From a virus (lineage: Duplodnaviria; Heunggongvirae; Uroviricota; Caudoviricetes): a stretch of 46,624 nt of DNA. Below are positions 1 through 46,624 of the stretch, in pieces. Under the pieces are notes generated by a model. That model was not told the origin of the DNA. It did not search any database and worked only from the letters and a program-made list of their open reading frames with translations. A program made the translations under genes and the position numbers. Numbering within the stretch: position 1 is the stretch's first letter; each line of letters begins with the position of its first letter. The DNA is taken from IMG/VR virus record IMGVR_UViG_3300029858_000359; one strand, given 5' to 3'.

Positions 1-483
1 ATGACGAAGAAAAAAGCACATAAACCTGGTTCAGCGACCATCGCGCTTAACAAGCGCGCCCGTCACGAATACTTTATCGAAGAAGAGTTCGAAGCGGGAC
101 TTGCCCTGCAAGGCTGGGAGGTTAAATCCCTGCGCGCAGGAAAAGCCAATATCAGCGACAGCTACGTCCTTCTGCGTGACGGAGAGGCATTTCTGTTTGG
201 CGCTAACATCACGCCAATGGCCGTGGCCTCCACGCATGTGGTGTGCGATCCTACCCGTACCCGCAAGTTACTTCTCAACCAGCGCGAACTGGACTCATTG
301 TACGGTCGCGTCAATCGAGAAGGCTATACCGTAGTGGCGCTCTCCCTGTACTGGAAAAATGCCTGGTGCAAAGTGAAAATCGGCGTCGCCAAAGGTAAAA
401 AACAGCACGATAAACGTTCAGATATCAAAGAACGCGAATGGCAGGTGGATAAAGCACGTATCATGAAAAACGCCCACCGTTAA
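1..483 (+). CDS. smpB: SsrA-binding protein SmpB
   Basis: 160-aa ORF recognised as enterobacterial SmpB along its whole length; sits directly upstream of the tmRNA gene as in E. coli. Confidence 0.95.
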
Positions 484-697
484 ACCTGCACTCCAATTAT
501 TGACCAGTTCCTCACCGCGCCTCCCTCTCCGGCGGCGCGAATGAACATCTTATTGGCTATCACATCCGACACAAATGTTGCCATCCCATTGCTTAATCGA
601 ATAAAAATCAGGCTACATGGGTGCTAAATCTTTAACGATAACGCCATTGAGGCTGGTCATGGCGCTCATAAATCTGGTATACTTACCTTTACACATT

Positions 698-1060
698 GGG
701 GCTGATTCTGGATTCGACGGGATTTGCGAAACCCAAGGTGCATGCCGAGGGGCGGTTGGCCTCGTAAAAAGCCGCAAAAAATAGTCGCAAACGACGAAAA
801 CTACGCTTTAGCAGCTTAATAACCTGCTTAGAGCCCTCTCTCCCTAGCCTCCGCTCTTAGGACGGGGATCAAGAGAGGTCAAACCCAAAAGAGATCGCGT
901 GGAAGCCCTGCCTGGGGTTGAAGCGTTAAAACTTAATCAGGCTAGTTTGTTAGTGGCGTGTCCGTCCGCAGCTGGCAAGCGAATGTAAAGACTGACTAAG
1001 CATGTAGTACCGAGGATGTAGGAATTTCGGACGCGGGTTCAACTCCCGCCAGCTCCACCA
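698..1060 (+). ncRNA. ssrA: tmRNA (SsrA), about 363 nt
   Basis: Starts GGGGCTGATTCTGGATTCGACGGG, contains the tag-encoding stretch GCAAACGACGAAAACTACGCTTTAGCAGCTTAA, ends with tRNA-like arm GGGTTCAACTCCCGCCAGCTCCACCA. Confidence 0.95.
1028..1060. repeat. attL: ssrA 3'-end copy of the 33-bp direct repeat (partner at 41202-41234)
   Basis: CGGACGCGGGTTCAACTCCCGCCAGCTCCACCA recurs at 41202-41234 with one mismatch. Confidence 0.85.
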
Positions 1061-1190
1061 ATCATGATTGGACGGTGTAAGGACAACACCAACAAAAACA
1101 GGAAGTTAGCAGTCTCAGCAGGACACCGACCAGACGGTGAGGAGACAAAAAAGGATACGCAAAGGAGCCGCGGCTCTCAAGTGTGAAAGA

Positions 1191-1216
1191 AGCCCGCAAA
1201 TTGCGGGCTTTTTTAT
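1191..1216 (+). terminator. Rho-independent terminator
   Basis: AGCCCGCAAATTGCGGGCT hairpin followed by TTTTTT. Confidence 0.6.
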
Positions 1217-1269
1217 TGATCAGTCAACAATAAACAGTAACCGAATGAGAATTTAATAAGGATATTCAT

Positions 1270-2301
1270 ATGGAAGCTACTGTGGATTCGATTGATTTTC
1301 TGATCCGTAGTGAAGATGATTTTCTAAACTTTCTGGAAGAAATGAAAGCCCGAGAGGGGCTTGATTCTAAAGAGTTTATTTTCCCTAACGTAAAGTTTGC
1401 AGGCTGGCCATCCTTAGACATAAATGTTAAAGGAGAGCGGTATCATTCATCAATTACATCAGCAATGTTGTTTGGTATGTCAATGCTCAACGAGGAGATA
1501 CAGCGGGCGTTTGCAACCATACGATACGGATCGCAGAATCTTCAACGCTTGACTAATGAAGACAAGCAACGACTTGATATAAATTTTAAAATTAGCGAAG
1601 GTTCTAGTGATGCGGAAGGCACCACTGACAAGATCATCAACGCAGTAACTGATTTTTTGCGAGATACTATGTCTGGACTGAACGGCTGGCAGAAAATGCT
1701 TGTTATAATCACAATGGTTGGCGCGGCCAGCACATGTGGTTATCACTACATTTCAGAAAATGCCGTAACAGAAAGACATGCAACTGATCGGCAGGTTGAA
1801 ATTGCGAAAACCACATCCGATGGCATAAACAAAGCCATAGAAGCAACATTAGATTATAAAATCTATGGGAAATCAGCGATTAGCGATAAAGTTACTAGTC
1901 ACGGACAAGCAGGTAAAAGTGCTTTAGTGAAGCAATTAGCTGCTGATCCTACTGTCGAAACCGTGACTTTAGGAAATGAGAAACTAACACGACAAGACCT
2001 AAATACCTACAACAGCCGACAATCTGTAGATAGAGAACGTAAAGAACGAACTGATATATTTTCCATCAAAGGTGTAACCAGAACAGGGCCAACAAATCAG
2101 GATATTAATATTAACGTTGTTAGGGTCTCTAATGACGAATGCTTCACAATCAAAGCTTCAGCTGATGTTATCACCCAAGATGAGTTGACAGCTATTGTTG
2201 ACGCTTTGTCAAACAACTCTCATATTAAAATCAGTTACTTAGAGGTAATTGAAAAGGGTGCTGTTTCTATAGGTCAGTTCAACACTATTGTTTCAGAATA
2301 A
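1270..2301 (+). CDS. Hypothetical protein, 343 aa, one central hydrophobic helix (prophage-end cargo)
   Basis: Long ORF in AT-rich DNA with upstream TAAGGA ribosome-binding site; hydrophobic stretch WQKMLVIITMVGAASTCGYHYI; no family recognised. Confidence 0.6.
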   Translation: MEATVDSIDFLIRSEDDFLNFLEEMKAREGLDSKEFIFPNVKFAGWPSLDINVKGERYHSSITSAMLFGMSMLNEEIQRAFATIRYGSQNLQRLTNEDKQRLDINFKISEGSSDAEGTTDKIINAVTDFLRDTMSGLNGWQKMLVIITMVGAASTCGYHYISENAVTERHATDRQVEIAKTTSDGINKAIEATLDYKIYGKSAISDKVTSHGQAGKSALVKQLAADPTVETVTLGNEKLTRQDLNTYNSRQSVDRERKERTDIFSIKGVTRTGPTNQDININVVRVSNDECFTIKASADVITQDELTAIVDALSNNSHIKISYLEVIEKGAVSIGQFNTIVSE

Positions 2302-2352
2302 TCACTTAACCCCATTTATGTAGGTTGAGGTTATAAGTCACGGAGACCAGAT

Positions 2353-2697
2353 ATGTCCTTAAAGTATGCACATGAAAAATTTCATACTGCAGTACTTACT
2401 CTTGCGGGCCATGGAAGTATTCAAGAACGCTTGATTAATTCGTATGTTTTTAGCCTTGGGCATCTTAAAACAGCCGATGATATTCCAAATGCCTTACAAA
2501 GCAGGTTCGATGAATTATGTAAGGAACTGACTAAGTTTGATGCCACTGGCGATGAGGGGCGAGTTCAAGCAACAGTATCAAAACTTAACGATTTCGAGAT
2601 CAATAAACTGATCGAAGATATTGTCAGTCTTAACGATGATATTTGCATGAAATTGGCTCTGACGGATGAGACTTACCAAGACATACACCAAAGTTAA
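2353..2697 (+). CDS. Hypothetical protein, 114 aa
   Basis: ORF with GGAG ribosome-binding site 8 nt upstream; follows 1270-2301 after a 51-nt gap and ends at a terminator. Confidence 0.55.
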   Translation: MSLKYAHEKFHTAVLTLAGHGSIQERLINSYVFSLGHLKTADDIPNALQSRFDELCKELTKFDATGDEGRVQATVSKLNDFEINKLIEDIVSLNDDICMKLALTDETYQDIHQS

Positions 2698-2724
2698 TTG
2701 ATTAAATTCAAAAAGTTAACGTTC

Positions 2725-2750
2725 AACCAGCCAGTTTTTGGCTGGTTTAT
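2725..2750. terminator. Bidirectional rho-independent terminator between convergent genes
   Basis: AACCAGCCAGTTTTTGGCTGGTT hairpin with flanking T and A runs. Confidence 0.6.
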
Positions 2751-2781
2751 TGTCTTATAATATTCTTGCTCGAATGATGCA

Positions 2782-2994
2782 CTATTTATGATGTAATCCG
2801 GACATCAGTTCATGGACAAGATTATCTCTTTCATTGTGTTGCAACCGTAAATGCATAGCAAAAAGGTGAGCACTATCCTCATTCCTCTTCAAGCCATGCT
2901 GTTCAAGATACCCGAAAAAACGGCTTCTCTTATCCGCTATTTCCTGAGTCTGACGTGCAACATTTACCAAATTTTCTAGCGTTTTTCTTGGCAT
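2782..2994 (-). CDS. Hypothetical small protein, 70 aa
   Basis: ORF preceded by a strong AGGAGG ribosome-binding site (reverse complement of 2998-3003); no family recognised. Confidence 0.55.
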   Translation of the reverse strand: MPRKTLENLVNVARQTQEIADKRSRFFGYLEQHGLKRNEDSAHLFAMHLRLQHNERDNLVHELMSGLHHK

Positions 2995-3192
2995 ACTATT
3001 TCCTCCTGAAATTGTTGTAATTCACTAGGATATTCATTTTAATTTGTATCATTTAGTACCAAAACCGCTATCAATTAACAAAGCCATCGTTGTGGTTTAC
3101 CTTGCAGCCGTTTTTTGTCATTGACTCTATGTGAAAATAATGAATCATCATGAGATTGGCTCACACGTTCTTGAATTCGACGAGCTGTGTCT

Positions 3193-3747
3193 TTATTTAT
3201 CTCCTGCCGGAAACCTCTGATACAAAGTCGATACGCCAACATCATAGATAATCGCAACTTTCTGGCGCGGAACTCCTGATGCAATTAATCGTCCGGCTTG
3301 TGCCCATTGTTCTGGTGTAAGTTTGGGACGACGTCCACCAATTCGTCCCTGTGCGCGAGCAGCTTCCAGTCCAGCTTTTGTTCGTTCAACAATCAGTTCT
3401 CGTTCCATTTCAGCCAGGGCCCCCATCACATGAAAGAAAAAGCGCCCCATTGGGGTACTGGTATCAATTGAATCCGTCAGACTACGAAAGTTGATGCCTC
3501 GTTCGCGCAACTCCTCCACCAGCACGACAAGATGCCGCATACTGCGCCCCAGTCGGTCCAGTTTCCAGACCACCAGCGTATCACCTGCCGATAATGTCCT
3601 GAGCAGTTTTTTCAGTCCCGGCCTTTCGGACTTTGTACCGCTTATCTTGTCTTCAAAAATCAGCTCGCATCCTGCACAGTTCAGCGCATTACGTTGTAGA
3701 TCTGTGTTCTGGTCATTTGTTGACACACGTACATAGCCAATAAGCAT
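3193..3747 (-). CDS. Site-specific DNA invertase, serine recombinase of the Pin/Gin/Hin/Cin family
   Basis: N-terminus MLIGYVRVSTNDQNTDLQ with catalytic serine motif, C-terminal helix-turn-helix; start set at the second ATG, which has a GGGAGA ribosome-binding site; adjacent to the invertible tail-fibre segment. Confidence 0.9.
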   Translation of the reverse strand: MLIGYVRVSTNDQNTDLQRNALNCAGCELIFEDKISGTKSERPGLKKLLRTLSAGDTLVVWKLDRLGRSMRHLVVLVEELRERGINFRSLTDSIDTSTPMGRFFFHVMGALAEMERELIVERTKAGLEAARAQGRIGGRRPKLTPEQWAQAGRLIASGVPRQKVAIIYDVGVSTLYQRFPAGDK

Positions 3748-3773
3748 GGTAGATCTCCCTGACAAAAGCAGGA

Positions 3774-4307
3774 ATGATGCCATTTGCTCGTTATTTCTGC
3801 ATTTTCATAAACCTTGGTTTGGGAGAAGGCTCAGCATTACCCGGTGGTGTGCCTGTTCCGTGGCCTTCAGCCACTCCGCCAACAGGCTGGCTGAAATGCA
3901 ACGGAGCAGCTTTTTCTGCTGAAGAATACCCGGAACTGGCAAAGGCTTATCCGACAAATAAATTACCTGATTTACGCGGTGAGTTTATTCGTGGCTGGGA
4001 TGACGGACGTGGAGTGGATAACGGAAGGGGATTATTAACGCTTCAGGACGGTGCGATTGTCAGTCATAACCACTATTGGGGAATCTGGACTTCACGAACT
4101 AACGACCAGACTCTGGGAAGTTTTACAGGCACCACGATTTTAAAACAAATCACGCCCCTGTCTCCGGCCATTGACTTCGATAATTACCCAATTCCCAACC
4201 CGGCTATTACAGAGGGTGGTGTTGTTGCGGCAACGACTAAACCTGCAGGTGCGAATGAAACACGCCCACGAAATGTCGCTTTTAACTATATTGTGAGGGC
4301 TGCATAA
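3774..4307 (+). CDS. Alternative tail-fibre C-terminal variable segment, currently not joined to the constant N-terminus (functional part begins at the crossover site near 3813)
   Basis: Contains the conserved tail-fibre motif PWPSATPPTGWLKCNGAAFSAEEYPELAKAYP; reading frame passes through the crossover site (encodes NLGLGE). Confidence 0.75.
   Translation: MMPFARYFCIFINLGLGEGSALPGGVPVPWPSATPPTGWLKCNGAAFSAEEYPELAKAYPTNKLPDLRGEFIRGWDDGRGVDNGRGLLTLQDGAIVSHNHYWGIWTSRTNDQTLGSFTGTTILKQITPLSPAIDFDNYPIPNPAITEGGVVAATTKPAGANETRPRNVAFNYIVRAA
3802..3827. repeat. Invertase crossover site, left end of invertible segment
   Basis: TTTTCATAAACCTTGGTTTGGGAGAA; inverted partner at 5660-5685 shares a 19-bp core AAACCTTGGTTTGGGAGAA; resembles gix/hix sites. 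Confidence 0.8.
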
Positions 4308-4909
4308 TGAATAACGCAGAATTAAACAGTGAATTAATTGCCACTATGGCAGGAGAAATTACTGTTTATAACTTTGACGTCATGAGTCGGGAGTATATTT
4401 CAGCTTCAACTGAATATCTTGCTGTTGGTGTCGGCATTCCGGCATATTCCTGTTTAGATGCTCCAGGCACCTACAAAGCTGGTTATGCAATCTGCCGCTC
4501 TGCAGATTTTAACTCATGGGAATATGTACCAGACCATCGCGGTGAAATCGTCTATAACACCGAAACGGGAGACGCCAAAGAAATCACAACTCCGGGTGAT
4601 TACCCCGAAAAAACAACCACTATCGCCCCGTTAACGCCATACGATAAATGGGATGGTGAGAAATGGGTGACGGATACTGAGACACAGCATAGCGCCGCAG
4701 TAGACGCGGCAGAAGCACAACGTCAGTCACTGATTGATACTGCAATGGCTTCCATTAGTCTGATTCAACTGAAATTGCAGGCCGGGCGGAAGCTGATGCA
4801 GGCAGAGACCACCCGACTTAACACTGTGCTGGATTACATTGACGCGGTGACGGCAACAGATACCAGTACCGCGCCGGATGTCATCTGGCCTGAACTGCCG
4901 GAGGAGTAG
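4307..4909 (+). CDS. Tail fibre assembly protein (partner of the alternative fibre segment)
   Basis: 200-aa ORF directly after the fibre segment; C-terminus LDYIDAVTATDTSTAPDVIWPELPE typical of Tfa proteins. Confidence 0.8.
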   Translation: MNNAELNSELIATMAGEITVYNFDVMSREYISASTEYLAVGVGIPAYSCLDAPGTYKAGYAICRSADFNSWEYVPDHRGEIVYNTETGDAKEITTPGDYPEKTTTIAPLTPYDKWDGEKWVTDTETQHSAAVDAAEAQRQSLIDTAMASISLIQLKLQAGRKLMQAETTRLNTVLDYIDAVTATDTSTAPDVIWPELPEE

Positions 4910-5312
4910 GCCATTCAATATCTGGCGCACTGGAAGTATCGACCAGTTCCAGTGCGTCCAGATAATCCAGCCACAAATTATATTGCGCCAGTTCCTCACC
5001 TTTCAGACGACCAATCGCCGCTTTACCAGGCCATTGTTTACTGTTCATGTATTCGTTGGCCTGATTAACTAATCGCTGTTTATTTGATTCAGCGATTGAG
5101 ATTAATTCTTCGCTGGTAAGTGGTGGCGCATCCTGCCATGCTGGAAAACCATTTTTATCTGAACCAAGTATTTTACCATCAGGCCATGCAACTCCTGCGA
5201 ACTCAGAATAAATAGTAAAGTTTATTTTCGTAGCGTTCTCAGGAATGGTTTGGCTATCTGGTGAAATATAAAATCCCGAATCAGAGGGATTAAAATAATA
5301 TGTCTTTTCCAT
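4881..5312 (-). CDS. Tail fibre assembly protein (partner of the currently expressed fibre)
   Basis: 143-aa ORF; C-terminus LWLDYLDALELVDTSSAPDIEWPTPP, Tfa-like. Confidence 0.8.
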   Translation of the reverse strand: MEKTYYFNPSDSGFYISPDSQTIPENATKINFTIYSEFAGVAWPDGKILGSDKNGFPAWQDAPPLTSEELISIAESNKQRLVNQANEYMNSKQWPGKAAIGRLKGEELAQYNLWLDYLDALELVDTSSAPDIEWPTPPAVQAR

Positions 5313-5314
5313 AG

Positions 5315-5962
5315 TTAATACCCCACAGCCATCCAGTAAATTGAATTTGTTGTAGCAGAAGTGTAAGTAAATCTGATTTTAGTTCTGTTGGTACTTCCAA
5401 TATCAAAGCCCACAGAACGGGCAGAAGGATCATTAGTTGAAATAAGAGCGTTTACCGAACGACAAGCAGCAGGGAAAGCTACAGGTAATGTTATATCAAC
5501 TGTTCCAACACTTCCTCCGGTTGGTGAGACAGAAAAACTCCCCCATTGAATAATCATCCCCCCAGGTAATTTCTGGTATCCATTGGCGGTCAATGAGTTA
5601 CCAAAGCTGTTCATATCCGGTACCTGATTTTCTCCTGTCCCCACATTCCTCTTTGCCGCTTCTCCCAAACCAAGGTTTTCGAGAGCTGTTTTCACCGTGC
5701 CATCCGATTTGATATCGCCAAACGGATTCTTGCGGCTTAACAGCAGCGCACGAAGCGCGGTAAGCAGCTGGTCATGCCGCCCCTTCTCCAGGCTGGCACC
5801 GGATGCCTCCACAACGCTGCAAAGCTCCTCCTGCAACATGTCAAAGTAGTCATCATCCAGATCGGTGGCAGGCGTGCCGGTCTGGGGGTTACCACGGGTA
5901 AAACCGTTCTTACCCGCGCCGAACTTATCCTTCTGCGCGGTTTTCGTGTCTATACGATGCAT
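5315..5962 (-). CDS. Tail fibre protein: constant N-terminus (about 5686-5962) fused to the currently oriented variable C-terminus
   Basis: 215-aa ORF crossing the right crossover site, which encodes ALENLGLGE. Confidence 0.75.
5660..5685. repeat. Invertase crossover site, right end of invertible segment
   Basis: TTCTCCCAAACCAAGGTTTTCGAGAG, inverted repeat of the site at 3802-3827. Confidence 0.8.
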
Positions 5963-5965
5963 GGA

Positions 5966-6550
5966 TTACTCCGGATATTTAAAAATCACATAGGTATGCG
6001 ACGGGCAGAGTTTGTTAAGAACACACTCGACAACGGTGTCCCCCCAGAAGCGCAGCGCGGAATCACAGGGATCGCCACATGTCATCCAGGTGGTGTTGGT
6101 GGCGGCTGGCATGTTGACCTGCCAGTAATACCGCCATTCAGGCGCATTCACCGCGTCAGTACAGGCCGATGAGCAGGTGAACGTGCTTTTGTCGTATCGC
6201 GTGATGTTGGCATCCGGTCTGCCCAGGGCAGCAAGCTGTGCAAGATAAAAATTCTCGTTGATGCCGCCCGCCAGGTTAACCTTCGCATCCAGCCGTTGCT
6301 GACGCTGGCGAAGGGTCTGTGTCCCTGTAGGAATACATTCATCCGGCAGGCCGCACAGACGCTCCCAGCGATTTATCAGTTCGGTGGTGGTGCGCGGATC
6401 CAGCTCCCGCATCAGGGCATCCGCACGCTGATGAACGCGGGTTAATGACGGTGCCGCACCGGCAATCGCCGGATCGCTGGCTGACCACGCCGGACCGGGC
6501 GGCAACAGTGCTGACAACAGACGGATGTAATCATCGTTTGTCACGTCCAT
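5966..6550 (-). CDS. Phage tail protein, DUF2313 / Mu gp48-like
   Basis: 194-aa ORF between baseplate J and tail fibre; sequence reminiscent of YmfQ/gp48 family. Confidence 0.6.
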
Positions 6551-7599
6551 GAAATCGCCCCCAGAACCGCCAGTTCATTTTTCGCAATGGTGATATTGTC
6601 CGCCGGTGCAAGCAACTGATGGCTGTATTCCCCGTTCGCACCGGAAATCGCTTCACTGATACGTGACACCTTCAGTTCTCCCTGCGGATAACCATCACGC
6701 AGCAGGAACGAACGCAACTCCGCGGTGATGGCAGCCCGTATTTCCGGTGTGTCCGGCGTCACACGGATATGAAAATCCACCGTATGTGCCACCGGCCTGA
6801 ACACATACAAATCAGAGCCTGCCACCGGGGCCAGTGGCCCGATATGTTGTCTTGCCGCCGTTTCCGTTGATTCTTCCGGAATGGGATTAATCAGGTCACT
6901 GCTGGCAATCATCACACCGACAGTCCCCGTTCCCATCCAGTGTCGGTATGTCCATGCGCGGGTAATGCCAGGCACTTCTTTAGCCCAGACGACATAGTCC
7001 CCGTCAGCCCCGCCCTGCGGCGTCCAGTAATACCGCTCAATGACGCGGGCGCGCCACGTTTCCAGCTCTTCAGTATCAAATCCGCCTGTCAGGGTGTCAG
7101 CCACACCGGAAGACGGCAGACCATTCACCGGCGTGACCAGGATTAATGCCGTACCGTCGTCAGCGTTACCGACCGCACCTGCACTTGAGCAGGCGATCGG
7201 CACGCGCAGGACACCACCGGAGCTGATTGCATCGTCAGTTGTCGTGTACTGCACCAGGTCATCGCGCTGAATAACACTCCCGGCAGTCACCTTCAGGCCA
7301 TCGCTGACACCTTCCCAGCGCATATACCCGCTGGCAACCGTGGCTCCCTTGCGCGGGCACCGTTTCATCGCAGCATGTCGCCCCAGCCAGGACTCATCGC
7401 ACAGGTCAGGCAGCATGTTCATTGCCAGATAATCGATGTATCCGTAAACCGTATGCAGCGCCGCCGCATACACCTTTGCCCGCACGTCTTCATCCATGCG
7501 CCGGAGCGTGTCGCTGACGTCCAGCCTGGCGAATAAATCGTTACGGAGCATACTGATATTTTCTGCCAGCGTCGGGCGCTGAAATTCACTGTCCGCCAT
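6541..7599 (-). CDS. Baseplate J-like protein (Mu gp47-like)
   Basis: 352-aa ORF in conserved baseplate gene order. Confidence 0.7.
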
Positions 7600-8014
7600 G
7601 CGTTATCGCACTCCACAGATCATCAAAAGAAATCATTACCGGTCCGTCACGACGCCAGAGGGTGATACTGTTACCCAGTTCATTAATCCCGGGGCGGCGG
7701 ATATCCAGATCAATACGGGACACCACGCCGTCATCAATCATCCATTGCAGGCATTCGCGGATATACCCCCTTACCGTCTGCACCAGCTGATTGGTCAGTT
7801 TGCAGCGCTGAAGCAGCCACAGTCGGGAGCCGTAACGGTCATTCTGTACCGCAGGCCAGGTATCCCCCCACCATCCCATCGGGACGTCGGCGTTGTCATC
7901 AGGCTCCGCCCGCCGCCAGGTAAACAGGGAAATCACCACGGCGCGGGTCAGCGGATCCAGCGGTGCGCTGGCACAGGTGCGTTTACCGTTCACCGTCAGC
8001 CACAGTTCCATCAT
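7586..8014 (-). CDS. Baseplate protein, Mu gp46-like
   Basis: 142-aa ORF, position and size. Confidence 0.55.
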   Translation of the reverse strand: MMELWLTVNGKRTCASAPLDPLTRAVVISLFTWRRAEPDDNADVPMGWWGDTWPAVQNDRYGSRLWLLQRCKLTNQLVQTVRGYIRECLQWMIDDGVVSRIDLDIRRPGINELGNSITLWRRDGPVMISFDDLWSAITHGGQ

Positions 8015-8559
8015 GCCTCCATCGCTTTATCAGGTTTGTCGGTGTTACTGCCCTGACCGTTCTCTCTGTGACGATGCCCGTTATAGGCAAGCCGCATCGC
8101 TGACATGGTGGTGCCGCCGGAGTCGCACAGGTCTTTCACCTGTCCTGTCACTTCCAGGTCCATTTCAAAACGTGCTTCAGGTGCATTGCGAAACGTGATC
8201 GTTTTACCTGCACCGTCCACCACGATCCCCTCCCGGGTCAGCGTCACGGACTGCCCCTGATCGTCATAGACAGCCACCTCACCCGTCTGCAGCCCTTTCA
8301 GGCGGTAACGCCGGTCCGACACCGTAACAACCACCGCATGAGAACGGTCACCATCCGGAAACAACACCACCGCTTCCGCACCGCTGTTTGCCCTTGCGGT
8401 AAAACCGTAGGGTTCAAGATGTTCAACCCCGGCTTTGGGTTCACCGGCAATCAGGGACACATCCACGGTCTGACATTTCGTGGCGGCACTGATGCTTTTC
8501 ACCACCGCCCGCCCAATCAGGCCGAGGAGTTGTCGCTGTATGGTTTCAATCGCCTTCAT
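8011..8559 (-). CDS. Baseplate assembly protein V (spike), Mu gp45-like
   Basis: 182-aa ORF; position in module. Confidence 0.6.
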   Translation of the reverse strand: MKAIETIQRQLLGLIGRAVVKSISAATKCQTVDVSLIAGEPKAGVEHLEPYGFTARANSGAEAVVLFPDGDRSHAVVVTVSDRRYRLKGLQTGEVAVYDDQGQSVTLTREGIVVDGAGKTITFRNAPEARFEMDLEVTGQVKDLCDSGGTTMSAMRLAYNGHRHRENGQGSNTDKPDKAMEA

Positions 8560-9638
8560 CAGAACGGGTCCTCCTGTACTCTGGCTTTTTTCTTTTTCCG
8601 CGCGCCGGGGGCTTCGGGTTCAGGCAGATAAGCATCAGGTGGGCCGACACGGATTTCCGTCAGGGTGCCATTCTGGTCCTGAGTAAACGTGACTTCCGAG
8701 ACAAGCAGTTCGGTATTGTCGAAACCACAGACCGGATCGAAGACAATCACCCGCTGGTTGGGCTGCCACAGCGTACCGTTACCCTGTCGCCAGCCCTGCA
8801 CCACATAGGTGGTTTCATCCGTCCGCGCCGCCCGTTGTCGGGCTTCAAAGTCAGCACGCGCAATACAGCCTGCCCCCGTAGCCTGCCCTGTCTGCCTGAT
8901 ATACATCGGACGATAACGGGCAATAAATGCATCCTCTGTGCGGGCCCGCAGCGCGGTGGTGGTGGCCTCACCGAAATCATCGTCGTTTCCGGCACGCTGC
9001 CCCGCCACCTGGTAAACTGAAAACCGCTCCCGGATACTCTTCTCCGTATCACAGGAAAGGATGTTTTCCCCAAGTACCAGCGCGGTATGTGCCCGCGTTG
9101 AGCCAATACCACCAATCACCAGCCTGCCGTGCGGGTCGTCATAAGCCAGCGCCTGCTGCTGACCGAGTATTTTGTTGATCACCTCGATCACCGTTTCACC
9201 GTGATCAGGCTGGACATCCGGAATAACACCCGACGGCGCATTGCTGTTCACCACCTCAATGCCGAAAGGCGCAGCAAGCGCCTGCGCAATCTGTACCAGC
9301 GATCGTCCGTTAAACTGTGTCGGTTCGGCTGCACAGTCAATCAGGTCAGCAGTCAGACTACGTCCGGCAATACCGGTGCTGACCGAACGGGCATCGTAAC
9401 GAACGGGGGTCGCCTCCACCCAGCCGGTGATCACCAGCTCATCACCAATCAGCACTTCCACTTTTGAACCATTTTTAATGCGCGGCTGAAGCGTGGTGAT
9501 ACCCTCATCACCCGGCCACTGGCGGGTGATCTCCACGCTGAAATCCCGCGCCAGCCGTTCAATACCGGCACCGATGCGCACCGATGTCCAGCCATTCCAC
9601 TCCCGGCCATTTACCCGTAGCGTGACATTGTCGTTCAT
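8559..9638 (-). CDS. Tail or baseplate hub protein, Mu P (gp44)-like
   Basis: 359-aa ORF following the DNA circulation protein gene. Confidence 0.55.
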   Translation of the reverse strand: MNDNVTLRVNGREWNGWTSVRIGAGIERLARDFSVEITRQWPGDEGITTLQPRIKNGSKVEVLIGDELVITGWVEATPVRYDARSVSTGIAGRSLTADLIDCAAEPTQFNGRSLVQIAQALAAPFGIEVVNSNAPSGVIPDVQPDHGETVIEVINKILGQQQALAYDDPHGRLVIGGIGSTRAHTALVLGENILSCDTEKSIRERFSVYQVAGQRAGNDDDFGEATTTALRARTEDAFIARYRPMYIRQTGQATGAGCIARADFEARQRAARTDETTYVVQGWRQGNGTLWQPNQRVIVFDPVCGFDNTELLVSEVTFTQDQNGTLTEIRVGPPDAYLPEPEAPGARKKKKARVQEDPF

Positions 9639-10963
9639 TGCACTGGCACCTTCAGAGGGATCACCGGCACAAAGCCGGGATGCGTAATGGCATTACGCCG
9701 GATAATGTCCGCGTCACGCGCCGCGTTATCAAACCAGGTCGCCGCCAGCACCAGCGCGGGTAAAACCTCATCCGGTGTGCGCTGAATGATCCGTGCAGAC
9801 TGTTCAAGGCGCGTGTTGATATCCGCATTCAGATCTGCTTTCACCCGGCGCAGCGCCAGAAACAGCGCATCGCTGGTTGTACGGGACAACTCCTTATCAA
9901 TTGCCGTATTCAGTGTGTCGCGAATGTCAGTCAGTTCTTCCCACGTCGGCAGGTCAACCGTGTTTTTCACCGCCGGTGCATTGTTCAGTGCCGGATGCGT
10001 GACGGAAGGCCAGCCAGTGCTCTGCGCGGGTGTTGTTGCCTGCCCCACTGCGGAATTCTGCATCACCGCGGAAGTTGTTGGCGCAGGCAATCGGGTGACG
10101 GCATACGCCGCTTCGCTGATTGCGGTCGTACGAAGGGTGCTGGCAACCACGTTACGCTGCTGCGTCGCCGTGGCGGTGGTTTTACTGTCCGTTTTCCAGA
10201 CGCCGCGCGGTTGCAGATCGCTGCCGAGGCTGACACCGGAAAGCGTTTTGATCATGGTGACCAGGTCGCTGGCGTTACCATAAAGGCGTTTCCCGGTACG
10301 CCACATTTTCTGCACCTGCTCAACGAAATTTTTGCCTGACGATGGCGGCGGCAGAAGTACCGAGATATCCCCCTGCAACAGCCTGGCGGCATCCGATACG
10401 GCAGAATCCACCACTTTCATCGCATCAGAAACATACCCCAGCATTATGCTGGCATTACCGATAACGTCGTTCTGCACGAAATCCGCCACACCATCGATAC
10501 TGAAACCGCTGAAGCTGTCACTGATGCAGTCATCCAGTGCAGAACAGGATGACATCAGCGTCTGCGCCGTCGCCGCACCTGATGTGGGGTAAGAGAGTTC
10601 TCCTGCTTCGACAAACTTCAGGTCAAAGCGGACAATACGCCCTTCACTTTTCGATGTGCTGACCCGAACTTCCCCGTCAACACAGACTTTCAGCTCACCG
10701 TATGTCGGATGGACAAGCGTGCCGGGACCGGGTTTATTCAGCGCGTCAATCAGGCGATCGCGCTGGTCAAAGCAGTCATCTCCCACCACATAAGCCGTGA
10801 TGGACGGGCGGAAAGTGACTTTTCCCAGATCTTCGGTATAGGGTTTGTCGCGGTTCGGGTATTCGTGCGTTTCCACACGGCGACCTGTTCCCGCACTTTC
10901 TTCTTCGACCTTAAACGGCACGCCGCGAAATGACGCGTCCTGAAGCCTGTCTTTCCACGTCAT
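9635..10963 (-). CDS. DNA circulation protein, Mu N (gp43)-like
   Basis: N-terminus MTWKDRLQDASFRGVPFKVEEESAGTGRRVETHEYPNRDKPYTEDLG typical of the DNA-circulation N-terminal family. Confidence 0.7.
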   Translation of the reverse strand: MTWKDRLQDASFRGVPFKVEEESAGTGRRVETHEYPNRDKPYTEDLGKVTFRPSITAYVVGDDCFDQRDRLIDALNKPGPGTLVHPTYGELKVCVDGEVRVSTSKSEGRIVRFDLKFVEAGELSYPTSGAATAQTLMSSCSALDDCISDSFSGFSIDGVADFVQNDVIGNASIMLGYVSDAMKVVDSAVSDAARLLQGDISVLLPPPSSGKNFVEQVQKMWRTGKRLYGNASDLVTMIKTLSGVSLGSDLQPRGVWKTDSKTTATATQQRNVVASTLRTTAISEAAYAVTRLPAPTTSAVMQNSAVGQATTPAQSTGWPSVTHPALNNAPAVKNTVDLPTWEELTDIRDTLNTAIDKELSRTTSDALFLALRRVKADLNADINTRLEQSARIIQRTPDEVLPALVLAATWFDNAARDADIIRRNAITHPGFVPVIPLKVPVQ

Positions 10964-10980
10964 ATATACTCCGAAAATTA

Positions 10981-11008
10981 AAAAGCCACCTATTAGAAGG
11001 TGGCCTTG
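10981..11008 (-). terminator. Rho-independent terminator of the tail-embedded moron
   Basis: On the minus strand GCCACC-TTCTAATA-GGTGGC hairpin followed by TTTTTAATTTT. Confidence 0.6.
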
Positions 11009-11024
11009 TAATGAATTTTATTAA

Positions 11025-11555
11025 TTAGCGAGTCAGAAACAACGAATCTTTATACTTTTGCTGTTGTTCATTTAAATACTTAGCTGTTTCATCGCTGGCA
11101 AATGGAAATATTACCGTATTTTTAGGCATGGTAATTTCTTTTTTGTCCAGCGTCAGAGTAAACATAGGAACATACTGAGCAGAGTAACGCACCGCAGAAA
11201 CGAGCTCTAGTTTAGACTCTTCAATAACACTTAAATTATCCAGGCTAACTTTCTCTTCATCTTTTTTCTTTGACGCATTTAAAGTTTTTATTACTTTATT
11301 TAATTTCTCCTGAAAATCCTCCTTAAAGTTTTCAGGATTGCCGTCGACAACAAGAATCTGTTCACCCTGATTATCTGGAAAAATAATCTTTGCACTTATC
11401 AATTTATTTTCTTTATAAACATCACCAAGTTTTATGGCTCCTCCAGATAACTGAATAATATGTTCATCTTTAAAGGAGATGTTGCCAGAGATTATGAGAG
11501 ATGAAAAAATAGCCGCTGCTCCAAGAATTACACTTGCTGTGATATAGCCTTTCAT
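11025..11555 (-). CDS. Moron: hypothetical exported or membrane-anchored protein, 176 aa
   Basis: AT-rich insert between tape-measure and DNA-circulation genes, with its own promoter and terminator; N-terminal signal or anchor MKGYITASVILGAAAIFSSLIISG. Confidence 0.65.
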   Translation of the reverse strand: MKGYITASVILGAAAIFSSLIISGNISFKDEHIIQLSGGAIKLGDVYKENKLISAKIIFPDNQGEQILVVDGNPENFKEDFQEKLNKVIKTLNASKKKDEEKVSLDNLSVIEESKLELVSAVRYSAQYVPMFTLTLDKKEITMPKNTVIFPFASDETAKYLNEQQQKYKDSLFLTR

Positions 11556-11590
11556 TTTTCGCCTATTAACATTTTTCTAAATGTGCATTA

Positions 11591-11618
11591 ATTCTATCAC
11601 TCTATTTATGACTTACAA
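11591..11618 (-). promoter_or_regulatory. Putative sigma70 promoter of the moron
   Basis: On the minus strand TTGTAA, 16-nt spacer, TAGAAT. Confidence 0.45.
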
Positions 11619-11646
11619 CCAGCAATACCTGTGAGGGGAATCCTGG

Positions 11647-13479
11647 CTACCAAAATCGGGTATAGCCAACATCGTGATTTATATCAATGCCACTGGAGCG
11701 TGTTTCCGTAACCCGCATATCTGGTGGCATATTTATAAATGATACCTTGATCTCACCATCAACTTTTGGCGCGGTAGCTTTATTAATCATGAAGGGATTC
11801 GAGCCTGTGGCATCGGAGGCGTTGTTTGACTGAGCCGGATCTACCGCCTGATAAGGTGTGTATCCCCGCGCCAGTATTCCCGTCCCATAAGCATCATAAG
11901 CACCCGCGCCCCACTGCGCAGAGTTAATGGCATCGACCGTGTCACCGGAACTGTCGGTAAACCACTCAATAATTGGCTTCAGCTTGTCCCACATATCCTG
12001 AAACCACTTAACAACCGGTCCCCAGTTATTGATTACCATCCCCAGCGGCGACCAGGCAAAAACCTTCTTCAGAAGTTCCCAGCCAGCCTCAAAATAAGGA
12101 CCAATGGTTTCCCAGAGCTTCTTGAAATAAGGTCGGACAACATCCCAGTTAGTGATAATTAATCCCGCAGCCAGGGCTATCGCCGTCGCAATCATTCCAA
12201 TCGGCGTCATCGACATGATCCTGCTGACAATACTGATGGCACCGCCAACGCCCATCAATCCCAGTTTCAGAATCGCAAGACCGGCAGCAAGCCCGACGAC
12301 GCTGCGAATAACCCGGGGATTTTCATCCGCAAACTTCGTGAATTTTTCCCCTAACTCCCCCAGCCATTGCGTGATATTTTTGGCGTCACCAGAAAATGCG
12401 CCACCAATAGCCGCAAGGCCGTTAGTTGCGGTCCCCGTCATTGCCTCCCACAGGTTGGACAGCGTACCAAGCTGGGCCTGAACACGTTTATTCAGGCTGG
12501 CCTGTTTATTCATCTTCTGCTGGATCTGATCGTAGCCATCCTTTCCTTTATCGATTAGTGCATTGACCACCTGAAGGGTTTCGGCATCATCACCAAATAT
12601 TGCCTTAAGTACACCTGTTCGCTTAACGTCGGTCAGTTTTCGCAGCTTTGCCAGTTGCCTGAACATGTTATCAAGACCGCCAAAACTTCCTTTGCCGTCA
12701 GTAAAATCGAGCTGTACCCCGAGTTTCTGGCGGGCCATGACTTTATTGACGTCCCTGATTTTCTTAACGCTTAATCCGGACTGGATAACTTTTCGCAGGG
12801 CATTACCTGCCGACTCCCCGTTCATCCCCATCTGATCCATCATGACGCTGATAGGGGCAAGGCTCTGTGCAGCCTGAAGTCCGTCCTTATTCACCATCTT
12901 CAGAACAGAACTGGTTTTAGTGAAGAAGGACAACATGTTGGTATCGTCAACGCCCAGATAAAACGCCTTCTGGATAGTGTCGAACAGCCCCATCATGTCT
13001 TCTGACGCCGTTCCGGTAGCATCCTGCATCTTTGCAGCAAACTCAGCAGCCGCTTCCGGTGTTTTTTTCAGTTGTACCGCAAGATAAGCTGTCGCTTTAC
13101 CCACACCACCAAGAATGTTTTCTGCCGGGATCCCCTGACGCACCAGCATCTGCATCATGTTCTGGAAATCAGCCGTTGTACCGGGTAGCTGGTTACCCAG
13201 GCCAATAGCCAGTTTATTGATGTCCTGAAAGCTCTTTCCAACCTCGCCGTTCGCATCCATCATGGCGACTTTCAGCCCGGTGGCGGCGTTTTCCTGATCG
13301 GCATAAGATTTCAGGGAAAGCGTCAGACCCGCTGCCAGTCCGCCACCAAGCGCCAGCCCACCCTGTGACGCTTCTTCCGCCTGGCGTTTAAATCCCCGGA
13401 TTTTCTTTTGCATTTTCGACAGCGCGGGAGAAAGCCTGTCGACACCGGTGATCAACGCCTTAAGCTCAAATTCCGCCAT
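11647..13479 (-). CDS. Tail tape measure protein
   Basis: 610-aa ORF, Ala/Gly/Leu-rich with hydrophobic C-terminal region, downstream of the frameshifted chaperone pair. Confidence 0.8.
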   Translation of the reverse strand: MAEFELKALITGVDRLSPALSKMQKKIRGFKRQAEEASQGGLALGGGLAAGLTLSLKSYADQENAATGLKVAMMDANGEVGKSFQDINKLAIGLGNQLPGTTADFQNMMQMLVRQGIPAENILGGVGKATAYLAVQLKKTPEAAAEFAAKMQDATGTASEDMMGLFDTIQKAFYLGVDDTNMLSFFTKTSSVLKMVNKDGLQAAQSLAPISVMMDQMGMNGESAGNALRKVIQSGLSVKKIRDVNKVMARQKLGVQLDFTDGKGSFGGLDNMFRQLAKLRKLTDVKRTGVLKAIFGDDAETLQVVNALIDKGKDGYDQIQQKMNKQASLNKRVQAQLGTLSNLWEAMTGTATNGLAAIGGAFSGDAKNITQWLGELGEKFTKFADENPRVIRSVVGLAAGLAILKLGLMGVGGAISIVSRIMSMTPIGMIATAIALAAGLIITNWDVVRPYFKKLWETIGPYFEAGWELLKKVFAWSPLGMVINNWGPVVKWFQDMWDKLKPIIEWFTDSSGDTVDAINSAQWGAGAYDAYGTGILARGYTPYQAVDPAQSNNASDATGSNPFMINKATAPKVDGEIKVSFINMPPDMRVTETRSSGIDINHDVGYTRFW

Positions 13480-13890
13480 GTGTGCGTTTCTCCTGCTCTA
13501 TCCTGTTTGCCTGACTGACCAGCAAGGGAATTTCACTGATCGGCATATTCAGCAATTCGAAAGGATTAATGCGCCAGTAGCTGGCGCAGTCAAAGAAGCG
13601 ATCAGTGAGGTATTCAGCCGTCAGGCCTGGAGGAAAAAACCAGCCACAAGCCACGCCGCTGCATTCAGGTCTGCCGGAGACATCTGGTCGACAGAGCTTT
13701 GCGGCACTTTCGCCAGCCGCACAATGTATTTCGACACCACATGCGCCAGAAGTCTGACTGACTCATCCTGATTCATCTGGTAGGGATACCCCAGCTCGCG
13801 GACATCCTTCCCGGTGGGTTCATCAAACTCCAGTACGGAGAGTGTCTCGCCATGAGCAGTAATCGGTTTCTTTAACTCAAGCTCTTTCAT
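13466..13890 (-). CDS. Tail assembly chaperone pair with -1 programmed frameshift (short product 13621-13890; frameshift extension to 13466)
   Basis: Two overlapping ORFs in 0 and -1 frames directly upstream of the tape measure gene; slippery heptamer T TTT TTC in the overlap. Confidence 0.7.
13632..13638 (-). promoter_or_regulatory. Slippery heptamer for -1 ribosomal frameshifting
   Basis: TTTTTTC on the minus strand within GCT GGT TTT TTC CTC, 5 codons before the 0-frame stop. Confidence 0.6.
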
Positions 13891-14246
13891 TACTGGTAAT
13901 CCCCTTCTTCACCGTGGAACTCAAGATCAACCGTGCCTTCTTCGGCATTATGGTTCGCTTCGCCGTGCAGCCAGGCAGACGACAGTACATAGACCTGACC
14001 GTTCGCCAGCTCGGCAGTGATGGTCATCTCATCAGACGAGGTGATTTTGCTTACCGGAAAATTCTTCGGCACCTTGAAGGTCCCTTTGACATAAGGCGCA
14101 CGGTGAGTTTCCTTGCGGTCCACTGAACCGTCCAGGCCGATGATGTCATCGTTAACCGTTTTGTTCATGGGCACCTCAATGCCGCCGGTCAGCGATAGCT
14201 GCTGACCGTCAATTTTGAAATAACAGGTTCCCCCGATACGGGCCAT
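13890..14246 (-). CDS. Tail tube protein
   Basis: 118-aa ORF directly after the sheath gene. Confidence 0.7.
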   Translation of the reverse strand: MARIGGTCYFKIDGQQLSLTGGIEVPMNKTVNDDIIGLDGSVDRKETHRAPYVKGTFKVPKNFPVSKITSSDEMTITAELANGQVYVLSSAWLHGEANHNAEEGTVDLEFHGEEGDYQ

Positions 14247-15742
14247 TATGCAGACTCCTCTGAATACTGAAGACGGAACTGATTAACCACGGCAAAGACA
14301 CGCAGCTGGTTAACATAGTCAGGCGGGAACAGCGTGTTCAGGCGGTTCGGATCGCTGGCATCACGCTCCACAACCAGGTACTGCTTGAACAGTTCGTAGT
14401 TTTCCACGATCCCCGCACGCTCAAGCTGACGGTAGGTTGCCAGCAGTTCCCCTTTGATCACCGCCGGGGTGACAATCGCCTGACCGGGACCAAAGCGGGT
14501 ACCGTCGCTGGCAAGCTTGTGACGCCCGTACTTACTGGTAATGACGGATTTCAGTTTGCGCAGTACATACGCACTGGTATGCAGCGTCTCGCTGTCGAGG
14601 TAGCTGTTATCCGCAACCCCGTAAGCGTTTTTCCTGTACGTGGTGACATCACGCTGAATGCGCAGTACCCCGCTTTCGACATACGCCGTTGCCACGCCAT
14701 GAGACAGCAGGGTCTGTTGTTCGGCCATCGTGAACCGTTTCCCCTTCGGCGCAGGCAGCATACCCACCAGCTCACCGGTCTGCGTGGGACGTGCCGGATC
14801 GTTGCGGATAAACACCGCTGCGCGGGCGGTACGGCTTGCCGCCAGCTCGTCGGCAGGCGTCTGGGTGTCTTTTTCGTACCCCGCCAGGGTAATGTGCTGC
14901 TGGTTAAACTGGTCACCTGCGGTCACCAGTTCTGACAGCGTGCCGATCTTTGCCGTATACACATGACCATACAGCTGACGCGCATAGCTCCAGCGACCGC
15001 TGGTATCGTTCATCTCGGTCACCAGCGTGTTAACGGAGGCCGTGTCGTTGAACGGCAGGCCGATATAATCAAACGGCTCATCCGCCATTGCAGCCACCGC
15101 GCCGGTGAGAACAGGAGCGCCTGTTCCGGCGGTACCCGTCGCCACGGCAATCTGTACGCCCGCTGGCAGCACTTCGCCCCCACCAAAGCCGTAGTAATTG
15201 AGGCTGACAGGAATTTCATTCCCGCAAAGCCCCTTATGACGCGCGGTCAGTGTAACCACGCCAGCCGAAGATGAGGCCGTAAACGGCAGGGCCGGAACGG
15301 CATTGATGGCATCCTGGATACTGCTGGCAATCGTCGCGACGTTATCGCCGTTGGTCACCGGTGCCTGCACGCGGGTACGTCCCACATAAACATTCACCGT
15401 GCCGGTTTCGGTTGCCGCGCCGGTCACCGTCAGCGTAACTGTTGCCGCCGCGCCCGTGGATTCAGGAACGGCAATCACATACAGTTCACCAAACGGGTCG
15501 GTCTGGCGATAAGCCTCGACCATACGCGCCAGCTGACTTCCCGCACCACAAATCTGGCGTGCATAGTCTGCCGATGGCATCAGCACCAGACTGTTGGCAA
15601 CAATCTCTGCACCGTTACTGGCATGACCAATCAGCAGCGATGCCCCGCTGTCCTGTGCAGTATTCGCCGCCTGGTTATCCATTTCCGCATAAAACAGCGG
15701 AACCAGCGTATTCGACGGAATGGTGTTAAAGCTTATCGTCAT
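14246..15742 (-). CDS. Contractile tail sheath protein
   Basis: 498-aa ORF, position upstream of tube gene. Confidence 0.8.
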   Translation of the reverse strand: MTISFNTIPSNTLVPLFYAEMDNQAANTAQDSGASLLIGHASNGAEIVANSLVLMPSADYARQICGAGSQLARMVEAYRQTDPFGELYVIAVPESTGAAATVTLTVTGAATETGTVNVYVGRTRVQAPVTNGDNVATIASSIQDAINAVPALPFTASSSAGVVTLTARHKGLCGNEIPVSLNYYGFGGGEVLPAGVQIAVATGTAGTGAPVLTGAVAAMADEPFDYIGLPFNDTASVNTLVTEMNDTSGRWSYARQLYGHVYTAKIGTLSELVTAGDQFNQQHITLAGYEKDTQTPADELAASRTARAAVFIRNDPARPTQTGELVGMLPAPKGKRFTMAEQQTLLSHGVATAYVESGVLRIQRDVTTYRKNAYGVADNSYLDSETLHTSAYVLRKLKSVITSKYGRHKLASDGTRFGPGQAIVTPAVIKGELLATYRQLERAGIVENYELFKQYLVVERDASDPNRLNTLFPPDYVNQLRVFAVVNQFRLQYSEESA

Positions 15743-15896
15743 CGGTGTTCACCTTTTTATTCACGCGCCGGATATCACCCGCTGCTTCGCGGCGCAGCCA
15801 GTAGTTGTTCTCATCAACATTTCGCCCCTCGGCGGGCAAAAGGTCGCCGCGGGCAGGGTCAGGCACTGACCGCCCTTTAACAGGTTTCACAAACAT
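15726..15896 (-). CDS. Small hypothetical phage protein, about 56 aa (not in the ORF track)
   Basis: Minus-strand ORF MFVKPVKGRSVPDPARGDLLPAEGRNVDENNYWLRREAAGDIRRVNKKVNTDDDKL with GAGGA ribosome-binding site, overlapping the sheath start. Confidence 0.4.
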   Translation of the reverse strand: MFVKPVKGRSVPDPARGDLLPAEGRNVDENNYWLRREAAGDIRRVNKKVNTDDDKL

Positions 15897-15904
15897 GAGG
15901 ATCC

Positions 15905-16465
15905 TCAGGAAGGAAGGGTTATTTCGGTGTGATGTTCGATATCGCCGTCAGGCCCGTTACCGGGCTCGAGATAATCAACATCAATCGCCAGCGTTTGCAG
16001 TTCATCCAGACTGTTCAGATCATCCTGCTGGCGGGTATCGTCTTCAGTCAGCTCGCTGATGACCGAAAAATCGAACTGATAAATCAGCTCATGACGATTC
16101 AGATCCAGCAGCGTGCCGCCGTCATAGGTAATCGGGTTACCGCACGCTTCCGGGTTCCAGCCCAGCAGGGCCTTAAAGAGCATCTGCCGGACATCGTCCA
16201 CCACATCATACGAAGCAAACTGACCGCGCTCATCACGCCCGTTACTCAGTATGACAACCACGGAGAAGCCCTCTTTCAGCTCCTGCCAGTAGTCGGTCTG
16301 GCTTTTGTTTTCTCCCGGAGAGTCATCACCCGGTACCACATACGCCGCCGGGAGTCTCAGCTTTCCGACCTCCGGCAGATTTTTGAACTGTGCCGCGCCT
16401 GCCACCCGGTTTTCAAAATACGGGCAGCGGGCACGCAGCGCAGCAATAACAGGCGTCAGTTTCAT
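15905..16465 (-). CDS. Putative tail terminator or completion protein
   Basis: 186-aa ORF immediately upstream of the sheath gene. Confidence 0.45.
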   Translation of the reverse strand: MKLTPVIAALRARCPYFENRVAGAAQFKNLPEVGKLRLPAAYVVPGDDSPGENKSQTDYWQELKEGFSVVVILSNGRDERGQFASYDVVDDVRQMLFKALLGWNPEACGNPITYDGGTLLDLNRHELIYQFDFSVISELTEDDTRQQDDLNSLDELQTLAIDVDYLEPGNGPDGDIEHHTEITLPS

Positions 16466-16968
16466 CTGCGTCGTCGCTCCGGCTTCAGTGATTTACGTAA
16501 TTCCCGCGCCAGAAAATAGCGTGTCCAGCTGCGGTTCTTTTCAAGCGTTTCCACCATAAAGTTATTACGTGGAGCCAGCCGCCAGCCGCTGCCACCGGAT
16601 GCACCACGATGATGACTACGACGACGTTTTGCTCCTCCCCGGACACCAAAAAACAGAAACGCCGGATAGAAGTCACCAGAGATCATCCGGTTCCCCTTCC
16701 CGTTGCGCTGGTTAGGGGCAATGCGTGTCATAAAACCGGCTCGCTTTTTACTGGCTCCCGGCACCATGTAACCAATCGAACGAGCCAGGCGTCCGCTCTG
16801 ATAACCGGGGTTTTCACCCGGTGCCGACCGCGCACGGCGCATCACCAGCCGACGGGCATCACGCATATGACGCTGCCCAATCGTGACAAACGCCCGCCGG
16901 ACACGGGCGCGGTTAAAGCGCATCTCCGCGGGCTGCTGAACATCAACGTGAAAAAAGGGAGTCGCCAT
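16462..16968 (-). CDS. Putative virion morphogenesis or head-tail joining protein
   Basis: 168-aa arginine-rich ORF between connector and tail genes. Confidence 0.4.
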   Translation of the reverse strand: MATPFFHVDVQQPAEMRFNRARVRRAFVTIGQRHMRDARRLVMRRARSAPGENPGYQSGRLARSIGYMVPGASKKRAGFMTRIAPNQRNGKGNRMISGDFYPAFLFFGVRGGAKRRRSHHRGASGGSGWRLAPRNNFMVETLEKNRSWTRYFLARELRKSLKPERRRR

Positions 16969-17353
16969 TGCTGCCTCCGTGACTCTGCGTAAATTCGCCC
17001 AGTTCCGTACACTCCAGCAGCAGAAAGCGCCGCGCCCCGTTCAGATCGCGCTGACGTTTCACCCGGTACACACTGTCATCACAGACCACCTCATAATCAG
17101 CAGTGATCCCCCGGCGGTAGCGAATGGTGATGTAATGGGTGATGGCATCTCCGGTCTGCGCGGTTTCCTGCCAGGTGGTGGCACTTGTCTGGATAACCTT
17201 CGCCCATGCCCGGAACGCAACCGGGTATTGAGGCTCCACGCCAAAGTTATCCGCGGGCATATCCACCCGCTGGCGGATCAGGACGCGTTTATTCAGTTCG
17301 CCGGGGTCCGGCAGAATGTAGGTTGCGCTGGTCTGCGCCTGACGAATTTTCAT
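16943..17353 (-). CDS. Putative head closure or head-tail adaptor protein
   Basis: 136-aa ORF in head-tail joining cluster. Confidence 0.45.
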   Translation of the reverse strand: MKIRQAQTSATYILPDPGELNKRVLIRQRVDMPADNFGVEPQYPVAFRAWAKVIQTSATTWQETAQTGDAITHYITIRYRRGITADYEVVCDDSVYRVKRQRDLNGARRFLLLECTELGEFTQSHGGSNGDSLFSR

Positions 17354-17673
17354 TGCGGAAAGTACCTGTACGGGCCGACAAGCCAGCCAAAACTCTGCGG
17401 CATGTCGAGTTTCTCCACTTCCGTAACCGACGAGCGGTTTTCGTAAAAATGGCTGATAAGCATCAACATCCCCAGACGAATATCATCCGGCAGGTGCAGC
17501 CCGTCCGGATCGCTGTCCGGAATGGATTCATCCGGTGCATAGAGCTTCCGGTTCAGATACGTTTCCGTCCGCTTTTGCGCCGCACAGGCAAGCAGTTGCA
17601 GATGGCGGTCATCAGCATCGAAATCCTCATCCAGCCGGAGTTGGGCTTTAATCTCTTCCATTGTCAGAAGCAT
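17350..17673 (-). CDS. Head-tail connector protein (gp6-like)
   Basis: 107-aa acidic ORF downstream of the capsid gene. Confidence 0.5.
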   Translation of the reverse strand: MLLTMEEIKAQLRLDEDFDADDRHLQLLACAAQKRTETYLNRKLYAPDESIPDSDPDGLHLPDDIRLGMLMLISHFYENRSSVTEVEKLDMPQSFGWLVGPYRYFPQ

Positions 17674-17675
17674 AC

Positions 17676-17876
17676 TCAGCTCTCTTTACTGGTCGTGGCT
17701 TTTTTCTCTTTTGCCGCTTTACTGCTTTTTGCACTGGTTCCGCGCTCAGCTAACCCGGCCTGAAGTGCAATCTCCTGCACCCGGGCAGGAAGCGCCCCGT
17801 CGTCATACTCACCGGCCCGAATGACCTCAACACGCATACCGTCCGGTGACCATTTCAGATCTTGTTTCAGGATCAT
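17676..17876 (-). CDS. Hypothetical small protein, 66 aa
   Basis: ORF between capsid and connector genes; lysine-rich C-terminus. Confidence 0.35.
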   Translation of the reverse strand: MILKQDLKWSPDGMRVEVIRAGEYDDGALPARVQEIALQAGLAERGTSAKSSKAAKEKKATTSKES

Positions 17877-17925
17877 GATTCTTCACCCGTCAGAACAGGG
17901 GGCGCGGTTCCGCGCCCCTGAATGA

Positions 17926-19131
17926 TTACGCCGCTGCAATCTTCAGCAGTTTGATGGCCTGCGAATCGACCAGCATCCCGCCGGTGCGCTTGGTGGTATA
18001 AAAACCGACAAACGGTTTATTGGTGTACGGATCACGCAGAATGCGGGTGCCGATACGGTCAACGATGGTGTAACCCCGTTTGAAGTTACCAAATGCAATG
18101 GCTTTCGCATCAGCGGCGATATCCGGCATCTGTTCGTTTTCAGCGATACCGTAACCCGCCAGAGAGGACGGCTGCCCCAGTTCCAGCCCCGGACGCCACA
18201 GATAGTTACCCTCGCTGTCTTTAAGTAGACGGATGGCAAACAGGCTGTTGTTGTTCATCATGAACTTCGCGCCAGTGCGGTGTGCCTTACGCAGCGTGTA
18301 AATCAGTTTGATAATGGCGTCTGCGGTCACCGCCGTCGCTTCGCCGGATACAATATGCTGAAGTTTGCCGAACGCCCGGACCTTATCGGTTTCATCAGTG
18401 GATTCATACGCCAGGAACCCTTTCGGCTTCTTGGTACCATCGCCGGTGGTAAAGGCAATTTCTTCCTGTTCGGCAAATTCGGTTGCCAGCTCGCTGTTGA
18501 TCCATGCTTCCACGTTGAAAAAGGCATCATCCAGCATTTTCTGGGTGGCCTGCGGGTTACCGTAGATTTCCCCCATGAAAGGTTCAATCAGTCCCAGTTT
18601 TGAGGTGGCAGTCTGGGAGCGCGCGTCAGTCTCGCCAACCCATCCGGAAGCCGTGCCGCCCAGATTCACCAGTTTTTTATAGTCGGAACCGCCAACGGTG
18701 ATCACCGTGGCTTCCTGGCGCATCACCACTTCATCTTTCAGCAGGGTGAGAATGTTGCGATCCAGTGCTTCCGGCACGGCATAGCCACCGTCTTCATCGG
18801 TGCCCACCTGTAATGCCTTGCGCTCCAGATCGCGCAGACCGTCTTCACGGCCTTTACGCAGGAAGCCCACAAACGCTTCTTTATGCTCGGTGGCCAGTTT
18901 ATTTTGCGCACCACCTGCCGGACGTTTCAGCTCAAGCAGCTCTTTTTCAAGGTCGCTTTTGAGATTTTCCAGCTCGCTGAGTTTCCCGTTCAGGGTTTCC
19001 ACCTGCCCGGCAAGCTTGCCTTTTTCCTGCTCAATCGCCTCAACGCGCTTGTCGTTCTTTGCTTTGAAGTCGTCAAACTTCTGCTGCAGCTCCTGCGCGA
19101 CCTGTTCGACATCTTTAATATCTACCGCCAT
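17926..19131 (-). CDS. Major capsid protein, HK97 fold
   Basis: 401-aa ORF with N-terminal coiled-coil delta domain, downstream of the prohead protease. Confidence 0.85.
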   Translation of the reverse strand: MAVDIKDVEQVAQELQQKFDDFKAKNDKRVEAIEQEKGKLAGQVETLNGKLSELENLKSDLEKELLELKRPAGGAQNKLATEHKEAFVGFLRKGREDGLRDLERKALQVGTDEDGGYAVPEALDRNILTLLKDEVVMRQEATVITVGGSDYKKLVNLGGTASGWVGETDARSQTATSKLGLIEPFMGEIYGNPQATQKMLDDAFFNVEAWINSELATEFAEQEEIAFTTGDGTKKPKGFLAYESTDETDKVRAFGKLQHIVSGEATAVTADAIIKLIYTLRKAHRTGAKFMMNNNSLFAIRLLKDSEGNYLWRPGLELGQPSSLAGYGIAENEQMPDIAADAKAIAFGNFKRGYTIVDRIGTRILRDPYTNKPFVGFYTTKRTGGMLVDSQAIKLLKIAAA

Positions 19132-19145
19132 CGTATTTCTCCTGA

Positions 19146-19832
19146 TTAGAAGTTCAGATTTTTCAGTGCATTCAGTGCAGAGCCCACATCCTCAGCGTCG
19201 CGCAGGGACAGTGCGCCATAGCCCCCGGCCATGAATGCTTTGGCCTGAGTACGGGAGAGTCCGACATCACGCAGGACTCTTTCGATTTTTTTCTGTTCGG
19301 GGATTTCCCCGCGGGCCAGTGCGTTCTTGACGTCGCTGATCCGCGCCTCGTCGTTAGACGGGAACGTCACCAGACTGACTTCCCAGAGGTCGATTTCTTT
19401 CAACAGAAAGGCTTCTTTGCTCCGGTCGTATTCCCAGTCTTTCAGGACGTACCCAATAGAAAGGCCGGTTAACGAACCGGCCTTCATGTGTGCATGTGCG
19501 CGTTTTGCGAGGGGATCATCATCAATGAGCAACCGTCCCCTGACGTAAAGCCCGACATCGTCTTCCTTCATTTCGGTGTAAACACCGATGGGTTCATCCA
19601 TGCGGTGCTGCCAGAGCAGCGCAGGTAACGCTTTTCTGTCACTCCACGCCCGCAGGGAAGCAGCAAATGCCCCGGACATCACCACATCATCGTGGCTGTC
19701 CTTTACACCAAAGACGGAGCCATACCCTTCAAACTCACCGGAGTCACTGACAGATTTCAGACTCAGCGGTACATCAAGACGTTGTTTCGTCTGCATTGGC
19801 GTTATCCTTCTGCTTACCGGCTTTACTGCCAT
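19146..19832 (-). CDS. Prohead serine protease, HK97 family
   Basis: 228-aa ORF between portal and capsid genes. Confidence 0.8.
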   Translation of the reverse strand: MAVKPVSRRITPMQTKQRLDVPLSLKSVSDSGEFEGYGSVFGVKDSHDDVVMSGAFAASLRAWSDRKALPALLWQHRMDEPIGVYTEMKEDDVGLYVRGRLLIDDDPLAKRAHAHMKAGSLTGLSIGYVLKDWEYDRSKEAFLLKEIDLWEVSLVTFPSNDEARISDVKNALARGEIPEQKKIERVLRDVGLSRTQAKAFMAGGYGALSLRDAEDVGSALNALKNLNF

Positions 19833-21015
19833 CGGAGGGTTTCGTGGTCATGTTCATCGGTGTGAGATAGACATCACCACCGGGACGCGGATTCATATCT
19901 TCCAGGTCGCGGCAGTCATTGGGAGAGTAAATTCCCCAGTTGATCCCGGTGGCGTAGGCTTCAAAACGGGACTTCATATCCCCGCGCAGTAACGCCCCAG
20001 CGTTAAATTTGGCGTAATAAACGCCCTGCTTACTTTTTCGTACCAGTCCGGTGTTGATCCGCTGTTCGATGCGGGTCAGATACGGCACCAGTGAATAGTT
20101 GATAAATCCCAGCCCCAGCTCTTCGATATTGTTGAAGGTGGCGCGATCGGTGTTCTGCACCATGTGCAACGGCACCCGGAACAGACGACAGATTTCTTCA
20201 AGCTGAAACTTGCGGGTTTCCAGGAACTGGCTGTCCTCGGCGTTCAGCGCCATCGACTTCCAGTCCAGCCCCATCTCAAGGATCATCGGGCGGTGAGCAT
20301 TGCCAAGCCCGGTGTGACGCTCCTCAAAATCTTTCTTCAGGCGCTCATAAGCCTGATCTGACAGCGTCTGCTCTGTACGCAACACACCCGACGTCACCGC
20401 GCCATTGCTGAACAGTCTGGCCCCGTGCTCTTCGGTCGCTGCCGCCAGCGATATTGCCTCGCGGGCATAGGCGATGGGATTCAGCCCCACCAGTCCGTCC
20501 AGCGTCAGCGTGCGCACATGCCAGATATCCTCCTGGCTCAGTACATCCGTGGAGCCATCCGGGAATGTGACCTGATAGACCGGCACCCAGCTACTGTTAA
20601 GCTTCGGTACCACACAGCCGGGATCGACGGGCAGCAGTTCAGCCACTTCGCCAAATGCTTTCACTTTGTAGGCGTAAAAGTTTCCCCGCAGGCACAGACA
20701 GGTGACCACCAGCTCCCAGAACTCCTGCGGCGTCATATAGCCATTGGGATGCGTGGAGATCAGCTTATGCAGACGTTCGCCGGTGGCTCTCTGCTTCAGG
20801 CTGCCGTTCAGGTGATACAGGTTGCAGGGCAACATCCCGACCGACTCTGCCAGCACCCTGACACAGGAAAAAACCGCCGTCAGTCGCATGGCCCGCTGGC
20901 TGCTGATCTGCTTTCCGGTATAGGTGTCGTAGGACAACCCGATAGCATCCGCCAGCTCTGCTGGCGTGGTCACCGGTGCGTCACTTTTTCGTTGAAATAA
21001 TCCCGAAAAGAACAC
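19774..21015 (-). CDS. Portal protein, HK97 family
   Basis: 413-aa ORF directly downstream of the large terminase. Confidence 0.8.
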   Translation of the reverse strand: MFFSGLFQRKSDAPVTTPAELADAIGLSYDTYTGKQISSQRAMRLTAVFSCVRVLAESVGMLPCNLYHLNGSLKQRATGERLHKLISTHPNGYMTPQEFWELVVTCLCLRGNFYAYKVKAFGEVAELLPVDPGCVVPKLNSSWVPVYQVTFPDGSTDVLSQEDIWHVRTLTLDGLVGLNPIAYAREAISLAAATEEHGARLFSNGAVTSGVLRTEQTLSDQAYERLKKDFEERHTGLGNAHRPMILEMGLDWKSMALNAEDSQFLETRKFQLEEICRLFRVPLHMVQNTDRATFNNIEELGLGFINYSLVPYLTRIEQRINTGLVRKSKQGVYYAKFNAGALLRGDMKSRFEAYATGINWGIYSPNDCRDLEDMNPRPGGDVYLTPMNMTTKPSDGSKAGKQKDNANADETTS

Positions 21016-21197
21016 TATTTACCTCCGCCGACAGACGACTGTGTACGGTCGAGATATCGCGCCACCAGCCACGACCAGAACAGGCACAACGCCCCGGCAA
21101 CAACAAACCCCGCCGGGGGATAAATCAGCCAGGCACCATACGCCAGCAAAAGCGCCCCCAGCACGCCCACCAGAGGCGCGAGAATCAGCATGATCAT
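21015..21197 (-). CDS. Small hydrophobic protein, 60 aa
   Basis: ORF between terminase and portal genes; two predicted transmembrane helices. Confidence 0.4.
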
Positions 21198-21208
21198 AAT
21201 TACCTCAG

Positions 21209-22942
21209 TTAAAGCGAGCGGATCCCATAGGACTCAATGTGGTCAGACAGCGTGTCTTCTTTCTCGTACAGCATGGCTCTGCCAACCGCCATAATCAGCG
21301 CAACTGCACCATCGATTTTGTTTTCCGCCTGCTCTTTGACGGGCTTCACCACATCATCGTTACCCGGAATGGTTTTGCCGACCACGTTGCCGATACACCA
21401 GGTCATGATGGGATTGCCATCATGATGAAAGCGCCCCGATTCAATTGCCGCTTCCAGCTCTTTCATCGGGTCGGACATGTTGGTGTAGTTCTGAATGATA
21501 GTGATGGGGTTCAGGTCTTCATCAGCAAGGTCATGTGACAACCCGGTCGCCCCGAAGGGGTCGATGGGTGACTCACTGACCGGGCTGATTTTGTTCGCCG
21601 CTTTGGCCTCCTCGAGGATGTAGCGATAATCCACCTCCGCACCATCGGTAACGGTCAGAACGCCCATTTCCACCCATTTCTGAAAGCGTTCGGCTGTCCG
21701 GCGATCTTCATTTTTCTCGACGCTGTACACCGTGTCATACGGTACCCAGAAACGCGGGGCCACACTGTAGTAATGCGTTTTACCGTCAATCTCGCGGGTA
21801 TAAAGTCGCGCCATGCTGTTCATATCCAGCTTACGCGCCAGGTCAAAGGCCAGAATGCACGGCTGCCCCTCGAACTGCTCAAGGGTCAGTGATTTATCCT
21901 CGCAGCTCTGCCAGCTCACCAGGTTGAAATACGCCGAACGCGCCGACACCCAGATATTGAGGTGTTTTGTTTTAAAGACGTTTGCCAGACGGGCGTTATT
22001 TTTCGCACGCTGCTGCTGACTTAACAAAAATTCGCGATAAACCGACACGCCAATATTTGGATTGGCTTTTTCCAGCACCTGCGGGTCGGTCCAGTCGTCA
22101 CCTTCATCAACGGTATAGATGATCCCGAACAGTTCATCGTTGGGTACCGAACCGTTGAGCATCTCGATAACTTCCCGCCGCTTGTCGTAGCACGGCCCCT
22201 CAATGTTGTACCCGGCGGTGGTGATGGCCCACATCAGTGGCTGACGTCGCGCCCCCATCCCGGTAAGCATCGTGGTATAAAGCGCATCGGTGGCGTGCTC
22301 GTGATATTCATCCACCACCGCACAGTGGGGTGATGAACCATCACCAGGGTTACCGATCAGCGGTTCAAACCGCGCGCCATCCTCCGGACGGTTCATGTTT
22401 GAGGCGTTAACCTCAATCCCGAACGCTTCCGTCAGCATGGGTGTGCGTTTACACATCAGTCGCGCCGGGCGAAAGACTTCCCACGCCTGTTTCTCTGTCG
22501 TGGCACCGGAATACACTTCCGCGCCAAACTCGTTATCACAGGCAAAACAATACAGGGCAACACCGGCAGAGATTGCTGATTTGCCGTTCTTACGGGGGAT
22601 TTCGGTATACACCTCACGGAAGCGGCGCAGCCGGGAGCCTTTATTGACCCAGCCAAACGCGCAGCAGATCACAAAGAGCTGCCACGGCTCCAGCGTGATG
22701 GGCATCCTCTTAAATGCCCACTCACCCTTGGTGTGCGGCAACAGCTGAATAAATTTCGCGGCCCGTTCAGCCAGGTCCTTGTCGAAGCGGTAACGAAACG
22801 ACTTACTTTTTTCCTCCATCAGGTCATCAAGATGGCGCTGGCAGGCCTGAATCACAAACTGGCAGGCCACAATCTTTTCGCGCACGACATCACGGGCATA
22901 CTGATTGGCAGCATTTACGTTGGGGTAAGATTTCCGGCTCAT
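21209..22942 (-). CDS. Terminase large subunit
   Basis: 577-aa ORF with ATPase and nuclease regions, overlapping the small-subunit stop. Confidence 0.9.
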
Positions 22943-23442
22943 GATTCGATGATTTTCAGAAACGGGTTAGTGGCTTTCTTCTGCCCCGCCAGGCCAATCA
23001 GACGCTGGCGGCTGCTGGGGTCGAGTCCGAGCATTGCCCCCGTACTGCTCATCTCGGACTCCTGTTCTTTTTTGGCGGTCAGCTCCGGATTTTTGACCAT
23101 ACCGCCCATTGCACCGGTGATGGTGTTGCCCTGTCTGGCAATATTTTTCACGGCACGTCGCCAGAACTCGTAGGCCACGCACCACCGCTCAAGCACCGCG
23201 AGGTCAGTCACGCACAGCAGGCCCTGACCGCAGAGTTCTTTAGTTGTCAGTTGCCACATGATCGTAGCGAGAGGGAGATCTTCTTCAGCGAACCACTCCG
23301 GTGGCTCAACACCTTTGATGGGCGTAAAAACAGGTTCATCTTTATTCAGGGCTCGCTTGCCGGGGTTTCCGGCCAGCGCCTTGCGCGCCGTTGGCTTGGG
23401 GCGACGCCCGGAACGCCCCGCCGTTCCAGCCATATGCGGCAC
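22939..23442 (-). CDS. Terminase small subunit (P27-like)
   Basis: 167-aa ORF upstream of and overlapping the large terminase. Confidence 0.75.
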
Positions 23443-23483
23443 TCCTGGTTAAATTTCATTTTTCGCGGGTATAAAAAAACGAT

Positions 23484-23532
23484 GGGGCGGGCAGTCCGGA
23501 AGACGTCAGGTCACAGAGATTTGACCCGCCCC
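23484..23532. repeat. GC-rich inverted repeat between HNH and terminase genes, possible cos or packaging-site region
   Basis: GGGGCGGG ... CCCGCCCC separated by about 33 nt. Confidence 0.3.
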
Positions 23533-23558
23533 TCCCCTCAGACAGTTGAGAATTATTA

Positions 23559-23909
23559 TCACTTTAGCCGTTCACGGGCCGTCTTCGCCTTATGGCACGG
23601 CCAGCACAGGCTCTGCAGATTACTGTCTGCATCGGTGCCGCCATGCGCTTTAGGGATGATGTGGTCAACGGTTTTCGCCTCACGCACCACACCAGCACGC
23701 AGACATAACTGACACAGGCCTTTGTCACGCTTCAATATGCGCGCGCGGATACTGTCCCACTTCGAACCGTAGCCGCGCTGATGACGGGATTGCCCCGGCT
23801 TGTATTGTTTCCAGCCTTCGTTTTTGTGGCTTTCGCAGTAGCCTGACGAGTCAGTGGTGGTATGGGGGCAGCCGCGAACGCGGCAGGCTTTTGGGGTTCG
23901 TGGTGGCAT
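23559..23909 (-). CDS. HNH endonuclease (terminase-associated)
   Basis: Cysteine and histidine motifs CRVRGCPHTT, CQLCLRAG, VDHIIPKAHGG, CWPCHKAK; start set at the internal Met with AGAGGA ribosome-binding site. Confidence 0.85.
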   Translation of the reverse strand: MPPRTPKACRVRGCPHTTTDSSGYCESHKNEGWKQYKPGQSRHQRGYGSKWDSIRARILKRDKGLCQLCLRAGVVREAKTVDHIIPKAHGGTDADSNLQSLCWPCHKAKTARERLK

Positions 23910-24059
23910 TGCATAATCCTCTTGGATGGTTCGCGTGCGATACGTGGCATCCTTCTCAGAATCGAATCGCACTCCACTCCGGTTTTGCCATAAACGATCT
24001 TTTATGCTTCGCTGGATGTAGTTGATAGTTGTTGAAACTCAATGAACAGGAGTTCACAA

Positions 24060-24395
24060 ATGAATAGTTATGAATGGGAATGGCTTTTAAACAAAGATGA
24101 CACCCTATGCTTTTTCCCCGTAGGCCATTCTGTAGAAGGTAATTACAAAATTCACTTTGAGTTGAGCGGTAGTTGTAACCTTAGAGTCTCAGATGCTGAA
24201 TGGCATGGTAAACCTGTACTGCTGTTCGAATACTTCGATGAAGATGATGACCGCCCTGCAATAATCGAAATATTAGAAACAACCACTACAACTGTGGAGG
24301 CGATGATCGCACATCTGAATAGTATCGATAGTATTTACCATGAACCGATTTACAAAGCGGTTTACGAGTGGGCCGTAAAGTTTTTCTATCGATGA
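24060..24395 (+). CDS. Moron gene 1: hypothetical acidic protein, about 111 aa
   Basis: AT-rich ORF opposite in orientation to flanking late genes; AGGAG ribosome-binding site 7 nt upstream of ATG at 24060; no family recognised. Confidence 0.55.
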   Translation: MNSYEWEWLLNKDDTLCFFPVGHSVEGNYKIHFELSGSCNLRVSDAEWHGKPVLLFEYFDEDDDRPAIIEILETTTTTVEAMIAHLNSIDSIYHEPIYKAVYEWAVKFFYR

Positions 24396-24495
24396 TACTT
24401 CGTTATCTTGCTGGCATTCACAATACCTTTACATACTAATGACATGCCAGCACAATACTGTCACTTACAACCGTTCGGATTACCTAGAGAAAAGT

Positions 24496-25065
24496 ATGAT
24501 TCAGGATTTACTGATCGAAGCAATTAGTCACGATAGGATGCATAAAAAGTTAAATGAACTGAATTGCTACTTCTACAATCGCAAACATGAAACTCAAATA
24601 CGTGATGAGTTAGTTGTTATTCTCAATCAAATCAGCACACTAACTGCTTTAAGTGAGCATCCAAAACTCGGTATCGGCGCTGTTGACATATCACTTTATA
24701 ACCAGTCGATATTAACGTCTGAACATAATGGCAATGTTGCAACCATCGAGATCAAACACCATTACCCAAAGGATTTACTTTATCGGCAAGTTCAAGAAGA
24801 CATCATTTCCGATATTTCAAGAGTAATAGTTTCACCAACTACACATTTTATCCATATAATCCAGCAAAGAACTAGGATTAATACTCCTTCTTTTGGCCAA
24901 GTGAAATTCCTTGAACGTGATGCAAGTGATATCAGCACTTATGTGCAATGCCTTGAAGAGCTAAGTTCCTTCCCCAGTATCTTTCATAAAAAAAGTATAT
25001 GTATTGAGGTACTTGGTGAAATTATGTCGACATATACCTTTAACGTATATTCATTTGACAACTGA
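24496..25065 (+). CDS. Moron gene 2: hypothetical protein, about 189 aa (ORF track start 24439)
   Basis: AT-rich ORF directly after moron gene 1; no recognisable motifs. Confidence 0.5.
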   Translation: MIQDLLIEAISHDRMHKKLNELNCYFYNRKHETQIRDELVVILNQISTLTALSEHPKLGIGAVDISLYNQSILTSEHNGNVATIEIKHHYPKDLLYRQVQEDIISDISRVIVSPTTHFIHIIQQRTRINTPSFGQVKFLERDASDISTYVQCLEELSSFPSIFHKKSICIEVLGEIMSTYTFNVYSFDN

Positions 25066-25086
25066 TTAATTTGACAATTTTATTGC

Positions 25087-25344
25087 TTAATGGTTAGTTC
25101 TCTCTGCATCTATTTTACGAATATCAGCTTTATCCCGATTGCAGTTAGCCAGTGCAGACAACAGACTCACATTCAGCTCCAGGCTGGCACCATAAGTCAG
25201 AGGATTTGGTATGAACGGTACAGGTGTTTCAGAAGTCAGACTAGTCGGTAATGTTGTAGCCGGAGTGCTCACGTAAACTGTCCGCGTACTTCCGCAACCG
25301 CTCAGCAGCGGCAGCAGGCACAAGGCGTGCAGCACAACCATCAT
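25087..25344 (-). CDS. o-spanin (Rz1-like outer-membrane lipoprotein)
   Basis: MMVVLHALCLLPLLSGC lipobox followed by Pro-rich region; overlaps the 3' end of the Rz-like gene in another frame. Confidence 0.65.
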   Translation of the reverse strand: MMVVLHALCLLPLLSGCGSTRTVYVSTPATTLPTSLTSETPVPFIPNPLTYGASLELNVSLLSALANCNRDKADIRKIDAERTNH

Positions 25345-25621
25345 CCGCAACAGCCACTTTGATATCTTTCTGGGTTCTCTGTGACTCCAGTGCGATCTGC
25401 TGTTTTGCATGCTGGTTAATCTCTATAACTGTATTGACGATTTGCAGTGATTGCAGGACGTTACGGGTAATGGCTGTTGCAGATTCAGCATTTTGTACAG
25501 CCTCATCAGCACGTTTCTTTTCGTGCTGATATTTGCTGTAGTAGTGGTTGGCAGACCAGATGAAAGAACCGATGACAGTAAAGAAGAATGCAGCGATAAC
25601 CAGCTTATAGCTCAACTTCAT
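25241..25621 (-). CDS. i-spanin (Rz-like)
   Basis: N-terminal transmembrane helix then coiled-coil periplasmic domain; immediately downstream of endolysin. Confidence 0.7.
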   Translation of the reverse strand: MKLSYKLVIAAFFFTVIGSFIWSANHYYSKYQHEKKRADEAVQNAESATAITRNVLQSLQIVNTVIEINQHAKQQIALESQRTQKDIKVAVADDGCAARLVPAAAAERLRKYADSLREHSGYNITD

Positions 25622-26081
25622 TTACCACCCCACCAGCCTCTTTAAATCGGGCAATCAGGTCACCGATTTTATGTTCATACTGACCGTAACCAGCGCCCGG
25701 CAGTGAAGCCCAGATATTGCTGCAACGATCGATAGCCTGACGAATATCGCCGCGATCAATCATCGGTAAAGCGCCACGCTCTTTAATCTGCTGCAATGCC
25801 ACAGCATCCTGGCTTTTTGGAGAGAAGTCTTTCAGCCCAAGCTGCTTGCGGTAAGCATCCCACCAGCGTGAAAGAAGTTGATAACGGCCTGCAGCTGTTG
25901 ATTTGAGTTTCGGGTTTAGCGTGACAAGTTTGCGAGGGTGATCGGAGTAATCAGTGAAGAGTTCTCCACCGACAATAACGTCATAACCATGATTACGTGT
26001 CGGTTGTAGCCCATTATCCGTTCCTTCTGACCAGGCCACCATATCGAGGAAAGCTTTACGCTGAGGATTAAGATTTTGCAT
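25605..26081 (-). CDS. R: Endolysin, lambda R-type lytic transglycosylase
   Basis: 158-aa protein recognised as near-identical to lambda R (QRKAFLDMVAWSEGTDNG...NHGYDVIVGGELFTDYSDHPRKLVTLNPKLKS). Confidence 0.9.
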   Translation of the reverse strand: MQNLNPQRKAFLDMVAWSEGTDNGLQPTRNHGYDVIVGGELFTDYSDHPRKLVTLNPKLKSTAAGRYQLLSRWWDAYRKQLGLKDFSPKSQDAVALQQIKERGALPMIDRGDIRQAIDRCSNIWASLPGAGYGQYEHKIGDLIARFKEAGGVVNEVEL

Positions 26082-26373
26082 TTTTCACCCCTGTCAGCCG
26101 TTCCCAGAAGTACGTCAGTGCAACCGAACCCATCGCACCACTAATCCCCGCAGTTGCGAGAATCATGTAAATACTGAATCCACTTTCGATACTGATTAGG
26201 CCACCAATAACACCGGTGAATCCTGATACAACTATCTGAGCGAGGGCATTTATCCAGCTCCACGTTGCTTTACTCTGCTTCACATCAATCAGGTAACGGA
26301 CAAGCCCCCCCCAACCTGCGATGATCAGCAAAACAAGCCAGAACGCTCCAGCAAGATTCTCTTTTTCGTGCAT
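26068..26373 (-). CDS. Holin, three transmembrane helices (ORF track extends to 26472; start uncertain)
   Basis: Three hydrophobic helices and charged C-terminus ERLTGVKNAKS; directly upstream of and overlapping the endolysin. Confidence 0.65.
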   Translation of the reverse strand: MHEKENLAGAFWLVLLIIAGWGGLVRYLIDVKQSKATWSWINALAQIVVSGFTGVIGGLISIESGFSIYMILATAGISGAMGSVALTYFWERLTGVKNAKS

Positions 26374-26493
26374 ATGAATAGCCGCAGTTTCGCCTCCGAC
26401 AGAAAATCGGAGCGTGAAATGATATGTTGATTTATTATTAATTCGAAAATTACATTCTAATTCATCAGGCATTGATGATTTTATAATAATAAA

Positions 26494-26519
26494 GGCCGTT
26501 CGTTACGGCCTTTATTATT
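26494..26519. terminator. Bidirectional hairpin terminator
   Basis: AAAGGCCGTTCGTTACGGCCTTT palindrome flanked by AT runs. Confidence 0.55.
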
Positions 26520-26524
26520 GATAT

Positions 26525-26860
26525 TTATTTTACATCCCAAGGTAGTTCCTCAAGAGAGAAGACTAATTCATTATCAATAATTTCGTATTCTGCATAACCT
26601 TCAACCTCTCCTGAGAAGTTATTGTCAACGCATCCTTCATAATAGCTATATGGTGCTATAAAGTGAAACCCATATTCATCTATCTCTGTGATTTCAAAAT
26701 TGTAGTAATCGTAAGAATATCGAATATCATCATCAGAAATAGAACTAAGTACATAGTTATTAAATTTATCGGAATGCTTAACGATAAGCTCTGACAACGC
26801 GTCAAGATTCTCTGGAGAGATATTTCCTAACGGTAATCTGTACTCAACGGCATTAATCAT
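26525..26860 (-). CDS. Hypothetical small acidic protein, 111 aa, in the Q-to-holin slot
   Basis: AT-rich ORF between the late terminator and the holin; no family recognised. Confidence 0.5.
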   Translation of the reverse strand: MINAVEYRLPLGNISPENLDALSELIVKHSDKFNNYVLSSISDDDIRYSYDYYNFEITEIDEYGFHFIAPYSYYEGCVDNNFSGEVEGYAEYEIIDNELVFSLEELPWDVK

Positions 26861-26911
26861 ACAACCTCCTTTTTAACTGATATGAGGTTATATAATGTGT
26901 TTCAGTACAAG

Positions 26912-26940
26912 TAAATAAAAACCCGCTCAACAGCGGGTTC
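26912..26940 (-). terminator. Putative late-operon terminator (tR'-like, target of Q antitermination)
   Basis: Minus-strand hairpin AACCCGCTGTTGAGCGGGTT followed by TTTTATTTAC. Confidence 0.55.
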
Positions 26941-26985
26941 GTGAAAATTATCAACGGCAGACATACAAAGCCCATCGTTGAGAAA

Positions 26986-27014
26986 ATCTTATCCATATTT
27001 TTTGAAAAATGCAA
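26986..27014 (-). promoter_or_regulatory. Putative late promoter PR'
   Basis: Minus-strand TTGCAT, 17-nt spacer, TAAGAT, between Q stop and the terminator. Confidence 0.45.
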
Positions 27015-27045
27015 GCTTCATGTCGCCATCTTCGGCGAAAATCAC

Positions 27046-27798
27046 TTATCTCGTCACCTTTCTCAATTGTGTTTCAGCATATGCTTCTTCCTGCCAGCAC
27101 TTTGTTACTAGTTTATCAATTACGTCTGCATATCCTTTGTACCACTGATAATCAGTCAGGTCTGGAACCAGCTTCTGGACATGACGTCGTGCCAGTGTAG
27201 TTGGTAAACGGCTAAACCGGTTTCCATTGCAACGCCCACAAATCTTATAAACAGGCGTGCCATGAAGCCGGGTCCTTTTTTCATCCAGGACAATACCTTT
27301 ACCCTTACACCCTCTGCACGCTGTGCTGACTTCTCCCTTACCATGACAATGCTGACATAGTTCCTTCACCCACTCTTCCTTGATAACAGATTCCCCGCTT
27401 CTGGAGTGTTTCACCACCTCGCGCAATACATTATGAAATCCAGTACCAGCACAATGCTCACAGCGAGCCTTACTTGCCGCAGACCTGGAATAATCAGCAA
27501 AGGCAAAATTCACAAGGTAAGGAATGATCTGTAGCCGGGTTTCTTCACTCAATTTATTCAATGTCGGGTTATCCAGTGCCATCGCGTAATTGAGCAGACC
27601 TTCAATCGCAAACTGAGGATCCTGAACACCAACTTTTGCCAGGAATAAGGCAAACCCAAGCGGTGCTTTCGACTGCACCATCCCCTGCGCAGCCATCACA
27701 TCCGTAATCGTTAAACCACCTGAGCCTGTCGCCGGTGCGTCATCGCTCAATTTTGGAGATTTTGGGGAGTAATATTTTGGTAAGGCTTCAAGGTTCAT
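27046..27798 (-). CDS. Putative antitermination protein Q with zinc-finger repeats
   Basis: Four CxxC(x)G motifs (CEHCAGTG, CQHCHGKG, CRGCKGKG, CGRCNG); position immediately upstream of PR'/tR' and the lysis cassette; start at the Met with GGAG ribosome-binding site. Confidence 0.6.
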   Translation of the reverse strand: MNLEALPKYYSPKSPKLSDDAPATGSGGLTITDVMAAQGMVQSKAPLGFALFLAKVGVQDPQFAIEGLLNYAMALDNPTLNKLSEETRLQIIPYLVNFAFADYSRSAASKARCEHCAGTGFHNVLREVVKHSRSGESVIKEEWVKELCQHCHGKGEVSTACRGCKGKGIVLDEKRTRLHGTPVYKICGRCNGNRFSRLPTTLARRHVQKLVPDLTDYQWYKGYADVIDKLVTKCWQEEAYAETQLRKVTR

Positions 27799-27811
27799 GC
27801 TCGTTCTCCAC

Positions 27812-28807
27812 TTACGCCAGTACGCCAATTGCCAGCGCACGATCGATAAAACGAAATATCAGCTCCAGTTGGGAGCCATACTTCTCTTCAAATGCCACGG
27901 TATCCGCATGCAGTTCGTCGTGATGCTTTCTGCACAAAGGCAACACAAAGAGGTCATGCGCTTTTGTACCCATTCCCCCCTGACCGTGGCCTATCAGGTG
28001 GTGGGGATCATCAGCAGGCTTTCCACAACATGCACACGGCTGTGTCTTAACCCAGCGCGTGTACTTTTCATTAACCCAGCGGCGACGTTTGGGGCGTAAC
28101 ATAAAAGACTCCGGCGACTCCGGCTCCACTTTCAGCGCCAGCACCTTTTTCGCCTTATCCTGGATGATGCTGGTGGCAGGAACCGAAGGCACAAGGTCAC
28201 TTTCCCGGGTGACAGACGGCGCAACAGGCTTCGGTAATCTCAGTGCCTTACGGGCTGCACTTTCCGGTAAAGCATCCGCCAGGTCATTACGAATCAGCCA
28301 CCAGCACAGTTCCGGCATTGTCACAACGTGACTGTCATCAAAACCGAGATCCCGACGCACAACAGACAACACCCAGCGGGCACAGTTATCCGTTGCCATT
28401 GATTCCAGCCGTTCCGTGAACTGATCGCGCAGCTGGTTATCGCAGTGCCAGCACAGACGGATTGCGCCCGGAGCGTGTCGCATTGTGGTCATGTTCTCGC
28501 TGTGCCAGTCGGAATGAGGCCACTGGCAGCCTTTTTCACGAAGTAACCAGCTTTCAAGACATTCCACTCCACCAGCACGACGAATCACTGCCTCATTGCG
28601 GAACACGGCCCGAACGGCAGGATCATCCGCCAGCGGTTGTGATGCCGCCGGAACGGCACCACTGGCGAAAGATGAATAACGTTCCGGCTCAGGCTCCAGC
28701 AGGACACGCCCCTGCATAAACAAGGGCATCAGCTCTGAACCTGGTCTGAACAATACGATCCCCATACGCGGGGCAATTTCAGGGGTCAGTAGTGCTCTCA
28801 CGGTCAC
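27812..28807 (-). CDS. DUF968-like phage protein
   Basis: C-terminal motif CACCGKPADDPHHLIGHGQGGMGTKAHDLFVLPLCRKHHDELH. Confidence 0.55.
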   Translation of the reverse strand: MTVRALLTPEIAPRMGIVLFRPGSELMPLFMQGRVLLEPEPERYSSFASGAVPAASQPLADDPAVRAVFRNEAVIRRAGGVECLESWLLREKGCQWPHSDWHSENMTTMRHAPGAIRLCWHCDNQLRDQFTERLESMATDNCARWVLSVVRRDLGFDDSHVVTMPELCWWLIRNDLADALPESAARKALRLPKPVAPSVTRESDLVPSVPATSIIQDKAKKVLALKVEPESPESFMLRPKRRRWVNEKYTRWVKTQPCACCGKPADDPHHLIGHGQGGMGTKAHDLFVLPLCRKHHDELHADTVAFEEKYGSQLELIFRFIDRALAIGVLA

Positions 28808-28808
28808 C

Positions 28809-29618
28809 TCAATGAACGGTAGCGAGCAGCTTTAATAGCTCAGGGAATCGGGATTCGAAAAAGTGCGGCTGCGTCTCGCGCGGATTTGCGGGACTGGTGA
28901 TGTTCTTGCCGAACATGCAGCCTTTCGCTGTTAGCGACCAGAATTTTTTGATGTTGTTAATCGCGGTACGGCTGTATCGTTCGCGCTGTTCGACGATCCC
29001 CAGCTTCACCATCTGGTGATATGCCTGATTAGCCGTAAGGCGGATACCATACTGCTTCAGCAGTGCACTCAATGATAGCGTAGGGCGGCTTGAGCCATCG
29101 AGTGCATCAGCAGGAGCATCAATGGCATAGCGCGGTGCCAGATTCGGTAAGCCAACAGCCTCCTGGAGTTTCTGACAGGCCCCAAGCACAGATGAGTTAG
29201 ACAGGTTTAACTCCCGACGCATAAAGTCCAGCAGAATCACTCCAGCCTGCATCTTGTCAGCAGCCTGTCCGGATAATTTTTCCGGTGCGCTGGTTACCAT
29301 GTCGAAAGTACGGATCACCTTCAGATGGAATGACGGGCTGATCCACATTGCATAGGCATACACCAGTTCCTTACAGACATACGTTCCCCGTTCATTTCCC
29401 CCATGAATCACACTCACCGGGTCAACACCCAAATTCTGGGTGTTGGTCAATTCATGAACAAGCTCAACAGTTTGTTGGCTGGAAAGAAACTTTCCTGGCT
29501 CCTTGGTTCTGGCATTTGCACCAGATGCTACTGCTGCGCGATGCAGATCGTTCAGGCTGTAACGCCCATAAGCATCACGACGAACTTCAATACCATCAAT
29601 GACCATCAGATTATTCAT
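28809..29618 (-). CDS. KilA-N domain or antirepressor-like protein
   Basis: 269-aa ORF; N-terminal region resembles the KilA-N fold. Confidence 0.45.
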   Translation of the reverse strand: MNNLMVIDGIEVRRDAYGRYSLNDLHRAAVASGANARTKEPGKFLSSQQTVELVHELTNTQNLGVDPVSVIHGGNERGTYVCKELVYAYAMWISPSFHLKVIRTFDMVTSAPEKLSGQAADKMQAGVILLDFMRRELNLSNSSVLGACQKLQEAVGLPNLAPRYAIDAPADALDGSSRPTLSLSALLKQYGIRLTANQAYHQMVKLGIVEQRERYSRTAINNIKKFWSLTAKGCMFGKNITSPANPRETQPHFFESRFPELLKLLATVH

Positions 29619-29637
29619 ACTTCGTTTCTCCTCTTAA

Positions 29638-30027
29638 TCAGGCAGCTGCACCCGCCGTTTTCTCGTACTTACTGATAGTGATCTCGACCTTCGCTTCCGG
29701 GATAACCGGTCCCCACTCCACCAGCATTCTTTTCACCTGACTGTCGTCTTCCCACACCCCCGCGTGGGTCAGGGCGTCAAACAGCGCCTTGTTATAGTTG
29801 TCCAGATCGCGGATCCTGTTATCCGGAGGAAACAACACGATCTCCACTGAAGCAGGTGCCGACGTTGGTTTCGGCAGACGACGTAACTGCTCAACTATTG
29901 CTGCGCACGCCGCGCTCTGGAATTTTCGCCCCGCCGCGCTTATCAGGCTCTTACCAGCAAACGCCCCTTTGTTGGGGTGTCGCCAGTACGTGTTCACGCT
30001 GGGCGGAAAAGGCAGGATCAGCTTCAT
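29638..30027 (-). CDS. rusA: Holliday junction resolvase RusA
   Basis: 129 aa; MKLILPFPPSVNTYWRH and DLDNYNKALFDALTHAGVWEDDSQV motifs. Confidence 0.85.
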   Translation of the reverse strand: MKLILPFPPSVNTYWRHPNKGAFAGKSLISAAGRKFQSAACAAIVEQLRRLPKPTSAPASVEIVLFPPDNRIRDLDNYNKALFDALTHAGVWEDDSQVKRMLVEWGPVIPEAKVEITISKYEKTAGAAA

Positions 30028-30350
30028 ACTTTCAGGCCCCTCTCATGTAACCAGTGGGTTGCACGCAGCCTTGCGTTTTCCTCACCGGCAAGCAGTGAGC
30101 GGATAATCCCGACCGCCTCGCTGTCGTCGTCCTTCACCGCGGTATGAAGCGTGATGCCCCGGGCCACGCCACGCTTTATCGTGATGACGCCTTTTTTCTC
30201 CAGTGCGCGAAGATGCTCCACCGCTGCATTCACTGAACGGTATCCCAGCATGGTTGCCACCTCCTGATTGGTTGGCGGGAAGCCACGTTCTTTCTGATAA
30301 GAAATCAGCATATCCAGCACCTGCTGCTGGCATTGAGTTAACGTCGTCAT
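30024..30350 (-). CDS. LexA N-terminal DNA-binding domain protein lacking the S24 peptidase domain
   Basis: QQQVLDMLISYQKERGFPPTNQEVATMLGYRSVNAAVEHLRALEKKGVI closely parallels the LexA winged-helix region; only 108 aa. Confidence 0.7.
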   Translation of the reverse strand: MTTLTQCQQQVLDMLISYQKERGFPPTNQEVATMLGYRSVNAAVEHLRALEKKGVITIKRGVARGITLHTAVKDDDSEAVGIIRSLLAGEENARLRATHWLHERGLKV

Positions 30351-31033
30351 GCCGCCATCTCCCTGACCAGTTTTTCTGCCTGCTGGCGAACCTGCGCCAG
30401 AAAGGCCTCACCACATGCCTCAAGTTCATCGCGCCCGATGTAGCTGATTGCCGGTCCCTTCCAGGTCTTGTCGAAAACAGCAATAGCACCAGCGAAGAAA
30501 GCGCCTGTCGGCACCTGCTTCTCATCCTTCGGGATAAACCAGGCAGGCAGTTCAAAACCAATACGCCCGCGAATAAAAGCAATATGATCTGCATCTTCCG
30601 GCCACCACACTTCGCTGGTGGCAGCTTTGATCAGGAAAACATAGCGCCCGCCTTTATCACGCATGGCACTGGCATGCTTCATGATGTAACGCATGCCGGT
30701 GATGTATTGCCCCTCATGCTGACTGGCGCGGCTGTATGGGGGATTACCAAAGGCAGCACCTTTAAGCTCCGCAAGGCGTTCTGACCAGTCATGCGCCAGC
30801 GCGTTGTCTTCCGCCGTGTAATACGCAGCACATTTGGCGTTATCACCGTCAGTAAACAGATCCAGAACAAACGGGCCAAACAGAGTGTTAATTCCCCAGA
30901 AAATGTTGTCCGGCGTGCGCCACTGATCGCCCACTTCCTTCAGTTCATGGGCTGGTTTGTTCCGCAGTTCCGCCAGCGCCTGGCAATATTTATTACTCAT
31001 TAAGCCCCCACGTAATTCCCTGAGAGATACCAC
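30347..31033 (-). CDS. Phage N6-adenine DNA methyltransferase
   Basis: Catalytic motif FGNPPYS; 228 aa; early-region position. Confidence 0.75.
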   Translation of the reverse strand: MVSLRELRGGLMSNKYCQALAELRNKPAHELKEVGDQWRTPDNIFWGINTLFGPFVLDLFTDGDNAKCAAYYTAEDNALAHDWSERLAELKGAAFGNPPYSRASQHEGQYITGMRYIMKHASAMRDKGGRYVFLIKAATSEVWWPEDADHIAFIRGRIGFELPAWFIPKDEKQVPTGAFFAGAIAVFDKTWKGPAISYIGRDELEACGEAFLAQVRQQAEKLVREMAA

Positions 31034-31494
31034 TCTTCACCTGATGCAGCCCGCTTACTGCTTTTCCGTAAACACCGTTCACGACGCGCCAGAAAATTGT
31101 TTCGTTCTGGCTGGGAGTGGCTTTCACGGAATGCCGCCATCCACACCGTTGCAGCACGACGGTATAAGCCCCTGGACTCCAGTTCTTCCGCCTGGCGGGT
31201 CAGGCACAAAATCACCCGCGGGTCGTTAGTGCCGACATAGAAATTGCGCACAGGTCTGGTTTCACGAACTGGTTGTGGTTCCGGATCCTGCGCTCTCTCA
31301 GTCAGGCGCGGGAAATGTCTGTGTGTATCTCCTTCACAACGGTGAGCCACACGCCCACTCTGACGTAACTTGCTTGCTGACTGCAGAACGCGCTGCCGTG
31401 AGTAACCTGCAAAAGCATCCGCAATGTCTCCGGAAGTACAGCCCGGATGGGCTTCAATGAATTTCTGAACGTCATTTAACAGACTCATGATCAC
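31000..31494 (-). CDS. Hypothetical phage early protein, 164 aa
   Basis: ORF downstream of the initiator gene; arginine-rich; no family recognised. Confidence 0.4.
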   Translation of the reverse strand: MIMSLLNDVQKFIEAHPGCTSGDIADAFAGYSRQRVLQSASKLRQSGRVAHRCEGDTHRHFPRLTERAQDPEPQPVRETRPVRNFYVGTNDPRVILCLTRQAEELESRGLYRRAATVWMAAFRESHSQPERNNFLARRERCLRKSSKRAASGEEWYLSGNYVGA

Positions 31495-32432
31495 CCCCTG
31501 AATCCTGCCGGGATCTGGCTGTAGTCCACATTGTCGTAACTGGCTTTGAAGTACGGGTCTTCGCGTTTTTCTGTGTACGTGCTGACGGACGGCGATAAGC
31601 GCAGGGAAAGCTCATCCCATTTTTCCCGCAGCTTCGACGGGCTGAGCACGTTACGGCACCAGAACGGATCGCGGCTGACGCGGCTGTACATCTCGCAGAT
31701 TTGTTTGTGAGTACGACCATCCTGCACACACATCAGGCGAATTTCGTTTGCCCAGGCTGTCCAGTTAGGTTCTTTGGGACGAACCACCTCGCCGTCACAT
31801 TCGGCGGCCTGCTCGTACAGGGCGATGATTTTTTTCCAAAGCCACTGTGCGCAGGTCAAATCATCCTGCGTCCCCCACTGGCGCTTTTTAGGGCTGAATA
31901 CAACCGCATCAGGATGGAGAGTTAAAAAATCCTGTCCATCCGTCTGCGTGTCCGGTTGCGAAGCGTCCGGACGAGAAGGTTTTTTATCTGACGGATCATG
32001 TTTTGATTTTACTGACGGATCCCCGCCAGATTCTGACGGGTGAAAACCCGCTTTTTTGCCAGATTTCGACGCATCAAATTTTGACGGGTCAGATTTTGAT
32101 GCGTCAGATTTTGACGGGTCAGAATCTGACAGTTGAGAAAATGCCGCTGCCTGAAGCTTCGCAACGTTAAGCTGATAAACATTCGACGCATTACGGTTAC
32201 CCTGGCGACGCGCCTTACGCGTTAACCAGCCTTCTGCTTCCAGCCGTGCGATAGCCGTTCTGACGGTACTCATCCCCGCGCCAATCTGGCGGGCAATGGT
32301 TTCAATTGATGGCCAGCACACACCTTCGTCATTACTGAAATCAGCCAGGCGGGCCATAATTGCCACGCTGGATAACTTCATGCCTGACGCAGCGCAACCA
32401 TCCCATACATAGCCGGTTAATTTAGTGCTCAT
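31491..32432 (-). CDS. Replication initiator, lambda O-like, with internal origin iterons
   Basis: N-terminal helix-turn-helix region; coding sequence contains about 8 tandem 15-bp repeats encoding a repetitive SDPSKSDASKSD linker. Confidence 0.7.
   Translation of the reverse strand: MSTKLTGYVWDGCAASGMKLSSVAIMARLADFSNDEGVCWPSIETIARQIGAGMSTVRTAIARLEAEGWLTRKARRQGNRNASNVYQLNVAKLQAAAFSQLSDSDPSKSDASKSDPSKFDASKSGKKAGFHPSESGGDPSVKSKHDPSDKKPSRPDASQPDTQTDGQDFLTLHPDAVVFSPKKRQWGTQDDLTCAQWLWKKIIALYEQAAECDGEVVRPKEPNWTAWANEIRLMCVQDGRTHKQICEMYSRVSRDPFWCRNVLSPSKLREKWDELSLRLSPSVSTYTEKREDPYFKASYDNVDYSQIPAGFRG
31985..32140. repeat. Origin-like iterons (about 15-bp tandem repeats, consensus near AGATTTTGACGGGTC)
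   Basis: TCTGACGGATC, AGATTCTGACGGGTG, AGATTTCGACGCATC, AAATTTTGACGGGTC, AGATTTTGATGCGTC, AGATTTTGACGGGTC, AGAATCTGACAGTTG in tandem. Confidence 0.7.
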
Positions 32433-32441
32433 GACCGACCT

Positions 32442-32780
32442 CTATTTCCCTGAATTTACGACGAAACTGTTCGAGCGGACTGAAGCATTCATGCTCATAG
32501 CCTTCGCGGAGATAGATAACCCGTTGTGTTTCCGGTTCCCAACGAATGACTCTGACGGGCACTCCGTAGTGATCTTTGAACCAGCGGTTAACTTGTCGCA
32601 AAGGACTGTCTCCTTCTGCCGGTTGAAATCACCCACAGCCCACTCTGCAAAGCTGTGGGTTACAATTTCCCTGTCACCTGGTACATTTACTGCATAGCAA
32701 TACTCCACCTTCGCTTTTCCACCCGGTACAGGAAGCGCAATCAGTTGCGAGCGACGGTAGTGTGTTGTTAAACTGTTCAT
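32442..32780 (-). CDS. Hypothetical protein, 112 aa
   Basis: ATGA start-stop overlap with the upstream gene; fills the gap before the initiator gene. Confidence 0.4.
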
Positions 32781-33340
32781 GCGTTAGTTTCTCCACAGTC
32801 ACGACACGCCACGGCGCCCGGAGCTGCACACTCGCGGGCGTCATTACTTTCTGAAATGCAAAAGATTTTGTAGACCAGTGCTGCATGCTCCTGCAGCTTC
32901 GAAATTGAGAGATACAGCTCGTCGTTAATTGCTGTCTTCTCATGCGGTTCCACTACACCGTCTTCGATTGCTGAACGAATCTGTTTTGAATAACTGCCGA
33001 TCTGTTCAATGACTTCCAGCAGACGCTGGTTAATATCGGCGTTGTCCACATCCTCGACGTCAGGAAGAGACACAAATACGCCATTTGCAGACTGCGCCAC
33101 AGCATCAGCAATGAAGTGAGTGCCACCAGCACGCTGTAAAACCATTGCCCATCCCAGCGGAAAAATCTGATCGCCATCTGCACGAAGGCGGTTGAATAAA
33201 GCGTTCTCTGTTACATCCAGCCAGTCAGCCGCTTCAGCGTAACCACCCGGCAACGCCGCGATAGTTTTTCTGACAGCTTTCACGTACCACTCAGGCTGTT
33301 TTTCTATTTTCCAGTGATGCTTACCCACGATTAGCCTCAT
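32777..33340 (-). CDS. Putative CII-like regulatory protein
   Basis: 187-aa ORF immediately downstream of the cro-like gene; family assignment by position and vague recall only. Confidence 0.35.
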
Positions 33341-33371
33341 CGTTCTGTGGTTAAAAATTGAAAGTGTTCTG

Positions 33372-33572
33372 CTAATCTTTCGGATAGATATCCGGTCTTA
33401 AGTCAGATTTCGTAATTGCACCTGACGTGCATTGTTCAAGTTTTTTAGCCAGCACAAAACTGGCTTTTTTATAGCCATTGAAAACCAGCCGTAAGTAGCC
33501 AGGTGTTGAGCCAACTTTTCCGGCCAACTCGTCCTGCTGTTCTTTGGTTAAAGAGTCCCAATACGCTTTCAT
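33372..33572 (-). CDS. Cro-like repressor (helix-turn-helix), 66 aa
   Basis: MKAYWDSLTKEQQDELAGKVGSTPGYLRLVFNGYKKASFVLAKKLEQCTSG; divergent from cI across the operator region; GGAGG ribosome-binding site. Confidence 0.7.
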   Translation of the reverse strand: MKAYWDSLTKEQQDELAGKVGSTPGYLRLVFNGYKKASFVLAKKLEQCTSGAITKSDLRPDIYPKD

Positions 33573-33575
33573 ACA

Positions 33576-33647
33576 ATATGTACCTCCGGTGTACATATTA
33601 CATGATTGAAATGAACCTTCAAGATACTTGTACCTTAACGGTACAAG
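33576..33647. promoter_or_regulatory. Right operator and promoter region between cro and cI, two palindromic operators
   Basis: ATATGTAC-CTCCGGT-GTACATAT at 33576-33598 and CTTGTACC-TTAAC-GGTACAAG at 33627-33647, sharing a TGTAC/GTACA core. Confidence 0.55.
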
Positions 33648-33662
33648 GGTTTTAATTTCGTT

Positions 33663-34337
33663 ATGAAAACAATCCATGACATCCGGCGGTCTAACGCCAG
33701 AAAACTGAGAGATGGTGTTGGCGGGAATTCTTCCTTTGCCACTATGATTGATCGCGAGCCAACCCAGACCAGCAGGTTTATGGGAGATGGTGCTACTAAA
33801 AATATCGGTGACAGCATGGCACGACACATCGAAAAATGTTTCGACCTGCCTGTCGGATGGCTCGATCAAGAACACCAGACAACGAACATCACAAAAAAAC
33901 CTGATGTTTCAATCACTAATAAACAAATCACATTAGTCCCTGTCATATCATGGGTACAGGCCGGAGCATGGAAAGAAGTTGGATATTCTGAGGTTGATTT
34001 GAGCACAGCAGAAACGTATCCCTGCCCTGTACCCTGTGGGGAAATGACTTATATCTTGCGGGTGATAGGTGATTCAATGATTGATGATTACCGCCCGGGA
34101 GACATGATTTTTGTCGATCCTGAAGTACCTGCCTGCCACGGTGACGACGTTATTGCATTGATGCACGATACAGGTGAAACCACCTTCAAAAGGTTGATAG
34201 AAGATGGGACACAGCGTTATCTCAAAGCGTTAAACCCAAACTGGCCTGAGCCTTACATTAAGATCAACGGTAATTGCTCTATAATTGGTACAGTGATTTT
34301 CTCAGGAAAACCAAGAAGATACAAAATCAAAGCCTAA
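33663..34337 (+). CDS. CI-type prophage repressor with LexA-like S24 autopeptidase domain
   Basis: C-terminal domain with GDSM catalytic-serine motif and downstream Lys; N-terminal helix-turn-helix-like region. Confidence 0.85.
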   Translation: MKTIHDIRRSNARKLRDGVGGNSSFATMIDREPTQTSRFMGDGATKNIGDSMARHIEKCFDLPVGWLDQEHQTTNITKKPDVSITNKQITLVPVISWVQAGAWKEVGYSEVDLSTAETYPCPVPCGEMTYILRVIGDSMIDDYRPGDMIFVDPEVPACHGDDVIALMHDTGETTFKRLIEDGTQRYLKALNPNWPEPYIKINGNCSIIGTVIFSGKPRRYKIKA

Positions 34338-34350
34338 TCAATGTTTATGA

Positions 34351-34373
34351 ACCTGCTTCGGCAGGTTTTTTTA
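34351..34373 (+). terminator. Rho-independent terminator after cI
   Basis: ACCTGCTTCGGCAGGT hairpin followed by TTTTTTT. Confidence 0.7.
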
Positions 34374-34376
34374 TAC

Positions 34377-34404
34377 TTGACAATGTACCCTTGAGATACA
34401 TAAT
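34377..34404 (+). promoter_or_regulatory. Putative PL-like early promoter with flanking operator half-sites
   Basis: TTGACA, 16-nt spacer, CATAAT; ATGTACCC repeats within and after it match the OR half-site core. Confidence 0.5.
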
Positions 34405-34493
34405 GTACCCAAGAGAAACAACTAACAGGTAGGACGCCCACGAAGTAGCCGCCTGGGGCATATGAAGTCCAGGATGATTCGTTAGCAACAAAA

Positions 34494-34526
34494 AAGCGCC
34501 CTATAGGACGCTTCGCTCTTTAACAA
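34494..34526 (+). promoter_or_regulatory. Putative antitermination element: hairpin followed by consensus boxA
   Basis: AAGCGCCCTATAGGACGCTT hairpin then CGCTCTTTAACAA, matching the rrn/nut boxA core GCTCTTTAACAA. Confidence 0.45.
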
Positions 34527-34744
34527 TCTGGAGATCCCCAAAACTTAACGGGATTTTGGCTTCGGTTCTGGCGGTGAAGGACGAGGTTTTAAGGGTATAT
34601 GATCCTCTTTCCATGTATATATAAATGCATTCATTTGGTCATCTCAATATAGAATCCATTATTAATTCATACTCATAAAGCCTGTGTGACTTTGGTGATG
34701 GTGGTCTGGGCTTTGGAGGTACATGGTTAGGGATTATGGGAATT

Positions 34745-35224
34745 CTATTTGTCATTATTACACCTTTTTGACCGAGGCAAATCTCCAGCAAACCATGCGA
34801 TAACGCTATGCATGAATGATATTTCTGACTCATCAACACGTCCCAGCGCAATACAGGTCCGTTTGAACGCAGCATCTTGTAAAGATCTCCATGGATTACT
34901 ATCAGCGTCTTGAACCTTTAAAAACCGAGTGCGTAGTTCGTCATCAGAAAGGGAGGAAAACTCAACAATCAACCTTTTATACTGTCGCATCTGTTCCTTT
35001 GATAAGCCAGCTTCCTGCCCAAATTGGTATACCAATTGAAGCACCGACAAAATAGCTACAGATGCGCCAAAAATAAACATATTGCTATATGGCGCAAAAA
35101 CAGAAAAGCCCAAGACAATGAGAACAAGAGTTATGCTCTTGTCTATCCGATTTAAAAGGGTGTAATTCATTTTCTCAAGAAAGAAAGAATAATGAATATC
35201 GAATGCTAGATCGTCTCGAGTCAT
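34745..35224 (-). CDS. Hypothetical inner-membrane protein, 159 aa, about two transmembrane helices
   Basis: AT-rich ORF convergent to cI with AAGGGA ribosome-binding site; hydrophobic helices ITLVLIVLGFSVFAPY and FIFGASVAILSVLQLVY. Confidence 0.55.
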   Translation of the reverse strand: MTRDDLAFDIHYSFFLEKMNYTLLNRIDKSITLVLIVLGFSVFAPYSNMFIFGASVAILSVLQLVYQFGQEAGLSKEQMRQYKRLIVEFSSLSDDELRTRFLKVQDADSNPWRSLQDAAFKRTCIALGRVDESEISFMHSVIAWFAGDLPRSKRCNNDK

Positions 35225-35863
35225 CTCTATTCCCTTACATTTCAGGTTTCGGCTCAGGGATCGGTGCTGGTCTCTGATTTACCGGAACATGAAATTTTTC
35301 ATTGCTATCTACGTACATATTTCCTTCCTACCTGTTGTTGGGATATCCAGATTATACCGAATCCTTGTTGTTGGGGAATAACCAGGTCCACCTCGCCTGA
35401 TGTGGCTAAAAGCAGGCACATAACAGCTAAGTATTTTCAACCAGAGAGAATCCTTAGCGTTGTGGTGAATGCGGCTCAGCGCACGCGGGTTAAGGTTAAG
35501 GCTGACAGTCGACCTTCTGTGGATACCCACCCGTCTGGTGTACAACCTTCGCCAGGCACCGGGAGGCACCCGGCACCACAACTTTATGCTGTGTGTTGTC
35601 TTGGCGGTACCAGCTTGTACCCTTGCTTCCGGCTGGTACCGTCCTTTTTACAAAACAGAGAAGAGCATCATCGGACGACGGGCTCATAACCCAATCCATC
35701 CGGGCGGCTGCCACCGCAGGTGTTCTTCTCTGTTTTGTGGAGAAACTAACCGCCCCTACGGGGGCATTTATGGAAATGTAATTGACTCAATAATCGCCGG
35801 ACGGTGAGGGCTTCCTTTTACCCGAATTCAGCGCGGTGCAGCGCATATAACGTGGAGAACAAA

Positions 35864-36400
35864 ATGTCATTTATTAAAACTTTTTCCGGGAAGCATTTTT
35901 ATTATGACAGGATAAATAAAGACAACATCGATATTAACGATATCGCGGTTTCCCTTTCAAATATCTGTCGCTTTGCCGGCCATCTTTCACACTTCTACAG
36001 CGTCGCCCAACATGCGGTGCTTTGCAGCCAGCTGGTACCGCAGGAATTTGCTTTTGAAGCGTTAATGCATGATGCGACAGAAGCGTATTGCCAGGACATC
36101 CCCGCGCCACTGAAACGCCTTCTTCCCGACTATAAACGGATGGAAGAAAAAATAGACGCCGTAATCCGTGAGAAATACGGGTTACCCACGGTTATGAGCA
36201 CGCCTGTGAAATATGCCGATCTCATCATGCTGGCAACCGAACGCCGCGATCTCGGGCTTGATGATGGCTCTTTCTGGCCTGTACTGGAAGGTATCCCGGC
36301 AACAGAGATGTTCAACGTGATTCCACTGGCACCGAGCCATGCCTACGGGATGTTTATTGAGCGCTTCAACGAGTTATCGGAGTTACGCAAATGCGCATGA
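35864..36400 (+). CDS. HD-domain phosphohydrolase (YfbR-like 5'-deoxynucleotidase fold)
   Basis: HD motifs AGHLSHFYSVAQHAV and ALMHDATEAY; start at the Met with GGAG ribosome-binding site 7 nt upstream. Confidence 0.7.
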   Translation: MSFIKTFSGKHFYYDRINKDNIDINDIAVSLSNICRFAGHLSHFYSVAQHAVLCSQLVPQEFAFEALMHDATEAYCQDIPAPLKRLLPDYKRMEEKIDAVIREKYGLPTVMSTPVKYADLIMLATERRDLGLDDGSFWPVLEGIPATEMFNVIPLAPSHAYGMFIERFNELSELRKCA

Positions 36401-36753
36401 ATGTTTTCGAAATGGAAGGGTTTCTTCGCGGGAAATGTGTACCGCGAGATCTGAAAGTGAATGAAACGGATGCTGAATACCTGATACGTAAATTCGATGC
36501 GCTTGAAGCTAAATGTGCAGCACTGGAAAACAAAGTAATACCAGTGTCAGCTGAACTGCCGCCAGCACATGAAAGTGTTCTGTTATTTGATGCTAATGGA
36601 GAAGGCTGGCTGATTGGCTGGCGTTCTCTCTGGTACACATGGGGGCAAAAAGAAACCGGAGAATGGCAGTGGACATTTCAGGTCGGGGACCTTGAAAAGG
36701 TCAATATTACCCACTGGGCAGTAATGCCGAAAGCACCGGAGAATAAAAAATGA
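36397..36753 (+). CDS. DUF551-like phage protein
   Basis: Trp-rich C-terminus WLIGWRSLWYTWGQKETGEWQW...THWAVMP; ATGA overlap with the upstream stop. Confidence 0.45.
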   Translation: MNVFEMEGFLRGKCVPRDLKVNETDAEYLIRKFDALEAKCAALENKVIPVSAELPPAHESVLLFDANGEGWLIGWRSLWYTWGQKETGEWQWTFQVGDLEKVNITHWAVMPKAPENKK

Positions 36754-36965
36754 GCGTGATAAAAACTCATACAGGAATTGTTATCACCCGAGACGGTGAA
36801 AAGCGGATGAAATTACATTCCACTGAAACCTCCTGGGTTGTCGGACGTTGTGAATCCTACGACAAAAAGACTGGTTACCGTTGGGGCGCGCCAAACATGC
36901 GCCGCCGTCTGCTCCTGGACAGCATCAGGCCAATAAAACAAGTAGCAACCAGAGAACAAAATTAA
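36750..36965 (+). CDS. Hypothetical small protein, 71 aa
   Basis: ATGA overlap with the upstream gene. Confidence 0.4.
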   Translation: MSVIKTHTGIVITRDGEKRMKLHSTETSWVVGRCESYDKKTGYRWGAPNMRRRLLLDSIRPIKQVATREQN

Positions 36966-37012
36966 TTATCAGGACTGGAATTTAATATTACTGCCCATGT
37001 GCAGCGGGCTAA

Positions 37013-37231
37013 GTGGAGAAACATATGCTGAACCTCGATTGTGTTCCTATCTCAACTTATTGCAAAGAAACTGGCGAAACTCCTGAAGCAATAAACAAAC
37101 GTGTACAGCGCGGTGTTTGGCGTGAAGGTGTTCAGGTTTTAAAGGTTGAAGGCGTTAAGGAGAGGTGGATTGATCTTAGTGAGGTTGCAAAATGGGCCAG
37201 ACAAAACTGCTCAAACTACCGCGCGGCGTAA
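37013..37231 (+). CDS. Excisionase (Xis-like)
   Basis: 72-aa basic protein with GGAG ribosome-binding site, overlapping the start of the integrase gene. Confidence 0.65.
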   Translation: MEKHMLNLDCVPISTYCKETGETPEAINKRVQRGVWREGVQVLKVEGVKERWIDLSEVAKWARQNCSNYRAA

Positions 37232-38358
37232 CAATCAGGAAACACCGCCAGGGCGAAACGATCAATATAACTTTCACCTACAAAGGCGTTAAATGTCGTG
37301 AGCCTCTTTCCAATCTGGAAGTAACACCAAAGAACATTAAATACGCCGAGCGCACACTCGGCGAAATTCATAATAAGATCGAAAGGGGAACATTCATTTA
37401 TGCGGAATATTTTCCCCGTTCTGCTCGTTTGAAAATTTTTGGTAATGCTGCTGCAGGCAAAACGGTAAAAATGTACCTGGACGAATACCTTGAAATCTGC
37501 GAAACGAGAAAACTTTCACCATCTACGATTGGTGGTTATAAAAAATGCCGTAGTGCGTTAGCCTCACTCCACATTTGCCCTGCAAGTGAATTAACACCAG
37601 CAATCCTGAAAGCGTGGATTCAAAGCCAGAAAACGACCTTAAAAACAATTCGCAACCAGTTATCTTTCCTGCGGTCAGCACTTGATGAAGCCGTAACCGA
37701 TGGGGTACTTCAAATTAACCCCGTATCGTTGGTAACTGCTTCGCGCTACCAAAGTGATAAGTCAGAAGCAGAAAGCAGCTATGTGGTTGATCCGCTATCA
37801 CCAGCAGAAGTTGATGCATTACTAGCAGCAGCCGGAAACAAACAATGGGAAAATCTGTTCCGGTTCGCCATACATACAGGCCTGCGTAGTTCTGAATTAT
37901 GTGCCCTACGATGGCATGATATCGACTTTGTTGGAAAAACAGCCCATGTTCAGAGCGCAAGTGTTGTCGGAGTTATCAAAGGAACAAAGACAAAAGCCGG
38001 TACCCGTAAAGTTGAACTGACTGAAGAAGCAATGTTGGCGTTGATAAACCAGAAGCCATTTACATTCATGAAGGATGCTACTGTCTTTGAAGATCCAAAG
38101 ACCAATAAACCCTGGGCAAGTGCTGATGCAATTAGGAAAAAAGCATGGGTGCCAACATTGCGAAAAGCAGGTATTCGTTACAGAAACCCATATCAAACCA
38201 GGCATACATTCGCCACCAGACATATCAGCCGGGGAGCAAACCTGTTTTGGCTTGCAGCTCAAATGGGGCATAAAGGGCCTGAGATGCTTTTCAGGCACTA
38301 TGGCTCATATCTGAAGGAATATGATGGACAAACAAGCTTGAAGAAGATAACAATATAA
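37192..38358 (+). CDS. Tyrosine integrase of the prophage
   Basis: 388 aa; C-terminal catalytic region RHTFATRHISRGANLFWLAAQMGHKGPEMLFRHYGSY. Confidence 0.9.
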   Translation: MGQTKLLKLPRGVTIRKHRQGETINITFTYKGVKCREPLSNLEVTPKNIKYAERTLGEIHNKIERGTFIYAEYFPRSARLKIFGNAAAGKTVKMYLDEYLEICETRKLSPSTIGGYKKCRSALASLHICPASELTPAILKAWIQSQKTTLKTIRNQLSFLRSALDEAVTDGVLQINPVSLVTASRYQSDKSEAESSYVVDPLSPAEVDALLAAAGNKQWENLFRFAIHTGLRSSELCALRWHDIDFVGKTAHVQSASVVGVIKGTKTKAGTRKVELTEEAMLALINQKPFTFMKDATVFEDPKTNKPWASADAIRKKAWVPTLRKAGIRYRNPYQTRHTFATRHISRGANLFWLAAQMGHKGPEMLFRHYGSYLKEYDGQTSLKKITI

Positions 38359-38375
38359 TCCAAGCATGAAACTAT

Positions 38376-38400
38376 TGGCCACAATTTGTGGCCATTTTAC
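38376..38400 (+). terminator. Perfect 19-bp palindrome followed by T-run between int and the OLD-like gene (terminator or operator)
   Basis: TGGCCACAATTTGTGGCCA followed by TTTTAC. Confidence 0.45.
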
Positions 38401-38416
38401 GGAGCAAGATAGAAAC

Positions 38417-40150
38417 ATGGCAAATCAAATTACCAAACTAAAAAATATAAATGTTGTGAAGTTTCGCGGACTGAAAAATATAAACATCGAGTTTGGTTCT
38501 CGCCTAACTGTTATTTGTGGTAAAAATGGCACATCTAAATCCACAATTCTTGGCATTATCGCCCAAATATTTAGCTTTACAAAGGACTTTACCAAAAACC
38601 CTGAGACTGATTTAACACAATATAAAACATTAACAAATGGCAGCTTCAAGTCAGCTTTCAGCGAACATTTTAGGCTTTCAGAACAATTTGATGTTCCTGG
38701 TTCAATGGACGTCAAAATTAGTGTCTATGATGGTGCATCGAACAAACATCTTGAAAAACTAACATTAGGTTTATACAGCTACAGTGACAGAGATAAATCA
38801 AGGCCTGTAGTCAGGGGAAATGATTCAATACCGGAAAAAAACCAAAGTAGAAACGTTACTCATCCTGTTATTTTTTTAAGCTTAGCACGACTTCTTCCTA
38901 TTACATTAAGGACTGATTACTCAACACGGGATGTTCAGTACATCAATGAAAATTCTGATGAAATCAGAATGATGAGTAACCAACTCTTACTAAAAAACAA
39001 TGGAAGCTCAGTAACAGCAACAAAAGGTACTATCGATTCAATGGTTGTCCATGGTGACAATTATGATCACCAATCAGTATCTGTTGGTGAAGATAATGTT
39101 GGACAATTAATCCAAGCAATTTTTTCATTTAAAAGATTGAAGGAAACTTATTCTGATTATCATGGCGGAATATTGTTAATTGATGAAGCCGATGCAGGTC
39201 TTTTCCCTGCTGCACAGTTAGAGCTAATTAATATTCTAACTAAAGCAGCAAAACAATACGATCTGCAAATAATCATGACCTCGCACTCTCCATTAATAAT
39301 AGAGGATATCTATAATCGTTCAAAACAAGATAGTGATAGCTTTAAAACAATATATCTTACAGACACATATGGAGATATTAAAACAAAGAATAATCTTTCA
39401 TGGACAGATATCCACGCTGATTTACATGTTGAAACTGTAAAAATTAATGATGACATTTGTCTTCCAAAGGCAAATGTATATTTTGAAGACAAAGAAGGTT
39501 TCGACTTTTTCAAACAATTGATAACAGATCGAAAAATAAATAAAATATTAAATCCATTAGGGAATATAAATATTAGCTGCTCTGCCATGCTTGACTTAAT
39601 GGCAAGAAAAATACCAGAATTTACAGCTAAAAGCTTGATCGTCTTAGACGGTGATGTTGTTCACGACAATAGTGCTAATGCAAAAAAAGCCAAAAAAGAA
39701 AAAAACTTATGTTTGCTTCCAAGCACCTTACCTCCAGACCAAATGATTTTTGAGTTTTTATATAATTTACCACCTGATGATGCATATTGGGAAAATAAAA
39801 ATAAATTTACAAAAGCTGTTTTTATGAAAACAGCTAAAGACATAATTGCAACGCTAAAGATTGGTAACGCTCCGATTGATTTAAAAATCCTTATAGATAA
39901 TTATAAAAAAGTTAACAAAAACCATGGCGGGATAGTTAGAAAACTGTTTAAAGATTTTGCACATACGACTCAATTTCAGGCCCAAGTAAAAGGGCGAGTT
40001 AAAGATAACCCATATCGATATTGGGTCGAGAAAAATCCTGTGCAATCGGATAGCTTCAAGAATGAACTAATAAAGAGTCTTAAAGTTATTATGACAAGTG
40101 GACATGGTGTCGATTCTGCTACCATCTCATCATATCTGTCAGATAACTAA
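38417..40150 (+). CDS. OLD-family nuclease-like protein: N-terminal ABC/AAA-type ATPase plus C-terminal TOPRIM-like domain
   Basis: Walker A GKNGTSKST, Walker B ILLIDEADAG, TSHSP signature, C-terminal FEDKEG and LIVLDGDVVHD (Glu and DxD TOPRIM-like); start at MANQITK (ORF track start 38366 lacks a ribosome-binding site). Confidence 0.7.
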   Translation: MANQITKLKNINVVKFRGLKNINIEFGSRLTVICGKNGTSKSTILGIIAQIFSFTKDFTKNPETDLTQYKTLTNGSFKSAFSEHFRLSEQFDVPGSMDVKISVYDGASNKHLEKLTLGLYSYSDRDKSRPVVRGNDSIPEKNQSRNVTHPVIFLSLARLLPITLRTDYSTRDVQYINENSDEIRMMSNQLLLKNNGSSVTATKGTIDSMVVHGDNYDHQSVSVGEDNVGQLIQAIFSFKRLKETYSDYHGGILLIDEADAGLFPAAQLELINILTKAAKQYDLQIIMTSHSPLIIEDIYNRSKQDSDSFKTIYLTDTYGDIKTKNNLSWTDIHADLHVETVKINDDICLPKANVYFEDKEGFDFFKQLITDRKINKILNPLGNINISCSAMLDLMARKIPEFTAKSLIVLDGDVVHDNSANAKKAKKEKNLCLLPSTLPPDQMIFEFLYNLPPDDAYWENKNKFTKAVFMKTAKDIIATLKIGNAPIDLKILIDNYKKVNKNHGGIVRKLFKDFAHTTQFQAQVKGRVKDNPYRYWVEKNPVQSDSFKNELIKSLKVIMTSGHGVDSATISSYLSDN

Positions 40151-40157
40151 TTGATTA

Positions 40158-40196
40158 AAAAGGGCTTTATGTGATGGCCACAAAGCCCTTTTTTTG
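40158..40196 (+). terminator. Rho-independent terminator after the OLD-like gene
   Basis: AAAGGGCTTT-loop-AAAGCCCTTT followed by TTTTTT. Confidence 0.65.
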
Positions 40197-40229
40197 ATAT
40201 ACTTTAGATCTGACATTTAGAGGTATCAT

Positions 40230-41129
40230 ATGCGTTTTAACACCCCACTTCGCTATCCTGGCGGTAAAGGCAAGCTTGCAAATTTCATGCTTCGGCTTAT
40301 TGAAGAAAATAATCTTTCGCCTATACATTATGCCGAACCATATGCTGGGGGTGCTGGTTTAGCATTGAAACTGTTACATCTAAATGCAGCTGAAAAAATC
40401 ATCCTTAATGATATTAATATTTCTGTTTATGCTTTTTGGCACAGTGTATTAAATCATGCAGATCAATTATGTTCTTTAATTGAAAGAACTGAAGTTACAA
40501 TGGATGAATGGTTTAGGCAGAAAGATATAATTAATAATCCTAAAGACCATGATCTTTTAACAATTGGTTTCTCAACCTTTTTTCTCAATAGAACAAATCG
40601 TTCTGGAATATTAAAAGGTGGAGTAATTGGCGGTAAAAATCAAGAAGGGAAATGGAAGCTTGACGCTCGCTATAATAAGAGTGATTTGATTTCTCGAATC
40701 CATAAAATATCAGAAAATCGTCACAGAATAGATTTATATAACATGGATGCAATTGATTTCATTAAAAAAATAGTTATTCAATTGCCACAAAACTCATTAA
40801 CATATTTGGATCCACCTTATTACATAAAAGGTAAAGGTTTATATATCAACCATTATAATCATGATGATCATGTTAGGGTTGCAAAAGTCGTACAGAATAA
40901 TATTAAAACACCTTGGATTGTTTCTTACGATAACACTCCTGAGATCCAAGCTATGTATAAGACATCATCATTAGTATATGGAATAAACTACAGTGCTCAA
41001 GATCGGTACAAAGGATCTGAGGTAATGTTCTTCAGTGAACGATTGAAAATCTTTAAAACAGATGATCCAACTAAGGTAAAAGCGCCTGTATTTAAAAGAG
41101 GATGTGTTGACGACCACATCCAGACATAA
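40230..41129 (+). CDS. Dam-family (alpha-class) N6-adenine DNA methyltransferase
   Basis: Motifs RYPGGKGKL, EPYAGGAG (AdoMet binding) and DPPY (catalytic), order as in Dam; AGAGG ribosome-binding site. Confidence 0.8.
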   Translation: MRFNTPLRYPGGKGKLANFMLRLIEENNLSPIHYAEPYAGGAGLALKLLHLNAAEKIILNDINISVYAFWHSVLNHADQLCSLIERTEVTMDEWFRQKDIINNPKDHDLLTIGFSTFFLNRTNRSGILKGGVIGGKNQEGKWKLDARYNKSDLISRIHKISENRHRIDLYNMDAIDFIKKIVIQLPQNSLTYLDPPYYIKGKGLYINHYNHDDHVRVAKVVQNNIKTPWIVSYDNTPEIQAMYKTSSLVYGINYSAQDRYKGSEVMFFSERLKIFKTDDPTKVKAPVFKRGCVDDHIQT

Positions 41130-41201
41130 AAGGAGCCGCAAAAGATCCGCAGAATAAAATGGTTAGTATTAATCGTTTTATTTCAGCTAATTATAAAAAT
41201 A

Positions 41202-41234
41202 CGGACTCGGGTTCAACTCCCGCCAGCTCCACCA
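41202..41234. repeat. attR of the prophage and attL of the following P4-type island: copy of the ssrA 3' end
   Basis: CGGACTCGGGTTCAACTCCCGCCAGCTCCACCA, 32 of 33 identical to 1028-1060. Confidence 0.85.
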
Positions 41235-41399
41235 CTTTTTAGTTGTTTGAAGTTCAATGAAGTCTACTAAGCCCACACAGCACAAGCTCTGCGGGCTTTT
41301 TTACGTCTATTGTCGTCCAGTGAGAATTGCTGAGAACTACGAGTTATGGCACCCTGAATGGGACCCACTAAGAAGGGTCCAAAAACCGAGGGTCCCAAA

Positions 41400-42629
41400 A
41401 TGGCAAAAATCGCTAAGAAGCTCACTGACACTGAAATCAAAAGCACCAAGCCAGCCGATAAAGAAATCAACTTGTTTGACGGTGATGGTCTGATTCTACG
41501 AATCGCTCCTTTGGCGAAAGGAGGCAAGAAAAATTGGTATTTCAGGTATGCAGTACCAGTGAGCAAGAAAAGAACCAAAATGAGCCTTGGGACATATCCT
41601 CACCTTACCCTTGCAAGAGCCAGAGCCTTACGTGATGAATATCTCTCCTTTCTGGCAAATGGTGTTGATCCCCAAATCCATAACAACGATAAGGCGAAGG
41701 CATTAAAGAGTGCTACTGAGCACACTCTCCAAGCCGTAGCGCGGAAATGGTTAGATGAGAAGGTAAAGACATCAGGTATCTCACAAGACCATGCAGCAGA
41801 CATCTGGCGCAGCTTAGAGAGAAATGTCTTTCCCGGTCTGGGTAATGTCCCTATCAATGAGATCCGACCTAAGCTCTTAAAACAACACCTTGATCCTATT
41901 GAGCAACGAGGCGTATTGGAAACTCTACGCCGTATCATTTCACGTCTGAATGAAATCTTCCGGTGGGCAGCTACTGAAGAACTTATTGAGTTCAACCCGG
42001 CTGACAACCTTGGTCAAAGATTCAGTAAACCAAAAAAGCAAAATATGCCTGCCCTTCCCCCAAGCGAATTGCCAAGGTTTATGGAATCTTTGACGAATGC
42101 GTCAATCCGGTTGGAAACACGTATGCTAATTGAATGGCAATTGTTGACATGGGTTCGTCCGGGTGAAGCCGTTCGCGCAAGGTGGTCTGATATTGATACA
42201 ACCAACAGCATTTGGAACATTCCTGCTGATTTCATGAAAATGAAAAAGCTTCACAAAGTTCCTTTGAGTAAAGAAGCTTTGCGCATCCTTGAATTAATGA
42301 AATCAATAAGTGGGCATAGAGAATGGGTTTTCCCCAGCATAAAAGCGCCTCTTAATCATATGCATGAACAAACAGCCAACGCAGCTATCATCCGAATGGG
42401 GTTCGGAGGCGAGCTTGTAGCTCACGGTATGCGTTCTATTGCACGAACAGCGGCAGAGGAGTCTGGTAAATTCAGAGCTGAAGTTCTTGAGGCAGCGCTT
42501 GCCCACTCGAAAAAAGATGAAATTATCGCAGCATACAATCGTGCAGAATATCTGATAGAGCGACAGAGTTTGATGCAATGGTGGAGTGATTACGTTCAAG
42601 CTCAAAGATCAAATGCTCTGGTAGCCTAA
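41400..42629 (+). CDS. P4-type tyrosine integrase
   Basis: N-terminal arm-binding region LFDGDGLILRIAPLAKGGKKNWYFRY typical of P4/CP4-57 integrases; C-terminal catalytic region AHGMRSIARTAAEE...AALAHS; start taken at MAKIAKK. Confidence 0.85.
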   Translation: MAKIAKKLTDTEIKSTKPADKEINLFDGDGLILRIAPLAKGGKKNWYFRYAVPVSKKRTKMSLGTYPHLTLARARALRDEYLSFLANGVDPQIHNNDKAKALKSATEHTLQAVARKWLDEKVKTSGISQDHAADIWRSLERNVFPGLGNVPINEIRPKLLKQHLDPIEQRGVLETLRRIISRLNEIFRWAATEELIEFNPADNLGQRFSKPKKQNMPALPPSELPRFMESLTNASIRLETRMLIEWQLLTWVRPGEAVRARWSDIDTTNSIWNIPADFMKMKKLHKVPLSKEALRILELMKSISGHREWVFPSIKAPLNHMHEQTANAAIIRMGFGGELVAHGMRSIARTAAEESGKFRAEVLEAALAHSKKDEIIAAYNRAEYLIERQSLMQWWSDYVQAQRSNALVA

Positions 42630-42667
42630 GTATCATAATAGCTAATATAATCCTGAAGGTAAAGAAA

Positions 42668-43084
42668 ATGGAAACCCTATTCAAAGTTTTTGAAAAATTT
42701 AGTTCCAGACCACTTTTTTTTATTTTTTTCGGACTCTCACTTTGTGAATTTTTTCAGAAACAATCTGTTCTGATGAATCCATCAGCAGATAACATCGCGA
42801 AATTATTCGCAGCCATGATATTAGTTGTTTTTTTTACTTGGGGATTTGAATGGCTAATCTTCAAGTTCAATGTAAACCTTGAACCTCATGATCAAGGCGA
42901 TATTGGACCAACAATTGGAACGGCTACTTTAGCTGTATACTTAGTTTATGCCTTTCACTTTCTCAGTGAAAATCCTGAAGCATTAAATTTAAAGTTATTA
43001 ACTAACTCTGGCTTTATATACAGCACAACTCTATTATTATTCTCATTAGAATGCATGAAGCTTAGAAGACTTAAACAAAAATAA
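42668..43084 (+). CDS. Hypothetical polytopic membrane protein, 138 aa
   Basis: AT-rich ORF with GAAGG ribosome-binding site; several hydrophobic helices. Confidence 0.5.
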   Translation: METLFKVFEKFSSRPLFFIFFGLSLCEFFQKQSVLMNPSADNIAKLFAAMILVVFFTWGFEWLIFKFNVNLEPHDQGDIGPTIGTATLAVYLVYAFHFLSENPEALNLKLLTNSGFIYSTTLLLFSLECMKLRRLKQK

Positions 43085-43155
43085 ACAACATCATTGTGAT
43101 GATAAATATAAAATAGGCATGGCGAAAAAAAATCACCACGCCTAAAATATAATAA

Positions 43156-44922
43156 TTATGGTAGCATCATTGATACATAATCCACACCAATCCTTGAGCT
43201 ATACTGAGACGCTATAGCCTGATATCTTTCTGCATAACCAGTTCTCAGTTGAGATTTAAGTTTGAGTCGGACAGGAACATTTTGCACGTTGCCATCCATA
43301 TTACTTAAAAACACGGCAGAAATAATATTTTTTTCTTCGCCATCAACTGTTGTTCCATGATTCAACACCACCATATAATCAACAACAGGAAGCGTTTTAT
43401 CCCCTTCGAAAATAGAGAGATATTTTCTTTGATTTTTATGCATTACATATATATATTTCGAATGTTCAGCAAATGGCAATGCTTTACTCTGACTGGCGTT
43501 AAAAAGCTCCAGAACTTTAATGAGCCTGTGCGGACTTAATCTTACATGGTGAGGGTCGTTACCCTGAGTAGGAACCAAATCACATGCCGCAGATACACAT
43601 AAATACCATTTGTTCGACTCTGTATCAAAGAAAATAGTGCCAGTAGAAATATGACCATCTTCAAAATTCTTTGAAGACAAATTCATATTTAAAGCATGAT
43701 ACATTTCGTGATAAGTATCATTATTTGATGGCAGATCCATTTTTGAAGAGCAATATTGGAGCAATGCAGCAACTCCGCTGTTAGCGTATTCATTTGAATA
43801 GCTATCAAAAACACTTTTGATAAATTCATCCAGCGTATTATTATTTTTAAGTCTTTGATAAAGCTCTTCTGATAAATTACCAAATACAAAGTCAATATTT
43901 CTACATCTAATATCAGGCGAGTCTGATTTTAATATCTCATTTAACCACGCAGCTTGACCGTAATGATCGTTAGCCAAATGATTTACAAAAGATAAAGCCT
44001 CAGCTTCGATTGCATTCTGAATTTCAGATTTTATTAACTGATAATAAGATGGTTTCCATTCAATGAGAGAATCATTGAGAGTTTGCCAAATCCTATCTCC
44101 ATCGTTTTCATGATCATCTTGAACCTTATGAAATAGGGAGACAAAGATATTACCACATTGAATCCATTTTACTCCGCTTTCATCACCCCGAATGACATTG
44201 CCAGATGTGTTGCTAGAAATAATTGCATTTCTAGACACAGCATATTCTGCAATCATTTTTGCAATGAAGTTTTTATCCTTTTGATCCTCCAACACAGCAT
44301 CATCATGTATTAATCTTTTAATTCTTCTACAAGGCTTACTGTCTTTAATATAGGCTATTGTTTCATCTCTTGTGAGAGCTTTATTACCATTATCATTTAA
44401 GTTCGGTAATACAACGTCTTCCCAATAACTTTGGACATCTTCATTATCGTAGTCAATGATCAAGCTGTTGATATCCAGAGCACCTTTGAGAGTCGATGAT
44501 ATCTGCATCCAAACCGTTTCTAAATTCTCTCTAGTATATATTACAATCATATTTAAATGATCGGAGTCTTTCAAATCTTGTAATAGTTTAAGTGTTTTAT
44601 CAGGTGCATTATTATCAAGATGATAATCTACAATAATAAGATCTGATTTTCTAATCCGATCCACATCGAAATTAACAGAACCATTGTCAACATCACAAAT
44701 CATATTTTTAGATTGAAAAAAGCTCTCAAGAGTAGCGGCTCGTTTAGATGAGTCAATTTTGTTGTAGTCTAAATCAACTTCGTTATTCAACGCCCTGATT
44801 GATTCAGAATACGTCAGAAAATCGTCATCAATCATGACAACGGAACGAATTGCATTTTCGCAGAAAGTTTTCTGGACAAGAGAATTATAAATTGCCACTG
44901 TCATATTAGAACTCCACTCCAT
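43156..44922 (-). CDS. Receiver (REC)-like domain protein with about 430-aa C-terminal domain of unknown function
   Basis: N-terminal region VVMIDDD ... SDLIIVDYHLDNNAPDKTLKLLQDL ... NMIVIYT follows response-regulator receiver topology; no DNA-binding output recognised; start overlaps the stop of the upstream kinase-like gene. Confidence 0.6.
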   Translation of the reverse strand: MEWSSNMTVAIYNSLVQKTFCENAIRSVVMIDDDFLTYSESIRALNNEVDLDYNKIDSSKRAATLESFFQSKNMICDVDNGSVNFDVDRIRKSDLIIVDYHLDNNAPDKTLKLLQDLKDSDHLNMIVIYTRENLETVWMQISSTLKGALDINSLIIDYDNEDVQSYWEDVVLPNLNDNGNKALTRDETIAYIKDSKPCRRIKRLIHDDAVLEDQKDKNFIAKMIAEYAVSRNAIISSNTSGNVIRGDESGVKWIQCGNIFVSLFHKVQDDHENDGDRIWQTLNDSLIEWKPSYYQLIKSEIQNAIEAEALSFVNHLANDHYGQAAWLNEILKSDSPDIRCRNIDFVFGNLSEELYQRLKNNNTLDEFIKSVFDSYSNEYANSGVAALLQYCSSKMDLPSNNDTYHEMYHALNMNLSSKNFEDGHISTGTIFFDTESNKWYLCVSAACDLVPTQGNDPHHVRLSPHRLIKVLELFNASQSKALPFAEHSKYIYVMHKNQRKYLSIFEGDKTLPVVDYMVVLNHGTTVDGEEKNIISAVFLSNMDGNVQNVPVRLKLKSQLRTGYAERYQAIASQYSSRIGVDYVSMMLP

Positions 44923-46624
44923 TGAACTGGATCACAAAATTAGCGCCATCTTTTATTAAATAGTTATCGCCTTCATCAGGTTCTGAATACCATATTTTAT
45001 GATGTGCAACAGCAAGGTTTTCTCGACATAGATACAGACCTACCCCATGTCCATTTGCTCTTTTGCTATAAAATAGTTCAAATAGTCACGGGATATCATC
45101 GGTATCAATTGCCGGACCAGAATTTGCTATGATAACCAAAGAATTCACAAAACCAATCTTTATGAGCCTATTATTTGACAGACTGACCCAATACATTGCA
45201 TTGTTGATAATATTAGTAAAAACAGGATAGATCCTTGATGGTATATCTGTTATTGCGATTTGCTTAAACTCTTCACTAAATTCAATAGTTATTCGTTGCC
45301 GTTCGAAACGCTCCCCAAAGAACTTCAGGACATAATCCATGATATTTTTTCCAGTTATTCTCTGCCTGGATTGATAACCTGATATTTTCAAAGGTGATAA
45401 GAAACGTATTTGTTGAGTAAGCGATCTGTGAGCATTTAACGCCAATGAAAAACCAGGGTGTTCTTTTACAGAAGTAGGAAGAGAGTTTAGTCCTCTGGTT
45501 ACCATAGAATCCATTTCTTCAAGTTCATGAGATATTATCTCAACACTAATACCTAACTGTGCAAGCGCGTTTAAACTTTTAGCTTTTTCTTCAAAATATG
45601 AGCGTTCTTCTTCAGATAATGAGAATGCTGAATCTAAGTTTATACCTTCAAATAATCTATCGAGACCTTTTATTATTGATTGATATTTGAAAGTTAGGGT
45701 ATCAACTGACTCAACATATAAACTATCGAGCAAATTAAACACATTTTCAATTTGTGAATCATTATCTATTGAATCAACAACTGATATAGTTTTAGCATAA
45801 TAATCACTTCGATCAACCTTTATTTCATCGGCCCATTTTTTTAAAAGAGAATGTATCTTCTCCTCTATCGTGTTATTAAACTTAGTTAGTTTAGAATTAA
45901 TAATACCTTGATTTTTTTCAAGGTGATTTTTCGCTGACAATGAAGGCTCAAGTTTATTTAATTCAGAATCAAGTTTATTAATTGCTAACTTCATTTGTAG
46001 AATATACGCAGAGAACTCATTAAATTTATCTCTGTAGTCTCTATATTTCTCTTCATACATTCCAAGTTTTGGAGGTTTGATAGGCGTTTTAATTTCACTG
46101 CGCAACGCATCTAAGTTTGTAAGATCACTGTCTATAATTTTAAGATAGTTTAAATCTAACGAACCATCAGTTTTATCAAGCTTAGTTTTCAGCCTTTTAA
46201 CAGCCTCCAAGGAAGCATCAAGAACTGGTGTCTGATTCTTCAAAGCTTCTGAAAAACTTTTTTGTGTTGATTTTCGAGCTTGTTGTTGAGCAGATTTTCT
46301 TAACTCTTTTTCACGCTTAACTTGTTCTAAAAGCTCTTTACGGTCATCAGAACGTGAACCAAAAAATCTATCAGCAAGTTCAGTTAACAAATTAGATATA
46401 ATAGTTTTCAGTTCTCTTGCAGCCTGGTTTCTTATGAATCCCTCTCTCCCCGACTTATCTTTCAGCTCTTTATTACTGGATTGAGTAATTCCAATATAAC
46501 CAAAAATCCTTCTATTAGACCAATAATATCGCCCTGCATTCCATGAACGTCTTTCTTCTATCTGGAAGAAATCATTATCTACTCGACCATAAGGTAATAC
46601 TCTCAAGCTATCCCTAAAAATCAT
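44906..46624 (-). pseudogene. Histidine-kinase-like gene interrupted by an in-frame TGA (45086-45088); N-terminus beyond the window
   Basis: H-box-like SHELEEMDSM, N-box NIINNAMYW, G1 IANSGPAI, then in-frame TGA, then same-frame LFELFYSKRANGHGVGLYLCRENLAVAHH (G2 box) ending at the TAA at 44906. Confidence 0.55.

Follow-up and report, generated by a model that had tools for sequence, protein, structure and literature searches.

The cI-proximal region is a known hotspot of defence genes that are expressed in the lysogen, rexAB and bstA among them (PMC8585504). Both of these loci point in the same direction as cI and are served by its promoter, and RexB is a membrane channel. SieB of P22 and lambda, which is transcribed in the PL direction, has been implicated in aborting superinfection. 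SLATT proteins are predicted to act in abortive-infection systems as effectors that form pores (PMC9226505); among the SLATT_1/4/5 effectors are the SLATT-5 of DRT10/UG17 and accessories to CBASS, RADAR and DRT3. DRT10 defence requires a SLATT effector, and the activation of SLATT effectors is an open question (bioRxiv 10.64898/2026.04.29.721553). A further described class is that of the RAPP/RGPP-type and polyproline arrest peptides (ApdA, ApdP, SecM class), of which the RAPP-like ones are defined by an R-x-P-P tetrapeptide close to the C-terminal end of a small ORF that lies upstream (PMC12992588).

Here we present the analysis of a cassette in a stretch of viral DNA (IMG/VR record IMGVR_UViG_3300029858_000359, Caudoviricetes; 46,624 nucleotides, hereafter the window), an unannotated prophage operon that is probably a new kind of lysogen-expressed anti-phage module. 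With lambda RexAB and BTP1 BstA it has in common that it is a lysogeny-associated accessory locus beside the repressor of a lambdoid prophage, and with RexAB also that a membrane protein is the presumed effector; unlike both, it runs opposite to cI, beyond the cI terminator and PL, and it differs from RexAB in having neither sequence similarity to it nor a RexA-like sensor. Like SieB, its main product is a small prophage membrane protein of the early-left region, whereas SieB has no proline-rich micro-ORFs and the cassette protein has no Pfam SieB match. The likeness to SLATT effectors consists of small size, a two-transmembrane (2TM) hairpin, a helical cytoplasmic extension and carriage on mobile or defence-linked DNA. 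The small ORFs (sORFs) of the cassette resemble arrest peptides in that they are short, have a proline motif at the C-terminus, immediately precede a membrane-related gene and show conserved residues N-terminal to the prolines; the sORFs differ in the absence of RxPP, in having several downstream copies and, in some copies, in alternating P-x-P only.

Organization of the locus and its early-left setting

The main gene is one of four cistrons of a minus-strand operon of about 830 bp, which consists of sORF-A, the 2TM protein, sORF-B, sORF-C and a terminator (Table 1). The gene is an ATG ORF conserved over its full length. What the original prediction had stated about it was largely borne out: it lies on the strand opposite to cI and the PL transcript, it has a ribosome-binding site of its own (a Shine-Dalgarno-like AAGGGA before the ATG), and the two or so transmembrane helices were recovered in a topology check as hydropathy peaks at residues 30-45 and 49-66. 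The DNA is AT-rich, as had been claimed, with a GC content of 0.40 in the cassette, 0.48 in the window and 0.50-0.60 in the phage structural region.

The cI-like repressor gene and the cassette are convergent. The element that ends the cI transcript is annotated as a terminator in SfV and Ayreon as well, and in phage Ayreon a promoter is annotated at the position of the PL-like promoter; boxA was assigned by its identity to the boxA consensus. The arrangement points to PL as the route of any coordination by cI, with the cassette placed antisense inside the PL unit, directly after the operators and boxA. Repression of PL by cI would therefore relieve antisense transcription through the cassette. 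The hairpin of the cassette terminator also precedes boxA on the plus-strand PL transcript.

The candidate promoter of the cassette was not called in the promoter scan because its -35 falls below 4/6, and its -10 position is retained but degenerate in other loci. Since this promoter consists of a -10 hexamer only, the transcription start is uncertain, which was counted against the explanation favoured below.

Table 1. Features of the cassette and of the adjoining early-left region (positions in the window)
Feature	Position	Strand	Evidence or remark
cI-like repressor (YmfK/LexA-S24 type)	33663..34337	+	Pfam Peptidase_S24 2.7e-26; phrog_4 transcriptional repressor; PGAP ymfK, LexA family
Intrinsic terminator of cI transcript	34349..34368	+	terminator scan
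PL-like promoter TTGACA-16-CATAAT	34377..34404	+	promoter scan 11/12; fires toward the cassette 3' end
Two operator-like repeats, ATGTACC-N6-ATACA type	34382-34400, 34402-34420	+	overlap PL-like promoter; repeat family D1, common to the OR region
Intrinsic terminator of cassette	34493..34514	-	hairpin and T-run; 9 pairs, tail TTTGTTGCTA; palindrome I20
Perfect boxA CGCTCTTTAACAA, read as nutL-like antitermination signal	34514..34526	+	13/13, sole exact match in the window
Inverted repeat, left arm AATCTGGAGATCCCCAAAAC	34525..34544	.	repeat I3, 20 nt, 85% complementary
sORF-C, 29 aa, MNAFIYTWKEDHIPLKPRPSPPEPKPKSR	34545..34634	-	kept in all window-type loci; homologous downstream peptides in other loci
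sORF-B, 38 aa, MTNRIPIIPNHVPPKPRPPSPKSHRLYEYELIMDSILR	34639..34755	-	ATG overlaps last codons of the 159-aa gene, after Shine-Dalgarno-like AAAGGTG
Main gene, 159-aa 2TM inner-membrane protein	34745..35224	-	ATG ORF; phrog_6315; distant SLATT-like family
sORF-A, 27 aa, MYVDSNEKFHVPVNQRPAPIPEPKPEM	35235..35318	-	strong Shine-Dalgarno AGGAAGGA 5 nt upstream; stop 10 nt before main ATG
Inverted repeat, right arm	35334-35353	-	repeat I3; brackets the cassette with the left arm
Candidate cassette promoter, perfect -10 TATAAT	35351-35356	-	no good -35; overlaps inverted-repeat right arm

Related loci were gathered with a close-homologue alignment. Every homologue runs antisense to the lytic genes on either side. 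In 49 of the 62 lambdoid loci the homologue is convergent with the same cI-type repressor family, and in most others with other repressor-like genes; further sites are the early operons of P2-type phages, the late region of a Mu-like phage and, in EKP1, the interval between Q and holin. Antisense placement to lytic transcription recurs in at least five different phage architectures. About 1% of complete E. coli genomes have the module, and so do Salmonella, Klebsiella, Enterobacter, Cronobacter, Pectobacterium and Erwinia as well as Yersinia and Providencia phages.

Both arms of the inverted repeat were found in 42 of 64 distinct loci (stray matches: 8 in 430 kb) and are absent from P2-like and other non-lambdoid contexts. 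The same slot holds other cargo in the relatives PhiR29_1, SfIV and SfV, and because these arms also enclose the different cargo of PhiR29_1, the repeat was rejected as a property of the main gene. The cassette is an exchangeable prophage accessory ('moron') operon in the cI-proximal early-left region: it has its own terminator, antisense orientation, a GC content of 0.40 and variable cargo at its site, together with a promoter that is weak and uncertain.

Proline-rich micro-ORFs of the cassette

The proline-rich motif H-[VI]-P…[KR]P.P.P is carried by sORF-A, B and C alike. The start of sORF-B was assigned because homologous MSKP/MTKP...IIPNHVPPKPRPPAPKG peptides occupy the same position in other loci. 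With the count restricted to sORFs of 15-70 aa from the first ATG, the 62 distinct loci contain 136 proline-rich sORFs on the strand of the gene and 0 on the opposite strand; an upstream one is present in 54/62 loci, and at least one downstream in 54/62. Their density is 1.37/kb in the cassette zones versus 0.022/kb elsewhere in these loci. Regarding the copies of sORF-A, the differences by codon position are 23/13/45, and synonymous changes account for 34 of 68 altered codons in the reading frame versus 8/70 and 17/74 in the two alternative frames, a bias that supports translation of sORF-A.

An upstream peptide of the FH[VI]..[RK]PAP type also precedes homologues of 23-35% identity, namely those of Fels-2, Yersinia phage 42.18 and Erwinia and Salmonella P2-like prophages. 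The homologues of Providencia PSTNGR2lys and phage EKP1 have upstream proline-rich sORFs without this motif. One homologue (P0022; a single case) is a natural in-frame fusion of the main protein and a B-type peptide, and its AF2 model has a pLDDT of 81 in the proline-rich tail and 49 in the linker. Pfam returned nothing for the sORF peptides, the RNA structure of the 5' leader of the cassette was not significant (z = -0.22), and the RxPP arrest tetrapeptide does not occur in sORF-A, B or C.

The operon with its three conserved proline-rich micro-ORFs had not been noticed in the original prediction.

The membrane protein and its relation to SLATT effectors

The 159-aa protein has 78 matches of 47-100% identity in the 90% clusters, and its family comprises 252 representatives at E<=1e-3 in the 50% library, nearly all of them of 150-180 aa. 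PGAP labels every gene copy 'hypothetical', a literature search on STM2734 and WP_000196297 gave no match, and searches of the fold against solved structures gave no informative match. According to hydropathy and AF2, two transmembrane helices are followed by a helical cytoplasmic domain of about 90 residues, i.e., most of the protein, whereas the periplasmic loop, which by hydropathy joins the two hydrophobic segments, has about 3 residues. The hydrophobic pair is modelled by AF2 as a helical hairpin (pLDDT 78, and 84.5 for one homologue), with helices at 3-43, 50-87, 94-105, 113-127 and 137-145.

Among 117 family members, NCBIfam SLATT_4 was matched by 45 (best 2.2e-5), SLATT_1 by 12 and TIGR04402 by 7. 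The family consensus yielded SLATT_4 as the top NCBIfam match at 4.9e-6, followed by SLATT_1 and SLATT_5; it scored 26.5 bits versus the 55-bit cut-off of NF033632, and every SLATT match lies below the curated cut-off. Three homologues carry a SLATT label in UniRef, and 9 of the top 33 fold matches in BFVD Foldseek are SLATT-annotated (all E>=0.036). The window protein itself has no SLATT match in Pfam or NCBIfam. Pfam gave no significant SLATT match for the 25 close and 117 distant homologues (the lone match was SLATT_5 in one member, E=0.034) and noise only, with no usable SLATT match, for the family consensus. A tblastn search of the consensus against plasmids produced 'hypothetical protein' matches only and no bridge to annotated SLATT genes. 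From these consistent but sub-threshold matches, the main protein would be a divergent relative of the SLATT effectors, to which it is distantly alike.

A canonical SLATT gene has a partner that generates a nucleotide or cDNA signal (SMODS, SLOG, TIR or RT), whereas the cassette gene has one to four flanking proline-rich micro-ORFs instead. No such signal-generator partner was found among the neighbours in the 62 lambdoid and 7 distant loci; proline-rich sORFs are the only same-strand neighbours there, and the opposite strand carries ordinary phage genes. An association of a SLATT-like gene with proline-rich micro-ORFs did not turn up in PFAM, PHROGs, PADLOC, NCBIfam or the literature searched.

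Proposed function and alternative readings

The reading that we prefer, tentatively and with a little less than an even chance, is that the cassette serves as a lysogen-expressed abortive-infection or exclusion module with a SLATT-like effector and peptide regulators, silenced by PL read-through. In the lysogen, cI would hold PL off and the cassette would be transcribed at a low level from its weak -10-only promoter. The 2TM protein may then stay inert in the inner membrane, restrained or tuned by the co-translated proline-rich micro-proteins, which would be antitoxin-like or trigger-sensing regulators supplied only as long as the host keeps translating. Superinfection might upset this balance, upon which the 2TM protein would open or disrupt the membrane, and the infection would be aborted or its establishment blocked; SLATT effectors, as small helical-hairpin proteins, are predicted to permeabilise or depolarise the inner membrane. 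Upon prophage induction, antiterminated transcription from PL would cross the entire cassette head-on in the antisense direction, and the resulting silencing would spare the phage's own lytic growth.

Against this model count the sub-threshold SLATT matches, the negative PADLOC search, the missing signal-generator partner and the insignificant structure of the leader RNA, and also that the peptides could act as cis leaders rather than as proteins. The corresponding alternative, rather unlikely in our estimate, treats the proline-rich sORFs as ribosome-arrest or proline/EF-P-sensing attenuators; the dose of the 2TM protein would then depend on the translation state of the host through a ribosome pause on the Pro-run close to the end of sORF-A, which lies 20-30 nt ahead of the main start codon. 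The geometry fits, in that sORF-A ends 8-10 nt before the main ATG, its stop is embedded in the main Shine-Dalgarno (TGAGGT) in most loci, and the Pro-runs lie near the C-terminus with about 15 conserved residues upstream, as in arrest peptides. PPP, APP or PPK occurs in many sORF copies, and a regulatory class of small ORFs that carry a C-terminal RxPP and precede diverse genes has been documented (PMC12992588, PMC10951233). However, strict RxPP is missing in the three peptides of the window, sORF-A of the window and of Fels-2 (PAPIPEPKP) has no consecutive prolines, one to three peptides lie downstream of the gene and are unable to gate its initiation, and no significant leader RNA structure is available for remodelling. 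A more far-reaching reading, which we judge distinctly unlikely, places the micro-proteins at the centre of an immune logic not described before: they would engage the ribosome exit tunnel or a chaperone, by cis arrest or in trans in an oncocin-like manner, would report or enforce how far the host is translating, and would gate a stand-alone SLATT-like pore, so that the prophage would sense the translational takeover by a superinfecting phage via 20-35-aa peptides and not via a nucleotide messenger. Oncocin-type proline-rich antimicrobial peptides have the core PRPRPP. The B-type peptides have a possible resemblance to them, being cationic, of 21-24 aa and with PKPRPP or PRPRPP cores; the cassette peptides differ in that a phage operon would produce them intracellularly and that they lack a secretion signal, and the A-type is acidic.

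Two further alternatives concern the role of the membrane protein. Non-lethal superinfection-exclusion factors such as HK97 gp15, T4 Imm and P22 SieA block DNA entry, and the main protein, which is small, sits in the inner membrane and comes from a moron whose orientation suits expression in the lysogen, could likewise exclude incoming phage DNA without killing the cell. We regard this as improbable: the sole family signal points to SLATT, whose effectors are associated with cell suicide, the distribution of residues between the cytoplasm and the periplasmic loop leaves little surface facing an injecting phage, and the peptides would be left unexplained. A toxin-antitoxin-like addiction module, with a stable membrane toxin and labile proline-rich antitoxins that would mainly stabilise the prophage or cassette rather than defend, is slightly more doubtful still. 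It would account for an antitoxin-like small ORF placed first and close before a putative membrane toxin and for a cassette that is horizontally exchangeable and repeat-bracketed, but the strict antisense placement to lytic transcription across phage architectures fits a lysogeny-specific role better, and no known toxin-antitoxin family was matched. The original prediction had in mind a repressor-coordinated exclusion gene of the SieB/RexB type, with an operator-like half-site (ATATGTAC, 35313..35320, minus strand) in its upstream region. Proximity to cI and the identity of this 8-mer to one half of the OR palindrome speak for such a gene with its own promoter under cI, yet it is barely credible. 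The window has 4 copies of ATATGTAC versus 0.85 expected; two of the four constitute the true OR palindrome ATATGTAC-N7-GTACATAT at 33576..33598, and one extra copy beyond it is the chance expectation. The copy at 35313..35320 is solitary, with no partner half-site found 7 nt from it; no conservation of it was seen in homologous loci; it is downstream of the only -10 candidate; and the ATG inside it is the start codon of the conserved sORF-A. Control by cI through this half-site was rejected on the grounds of chance level, lack of conservation and the start codon. Pfam returned nothing at E<=10 for the protein and 25 close homologues where SieB or RexB similarity was sought, and PADLOC-DB v2 contained no family at E<=1 for the 159-aa protein. 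A SieB/RexB-type identity was rejected on the absence of a Pfam match and of a RexA-like gene and on the orientation opposite to cI with a terminator and PL between. What stands of the exclusion-gene proposal is an accessory gene in the cI-proximal defence slot whose 2TM product has a SLATT signal; homology to SieB/RexB and operator-based coordination by the repressor do not.

If the preferred reading of a lysogen-expressed module silenced by PL read-through is true, the cassette would be a compact, widespread module in which translated proline-rich micro-proteins accompany a stand-alone membrane effector of SLATT-like type, and a SLATT version without an enzyme partner would make the question of effector activation directly testable. 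Three to four unannotated, selected micro-ORFs per locus would be added to phage gene catalogues. The locus would also be a clean case of a prophage that avoids self-targeting by keeping a defence cassette antisense inside its antiterminated early transcript.

Operon structure and genomic setting

The 159-aa protein is encoded by one cistron of a four-cistron minus-strand operon, in which the proline-rich short ORF sORF-A lies upstream and sORF-B and sORF-C lie downstream; none of the three is annotated in RefSeq. The assignment of the cassette promoter is uncertain. The original prediction of a gene with about two transmembrane (TM) helices, located in AT-rich DNA opposite to cI, is borne out. 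Full-length homologues (47-100% identity) span the Enterobacterales and indicate a real gene, hydrophobic segments occupy residues ~30-45 and 49-66 with a loop of ~3 residues between them, and the cassette has a GC content of 40% vs. 48% for the window. The protein outside these segments is predicted to be helical and cytoplasmic. Searching 1.84 billion representative sequences with a profile yielded 252 relatives, of which almost all stand alone and are 150-180 aa long. In PHROGs the protein falls into phrog_6315, a family of unknown function. The window represents an SfV/SfIV/PhiR29-like lambdoid prophage; the cassette is present in 52 of 5426 (~1%) complete E. coli genomes, and 230 match all or some of the 801-bp query.

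Features of the cassette, its surroundings and the adjacent AT-rich island
Feature	Coordinates	Strand	Remarks
OR palindrome ATATGTAC-N7-GTACATAT	33576..33598		perfect palindrome
cI-like repressor, 224 aa	33663..34337	plus	S24/LexA-type; faces main gene
cI terminator	34349-34368	plus	
PL-like promoter, TTGACA-16-CATAAT	34377-34404	plus	near-consensus; overlapped by two operator-like repeats related to OR sites
Hairpin, then putative boxA CGCTCTTTAACAA	34493-34526 (boxA 34514-34526)	plus	~105 nt downstream of PL-like promoter
Intrinsic terminator of operon	34514..34493	minus	hairpin and T-run
sORF-C, 29 aa	34545..34634	minus	ends KEDHIPLKPRPSPPEPKPKSR; begins 5 nt past sORF-B stop
sORF-B, 38 aa	34639..34755	minus	contains IIPNHVPPKPRPPSPKSH; ATG overlaps main-gene end
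Main gene, 159 aa	34745..35224	minus	ATG-initiated ORF
sORF-A, 27 aa	35235..35318	minus	MYVDSNEKFHVPVNQRPAPIPEPKPEM; stop 10 nt before main ATG
Operator-like half-site (8-mer)	35313..35320	minus	
Shine-Dalgarno sequence AGGAAGGA	between -10 and sORF-A	minus	strong
-10 hexamer TATAAT	35351..35356	minus	perfect; without -35
PtuA/AriA/GajA-like AAA ATPase, 594 aa	38366-40150		AT-rich island
D12-class adenine methylase	40230-41129		AT-rich island
Second tyrosine integrase	41358-42629		AT-rich island
Large protein with Response_reg_2 domain	43156-44922	minus	AT-rich island
Large protein with HEF_HK domain	45086-46624	minus	AT-rich island

The gene runs antisense to the genes around it in every context examined. 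In 49 of 62 lambdoid loci it converges with a repressor of the same cI-type family as in the window, and in most others with another repressor-like gene; in P2-like phages it is embedded in the early lytic operon and shares its strand with the C repressor and int, in a Mu-like phage it lies between late genes, and in phage EKP1 between antiterminator and holin. The repressor of the window is named ymfK by PGAP in identical E. coli chromosomes. The plus-strand order in the window is cI, terminator, PL and boxA, then the antisense cassette, an STnc100-like region, yfdR (HD phosphohydrolase), small ORFs and int; the cassette is thus inserted in inverted orientation right where the PL unit begins. 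The same slot holds a 163-aa coiled-coil/CxxC protein in PhiR29_1 and other ORFs in SfIV and SfV. The hairpin and the putative boxA (an exact 13/13 match to the consensus; the window has no other exact copy) together resemble a nutL-like antitermination site; neither an N-like gene nor a second boxA, for PR, was identified. In the opposite reading direction, this hairpin with its T-run is the cassette terminator.

A 15-20-nt inverted repeat brackets the cassette (AATCTGGATATCCCC / GGGGATATCCAGATT, 34525-34544 and 35334-35353; also at 3226 and 3791 of comparison locus L001). Both arms occur in 42 of 64 distinct lambdoid loci and co-vary (loci L018 and L057), and in one subgroup another inverted repeat, GTAACCCTC, is used. 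In PhiR29_1 the arms found in the window flank an unrelated cargo gene, and where phages carry other cargo, homology appears to stop close to the arms. They look like the edge of a cargo-exchange slot, and could be recombination sites, paired protein sites or a means of 5'-3' mRNA pairing.

Region 35429-35652 (+) gave a full-length, sub-threshold Rfam match to the STnc100 sRNA (40.4 bits vs. a gathering score of 47, E=1.8e-6). It is annotated elsewhere as yfdP or a frameshifted pseudogene and matches, at 78% identity, DNA without annotation in Salmonella phage ST64B. The early-left transcript may carry a structured RNA leader here in place of a protein gene; a 25-nt inverted repeat (35650-35674 / 35714-35738) lies just downstream. 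The O-like replication protein (HTH; 31491-32432, minus) has a linker with degenerate D-[PA]-S-K-S/F-type repeats (SDSDPSKSDASKSDPSKFDASKS), and its DNA is mirrored by long ORFs on the opposite strand and in alternative frames. Directly past the prophage integrase (37192-38358), the AT-rich island (38366-46624, mostly 29-37% GC) may be a separate defence island or satellite beside the prophage.

Proline-rich peptides

Sixty-seven IMG/VR loci encoding relatives of 45-100% identity, minus truncated loci and plus the window and four loci from phage records, gave 62 distinct loci, which were searched from -500 to +700 nt of the gene for sORFs of 15-70 aa with at least five prolines in 12 residues. 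The gene's strand carried 136 such sORFs and the opposite strand none. One was found upstream in 54 of the 62 loci and one to three downstream, likewise in 54, at a density of 1.37/kb in the cassette zones vs. 0.022/kb in the other 361 kb of the same loci. The motif [DE]Y[EF]E[KR]H[ML]P..[QK]RP.{1,2}PPKP, with an acidic tail after it, is common to the upstream peptides; the downstream peptides, which are basic, have P[IV].P[NF]H[VI]PP[KR]PRPP.P in common. The sORF-A stop lies within the main Shine-Dalgarno sequence (TGAGGT), 8 nt before the main ATG, in most loci. Diverged sORF-A copies (only seven usable pairs) differ 23/13/45 times at codon positions 1/2/3, and 34 of 68 changed codons are synonymous in frame vs. 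8 of 70 and 17 of 74 in the other frames. By these comparisons the peptides are under selection and linked to the main gene.

The association persists even where the main protein has diverged deeply. Peptide MSDSDNFHVLPRPAPAPKPEPGQDKK directly precedes the Fels-2 homologue (35% identity), FH[VI]..[RK]PAP peptides occur in Yersinia phage 42.18 and in Erwinia and Salmonella P2-like prophages, and proline-rich sORFs occupy the same upstream place in Providencia PSTNGR2lys and phage EKP1; no such peptide was found in the Mu-like context (homologue of 23% identity). A homologue from Pectobacterium aroidearum (P0022, 180 aa) is a natural in-frame fusion of the two-TM protein with a B-type peptide, ending in KMAKPPVDGHIPPRPRPPAPPKAQN. 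Its AF2 model gives the terminal RPPAPPKAQN a pLDDT of 81 despite a linker at 49, which hints at docking of the peptide onto the folded domain.

In the Fels-2 reference record (L002, NC_010463) both the homologue (2977-3435, plus) and the sORF ~90 nt upstream are unannotated; the opposite-strand ORF STM2733.1, probably spurious, is annotated there instead. Likewise, opposite-strand ORF vBYenM4218_008 is annotated over the homologue in Yersinia phage 42.18.

Relationship to SLATT proteins

SLATT proteins, which possess 2-3 TM helices, are predicted to act as pore-forming effectors or as accessories of CBASS, RADAR, DRT3 and UG17 (PMC9226505); defence by DRT10 requires its SLATT gene, the activation mechanism being stated as unknown (bioRxiv 10.64898/2026.04.29.721553). 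Pfam and PADLOC gave no assignment for the main protein, the best Pfam SLATT match being SLATT_5 for one member (E=0.034). NCBIfam gave a consistent sub-threshold signal among 117 diverse members: SLATT_4 in 45 (best 2.2e-5), SLATT_1 in 12 and TIGR04402 in 7. The top three models for the family consensus were SLATT_4 (4.9e-6, 26.5 bits vs. a cut-off of 55), SLATT_1 and SLATT_5, with alignments spanning the hairpin and the next helix, and three homologues are labelled SLATT in UniRef. Foldseek against viral models returned nothing at E<=1e-3; SLATT-annotated giant-virus proteins were 9 of the top 33 matches, all at E>1e-3. PDB searches were uninformative. Remote membership in the SLATT superfamily is likely, while by curated criteria the protein falls outside the SLATT families; the operonic partner that defines SLATT systems (SMODS, SLOG, TIR or RT) is absent beside the gene.

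Possible function

We tentatively favour a lysogen-expressed abortive-infection or exclusion module comprising a SLATT-like membrane effector, micro-protein regulators and an off-switch by PL read-through; we infer its expression, toxicity and phage phenotype. In the lysogen, repression of PL by cI would let the cassette be expressed, with the SLATT-like protein as membrane effector and the proline-rich micro-proteins as its regulators. Upon induction, antiterminated PL transcription would silence the cassette by collision and antisense RNA, switching it off in the phage's own lytic cycle. Such silencing would differ from the self-immunity solutions of Esc/SieB, RexB excess and the BstA aba element (PMC8585504).

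The main alternative is that the peptides are cis-acting arrest or proline-sensing leaders, as suggested by the sORF position, the C-terminal Pro-runs with conserved residues upstream of them, and the precedent of RxPP arrest peptides preceding diverse genes (PMC12992588, PMC10951233). However, the RxPP motif is absent, the sORF-A copies of the window and Fels-2 have no consecutive prolines, and peptides also occur downstream of the main gene. A non-lethal injection block by the main protein and a TA-like addiction module are further rivals to the favoured abortive-infection or exclusion module. The operator-controlled SieB/RexB-type exclusion gene of the original prediction is contradicted. 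The half-site on which it drew exists, as one of four copies of the 8-mer in the window (0.85 expected), two of which make up the true OR palindrome; the one that precedes the main gene has no partner half-site, is not conserved across homologous loci and contains the sORF-A start codon as its ATG, and was rejected as regulatory evidence.

Operators of this immunity type lie at 33569-33647 and 34382-34420. Among them are the OR palindrome (33576-33598), a second palindrome, CTTGTACC-N5-GGTACAAG, in the cI-cro intergenic region (33627-33647), and a tandem pair of ATGTACC...ATACA repeats that overlie the PL-like promoter.

No description of the main family, its peptides or their pairing was found in Pfam, PHROGs, PADLOC, NCBIfam or the literature searched. 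The peptide component of the cassette is unprecedented; the cassette itself fits best among prophage morons with SLATT-like membrane effectors, a kind already known.

What the first reader, a model, noticed from the sequence alone, without database searches (positions are those of the whole stretch)
38360..41140. OLD-family ATPase/TOPRIM nuclease gene paired with a second Dam-family methylase, wedged between the prophage integrase and attR
Seen in sequence: a 577-aa ORF with Walker A GKNGTSKST, Walker B ILLIDEADAG, TSHSP and a C-terminal Glu plus DGD TOPRIM-like region, followed after a terminator by a 299-aa ORF with Dam-type motifs (RYPGGK, EPYAGGAG, DPPY). Both sit in visibly AT-rich DNA between int (ends 38358) and the att repeat (41202). 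Established knowledge: P2 Old is a standalone OLD-family exclusion nuclease, and Gabija GajA and PARIS AriA/AriB are OLD relatives; integrase-att junctions are recurrent cargo sites. Inference: the pairing suggests a modification-dependent or methylation-sensing nuclease module (R-M-like or exclusion), an arrangement I cannot match to a named defence system. The methylase is separated by a terminator, so it could instead be an independent orphan anti-restriction methylase.
Basis: partly seen in the sequence, partly recalled or inferred. Interest (0 to 1): 0.8.

Follow-up and report, generated by a model that had tools for sequence, protein, structure and literature searches.

The report
Methylase-coupled OLD-like ATPase defence cassette
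A prophage in E. coli carries, next to its integrase, a conserved two-gene unit (an ATP-driven nuclease-like protein plus a DNA adenine methylase). It is an unstudied sibling of the validated anti-phage system PD-lambda-5, with the same methylase family and a swapped partner.

Summary
A 577-aa ABC-type ATPase gene (38417-40150) and a 299-aa D12 adenine methylase gene (40230-41129) lie in AT-rich DNA between the prophage integrase and attR (41197-41234, a copy of the ssrA 3' end).

The two genes form one unit. In 78 of 80 loci from six phyla that encode an ATPase relative, a methylase relative lies within about 2 kb. It is usually directly downstream, with a 2-bp gap or a short overlap.

The methylase belongs to the PD-Lambda-5_B family (E 5e-124). 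PD-lambda-5 pairs that methylase with a ParB/HEPN protein, which is absent here. In viral contigs this methylase family sits beside the ATPase type (19 loci), the ParB/HEPN type (30) or both (2). Two contigs carry 93%-identical methylases with different partners at the same site.

Most likely this is a methylation-gated anti-phage cassette, a new variant of PD-lambda-5 and a methylase-linked OLD-like lineage. Nothing has been tested experimentally, and the nuclease target is unknown.

The parts
37192..38358 (+). Prophage tyrosine integrase. It marks the left edge of the cargo slot.
   Evidence: Pfam Arm-DNA-bind_2 5.5e-23 and Phage_integrase 1.2e-16. The same integrase (95-98% identical) occurs in 412 E. 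coli genomes, but only 85 of them carry the cassette.
38417..40150 (+). OLD-like ABC ATPase gene, 577 aa. An alternative ATG at 38366 would give 594 aa.
   Evidence: Pfam AAA_15 3.8e-15 and AAA_21 4.1e-12 over the N-terminal 315 residues. PHROG 3940 matches full length at 1.7e-200, function unknown. Best full-length Foldseek matches are GajA 8sm3_A (1e-11) and T. scotoductus OLD 6p74 (5.9e-11). The RefSeq start is 38417.
39464..39766 (+). TOPRIM-like core of the ATPase protein (residues about 350-450), with E357-D358 after strand 1 and D411-x-D413 after strand 3.
39767..40147 (+). C-terminal helical domain of the ATPase protein (residues about 451-577), with conserved W458, R508, F511 and K512.
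   Evidence: The model is all-helical here. A phmmer search of 1.84 billion representatives finds this C-terminal region in only 193 clusters, nearly always at positions about 340-570 of 500-600-aa proteins.
40157..40195 (+). Terminator-like hairpin and U run between the two genes.
   Evidence: RNA fold gives -17.1 kcal/mol; 0 of 200 shuffles fold as well. Sequence. This feature belongs to the enterobacterial version; most other loci have a 2-bp gap or an overlap instead.
40175..40203 (+). Promoter-like site for the methylase gene (TGGCCA, 17 nt, TATACT, with a TG extended -10).
   Evidence: Consensus scan, 9 of 12 matches. The number of such sites in the region does not exceed the shuffled expectation, so this is only suggestive.
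40230..41129 (+). Alpha-class (D12) N6-adenine DNA methyltransferase of the PD-Lambda-5_B family, 299 aa.
   Evidence: PADLOC PD-Lambda-5_B 5.1e-124 and MTase_II 3.7e-107. Pfam MethyltransfD12 2.2e-19. It scores below the NCBIfam Dam cutoff (54 against 115 bits). Motifs PLRYPGGK, EPYAGGAG and DPPY are invariant in 20 diverse homologues.
41197..41234 (.). attR: a repeat of the 3' end of ssrA. Its partner copy, attL, is at 1023-1060.
   Evidence: 38-nt direct repeat, 92% identical. tmRNA gene at 698-1060.

Best explanation
The cassette is a two-gene, methylation-coupled anti-phage module carried as prophage cargo. It is an effector-swapped variant of PD-lambda-5.

Proposed mechanism:
1. The methylase marks adenines in the host and prophage DNA as self. 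In E. coli it appears to be transcribed from its own promoter.
2. The ATPase protein is the effector. Its ABC-type head binds and hydrolyses ATP and senses the trigger, most likely unmethylated incoming DNA or loss of methylase function.
3. Its TOPRIM-like, metal-binding C-terminal domain then cleaves nucleic acid.

Shown here: the genes, their motifs, their obligate linkage, the methylase family assignment, the partner swapping, and the hotspot location.

Inferred: anti-phage activity, gating by methylation, nuclease activity, and the substrate (DNA or tRNA/RNA).

Nearly identical methylases pair with unrelated effectors. It is therefore likely that the effector does not carry its own sequence specificity, and that it relies on the methylase or on methylation status in general.
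For: Linkage
- A methylase relative lies within about 2 kb of the ATPase relative in 78 of 80 loci from six phyla. The two exceptions are contig ends.
- In 74 loci it is downstream on the same strand, most often with a 2-bp gap or a 4-14-bp overlap.
- Pairwise identities of the two proteins across 69 loci correlate (Spearman 0.89).

Tie to a validated system
- The methylase matches PD-Lambda-5_B at 5e-124.
- PD-lambda-5 (ParB/HEPN + methyltransferase) protected E. coli against all but one of ten phages. Cloning it needed an mrr-deleted host, which points to an active methylase (PMC9519451).
- A true PD-lambda-5 locus (L085) has a methylase 51% identical to this one.

Interchangeable partners
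- Among 61 viral contigs with this methylase family, 19 have an ATPase-type neighbour, 30 a PD-Lambda-5_A type, 2 have both, and 10 have none or are cut by a contig end.
- The two partner types are interleaved in the methylase tree.
- L116 and L115 carry 93%-identical methylases and a 78%-identical upstream flank, but unrelated effector genes.

Defence context
- The same integrase-attR slot in related prophages holds an AAA ATPase + RloB pair or other cargo.
- Other copies sit in an ICE, at the icd-integrase junction of another prophage, and next to type III Mod/Res genes.

Active-looking enzymes
- Walker A, Walker B, the signature motif and the H-loop are invariant. So are E357, D358 and D411-x-D413, and the methylase motifs.
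- Best full-length structural matches are GajA and T. scotoductus OLD.
Against: - No experiment exists for this cassette.
- One complete genome (L058) has a frameshifted methylase beside an intact ATPase ORF. That would be unexpected if the effector killed unmethylated self, though the shift lies in a G6 run and could be a sequencing error.
- Recent titles and abstracts report that P2 OLD and AriB are tRNases, and the Retron-Eco7 abstract reports that the system encoding PtuA/PtuB degrades host tRNA-Tyr (listed). HEPN domains are usually RNases. Simple DNA restriction is therefore not assured.
- The terminator between the genes in E. coli allows separate expression.
- PADLOC 2.0 has no model for this ATPase, so no curated system definition supports the call.
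Confidence: 0.6

Rival explanations
1. Abortive-infection guard. The methylase, or the methylation state it maintains, keeps the ATPase/TOPRIM-like effector silent. A phage that blocks methylation, depletes SAM or floods the cell with unmethylated DNA releases the effector. The effector then cuts tRNA or other RNA and stops growth of the infected cell rather than destroying phage DNA. This would work like PrrC with EcoprrI, or like PARIS.
For: [quoted passage not shown]
- The alternative partner carries a HEPN domain, which is typically an RNase.
- OLD-type TOPRIM effectors have recently been reported as tRNases: the P2 OLD preprint title, and the PARIS AriB papers.
- HEPN, TOPRIM and REase domains are known to replace one another on shared N-terminal modules in conflict systems (PMC3710099).
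- Three-gene loci combine the ATPase, the ParB/HEPN protein and the methylase (L003, L010, L035, L079, L095, L096).
Against: - No separate restriction nuclease is present for the effector to back up.
- GajA and Class 1/2 OLD enzymes cut DNA (abstracts listed).
- Nothing here indicates the substrate.
- This rival shares most of its evidence with the best explanation and differs only in target and outcome.
Confidence: 0.25
2. Two independent cargo genes: an orphan methylase that protects phage DNA from host restriction, and a stand-alone OLD-like exclusion protein. On this view they merely share a cargo slot.
For: - A terminator-like hairpin and a promoter-like site separate the two genes in E. 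coli.
- P2 Old works alone (established knowledge).
- The prophage already carries another, unlinked phage-type Dam methylase.
Against: - Linkage holds in 78 of 80 loci across phyla, mostly with overlapping or 2-bp-spaced reading frames.
- The divergence of the two proteins is correlated.
- The same methylase family is tied to the effector of a validated two-gene system.
- No other neighbouring gene family is conserved across the loci.
Confidence: 0.05
3. An addiction module whose main role is to stabilise the prophage or ICE. Loss of the element dilutes methylation, and the long-lived effector then kills the cured cell. Any phage defence would be a side effect.
For: - Many restriction-modification pairs behave this way (established knowledge).
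- All the E. coli and phage copies examined are on mobile elements: prophages, a P2 hotspot and an ICE.
Against: - The sibling system PD-lambda-5 was isolated by selection for phage resistance.
- The slot holds other defence-type cargo.
- Decayed copies exist in which the effector or both genes are broken (L074, L002, L081). This fits ordinary gene loss, which strict addiction should oppose.
Confidence: 0.08

Closest known systems
PD-lambda-5 (Vassallo et al. 2022; PADLOC PD-Lambda-5_A + PD-Lambda-5_B)
   Same: - Same methylase family: 5e-124 to the PD-Lambda-5_B model, and 51% identity to the methylase of a true PD-lambda-5 locus.
- Two genes, with the effector upstream of the methylase.
- Carried in prophage hotspots.
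- The partner types replace each other at the same site.
   Different: - The effector here is an ABC ATPase with a TOPRIM-like domain, not the ParB/HEPN protein.
- No PD-Lambda-5_A relative exists anywhere in the window.
- This variant has not been tested experimentally.
OLD family nucleases, Class 1 (P2 Old, Thermus scotoductus OLD, E. coli YbjD)
   Same: - A single polypeptide with an N-terminal ABC-type ATPase and a C-terminal metal-site domain carrying a Glu and a DxD.
- T. scotoductus OLD (6p74) is the second-best full-length structural match.
- Carried as prophage cargo, like P2 old.
   Different: - Class 1 genes are described as stand-alone, whereas this lineage is tied to a methylase.
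- The C-terminal domain is not recognised by any TOPRIM or OLD profile, and hhalign to P2 Old and YbjD gives under 2% probability.
- The insert in the ATPase head is beta-rich in the model.
Gabija GajA (with GajB helicase)
   Same: Best full-length Foldseek match (8sm3_A, 1e-11). The PADLOC GajA models hit the ATPase part.
   Different: - There is no GajB-type helicase; the partner is a methylase.
- The PADLOC hits cover only short ATPase stretches.
PARIS (AriA + AriB) and AbiL-like ATPase + RloB pairs
   Same: - An ABC ATPase working with a TOPRIM-type effector.
- An ATPase + RloB pair occupies the same integrase-attR slot in E. coli O103:H2.
   Different: - In those systems the two domains are separate proteins and no methylase is involved.
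- hhalign to that RloB protein is not significant.
Type II restriction-modification systems
   Same: - An adenine methylase next to a putative nuclease.
- The methylase also hits a PADLOC Type II methylase model at 3.7e-107.
- In E. coli the methylase has its own promoter-like site.
   Different: - The putative nuclease is an ATP-dependent OLD-like protein.
- None of the 25 best PADLOC hits is a restriction-enzyme model; the best hit is 3.7e-20 to PtuA, through the ATPase domain only.
- Unrelated effectors pair with near-identical methylases, which is hard to reconcile with an independently sequence-specific nuclease.

Membership tests
OLD family nucleases | N-terminal ABC-type ATPase with Walker A, signature motif, Walker B and H-loop | tested here: met
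   Pfam AAA_15 3.8e-15 and AAA_21 4.1e-12. Invariant G35-K41-S42, S222-G224-E225-D226, D256-E257 and H290-S291. Best full-length Foldseek matches are GajA and T. scotoductus OLD.
OLD family nucleases | C-terminal TOPRIM domain with the catalytic Glu and DxD | tested here: inconclusive
OLD family nucleases | ATP-modulated nuclease activity | not testable with these tools
   Needs purified protein and DNA or tRNA cleavage assays.
PD-lambda-5 | Component B: D12 adenine methyltransferase of the PD-Lambda-5_B family | tested here: met
   PADLOC PDLC04018 5.1e-124 over residues 1-282. This is comparable to the methylase of a true PD-lambda-5 locus, L085, at 1.4e-121.
PD-lambda-5 | Component A: ParB/HEPN protein (PD-Lambda-5_A) | tested here: not met
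   No PD-Lambda-5_A model appears among the ATPase's best PADLOC hits. phmmer with two PD-Lambda-5_A proteins finds nothing among all window ORFs at E up to 10. The positive control L085 scores 1.4e-167.
PD-lambda-5 | Protects against phage when cloned | not testable with these tools
   Shown for the ECOR7 system only (PMC9519451).
Dam family / D12 class methyltransferases | Alpha-class motif order (AdoMet-binding motif at the N-terminal end, DPPY towards the C-terminal end) and a D12 profile match | tested here: met
   EPYAGGAG at residues 36-43 and DPPY at 194-197. PF02086 2.2e-19. It is not a Dam equivalog: TIGR00571 gives 54.1 bits against a cutoff of 114.85.
Type II restriction-modification | A cognate restriction endonuclease of a known family | tested here: not met
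   The best PADLOC hits to the upstream protein are ATPase domains of PtuA, AriA and GajA. No restriction-enzyme model is among the 25 best listed hits. The C-terminal half has no hit at all.
Gabija | GajA accompanied by a GajB UvrD-like helicase | tested here: not met
   The cassette holds only two genes between the integrase and attR. No neighbour family other than the methylase is conserved across all 80 loci.

The most novel reading that the evidence does not exclude
The methylase is the anchor of a modular immune system. It licenses or guides interchangeable effectors: a ParB/HEPN protein, an OLD-like ABC ATPase with a TOPRIM-like domain, or both. Discrimination of self from foreign DNA would then come from the methylase or from overall m6A status, not from the effector. 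This would define a new methylase-linked class of OLD-like proteins and a restriction-modification-like type in which an ATP-dependent TOPRIM enzyme responds to unmethylated DNA.
Probability: 0.35. Interest if true: 0.75.

Novelty: new variant of a known kind. Interest (0 to 1): 0.62.

Why it matters
- PD-lambda-5 is validated but its mechanism is unknown. A second, unrelated effector sitting on nearly the same methylase gives a natural swap experiment. Whatever couples effector to methylase must work for both a ParB/HEPN protein and an ABC/TOPRIM-like protein.
- If confirmed, it would add a methylase-linked lineage to the OLD-like proteins. The review held here (PMC10568477) contains no occurrence of the word 'methyltransferase' in the search listing; I did not read its text.
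- The ATPase has no model in PADLOC 2.0. The methylase alone matches PD-Lambda-5_B and Type II methylase models. I therefore expect such loci to be missed or scored as an incomplete system or an orphan methylase; I did not run PADLOC or DefenseFinder on a genome to check.
- The cassette is in 85 of 5426 complete E. coli genomes and also in Salmonella, Shigella, Klebsiella, Citrobacter, Pseudomonas and Acinetobacter.
- Citrobacter phage phiNP carries it. phiNP is described as infecting and lysogenizing phiSM lysogens, and phiSM lysogens were made in E. coli K-12 strains, so it may be a tractable natural carrier.

Tried and rejected
- M.EcoGII, the non-specific prophage adenine methylase, as a relative. 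Rejected: it is beta-class with DPPY at the N-terminal end, whereas this enzyme is alpha-class.
- The P. aeruginosa PAO1161 paper on an OLD-family gene and a methyltransferase. Irrelevant: the two genes are unlinked and were shown to act independently.
- Sequence-profile routes to TOPRIM all gave nothing: Pfam and PADLOC on the C-terminal half; a C-terminal profile against PDB sequences; Pfam on ten distant family members; hhalign of a 70-sequence core profile (the window sequence plus 69 representatives) against P2 Old, YbjD and an RloB protein. The hhalign targets were single sequences, so power was low.
- Foldseek on the C-terminal model alone gave no significant match.
- A conserved third gene. 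None is universal. An SNF2 helicase, DUF4391 and type III Mod/Res flank the pair in only about 10-20 of 80 loci, probably one widely transferred island.
- Literature searches for a described ATPase/TOPRIM + adenine methylase system found none. Krishnan et al. 2020 (ABC ATPase classification), which may describe related ABC-anchored RM-like systems, is not held in the library.
- Source names for the exact proteins are only 'AAA family ATPase' and 'DNA adenine methylase'.
- Gene-decay asymmetry as a test of restriction-modification logic. Too few cases to use: one effector-only loss, two double losses and one possible methylase-only frameshift.
Full report
**What is in the window**

The window is E. 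coli chromosome (100% identity to strain S6aCHROMc and 99.1% to strain 042). It holds a roughly 40-kb prophage inserted in the tmRNA gene ssrA (698-1060). The last 38 nt of ssrA (1023-1060) recur at 41197-41234 with 92% identity, giving attL and attR.

The prophage integrase ends at 38358. Exactly two substantial ORFs lie between it and attR, both on the plus strand:
- 38366/38417-40150, giving 594 or 577 aa.
- 40230-41129, giving 299 aa.

This stretch has 30-35% GC, against 43-53% in the prophage next to it.

**The two proteins**

The upstream protein has an ABC-type ATPase in its first ~315 residues (Pfam AAA_15 3.8e-15, AAA_21 4.1e-12). In PADLOC it hits only the ATPase portions of PtuA, AriA and GajA models (best 3.7e-20). 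PHROG 3940, of unknown function, covers it end to end.

In 35 homologues with 50-88% identity, these are invariant: Walker A (G35...K41 S42), the signature-like S222-G224-E225-D226, Walker B D256-E257 and H290.

The downstream protein is an alpha-class D12 adenine methyltransferase (PF02086 2.2e-19). It scores below the Dam equivalog cutoff. It matches PADLOC PD-Lambda-5_B at 5.1e-124 and a Type II methylase model at 3.7e-107.

**Is the C-terminal domain a TOPRIM?**

Evidence for:
- The full-length AF2 model (pLDDT 86.8) finds GajA (8sm3_A, 1e-11) and Thermus scotoductus OLD (6p74, 5.9e-11) as its best PDB matches. Retron PtuA and Rad50/SMC heads follow.
- A separate model of residues 340-577 is very confident (pLDDT 95, pTM 0.90).
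- That model has four strands alternating with helices. E357-D358 follow strand 1 and D411-G-D413 follow strand 3, which is the TOPRIM pattern.
- These residues are invariant in the 35 homologues. They are also invariant in 18 very divergent methylase-linked ATPases from viral contigs.

Evidence against:
- Foldseek on the domain alone finds nothing significant.
- Pfam, PADLOC and a PDB profile search find nothing.
- Ten distant family members also lack any Pfam hit in this region.
- hhalign of a core profile against P2 Old, YbjD and an RloB protein gives under 2% probability.

I therefore call the domain TOPRIM-like and its membership inconclusive. A phmmer scan of 1.84 billion representatives finds the domain in only 193 clusters. 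It almost always sits at positions ~340-570 of 500-600-aa proteins. It is a small, distinct lineage.

**The pair is one unit**

A scan of one genome per species with the ATPase alignment returned 80 loci. They come from Pseudomonadota, Bacteroidota, Actinomycetota, Thermodesulfobacteriota, Acidobacteriota and Bacillota.

- A methylase homologue is present in 78 loci. The other two loci end at the ATPase gene.
- In 74 loci it lies downstream on the same strand, most often with a 2-bp gap or a 4-14-bp overlap.
- Pairwise identities of the two proteins correlate strongly (Spearman 0.89 over 2346 pairs).
- No other neighbouring family is universal.

The E. coli version is unusual. It has a 79-bp spacer with a strong hairpin plus U run (-17.1 kcal/mol, z -4.2) and a promoter-like site with an extended -10. 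There the methylase may be transcribed separately.

**Relation to PD-lambda-5**

Vassallo et al. (PMC9519451) list PD-lambda-5 as 'ParB/HEPN, methyltransferase' from ECOR7. [quoted passage not shown] It had to be cloned in an mrr-deleted host. [quoted passage not shown]

E. coli genomes contain relatives of the window methylase in four settings:
- With a true PD-Lambda-5_A protein in the P2 hotspot (L085; A 1.4e-167, B 1.4e-121).
- With a convergent ParB/Srx protein that also hits PD-Lambda-5_A, downstream of the antiterminator Q gene in a prophage-like gene cluster (L084).
- With the ATPase at the icd-integrase junction of another prophage (L083).
- With the ATPase inside an ICE (L082).

The window itself holds no PD-Lambda-5_A relative.

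**Partner swapping**

A viral-contig scan with the methylase alignment gave 61 loci with methylases at least 38% identical to the window's:

| Neighbour of the methylase | Loci |
|---|---|
| ATPase type | 19 |
| PD-Lambda-5_A type | 30 |
| Both | 2 |
| None, or cut by a contig end | 10 |

Of the 21 loci with an ATPase (19 plus the 2 with both), 18 also match the C-terminal domain HMM.

In a neighbour-joining tree of 130 methylases, the two partner types are interleaved.

The clearest case is L116 against L115:
- The methylases are 93% identical.
- DNA similarity covers the methylase gene (87%) and an upstream flank (78%).
- The genes in between are unrelated. One is the ATPase (3.6e-153 to the window protein) and the other is a PD-Lambda-5_A type.

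The four genome loci where the methylase was not directly downstream on the same strand and a ParB/HEPN gene is present are three-gene composites of ATPase, ParB/HEPN and methylase (L003, L010, L035, L079).

**Location**

The integrase is found at 95-98% identity in 412 complete E. coli genomes. The cassette is in only 85. In related prophages the same slot holds other cargo:
- A STAS-like gene with two hypothetical genes (strain S88).
- One 259-aa hypothetical gene (strain p4A).
- An AAA ATPase + RloB pair (O103:H2).

The slot is therefore a variable cargo site. At least one alternative cargo, the ATPase + RloB pair, is of the AbiL/RloB defence type, going by its annotation and my own knowledge.

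About 10-20 of the 80 genome loci place the pair between an SNF2 helicase/DUF4391 and type III Mod/Res genes.

**How it most likely works**

Shown:
- Two intact enzymes with conserved catalytic motifs.
- Obligate linkage between them.
- The shared methylase family with PD-lambda-5.
- Interchangeable effectors.
- Residence in a variable cargo slot.

Inferred:
- The methylase marks self DNA.
- The ATPase/TOPRIM-like protein is an ATP-dependent effector set off by unmethylated DNA or by loss of methylation.

Unrelated effectors sit on near-identical methylases. It is therefore unlikely that each effector independently recognises the methylase's target sequence. Specificity more plausibly comes from the methylase or from general methylation status.

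The methylase is conserved along its whole length, including residues 113-147. This suggests one shared specificity across the family.

The substrate is open. GajA and Class 1/2 OLD enzymes cut DNA. Recent work reports P2 OLD and AriB as tRNases, and the partner in PD-lambda-5 carries a HEPN domain. An abortive-infection guard model is therefore the main rival.

**Caveats**

- There is no experimental evidence for this variant.
- Many of the 80 loci come from metagenome bins. Some share identical methylases across genera, so the phylum count may be inflated by recent transfer or by mis-binning.
- One complete genome has a frameshifted methylase beside an intact ATPase ORF (L058).
- The literature search was limited to the held library. 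Krishnan et al. 2020, which may describe related ABC-anchored RM-like systems, could not be read.

**Verdict**

This is a real, conserved, two-gene cassette. It is best described as a new variant of PD-lambda-5, with an OLD-like ATPase in place of the ParB/HEPN effector. Equivalently, it is a methylase-linked lineage of OLD-like proteins. It is interesting and directly testable, but it is not a categorically new kind of system.

Noticed in passing
window 41358-46624: A second, P4-type integrase (41358-42629) lies directly after attR. It is followed by an AT-rich island encoding a 588-aa Response_reg_2 (PF19192) protein (43156-44922, minus strand) and an ATP-binding protein with a HEF_HK domain (PF19191; 45086 to beyond the window end, minus strand). 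This looks like a two-component-like conflict pair. PADLOC gives no meaningful hit for the 588-aa protein; the ATP-binding protein was not scanned against PADLOC.
   Followed up: partly
window 38358-41197; loci L168, L169, L170: The integrase-attR junction of this prophage family is a variable cargo slot. The same integrase is in 412 E. coli genomes, but this cassette is in only 85. Strain S88 has a STAS-like gene plus two hypothetical genes there, strain p4A one 259-aa hypothetical gene, and O103:H2 CEC12044 an AAA ATPase + RloB family pair.
   Followed up: partly
window 30347-31033 (minus strand): A phage-type Dam methylase (PF05869, 1.2e-45; NPPY motif) lies in the early region of the prophage. 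It is unrelated in family to the cassette methylase, so the prophage encodes two adenine methylases.
   Followed up: partly
window 32060-32134: Four copies of a 30-nt unit overlap at 15-nt spacing (CAGATTTTGACGGGT-like). They look like iterons of a replication origin or a regulator binding array.
   Followed up: no
L003, L010, L035, L079 (genomes); L095, L096 (viral contigs): Three-gene composites in which the ATPase, a PD-Lambda-5_A-type ParB/HEPN protein and the methylase sit together, in several different gene orders.
   Followed up: partly
L075 1888-11841 and roughly 10-20 similar loci: In many Burkholderiales and some Bacteroidota bins the pair lies between an SNF2 helicase (1068 aa) plus DUF4391 protein and a type III Mod-like methylase. 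In 10 loci a type III Res helicase is also present. Six loci from different genera have methylases with identical scores, which points to recent spread of one island.
   Followed up: partly
L058 7700-7940; L074 1869-3536: Diaphorobacter aerolatus (complete genome) has a frameshift in a G6 run of the methylase beside an intact ATPase ORF. One metagenome bin has a nonsense codon at residue 425 of the ATPase with an intact methylase. Symbiopectobacterium (L002) and Listeria rocourtiae (L081) have both genes broken.
   Followed up: partly
L166 5314-6195 (Citrobacter phage phiNP, OR565852.1): The phiNP record lists the ATPase as a CDS, but the feature table returned shows no CDS for the intact 293-aa methylase ORF directly downstream. 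The paper describes phiNP as spontaneously released and as infecting and lysogenizing phiSM lysogens, and phiSM lysogens were made in E. coli K-12 strains (PMC6456863).
   Followed up: partly

Follow-up and report, generated by a model that had tools for sequence, protein, structure and literature searches.

The closest described relatives of the locus analysed here are the HEF_HK histidine kinases and their Response_reg_2 partners, and the Pfam families PF19191 and PF19192 were made to describe this very pair in a study that already included E. coli members (Bellieny-Rabelo, Pretorius and Moleleki 2021, PMC8011034). In that work a 'group 1' architecture carrying the HATPase_c_3 domain predominates and a 'group 2' lacks it, restriction-modification (R-M) domains are enriched near the genes, and the authors proposed that the pair regulates R-M systems; the methylase was not treated as an integral third gene, and the C-terminal fold was left out (PMC8011034). 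Our locus shares with the 2021 pair the kinase match to PF19191, the receiver match to PF19192, the kinase-then-receiver gene order and the link to a C5 methylase and Vsr, and its own copy differs in lacking the HATPase_c_3 half, the methylase and the G2 box. The architecture is already known and not new, contrary to the suggestion of the sequence-only reading that it might be a distinct one. The same E. coli proteins are listed as predicted defence genes in Table S5 of DefensePredictor (2026), with log-odds of 12.0 and 6.6, a prediction that agrees with the earlier placing of the pair in an anti-phage hotspot. Table S6 of the same resource scores an intact homologous E. coli pair (a 989-aa kinase and a 607-aa receiver protein, constructs 2CM2 and 2CMP) as 'defensive = FALSE', in a test with no methylase in the constructs and a limited phage panel. 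Literature searches for a defence system of this build that had been named from experiments turned up the 2021 paper, the DefensePredictor tables and unrelated work on GHKL-Shedu, and nothing else.

Two further groups invite comparison. Detocs (DtcA, DtcB, DtcC; Rousset et al. 2023) relies on phosphotransfer from a cytoplasmic kinase to a receiver that carries a cell-killing effector where a DNA-binding domain would usually be, a logic that the module would share; DtcB is a stand-alone receiver and not the Hpt protein that the sequence-only reading had ascribed to Detocs (Rousset et al. 2023). The paraMORC and MutL-like GHKL ATPases of restriction-type systems (Iyer, Abhiman and Aravind 2008; Mza of Gao 2020; GHKL-Shedu VcSduA, PMC12137116) resemble the intact form of our kinase, in which a Bergerat ATPase with invariant motifs makes up the N-terminus and which lies beside a DNA methylase on mobile DNA. 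HHblits results reported with DefensePredictor tie the intact kinase remotely to MzaB.

In the window (the whole stretch of 46,624 nt that was analysed), the locus is probably an inactivated E. coli remnant of a three-gene module, a reading to which we assign a probability of roughly 0.85–0.9. Both genes are on the minus strand, with the kinase gene directly upstream of the receiver gene. The overlap of stop and start described earlier exists only for the longest receiver ORF (ATG at 44922), but most homologues and RefSeq start the receiver at Met7 (ATG 44902–44904), which leaves a 1-nt spacer after the kinase TAA (44906–44908). As read, the kinase ORF scores 27.0 bits against HEF_HK (Pfam cut-off 24.1); its frame continues through a TGA codon, and repair of this codon to the CGA allele yields a 572-aa product that matches HATPase_c (E 1.7e-11). 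The unrepaired ORF gives no HATPase_c match in Pfam, its stop preceding G2. Profile searches thus bear out the kinase assignment, with HEF_HK matched as it stands and HATPase_c in the repaired frame, and all four histidine-kinase boxes recognised from the letters are in frame, but G2 only beyond the TGA. The H box histidine, His366 (His782 in full-length numbering), and the Glu that follows it are invariant across the kinase family. The remnant retains the coiled coil, the DHp domain (HEF_HK) and most of HATPase_c, and lacks the N-terminal MORC/MutL-type ATPase (HATPase_c_3) carried by the intact orthologues, which are 988 aa long and 99% identical over residues 417–988.

Features of the locus and its surroundings (positions in the window; strand where reported)
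Feature	Position	Strand	Basis or remark
tmRNA gene (ssrA)	698..1060		3' end (1023..1060) forms first direct repeat
PD-Lambda-5 B methylase gene	40230..41129		Dam-type; prophage gene
ssrA 3' end, second copy, att-like repeat	41197..41234	+	direct repeat with 1023..1060
P4-type tyrosine integrase, 423 aa, intact ORF	41358..42629	+	Pfam Arm-DNA-bind_3, Phage_int_M, Phage_integrase
Hydrophobic ORF, 138 aa	42668..43084	+	position shared with intact islands and E. coli
Terminator-like hairpin, 12-pair stem with 6 G-C pairs, then T-rich tail	43114..43144	-	just past receiver-gene stop
Receiver-effector gene, 582 aa from Met7 (588 aa from ATG 44922)	43156..44904	-	Response_reg_2; apparently intact
Histidine-kinase-like gene remnant (residues 417-988 of a 988-aa protein)	44906..46624	-	Pfam HEF_HK; 99% identity to P0144
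Kinase ORF as read, 512 aa	45086..46624	-
G2 box (GHGVGLYL)	45029..45052		downstream of TGA
Nonsense codon, CGA Arg513/929 to TGA	45086..45088	-	comparison with E. coli relatives
G1 box	45104..45127
N box	45188..45214
H box (SHELEE)	45515..45532		His codon 45527..45529

Comparison across relatives shows that the conserved unit is not the two-gene unit of the sequence-only reading and that it comprises three genes, encoding a C5 DNA cytosine methylase, a MORC-like histidine kinase and a receiver-effector protein. The kinase is directly upstream of the receiver in all 45 informative species-level loci and full length in 44 of them, and a C5 DNA methylase (PF00145) is present at 43; a Vsr homologue occurs at 20 of 52 loci. 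In the window there is no adjacent C5 methylase (PF00145). The family is spread over Proteobacteria, Acidobacteria, Verrucomicrobia and other phyla, and its carriers include an ssrA island with a relaxase, a Tn7-like transposon and conjugative elements; a module that rides mobile elements in this way is not a housekeeping two-component system. On the question of a type II R-M system, the methylase (often with Vsr) is conserved among the relatives; profile and structure searches detected no known endonuclease fold in either the kinase or the receiver proteins.

The receiver protein reaches 109.1 bits (cut-off 27) for Response_reg_2 (PF19192) over residues 25–181, the 38 aligned homologues all hit this family too, and D32, D33, D99, T130 and K266 are invariant. 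In the intact kinases the invariant positions are E32/N36/D39, DxGxG, His782-Glu, the N box and the G boxes (aligned family members). Because these kinase and receiver residues are invariant, the intact pair appears, at the sequence level, equipped for phosphorelay. Behind the Response_reg_2 domain, which holds a helical insert, follow a helical linker domain and a C-terminal beta-barrel. No Pfam DNA-binding domain was matched in any of the 38 members and the C-terminal model gave no winged-helix or HTH match, which sets the protein apart from classical transcriptional two-component systems and upholds the earlier description of a two-component-like pair whose 588-aa member has a receiver N-terminus and a non-DNA-binding C-terminal region.

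With E values up to 1 allowed, Pfam offers no consistent family for the C-terminal 300 residues of the 38 homologues; searching PDB sequences with the family profile returned nothing, and the C-terminal model had no significant Foldseek match in the PDB. This region occurs only fused to a Response_reg_2-type receiver (268 clusters); when the receiver domain by itself was used in a word-indexed homologue search for effector swaps, only fragments came back. Set against the MazF/Kid/CcdB fold, the barrel differs: neither sequence nor profile links the two (hhalign puts both MazF and CcdB below 1% probability, and Pfam has no PemK or CcdB match), Foldseek gives no support, there is no antitoxin gene, and the conserved Cys447, Asn412, Arg560, Arg577 and Asp581 are not known MazF or CcdB residues. 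An effector of the RNase or gyrase-poison type would also sit awkwardly with an obligatory DNA methylase.

On the molecular level, the intact module could be rationalised as a methylation-referenced, phosphorelay-gated toxin or restriction module, a mechanism that we put at somewhat under an even chance. The soluble kinase of about 980 aa combines an N-terminal MORC/MutL-type GHKL ATPase, a coiled coil and a histidine-kinase core (DHp His and HATPase_c), and its partner of about 580 aa a receiver domain, a helical linker and the C-terminal beta-barrel. The methylase would mark host DNA, the MORC-like ATPase half would sense invading or unmarked DNA, or interference with methylation, and the kinase core would autophosphorylate on His782 and pass the phosphate to Asp99 of the receiver protein. 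Phosphorylation, probably via receiver dimerisation, would then switch on the C-terminal barrel, which may be a MazF/CcdB-like toxin, and the outcome would be restriction of the invader or arrest of cell growth. PrrC–EcoprrI, in which a latent anticodon nuclease is kept by a type I R-M system, is a possible parallel in that a DNA-modification system is tied to a latent toxin fired on infection; it shares no homology with the module, and control of PrrC runs through protein contacts and a phage peptide instead of a phosphorelay. Taken as a joint composite, remnant status and this mechanism for the intact module seem to us likely. We hold it doubtful that the family is a new restriction-like immunity in which a MORC-type DNA-clamp ATPase fused to a histidine kinase reads C5 methylation and, by His-to-Asp phosphotransfer, releases a MazF/CcdB-like toxin domain on a dedicated receiver protein; on that reading the window would hold the fossil of a phosphorelay-gated, methylation-referenced defence.

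A different role for the intact module, as an addiction or regulatory device of mobile elements instead of an anti-phage system, is unlikely but survives best among the alternatives. The methylase and a phospho-controlled toxin could act as a post-segregational killing pair, or the kinase and receiver could regulate a neighbouring R-M system as the 2021 authors proposed, and the tight methylase linkage, the constant association with integrative or conjugative elements or transposons, the R-M domains enriched nearby (PMC8011034) and the negative phage-defence test of the pair can all be read in this way. However, the receiver protein offers no recognisable DNA-binding or transcription output, none of the seven annotated contexts contains a separate restriction endonuclease gene, bar one weak HNH match (L013), and the negative test was made with a small phage panel and no methylase.

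The state of the E. coli copy follows from its relatives. E. coli loci of almost the same sequence have the annotated kinase start codon at base 46624, and an IS3 end (terminal inverted repeat) lies 122 nt upstream of this window-end ATG. The kinase N-terminus was previously placed beyond the window; it is instead missing from those genomes, in which IS3 takes the position of the methylase and about 375 kinase codons are gone. The IS3 junction with its 122-nt stub is shared by 558 E. coli genomes, and the methylase and kinase N-terminus of this allele were found in none of 5,426. As the window ends at 46624, the junction is inferred from relatives that are 99.6–99.9% identical over the module; by this comparison the E. 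coli lineage lost the methylase, along with the first 416 residues of the kinase, through an IS3-associated deletion.

The window copy carries a second lesion. The TGA, one of just three differences from E. coli 2014C-3307 across 3,995 nt, cuts off the G2 box and the remainder of the ATP-binding domain. Among 561 complete E. coli genomes not one matches the 81 nt around it exactly, and the CGA-to-TGA change is private to the window's strain. Selenocysteine insertion or read-through at this codon was considered and rejected, since the position is Arg or Lys in 10 of 10 aligned family members and CGA in every other E. coli genome. Given the IS3 deletion and the loss of G2 through the TGA, the window copy most likely does nothing. 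Some residual activity of the locus is possible: the receiver gene is unbroken, and about 560 genomes have the truncated kinase without interruption.

Slightly less probable than the addiction or regulatory role is that the truncated E. coli pair still functions in defence or signalling as a minimal system of two genes, with IS3 perhaps driving its transcription and the TGA being a strain-specific knockout or a sequencing error. In about 560 complete E. coli genomes the two ORFs run without interruption, with identities of 99% or more, and the kinase there keeps the DHp His and the whole of HATPase_c; group 2 of the 2021 study provides a precedent for kinases that lack HATPase_c_3 (PMC8011034), and DefensePredictor scores both proteins as defensive. 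Yet every copy shares one IS3 junction and the abundance therefore reflects descent, not selection, while the divergence is too small for any signal of purifying selection. The truncated pair has lost its native start, its promoter, the sensor ATPase and the methylase, against the retention of a full-length kinase at all but one of the species-level loci, and even the intact pair gave no defence in Table S6 of DefensePredictor.

Scans of both proteins and their intact homologues with PADLOC and NCBIfam gave nothing beyond generic matches. For DtcA- or DtcC-type proteins, neither the kinase nor the receiver protein, truncated or intact, produced a match at E up to 0.01 in PADLOC-DB 2.0, a release that presumably includes the Detocs models. 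The parallel with Detocs drawn in the sequence-only reading therefore has no counterpart at sequence level, and membership in Detocs or a variant of it is very improbable despite the common logic of a soluble kinase and a receiver fused to a non-DNA-binding effector on mobile DNA: there is no stand-alone buffer receiver ORF (DtcB) between 42630 and 46624 or in the intact loci, the sensor is a MORC-like ATPase and not TPR repeats, the effector falls outside the PNP and the other effectors listed for Detocs, the receiver has a Pfam family of its own (with weak contact to PF00072 in only 3 of 38 members), and the module has an obligatory DNA methylase partner.

As a probable dead remnant, the locus in the window has little significance in itself, and cloning it would test nothing even with the TGA repaired, as had been suggested, since the repair would merely recreate the common truncated E. 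coli allele. The family behind it, in which a MORC-type ATPase is unusually fused to a histidine kinase, is more interesting, being widespread, borne on mobile elements and predicted to be defensive. An intact pair lacking the methylase gave no defence in DefensePredictor Table S6, an observation that speaks against the mechanism outlined for the intact module; with the C5 methylase as an integral third gene, its absence from the constructs may explain the failure, and the three-gene operon is the construct fit for testing.

The setting of the module is an older integrase island. The direct repeats at the two ssrA 3' ends are 92% identical over 38 nt, the second marks the border between a 40-kb prophage and this island, and the same integrase gene adjoins ssrA in two intact islands (L002 and L003), where the order is ssrA, integrase, 138-aa ORF, receiver, kinase and C5 methylase; the Serratia, Klebsiella or Salmonella allele at these loci has 99% identity to the window copy in what the latter retains. 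The kinase/receiver module is thus indeed cargo behind a P4-type integrase, as first read, but the island is an older ssrA island that the 40-kb prophage now parts from ssrA. The sole methylase gene in the window, PD-Lambda-5 B, was rejected as a module partner: it is unrelated to the C5 methylase and lies across the att repeat. The 138-aa ORF has zero matches in Pfam, PADLOC and NCBIfam; found at the same place in intact islands and in E. coli and missing at the loci of other taxa, it moves with the island and stands outside the conserved module.

The kinase-like and receiver genes noted in the sequence-only reading form a real pair, far beyond chance expectation, of which three details (the gene overlap, the kinase N-terminus and the 'first cargo' label) need correction. 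The open reading frame 45086-46624 matches Pfam HEF_HK, and the expected boxes are all present, with H, N and G1 before an in-frame TGA and G2 after it. The kinase frame passes this TGA and ends at a TAA, and with CGA in place of the TGA the resulting 572-aa protein also matches HATPase_c. The receiver protein probably starts at Met7, which gives the 582 aa of RefSeq and of most homologues and puts its start, without overlap, 1 nt beyond the kinase stop; an overlap of 4-11 nt between the two genes is seen in other taxa. A strong terminator-like hairpin lies 3' of the receiver gene.

The pair is a truncated member of a family for which Pfam PF19191 (HEF_HK) and PF19192 (Response_reg_2) were built from exactly this gene combination (Bellieny-Rabelo, Pretorius, Moleleki, Genome Biol Evol 2021, PMC8011034), so that the architecture, proposed as possibly distinct, was already known. 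That study found the two genes linked in 91.6% of 644 regions, with HATPase_c_3 + HEF_HK + HATPase_c as the predominant kinase architecture and C5 methylases, Vsr and R-M genes enriched nearby, reported descent from paraMORC ATPases, and includes an E. coli member among its examples. Furthermore, exactly the two proteins of this locus are entered in Table S5 of DefensePredictor (Science 2026, PMC13092281), WP_000214990.1 (receiver, log-odds 12.0) and WP_000577254.1 (572-aa kinase, 6.6), each as 'Predicted novel defense gene'. Our literature search returned no paper giving the HEF_HK/Response_reg_2 pair an experimental function.

Down to 38% identity, the kinases keep N-terminal Bergerat motifs (E32/N36/D39, D61xGxG, G104-G109) and a C-terminal set comprising His782-Glu, an N box, a G1-like GP..D and a G2 GxGxG, and so have two ATP sites and a phospho-acceptor histidine. 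The receiver protein combines a receiver fold, carrying a helical insert of ~100 residues ahead of beta-5, with a helical domain (~293-416), whose SEIQNxIE helix is near-invariant, and a beta-rich domain (~417-575) with a helix at its end. Its C-terminal 300 residues gave no Pfam or PDB sequence match and occur, among 1.84 billion representative proteins, only in those of this architecture (268 clusters). The parts for a predicted His-to-Asp phosphotransfer are thus conserved.

With the receiver-protein family as query, we searched a single genome of each species and scored six-frame ORFs by methylase, kinase and receiver HMMs, which yielded 52 loci, 45 of them informative. The kinase lies directly upstream of the receiver in 45/45 and is full-length in 44/45, and a C5 methylase is found within the flank in 43/45: directly upstream on the same strand in 32, downstream and convergent in 8, downstream on the same strand in 2 and 3 kb away in 1. 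One of the two methylase-less loci ends 130 nt past the receiver gene. The C5 methylase is therefore an integral partner of the pair. Vsr (very-short-patch repair endonuclease) homologues, near the module in 20/52 loci, would fit an active m5C methylase; they adjoin the module in loci within L032-L067, and in L065 the match and the methylase share one stop-to-stop ORF. Seven annotated contexts contain no separate restriction endonuclease gene except one weak HNH match. The module is carried by mobile DNA, namely an ssrA island, a Tn7-like transposon (Acinetobacter), conjugative elements (Acidobacteria, Citrobacter) and prophage-like regions. In the Acinetobacter loci L006-L008 the whole module is cargo of the transposon (TnsB/C/D/E), and a small HTH protein (10889-11104) beside the convergent methylase recalls type II R-M controller (C) proteins.

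The kinase N-terminus, thought simply to lie outside the window, has been removed in E. coli relatives by an IS3-associated truncation. The closest full-length orthologues (988 aa, 99% identical; Serratia, Klebsiella, Salmonella) correspond to the E. coli protein over residues 417-988. Their intact island reads smpB, ssrA, integrase, 138-aa ORF, receiver, kinase and C5 methylase, the methylase overlapping the kinase start, with a relaxase and more recombinases beyond. Going upstream from the Met417 codon, the E. coli sequence stays homologous to the intact kinase gene for 122 nt and then meets an IS3 terminal inverted repeat; IS3 is annotated at this junction in two strains, one with a simple arrangement and one with prophage plus island as in the window. 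Of the complete E. coli genomes (5,426), 558 have the 122-nt stub alone, and none has the methylase together with the kinase N-terminus of this allele. The common stub with IS3 at the junction points to one ancestral IS3-associated deletion, whose truncated allele is now in ~10% of E. coli. Compared with strain 2014C-3307, the window shows three base differences over 3,995 nt, one of which creates the TGA at a position where the family always has Arg or Lys. As the surrounding 81 nt have no identical match among 561 genomes, the TGA is either private to this strain or a sequencing error. The window kinase therefore lacks the N-terminal ATPase, native start, promoter, methylase partner and G2 box. 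This copy is a degenerate relic that has lost essential parts and is most likely without activity; a receiver-effector left unphosphorylated would do nothing, and this would account for a stub that can persist without the methylase. The same truncated kinase stub, beside a receiver protein 100% identical to the window's, occurs on a 5.6-kb contig labelled Bacteroidales MAG (DAIPZW010000118.1, L017), probably mis-binned E. coli DNA.

In the intact system, the methylase would mark self DNA and the MORC-type ATPase half would act as sensor, possibly of unmethylated DNA, of invading DNA or of interference with methylation. The kinase core would then phosphorylate Asp99 of the receiver protein, and phosphorylation would activate the C-terminal effector, plausibly via dimerisation since receiver domains and MazF/CcdB proteins both act as dimers, so as to restrict the invader or arrest the cell. 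Against such a mechanism speaks a test by the DefensePredictor authors, in which the cloned pair, intact and homologous, from E. coli (989-aa kinase, 607-aa receiver protein; constructs 2CM2, 2CMP) was recorded as giving no defence (PMC13092281). The cloned segment (contig coordinates 1444-6229) comprises just the kinase and receiver genes, leaving out the methylase that lies immediately upstream of the kinase in most loci, and the negative result is for this reason not decisive. Detocs is alike in outline of working, but the window pair is not a member, having neither profile matches nor a buffer receiver gene and differing in its sensor, its effector and its methylase partner. ParaMORC and Mza systems share the theme of a GHKL protein beside a methylase, whereas the HEF_HK/Response_reg_2 module uses a phosphorelay. 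As an experimental target the family is a good one if tested with all three genes present.

The window, a segment of the E. coli chromosome, runs from the smpB start codon to base 46624; on the minus strand, a start codon opens at this base, belonging to a gene that nearly identical genomes annotate as 'ATP-binding protein'. A second ssrA 3' end shows that ssrA and an older island have been parted by the integration of a ~40-kb prophage, indicating tandem occupation of the ssrA site. The 'first cargo' label needs amending accordingly, as the island is now 40 kb from ssrA.

Features of the window and differences from strain 2014C-3307
Feature	Position	Strand	Remark
ssrA (tmRNA gene)	698-1060
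38-nt ssrA 3' end	1023-1060		pairs with second copy
15-nt repeats	32060-32134		inside ORF 31491-32432 (-)
Prophage integrase	37192-38358		far end of prophage
Candidate PD-Lambda-5 pair	38366-41129	+	between prophage integrase and att repeat
Second ssrA 3' end (38 nt)	41197-41234
P4-type integrase	41358-42629		first gene of older island
Base difference	42636		intergenic
138-aa hydrophobic ORF	42668-43084	+	older island
Receiver gene	43156-44904	-	older island
Base difference	44891		receiver residue 11: Ile; Asn in 2014C-3307
Kinase-like gene	44906-46624	-	older island
Kinase TAA	44906-44908	-
In-frame TGA	45086-45088	-
Base difference	45088		CGA (Arg513; Arg929 full-length numbering) to TGA

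The prophage has ymfK/ymfL/ymfT-like genes in relatives, and the same prophage/island junction occurs in only 2 of the 5,426 complete E. coli genomes. About four hydrophobic segments can be seen in the 138-aa ORF, which matches nothing in the databases and keeps its place between integrase and receiver gene in enterobacterial islands, whether intact or truncated. Beyond the prophage integrase lie a 594-aa AAA ATPase matching PtuA/GajA-like families and then a 299-aa Dam-type methylase matching PD-Lambda-5_B (E 5e-124), which together look like a PD-Lambda-5 defence pair. G+C content is 54-59% in the prophage structural blocks (6000-24000, 28000-32000), well above the E. coli average, and 32-40% in the defence/cargo regions (38000-46624). 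A 15-nt unit (CAGATTTTGACGGGT-like) recurs in five overlapping copies that resemble origin iterons within a lambdoid replication gene.

What the first reader, a model, noticed from the sequence alone, without database searches (positions are those of the whole stretch)
45080..45095. In-frame TGA inside the kinase-like gene between the G1 and G2 ATPase boxes
Seen in sequence: the reading frame reads ...ANSGPAIDTDDIP-TGA-LFELFYSKRANGHGVGLYLCRENL... with the stop and the downstream G2 box in the same frame, so a single codon separates two halves of one ATPase domain. Inference: a recent nonsense mutation (pseudogenisation, perhaps relieving a toxic system), a sequencing error, or stop-codon readthrough. 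Selenocysteine is implausible here.
Basis: seen in the sequence. Interest (0 to 1): 0.5.

Follow-up and report, generated by a model that had tools for sequence, protein, structure and literature searches.

The report
Nonsense mutation in a decayed kinase gene
The in-frame TGA is a real single-base change (CGA, arginine, to TGA) carried by one E. coli lineage, in a kinase-like gene that an IS3 insertion had already cut down, so it is ordinary gene decay and not recoding or a sequencing error.

Summary
On the minus strand a TGA at 45088-45086 interrupts a HEF_HK/HATPase_c kinase-like gene between the G1 box (ANSGPAI) and the F and G2 boxes (LFELFY, GHGVGL). Another 59 in-frame codons run on to the family's normal TAA.

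- **Ancestral codon.** Related E. coli have CGA (Arg) here. The position is R in 112 and K in 7 of 119 family representatives.
- **Rarity.** None of 561 complete E. coli genomes carrying this locus matches the TGA version of the site, and none of 8 metagenome contigs has TGA.
- **Not a read error.** The exact 512-aa truncated product is encoded on at least 10 public contigs. Two gut-metagenome contigs match the window at 7539 of 7539 bases.
- **Already damaged.** Every E. coli copy examined is 5'-truncated. IS3 removed about 380 codons, including the N-terminal HATPase_c_3 domain, and the upstream C5 methylase gene. Intact homologues are 988 aa. The TGA contigs have the same IS3 junction.

The TGA is therefore a second lesion in a relic of a mobile-island system that has been described but never tested functionally. 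Selenocysteine and programmed readthrough are not supported. Relief of toxicity remains possible, but nothing here supports it. Interest is low.

The parts
45086..45088 (-). Premature TGA stop, codon 513 of the 572-codon E. coli ORF. The ancestral codon is CGA (Arg); on the + strand the change is G to A at 45088.
   Evidence: The position is R in 112 and K in 7 of 119 family representatives.
45089..46624 (-). The 512-codon ORF upstream of the stop. It holds a coiled-coil region, the HEF_HK (DHp-like) domain at 45559-45383, the N box (FTNIINNAMYW, about 45220-45188) and the G1 box (45127-45107). It corresponds to residues 417-928 of intact 988-aa homologues.
44906..45085 (-). Stranded 3' segment of 59 in-frame codons plus the natural TAA. 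It encodes the F box (45085-45068), the G2 box (45052-45035) and the last strands of the HATPase_c domain. I saw no ATG, GTG or TTG start codon near its 5' end, so it is unlikely to be translated on its own.
43156..44904 (-). Partner gene encoding a Response_reg_2 protein of 582 aa: a receiver domain plus about 400 aa of unknown function. Its start lies 1 nt after the kinase gene's TAA (TAATATG), so the two are probably translationally coupled. It carries a private missense change, N5I, at 44891.
42668..43084 (+). A 138-aa ORF of unknown function that travels with the island. It is present next to the response-regulator gene in intact islands too.
   Evidence: No hit in Pfam, PADLOC or NCBIfam.
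41358..42629 (+). P4-type tyrosine integrase of the older ssrA-linked island that carries the kinase and regulator pair.

Best explanation
The window is E. coli DNA next to ssrA. It holds the remnant of a mobile island whose intact form encodes a three-gene operon: a C5 DNA methylase, a 988-aa soluble kinase-like protein (HATPase_c_3, HEF_HK, HATPase_c) and a 582-aa Response_reg_2 protein. In E. coli, an IS3-associated deletion removed the methylase gene and roughly the first 380 codons of the kinase gene. What is left is a 572-codon ORF that starts at an internal Met. In one sublineage, which also carries an SfI/SfII-like prophage at ssrA, a single C-to-T transition changed Arg codon 513 (CGA) to TGA. 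Translation now ends between the G1 and F/G2 boxes. The product lacks part of the ATP-binding pocket and should be kinase-dead (inference). Ribosomes also stop 177 nt before the tightly coupled response-regulator start, which probably lowers its expression too (inference). The most likely reading is neutral decay of a gene that was already crippled, not a regulated event.
For: - The codon is CGA in E. coli 2014C-3307, S6aCHROMc and M10.
- All 561 complete E. coli genomes with the locus show exactly one mismatch to a 61-mer centred on the TGA, and none matches it fully.
- All 8 JGI metagenome contigs with the motif have CGA.
- The position is R in 112 and K in 7 of 119 family representatives (alignment).
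- The exact 512-aa product is on at least 10 contigs from ENA, Logan and JGI.
- L004 and L005 are 100% identical to the window over 7539 nt and L006 over 1536 nt. The match includes the TGA and, for L004 and L005, the private SNPs at 44891 and 42636.
- Intact homologues at 99% identity are 988 aa and have an N-terminal HATPase_c_3 domain.
- IS3 lies about 115 nt upstream of the ATG in L001-L003, and the same junction is present in the TGA contigs L004-L006.
- Intact islands have a C5 methylase gene that overlaps the kinase start.
- Between the E. coli allele and the intact allele, the kinase fragment has 5 nonsynonymous and 3 synonymous differences, against 1 and 12 in the regulator gene (Fisher p = 0.014).
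- S6aCHROMc has a separate 1-bp deletion in the same ORF.
Against: - The 572-codon ORF is intact in most of the roughly 560 E. coli genomes and about 2000 protein variants cluster with it. Some residual function of the sensor-less kinase core cannot be excluded.
- The regulator gene is intact and conserved.
- The 5:3 versus 1:12 contrast cannot be assigned to a branch, and the five amino-acid changes sit in a coiled-coil stretch that varies across the family anyway.
- Expression of the remnant was not measured. The promoter scan upstream found nothing above chance.
- The S6aCHROMc frameshift is in a run of 7 T and could be an assembly error.
Confidence: 0.87

Rival explanations
1. The nonsense mutation was selected because the sensor-less, methylase-less kinase and regulator pair was harmful, and killing the kinase (and lowering regulator expression by polarity) relieved the cost.
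For: - The system belongs to a conflict or R-M-associated family (PMC8011034), and a similar methylase + kinase + receiver + HNH system is an anti-phage defence (bioRxiv 10.1101/2025.09.30.679545).
- The same lineage also has a private missense change (N5I) in the regulator, 197 nt away.
Against: - About 560 complete E. coli genomes keep the truncated ORF open at this site with no such lesion, so the remnant is not strongly toxic.
- The toxin-fold hint is weak, and Foldseek found nothing with E <= 0.001.
- No toxicity data exist for this family.
- One nonsense allele in one lineage is what neutral decay predicts.
Confidence: 0.09
2. Sequencing or assembly error: the true base is C and the gene is open.
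For: It is a single-base difference from all 561 complete genomes that carry the locus.
Against: The identical allele occurs in at least 10 contigs from different archives and assemblers, including one with about 24x coverage. They share two further private SNPs with the window. The site is not in a homopolymer.
Confidence: 0.02
3. Recoding: the UGA is decoded, by tRNA-Trp readthrough or as selenocysteine, to give a functional full-length protein.
For: The context is Pro-UGA-C. From my own knowledge, UGA-C is the weakest E. coli termination signal (Poole, Brown and Tate 1995, listed in the references of PMC9841425), and a C-terminal Pro slows termination. A small percentage of accidental readthrough inserting Trp is therefore plausible. 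The mutant RNA folds into a hairpin around the stop (-21.1 kcal/mol, z -2.4).
Against: - The stop is not conserved in any homologue, which have R or K and never Cys.
- The ancestral CGA sequence folds unremarkably (-17.1 kcal/mol, z -0.8). The extra stability is a by-product of the new U-A pair.
- The stop lies inside the 5' arm of the hairpin, unlike the arrangement I recall for a bacterial SECIS element.
- Any readthrough product would still lack the N-terminal domain.
Confidence: 0.02

Closest known systems
HEF_HK / Response_reg_2 two-component-like pair (Pfam PF19191 and PF19192; Bellieny-Rabelo, Pretorius and Moleleki 2021, PMC8011034)
   Same: The window's two genes match both Pfam models above their cut-offs and are adjacent, as in 91.6% of the loci in that paper. 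Intact relatives have the paper's 'group 1' architecture (HATPase_c_3 + HEF_HK + HATPase_c) and an upstream C5 methylase, the association the paper reports.
   Different: The E. coli copy is a degraded member. IS3 removed the N-terminal GHKL domain and the methylase, and in this lineage the C-terminal HATPase_c is also cut by a stop. It looks like the paper's 'group 2' architecture only because it is truncated.
Ambrosia anti-phage system (bioRxiv 10.1101/2025.09.30.679545)
   Same: It combines a DNA methylase, an HK/HSP90-like ATPase and a receiver protein in one cluster, and phosphorylation of the receiver Asp is required for defence. A ScoMcrA-SBD/HNH gene lies near the Salmonella copy of the present system.
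   Different: Ambrosia has an N6-adenine methylase, an XRE regulator, a receiver with a winged-helix domain and an HNH gene inside the cluster. Here the methylase is a C5 type and the receiver carries about 400 aa of unknown fold. Homology was not tested because no Ambrosia sequences were available.
Canonical histidine-kinase catalytic (CA) domain, for example Thermotoga ThkA (PDB 3A0T/3A0R)
   Same: The N, G1, F and G2 boxes align: NSGPAI...LFELFY...GHGVGL against NSGPPI...IFSPFF...GTGLGL.
   Different: The protein is soluble and has a paraMORC-like N-terminal GHKL domain in place of a membrane sensor. In the window the domain is split by the stop.
Ordinary decay of island genes by IS insertion followed by point mutations
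   Same: IS3 truncation came first, then a lineage-private nonsense SNP. An independent 1-bp deletion is present in another strain.
   Different: Nothing distinguishes it from the usual pattern.

Membership tests
HEF_HK kinase-like family (PF19191 + PF02518) | A DHp-like HEF_HK domain with the conserved His-Glu | tested here: met
   Pfam HEF_HK scores 26.1 bits against a cut-off of 24.1, over residues 356-414. H366 and E367 (ISHELEE) are invariant in alignment A2.
HEF_HK kinase-like family (PF19191 + PF02518) | A complete C-terminal HATPase_c domain (N, G1, F and G2 boxes) in one ORF | tested here: not met
   All the boxes are present in the DNA, but the TGA at 45088-45086 separates N and G1 from F and G2. 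The feature is met in relatives with CGA.
HEF_HK kinase-like family, 'group 1' architecture | An N-terminal HATPase_c_3 (paraMORC-like GHKL) domain | tested here: not met
   The E. coli ORF equals residues 417-988 of the 988-aa homologues. IS3 lies about 115 nt upstream of the ATG in relatives and in the TGA-haplotype contigs. The window itself ends at the ATG.
HEF_HK / Response_reg_2 system | An adjacent Response_reg_2 gene with a receiver fold and acidic pocket | tested here: met
   [not shown]
HEF_HK / Response_reg_2 system | An associated DNA methylase or R-M gene directly upstream | tested here: not met
   Intact islands have a PF00145 methylase gene that overlaps the kinase start. In E. 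coli, IS3 and an amylase gene fragment follow instead.
Programmed stop-codon recoding (selenocysteine or readthrough) | The stop codon is conserved in orthologues, with Cys in non-Sec homologues | tested here: not met
   None of the 119 representatives has a stop here; they have R or K. None of the 561 E. coli genomes and none of the 8 metagenome contigs has TGA.
Programmed stop-codon recoding (selenocysteine or readthrough) | A dedicated downstream RNA element (SECIS-like hairpin) | tested here: not met
   The only hairpin contains the stop in its own stem and is unremarkable in the ancestral sequence (z -0.8, against -2.4 after the mutation).
Nonsense-mutation pseudogene | A sense codon in close relatives, downstream frame still homologous, and the allele reproducible in independent data | tested here: met
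Ambrosia defence system | Sequence homology of the kinase and receiver proteins to AbrB and AbrC | not testable with these tools
   No Ambrosia sequences were available. Only the text description of the domains was read.

The most novel reading that the evidence does not exclude
The IS3-truncated kinase core and its response-regulator partner might still form a working, sensor-less signalling or toxin module in E. coli. In that case the Pro-UGA-C nonsense allele would be an attenuating variant. It would remove most of the kinase and most coupled regulator translation, while leaky readthrough leaves a trickle of R513W full-length protein. It would have been selected because the methylase-less remnant is costly.
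Probability: 0.07. Interest if true: 0.35.

Novelty: already known. Interest (0 to 1): 0.1.

Why it matters
It matters little as biology. This is a lineage-private nonsense SNP in a gene remnant, and is mainly useful as a marker for that E. coli sublineage.

There are two practical by-products.

- The abundant 572-aa E. coli 'ATP-binding protein' is an IS3-truncated fragment of a 988-aa protein. It should not be read as a natural short architecture.
- The intact methylase, paraMORC-kinase and receiver operon in Klebsiella, Serratia and Salmonella is the right object for functional tests of this uncharacterised, probably defence-related family.

Tried and rejected
- **PADLOC** gave no hit for the full-length kinase and only a marginal transmembrane-model hit for the regulator.
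- **NCBIfam** gave nothing for the regulator or the 138-aa ORF.
- **Promoter scan** upstream of the truncated ORF found nothing above chance.
- **Literature.** The V. cholerae WASA paper turned out to be irrelevant. Poole et al. 1995 could not be fetched, so the UGA-C statement rests on my own knowledge. A look-up of the Pectobacterium 572-aa protein found nothing on record.
- **Short forms in other species.** I considered that the 572-aa forms elsewhere mean a natural short isoform. I rejected this for Salmonella, where the full 996-codon ORF is open and only the annotation is short.
- **Alternative genetic code.** I considered a TGA-sense code and rejected it. The DNA is E. coli and the neighbouring ORFs are long under table 11.

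Full report
**Observation.** Reading the minus strand from 46624 gives a 512-codon ORF that ends ...VIIANSGPAIDTDDIP-TGA at 45088-45086. The same frame continues LFELFYSKRANGHGVGLYLCRENLAVAHHKIWYSEPDEGDNYLIKDGANFVIQFNGVEF-TAA, with the TAA at 44908-44906. With X in place of the stop, Pfam HATPase_c matches straight across it (residues 462-553, E 5.9e-11). HEF_HK matches residues 356-414. The domain also aligns with the solved catalytic domain of a Thermotoga sensor kinase (3A0T), which places the stop between NSGP (G1) and the F and G2 boxes.

**What the codon was.** The window is E. coli. The 3.5 kb covering this gene and its neighbour matches 562 complete genomes at 99% identity or better. 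In strain 2014C-3307 the codon is CGA (Arg). Across 3525 bases that strain differs from the window at only two positions, 45088 and 44891. The two genomes that share the window's adjacent prophage junction, S6aCHROMc and M10, also have CGA. A 61-mer centred on the stop finds 561 genomes, and every one has exactly one mismatch. An exact-pattern scan of JGI metagenomes that allowed C or T found 8 contigs, all with CGA. Across the protein family the position is R in 112 and K in 7 of 119 cluster representatives (alignment). The event is a single C-to-T transition on the coding strand, CGA to TGA.

**Real allele or read error.** The exact 512-aa truncated product is on record on at least 10 contigs from ENA, Logan and JGI/IMG. 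Two human-gut metagenome contigs, L004 (from run ERR912155, project PRJEB9576) and L005 (ERZ857605, about 24x coverage), are identical to the window at 7539 of 7539 bases. A Logan assembly of SRR30129689 (L006) is identical at 1536 of 1536 bases. The L004 and L005 matches include the TGA and the window's other two private SNPs, at 44891 and 42636. The site is not in a homopolymer. A sequencing error is effectively excluded. This is a haplotype circulating in an E. coli sublineage.

**The gene was already broken.**
- Homologues at 99% identity in Klebsiella, Serratia and Salmonella are 988 aa. They have an N-terminal HATPase_c_3 (paraMORC-like GHKL) domain, and the E. coli ORF equals their residues 417-988.
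- In all three E. coli relatives I fetched, an IS3 element lies about 115 nt upstream of the ATG. Homology to the intact gene stops at ...GGTAGGATCA|CGCAGGGGTCGGCCC, around codon 383. Beyond IS3 lies an unrelated amylase gene fragment.
- The TGA-bearing contigs L004-L006 run into the same IS3 end and stop there.
- Intact islands (L007, L008) sit at the same ssrA-side integrase. They encode a PF00145 C5 DNA methylase whose gene overlaps the kinase start, then the 988-aa kinase, then the 582-aa regulator.
- So E. coli has lost the methylase gene, the kinase gene's own start and upstream region, and its N-terminal domain. The TGA is a second hit.
- S6aCHROMc has a separate 1-bp deletion in the same ORF. 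It is in a run of T, so it may be an assembly artefact.
- Between the E. coli allele and the intact allele the kinase fragment has 5 nonsynonymous and 3 synonymous differences. The regulator gene has 1 and 12 (Fisher p = 0.014). This fits weaker constraint on the kinase part, but the branch cannot be assigned and the changes lie in a variable coiled-coil stretch.

**Consequences (inferred).**
- The 512-aa product lacks the F and G2 boxes and the last strands of the ATP-binding domain, so it should be unable to bind ATP.
- I saw no start codon near the 5' end of the stranded 59-codon segment, so it is unlikely to be translated separately.
- The regulator's ATG lies 1 nt after the kinase gene's natural TAA (TAATATG). 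Stopping 177 nt early should uncouple its translation and may add polarity.
- The context, Pro-UGA-C, is to my knowledge about the leakiest termination context in E. coli. A little accidental Trp readthrough is plausible, but nothing suggests it is programmed. The ancestral CGA sequence folds unremarkably (z -0.8), and the stronger hairpin in the mutant (z -2.4) comes from the new U-A pair.

**What the system is.** The pair belongs to the HEF_HK / Response_reg_2 two-component-like family, which was defined bioinformatically by Bellieny-Rabelo et al. 2021 (PMC8011034). That paper reports 91.6% gene linkage, enrichment of C5 methylases and R-M genes nearby, and a proposed paraMORC origin. No experimental function has been published for it in the library I could search.
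- The N-terminal GHKL domain of the intact protein also resembles the N-terminus of BbrUII/HgiDII-family restriction enzymes (NCBIfam, E 1.5e-13).
- The closest tested analogue I found is the Ambrosia defence system, which has a methylase, an HK-like ATPase, a receiver protein, an HNH nuclease and an XRE regulator (bioRxiv 10.1101/2025.09.30.679545). I could not test homology to it.

**Verdict.** This is a lineage-private nonsense mutation in an IS3-truncated relic of a mobile-island gene, and most likely neutral decay. Adaptive silencing of a costly remnant is possible but unsupported, because about 560 genomes keep the remnant ORF open at this site. Recoding and sequencing error are rejected. 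The finding is real but ordinary.

Noticed in passing
L001 9526-10839 (just beyond window end 46624); also L002, L003, L004-L006: The widespread 572-aa E. coli 'ATP-binding protein' is an IS3-truncated fragment of a 988-aa protein. The junction is GGTAGGATCA|CGCAGGGGTC near codon 383, and the upstream C5 methylase gene is also gone.
   Followed up: yes
L010 3993-6980 (Salmonella Bareilly, GCA_009468465.1): The full 996-codon kinase ORF is open by tblastn, but it is annotated only as a 572-aa protein from the internal Met. This is probably start-site bias carried over from the abundant truncated E. coli protein. 572-aa entries in other species may be the same artefact.
   Followed up: partly
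window 38366-41129: An AAA_15 ATPase (594 aa) and a Dam-type methylase (299 aa) at the prophage end. The methylase matches PADLOC PD-Lambda-5_B at E 5e-124, so this is a known prophage-borne defence system.
   Followed up: partly
window 698-1060, 1034-1060 and 41208-41234; prophage about 1100-41200: An SfI/SfII-like myovirus prophage (about 97% identity over the structural genes) is integrated into the 3' end of ssrA. A 27-nt repeat, CGGGTTCAACTCCCGCCAGCTCCACCA, flanks it, and it sits in tandem with the older integrase island.
   Followed up: partly
window 44891 and 42636: Two more SNPs are private to this haplotype: N5I in the response-regulator gene, 197 nt from the TGA, and an intergenic base just after the integrase gene. 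Both are shared by metagenome contigs L004 and L005.
   Followed up: partly
L002 14036 (equivalent to window 45836): Strain S6aCHROMc has a 1-bp deletion in a run of T in the same kinase remnant, annotated as frameshifted. This is either an independent lesion or a long-read assembly error.
   Followed up: no
[not shown]
   Followed up: partly
window 45037-45100 (minus strand): The C-to-U change adds a U-A pair to a coding-region hairpin that contains the stop codon. The energy goes from -17.1 to -21.1 kcal/mol and z from -0.8 to -2.4. This is probably incidental.
   Followed up: yes
window 41358-42629 compared with L001 4302-5530 and L002 9601-10829: The island's P4-type integrase gene is intact in the window and in strain M10 but frameshifted in 2014C-3307 and S6aCHROMc. 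That is further evidence of patchy decay of this island.
   Followed up: no
L010 9775-10650: In Salmonella, a ScoMcrA-SBD + HNH_2 (type IV restriction-like) gene lies about 0.5 kb beyond the island's 138-aa ORF. This is reminiscent of the HNH component of the Ambrosia system.
   Followed up: no
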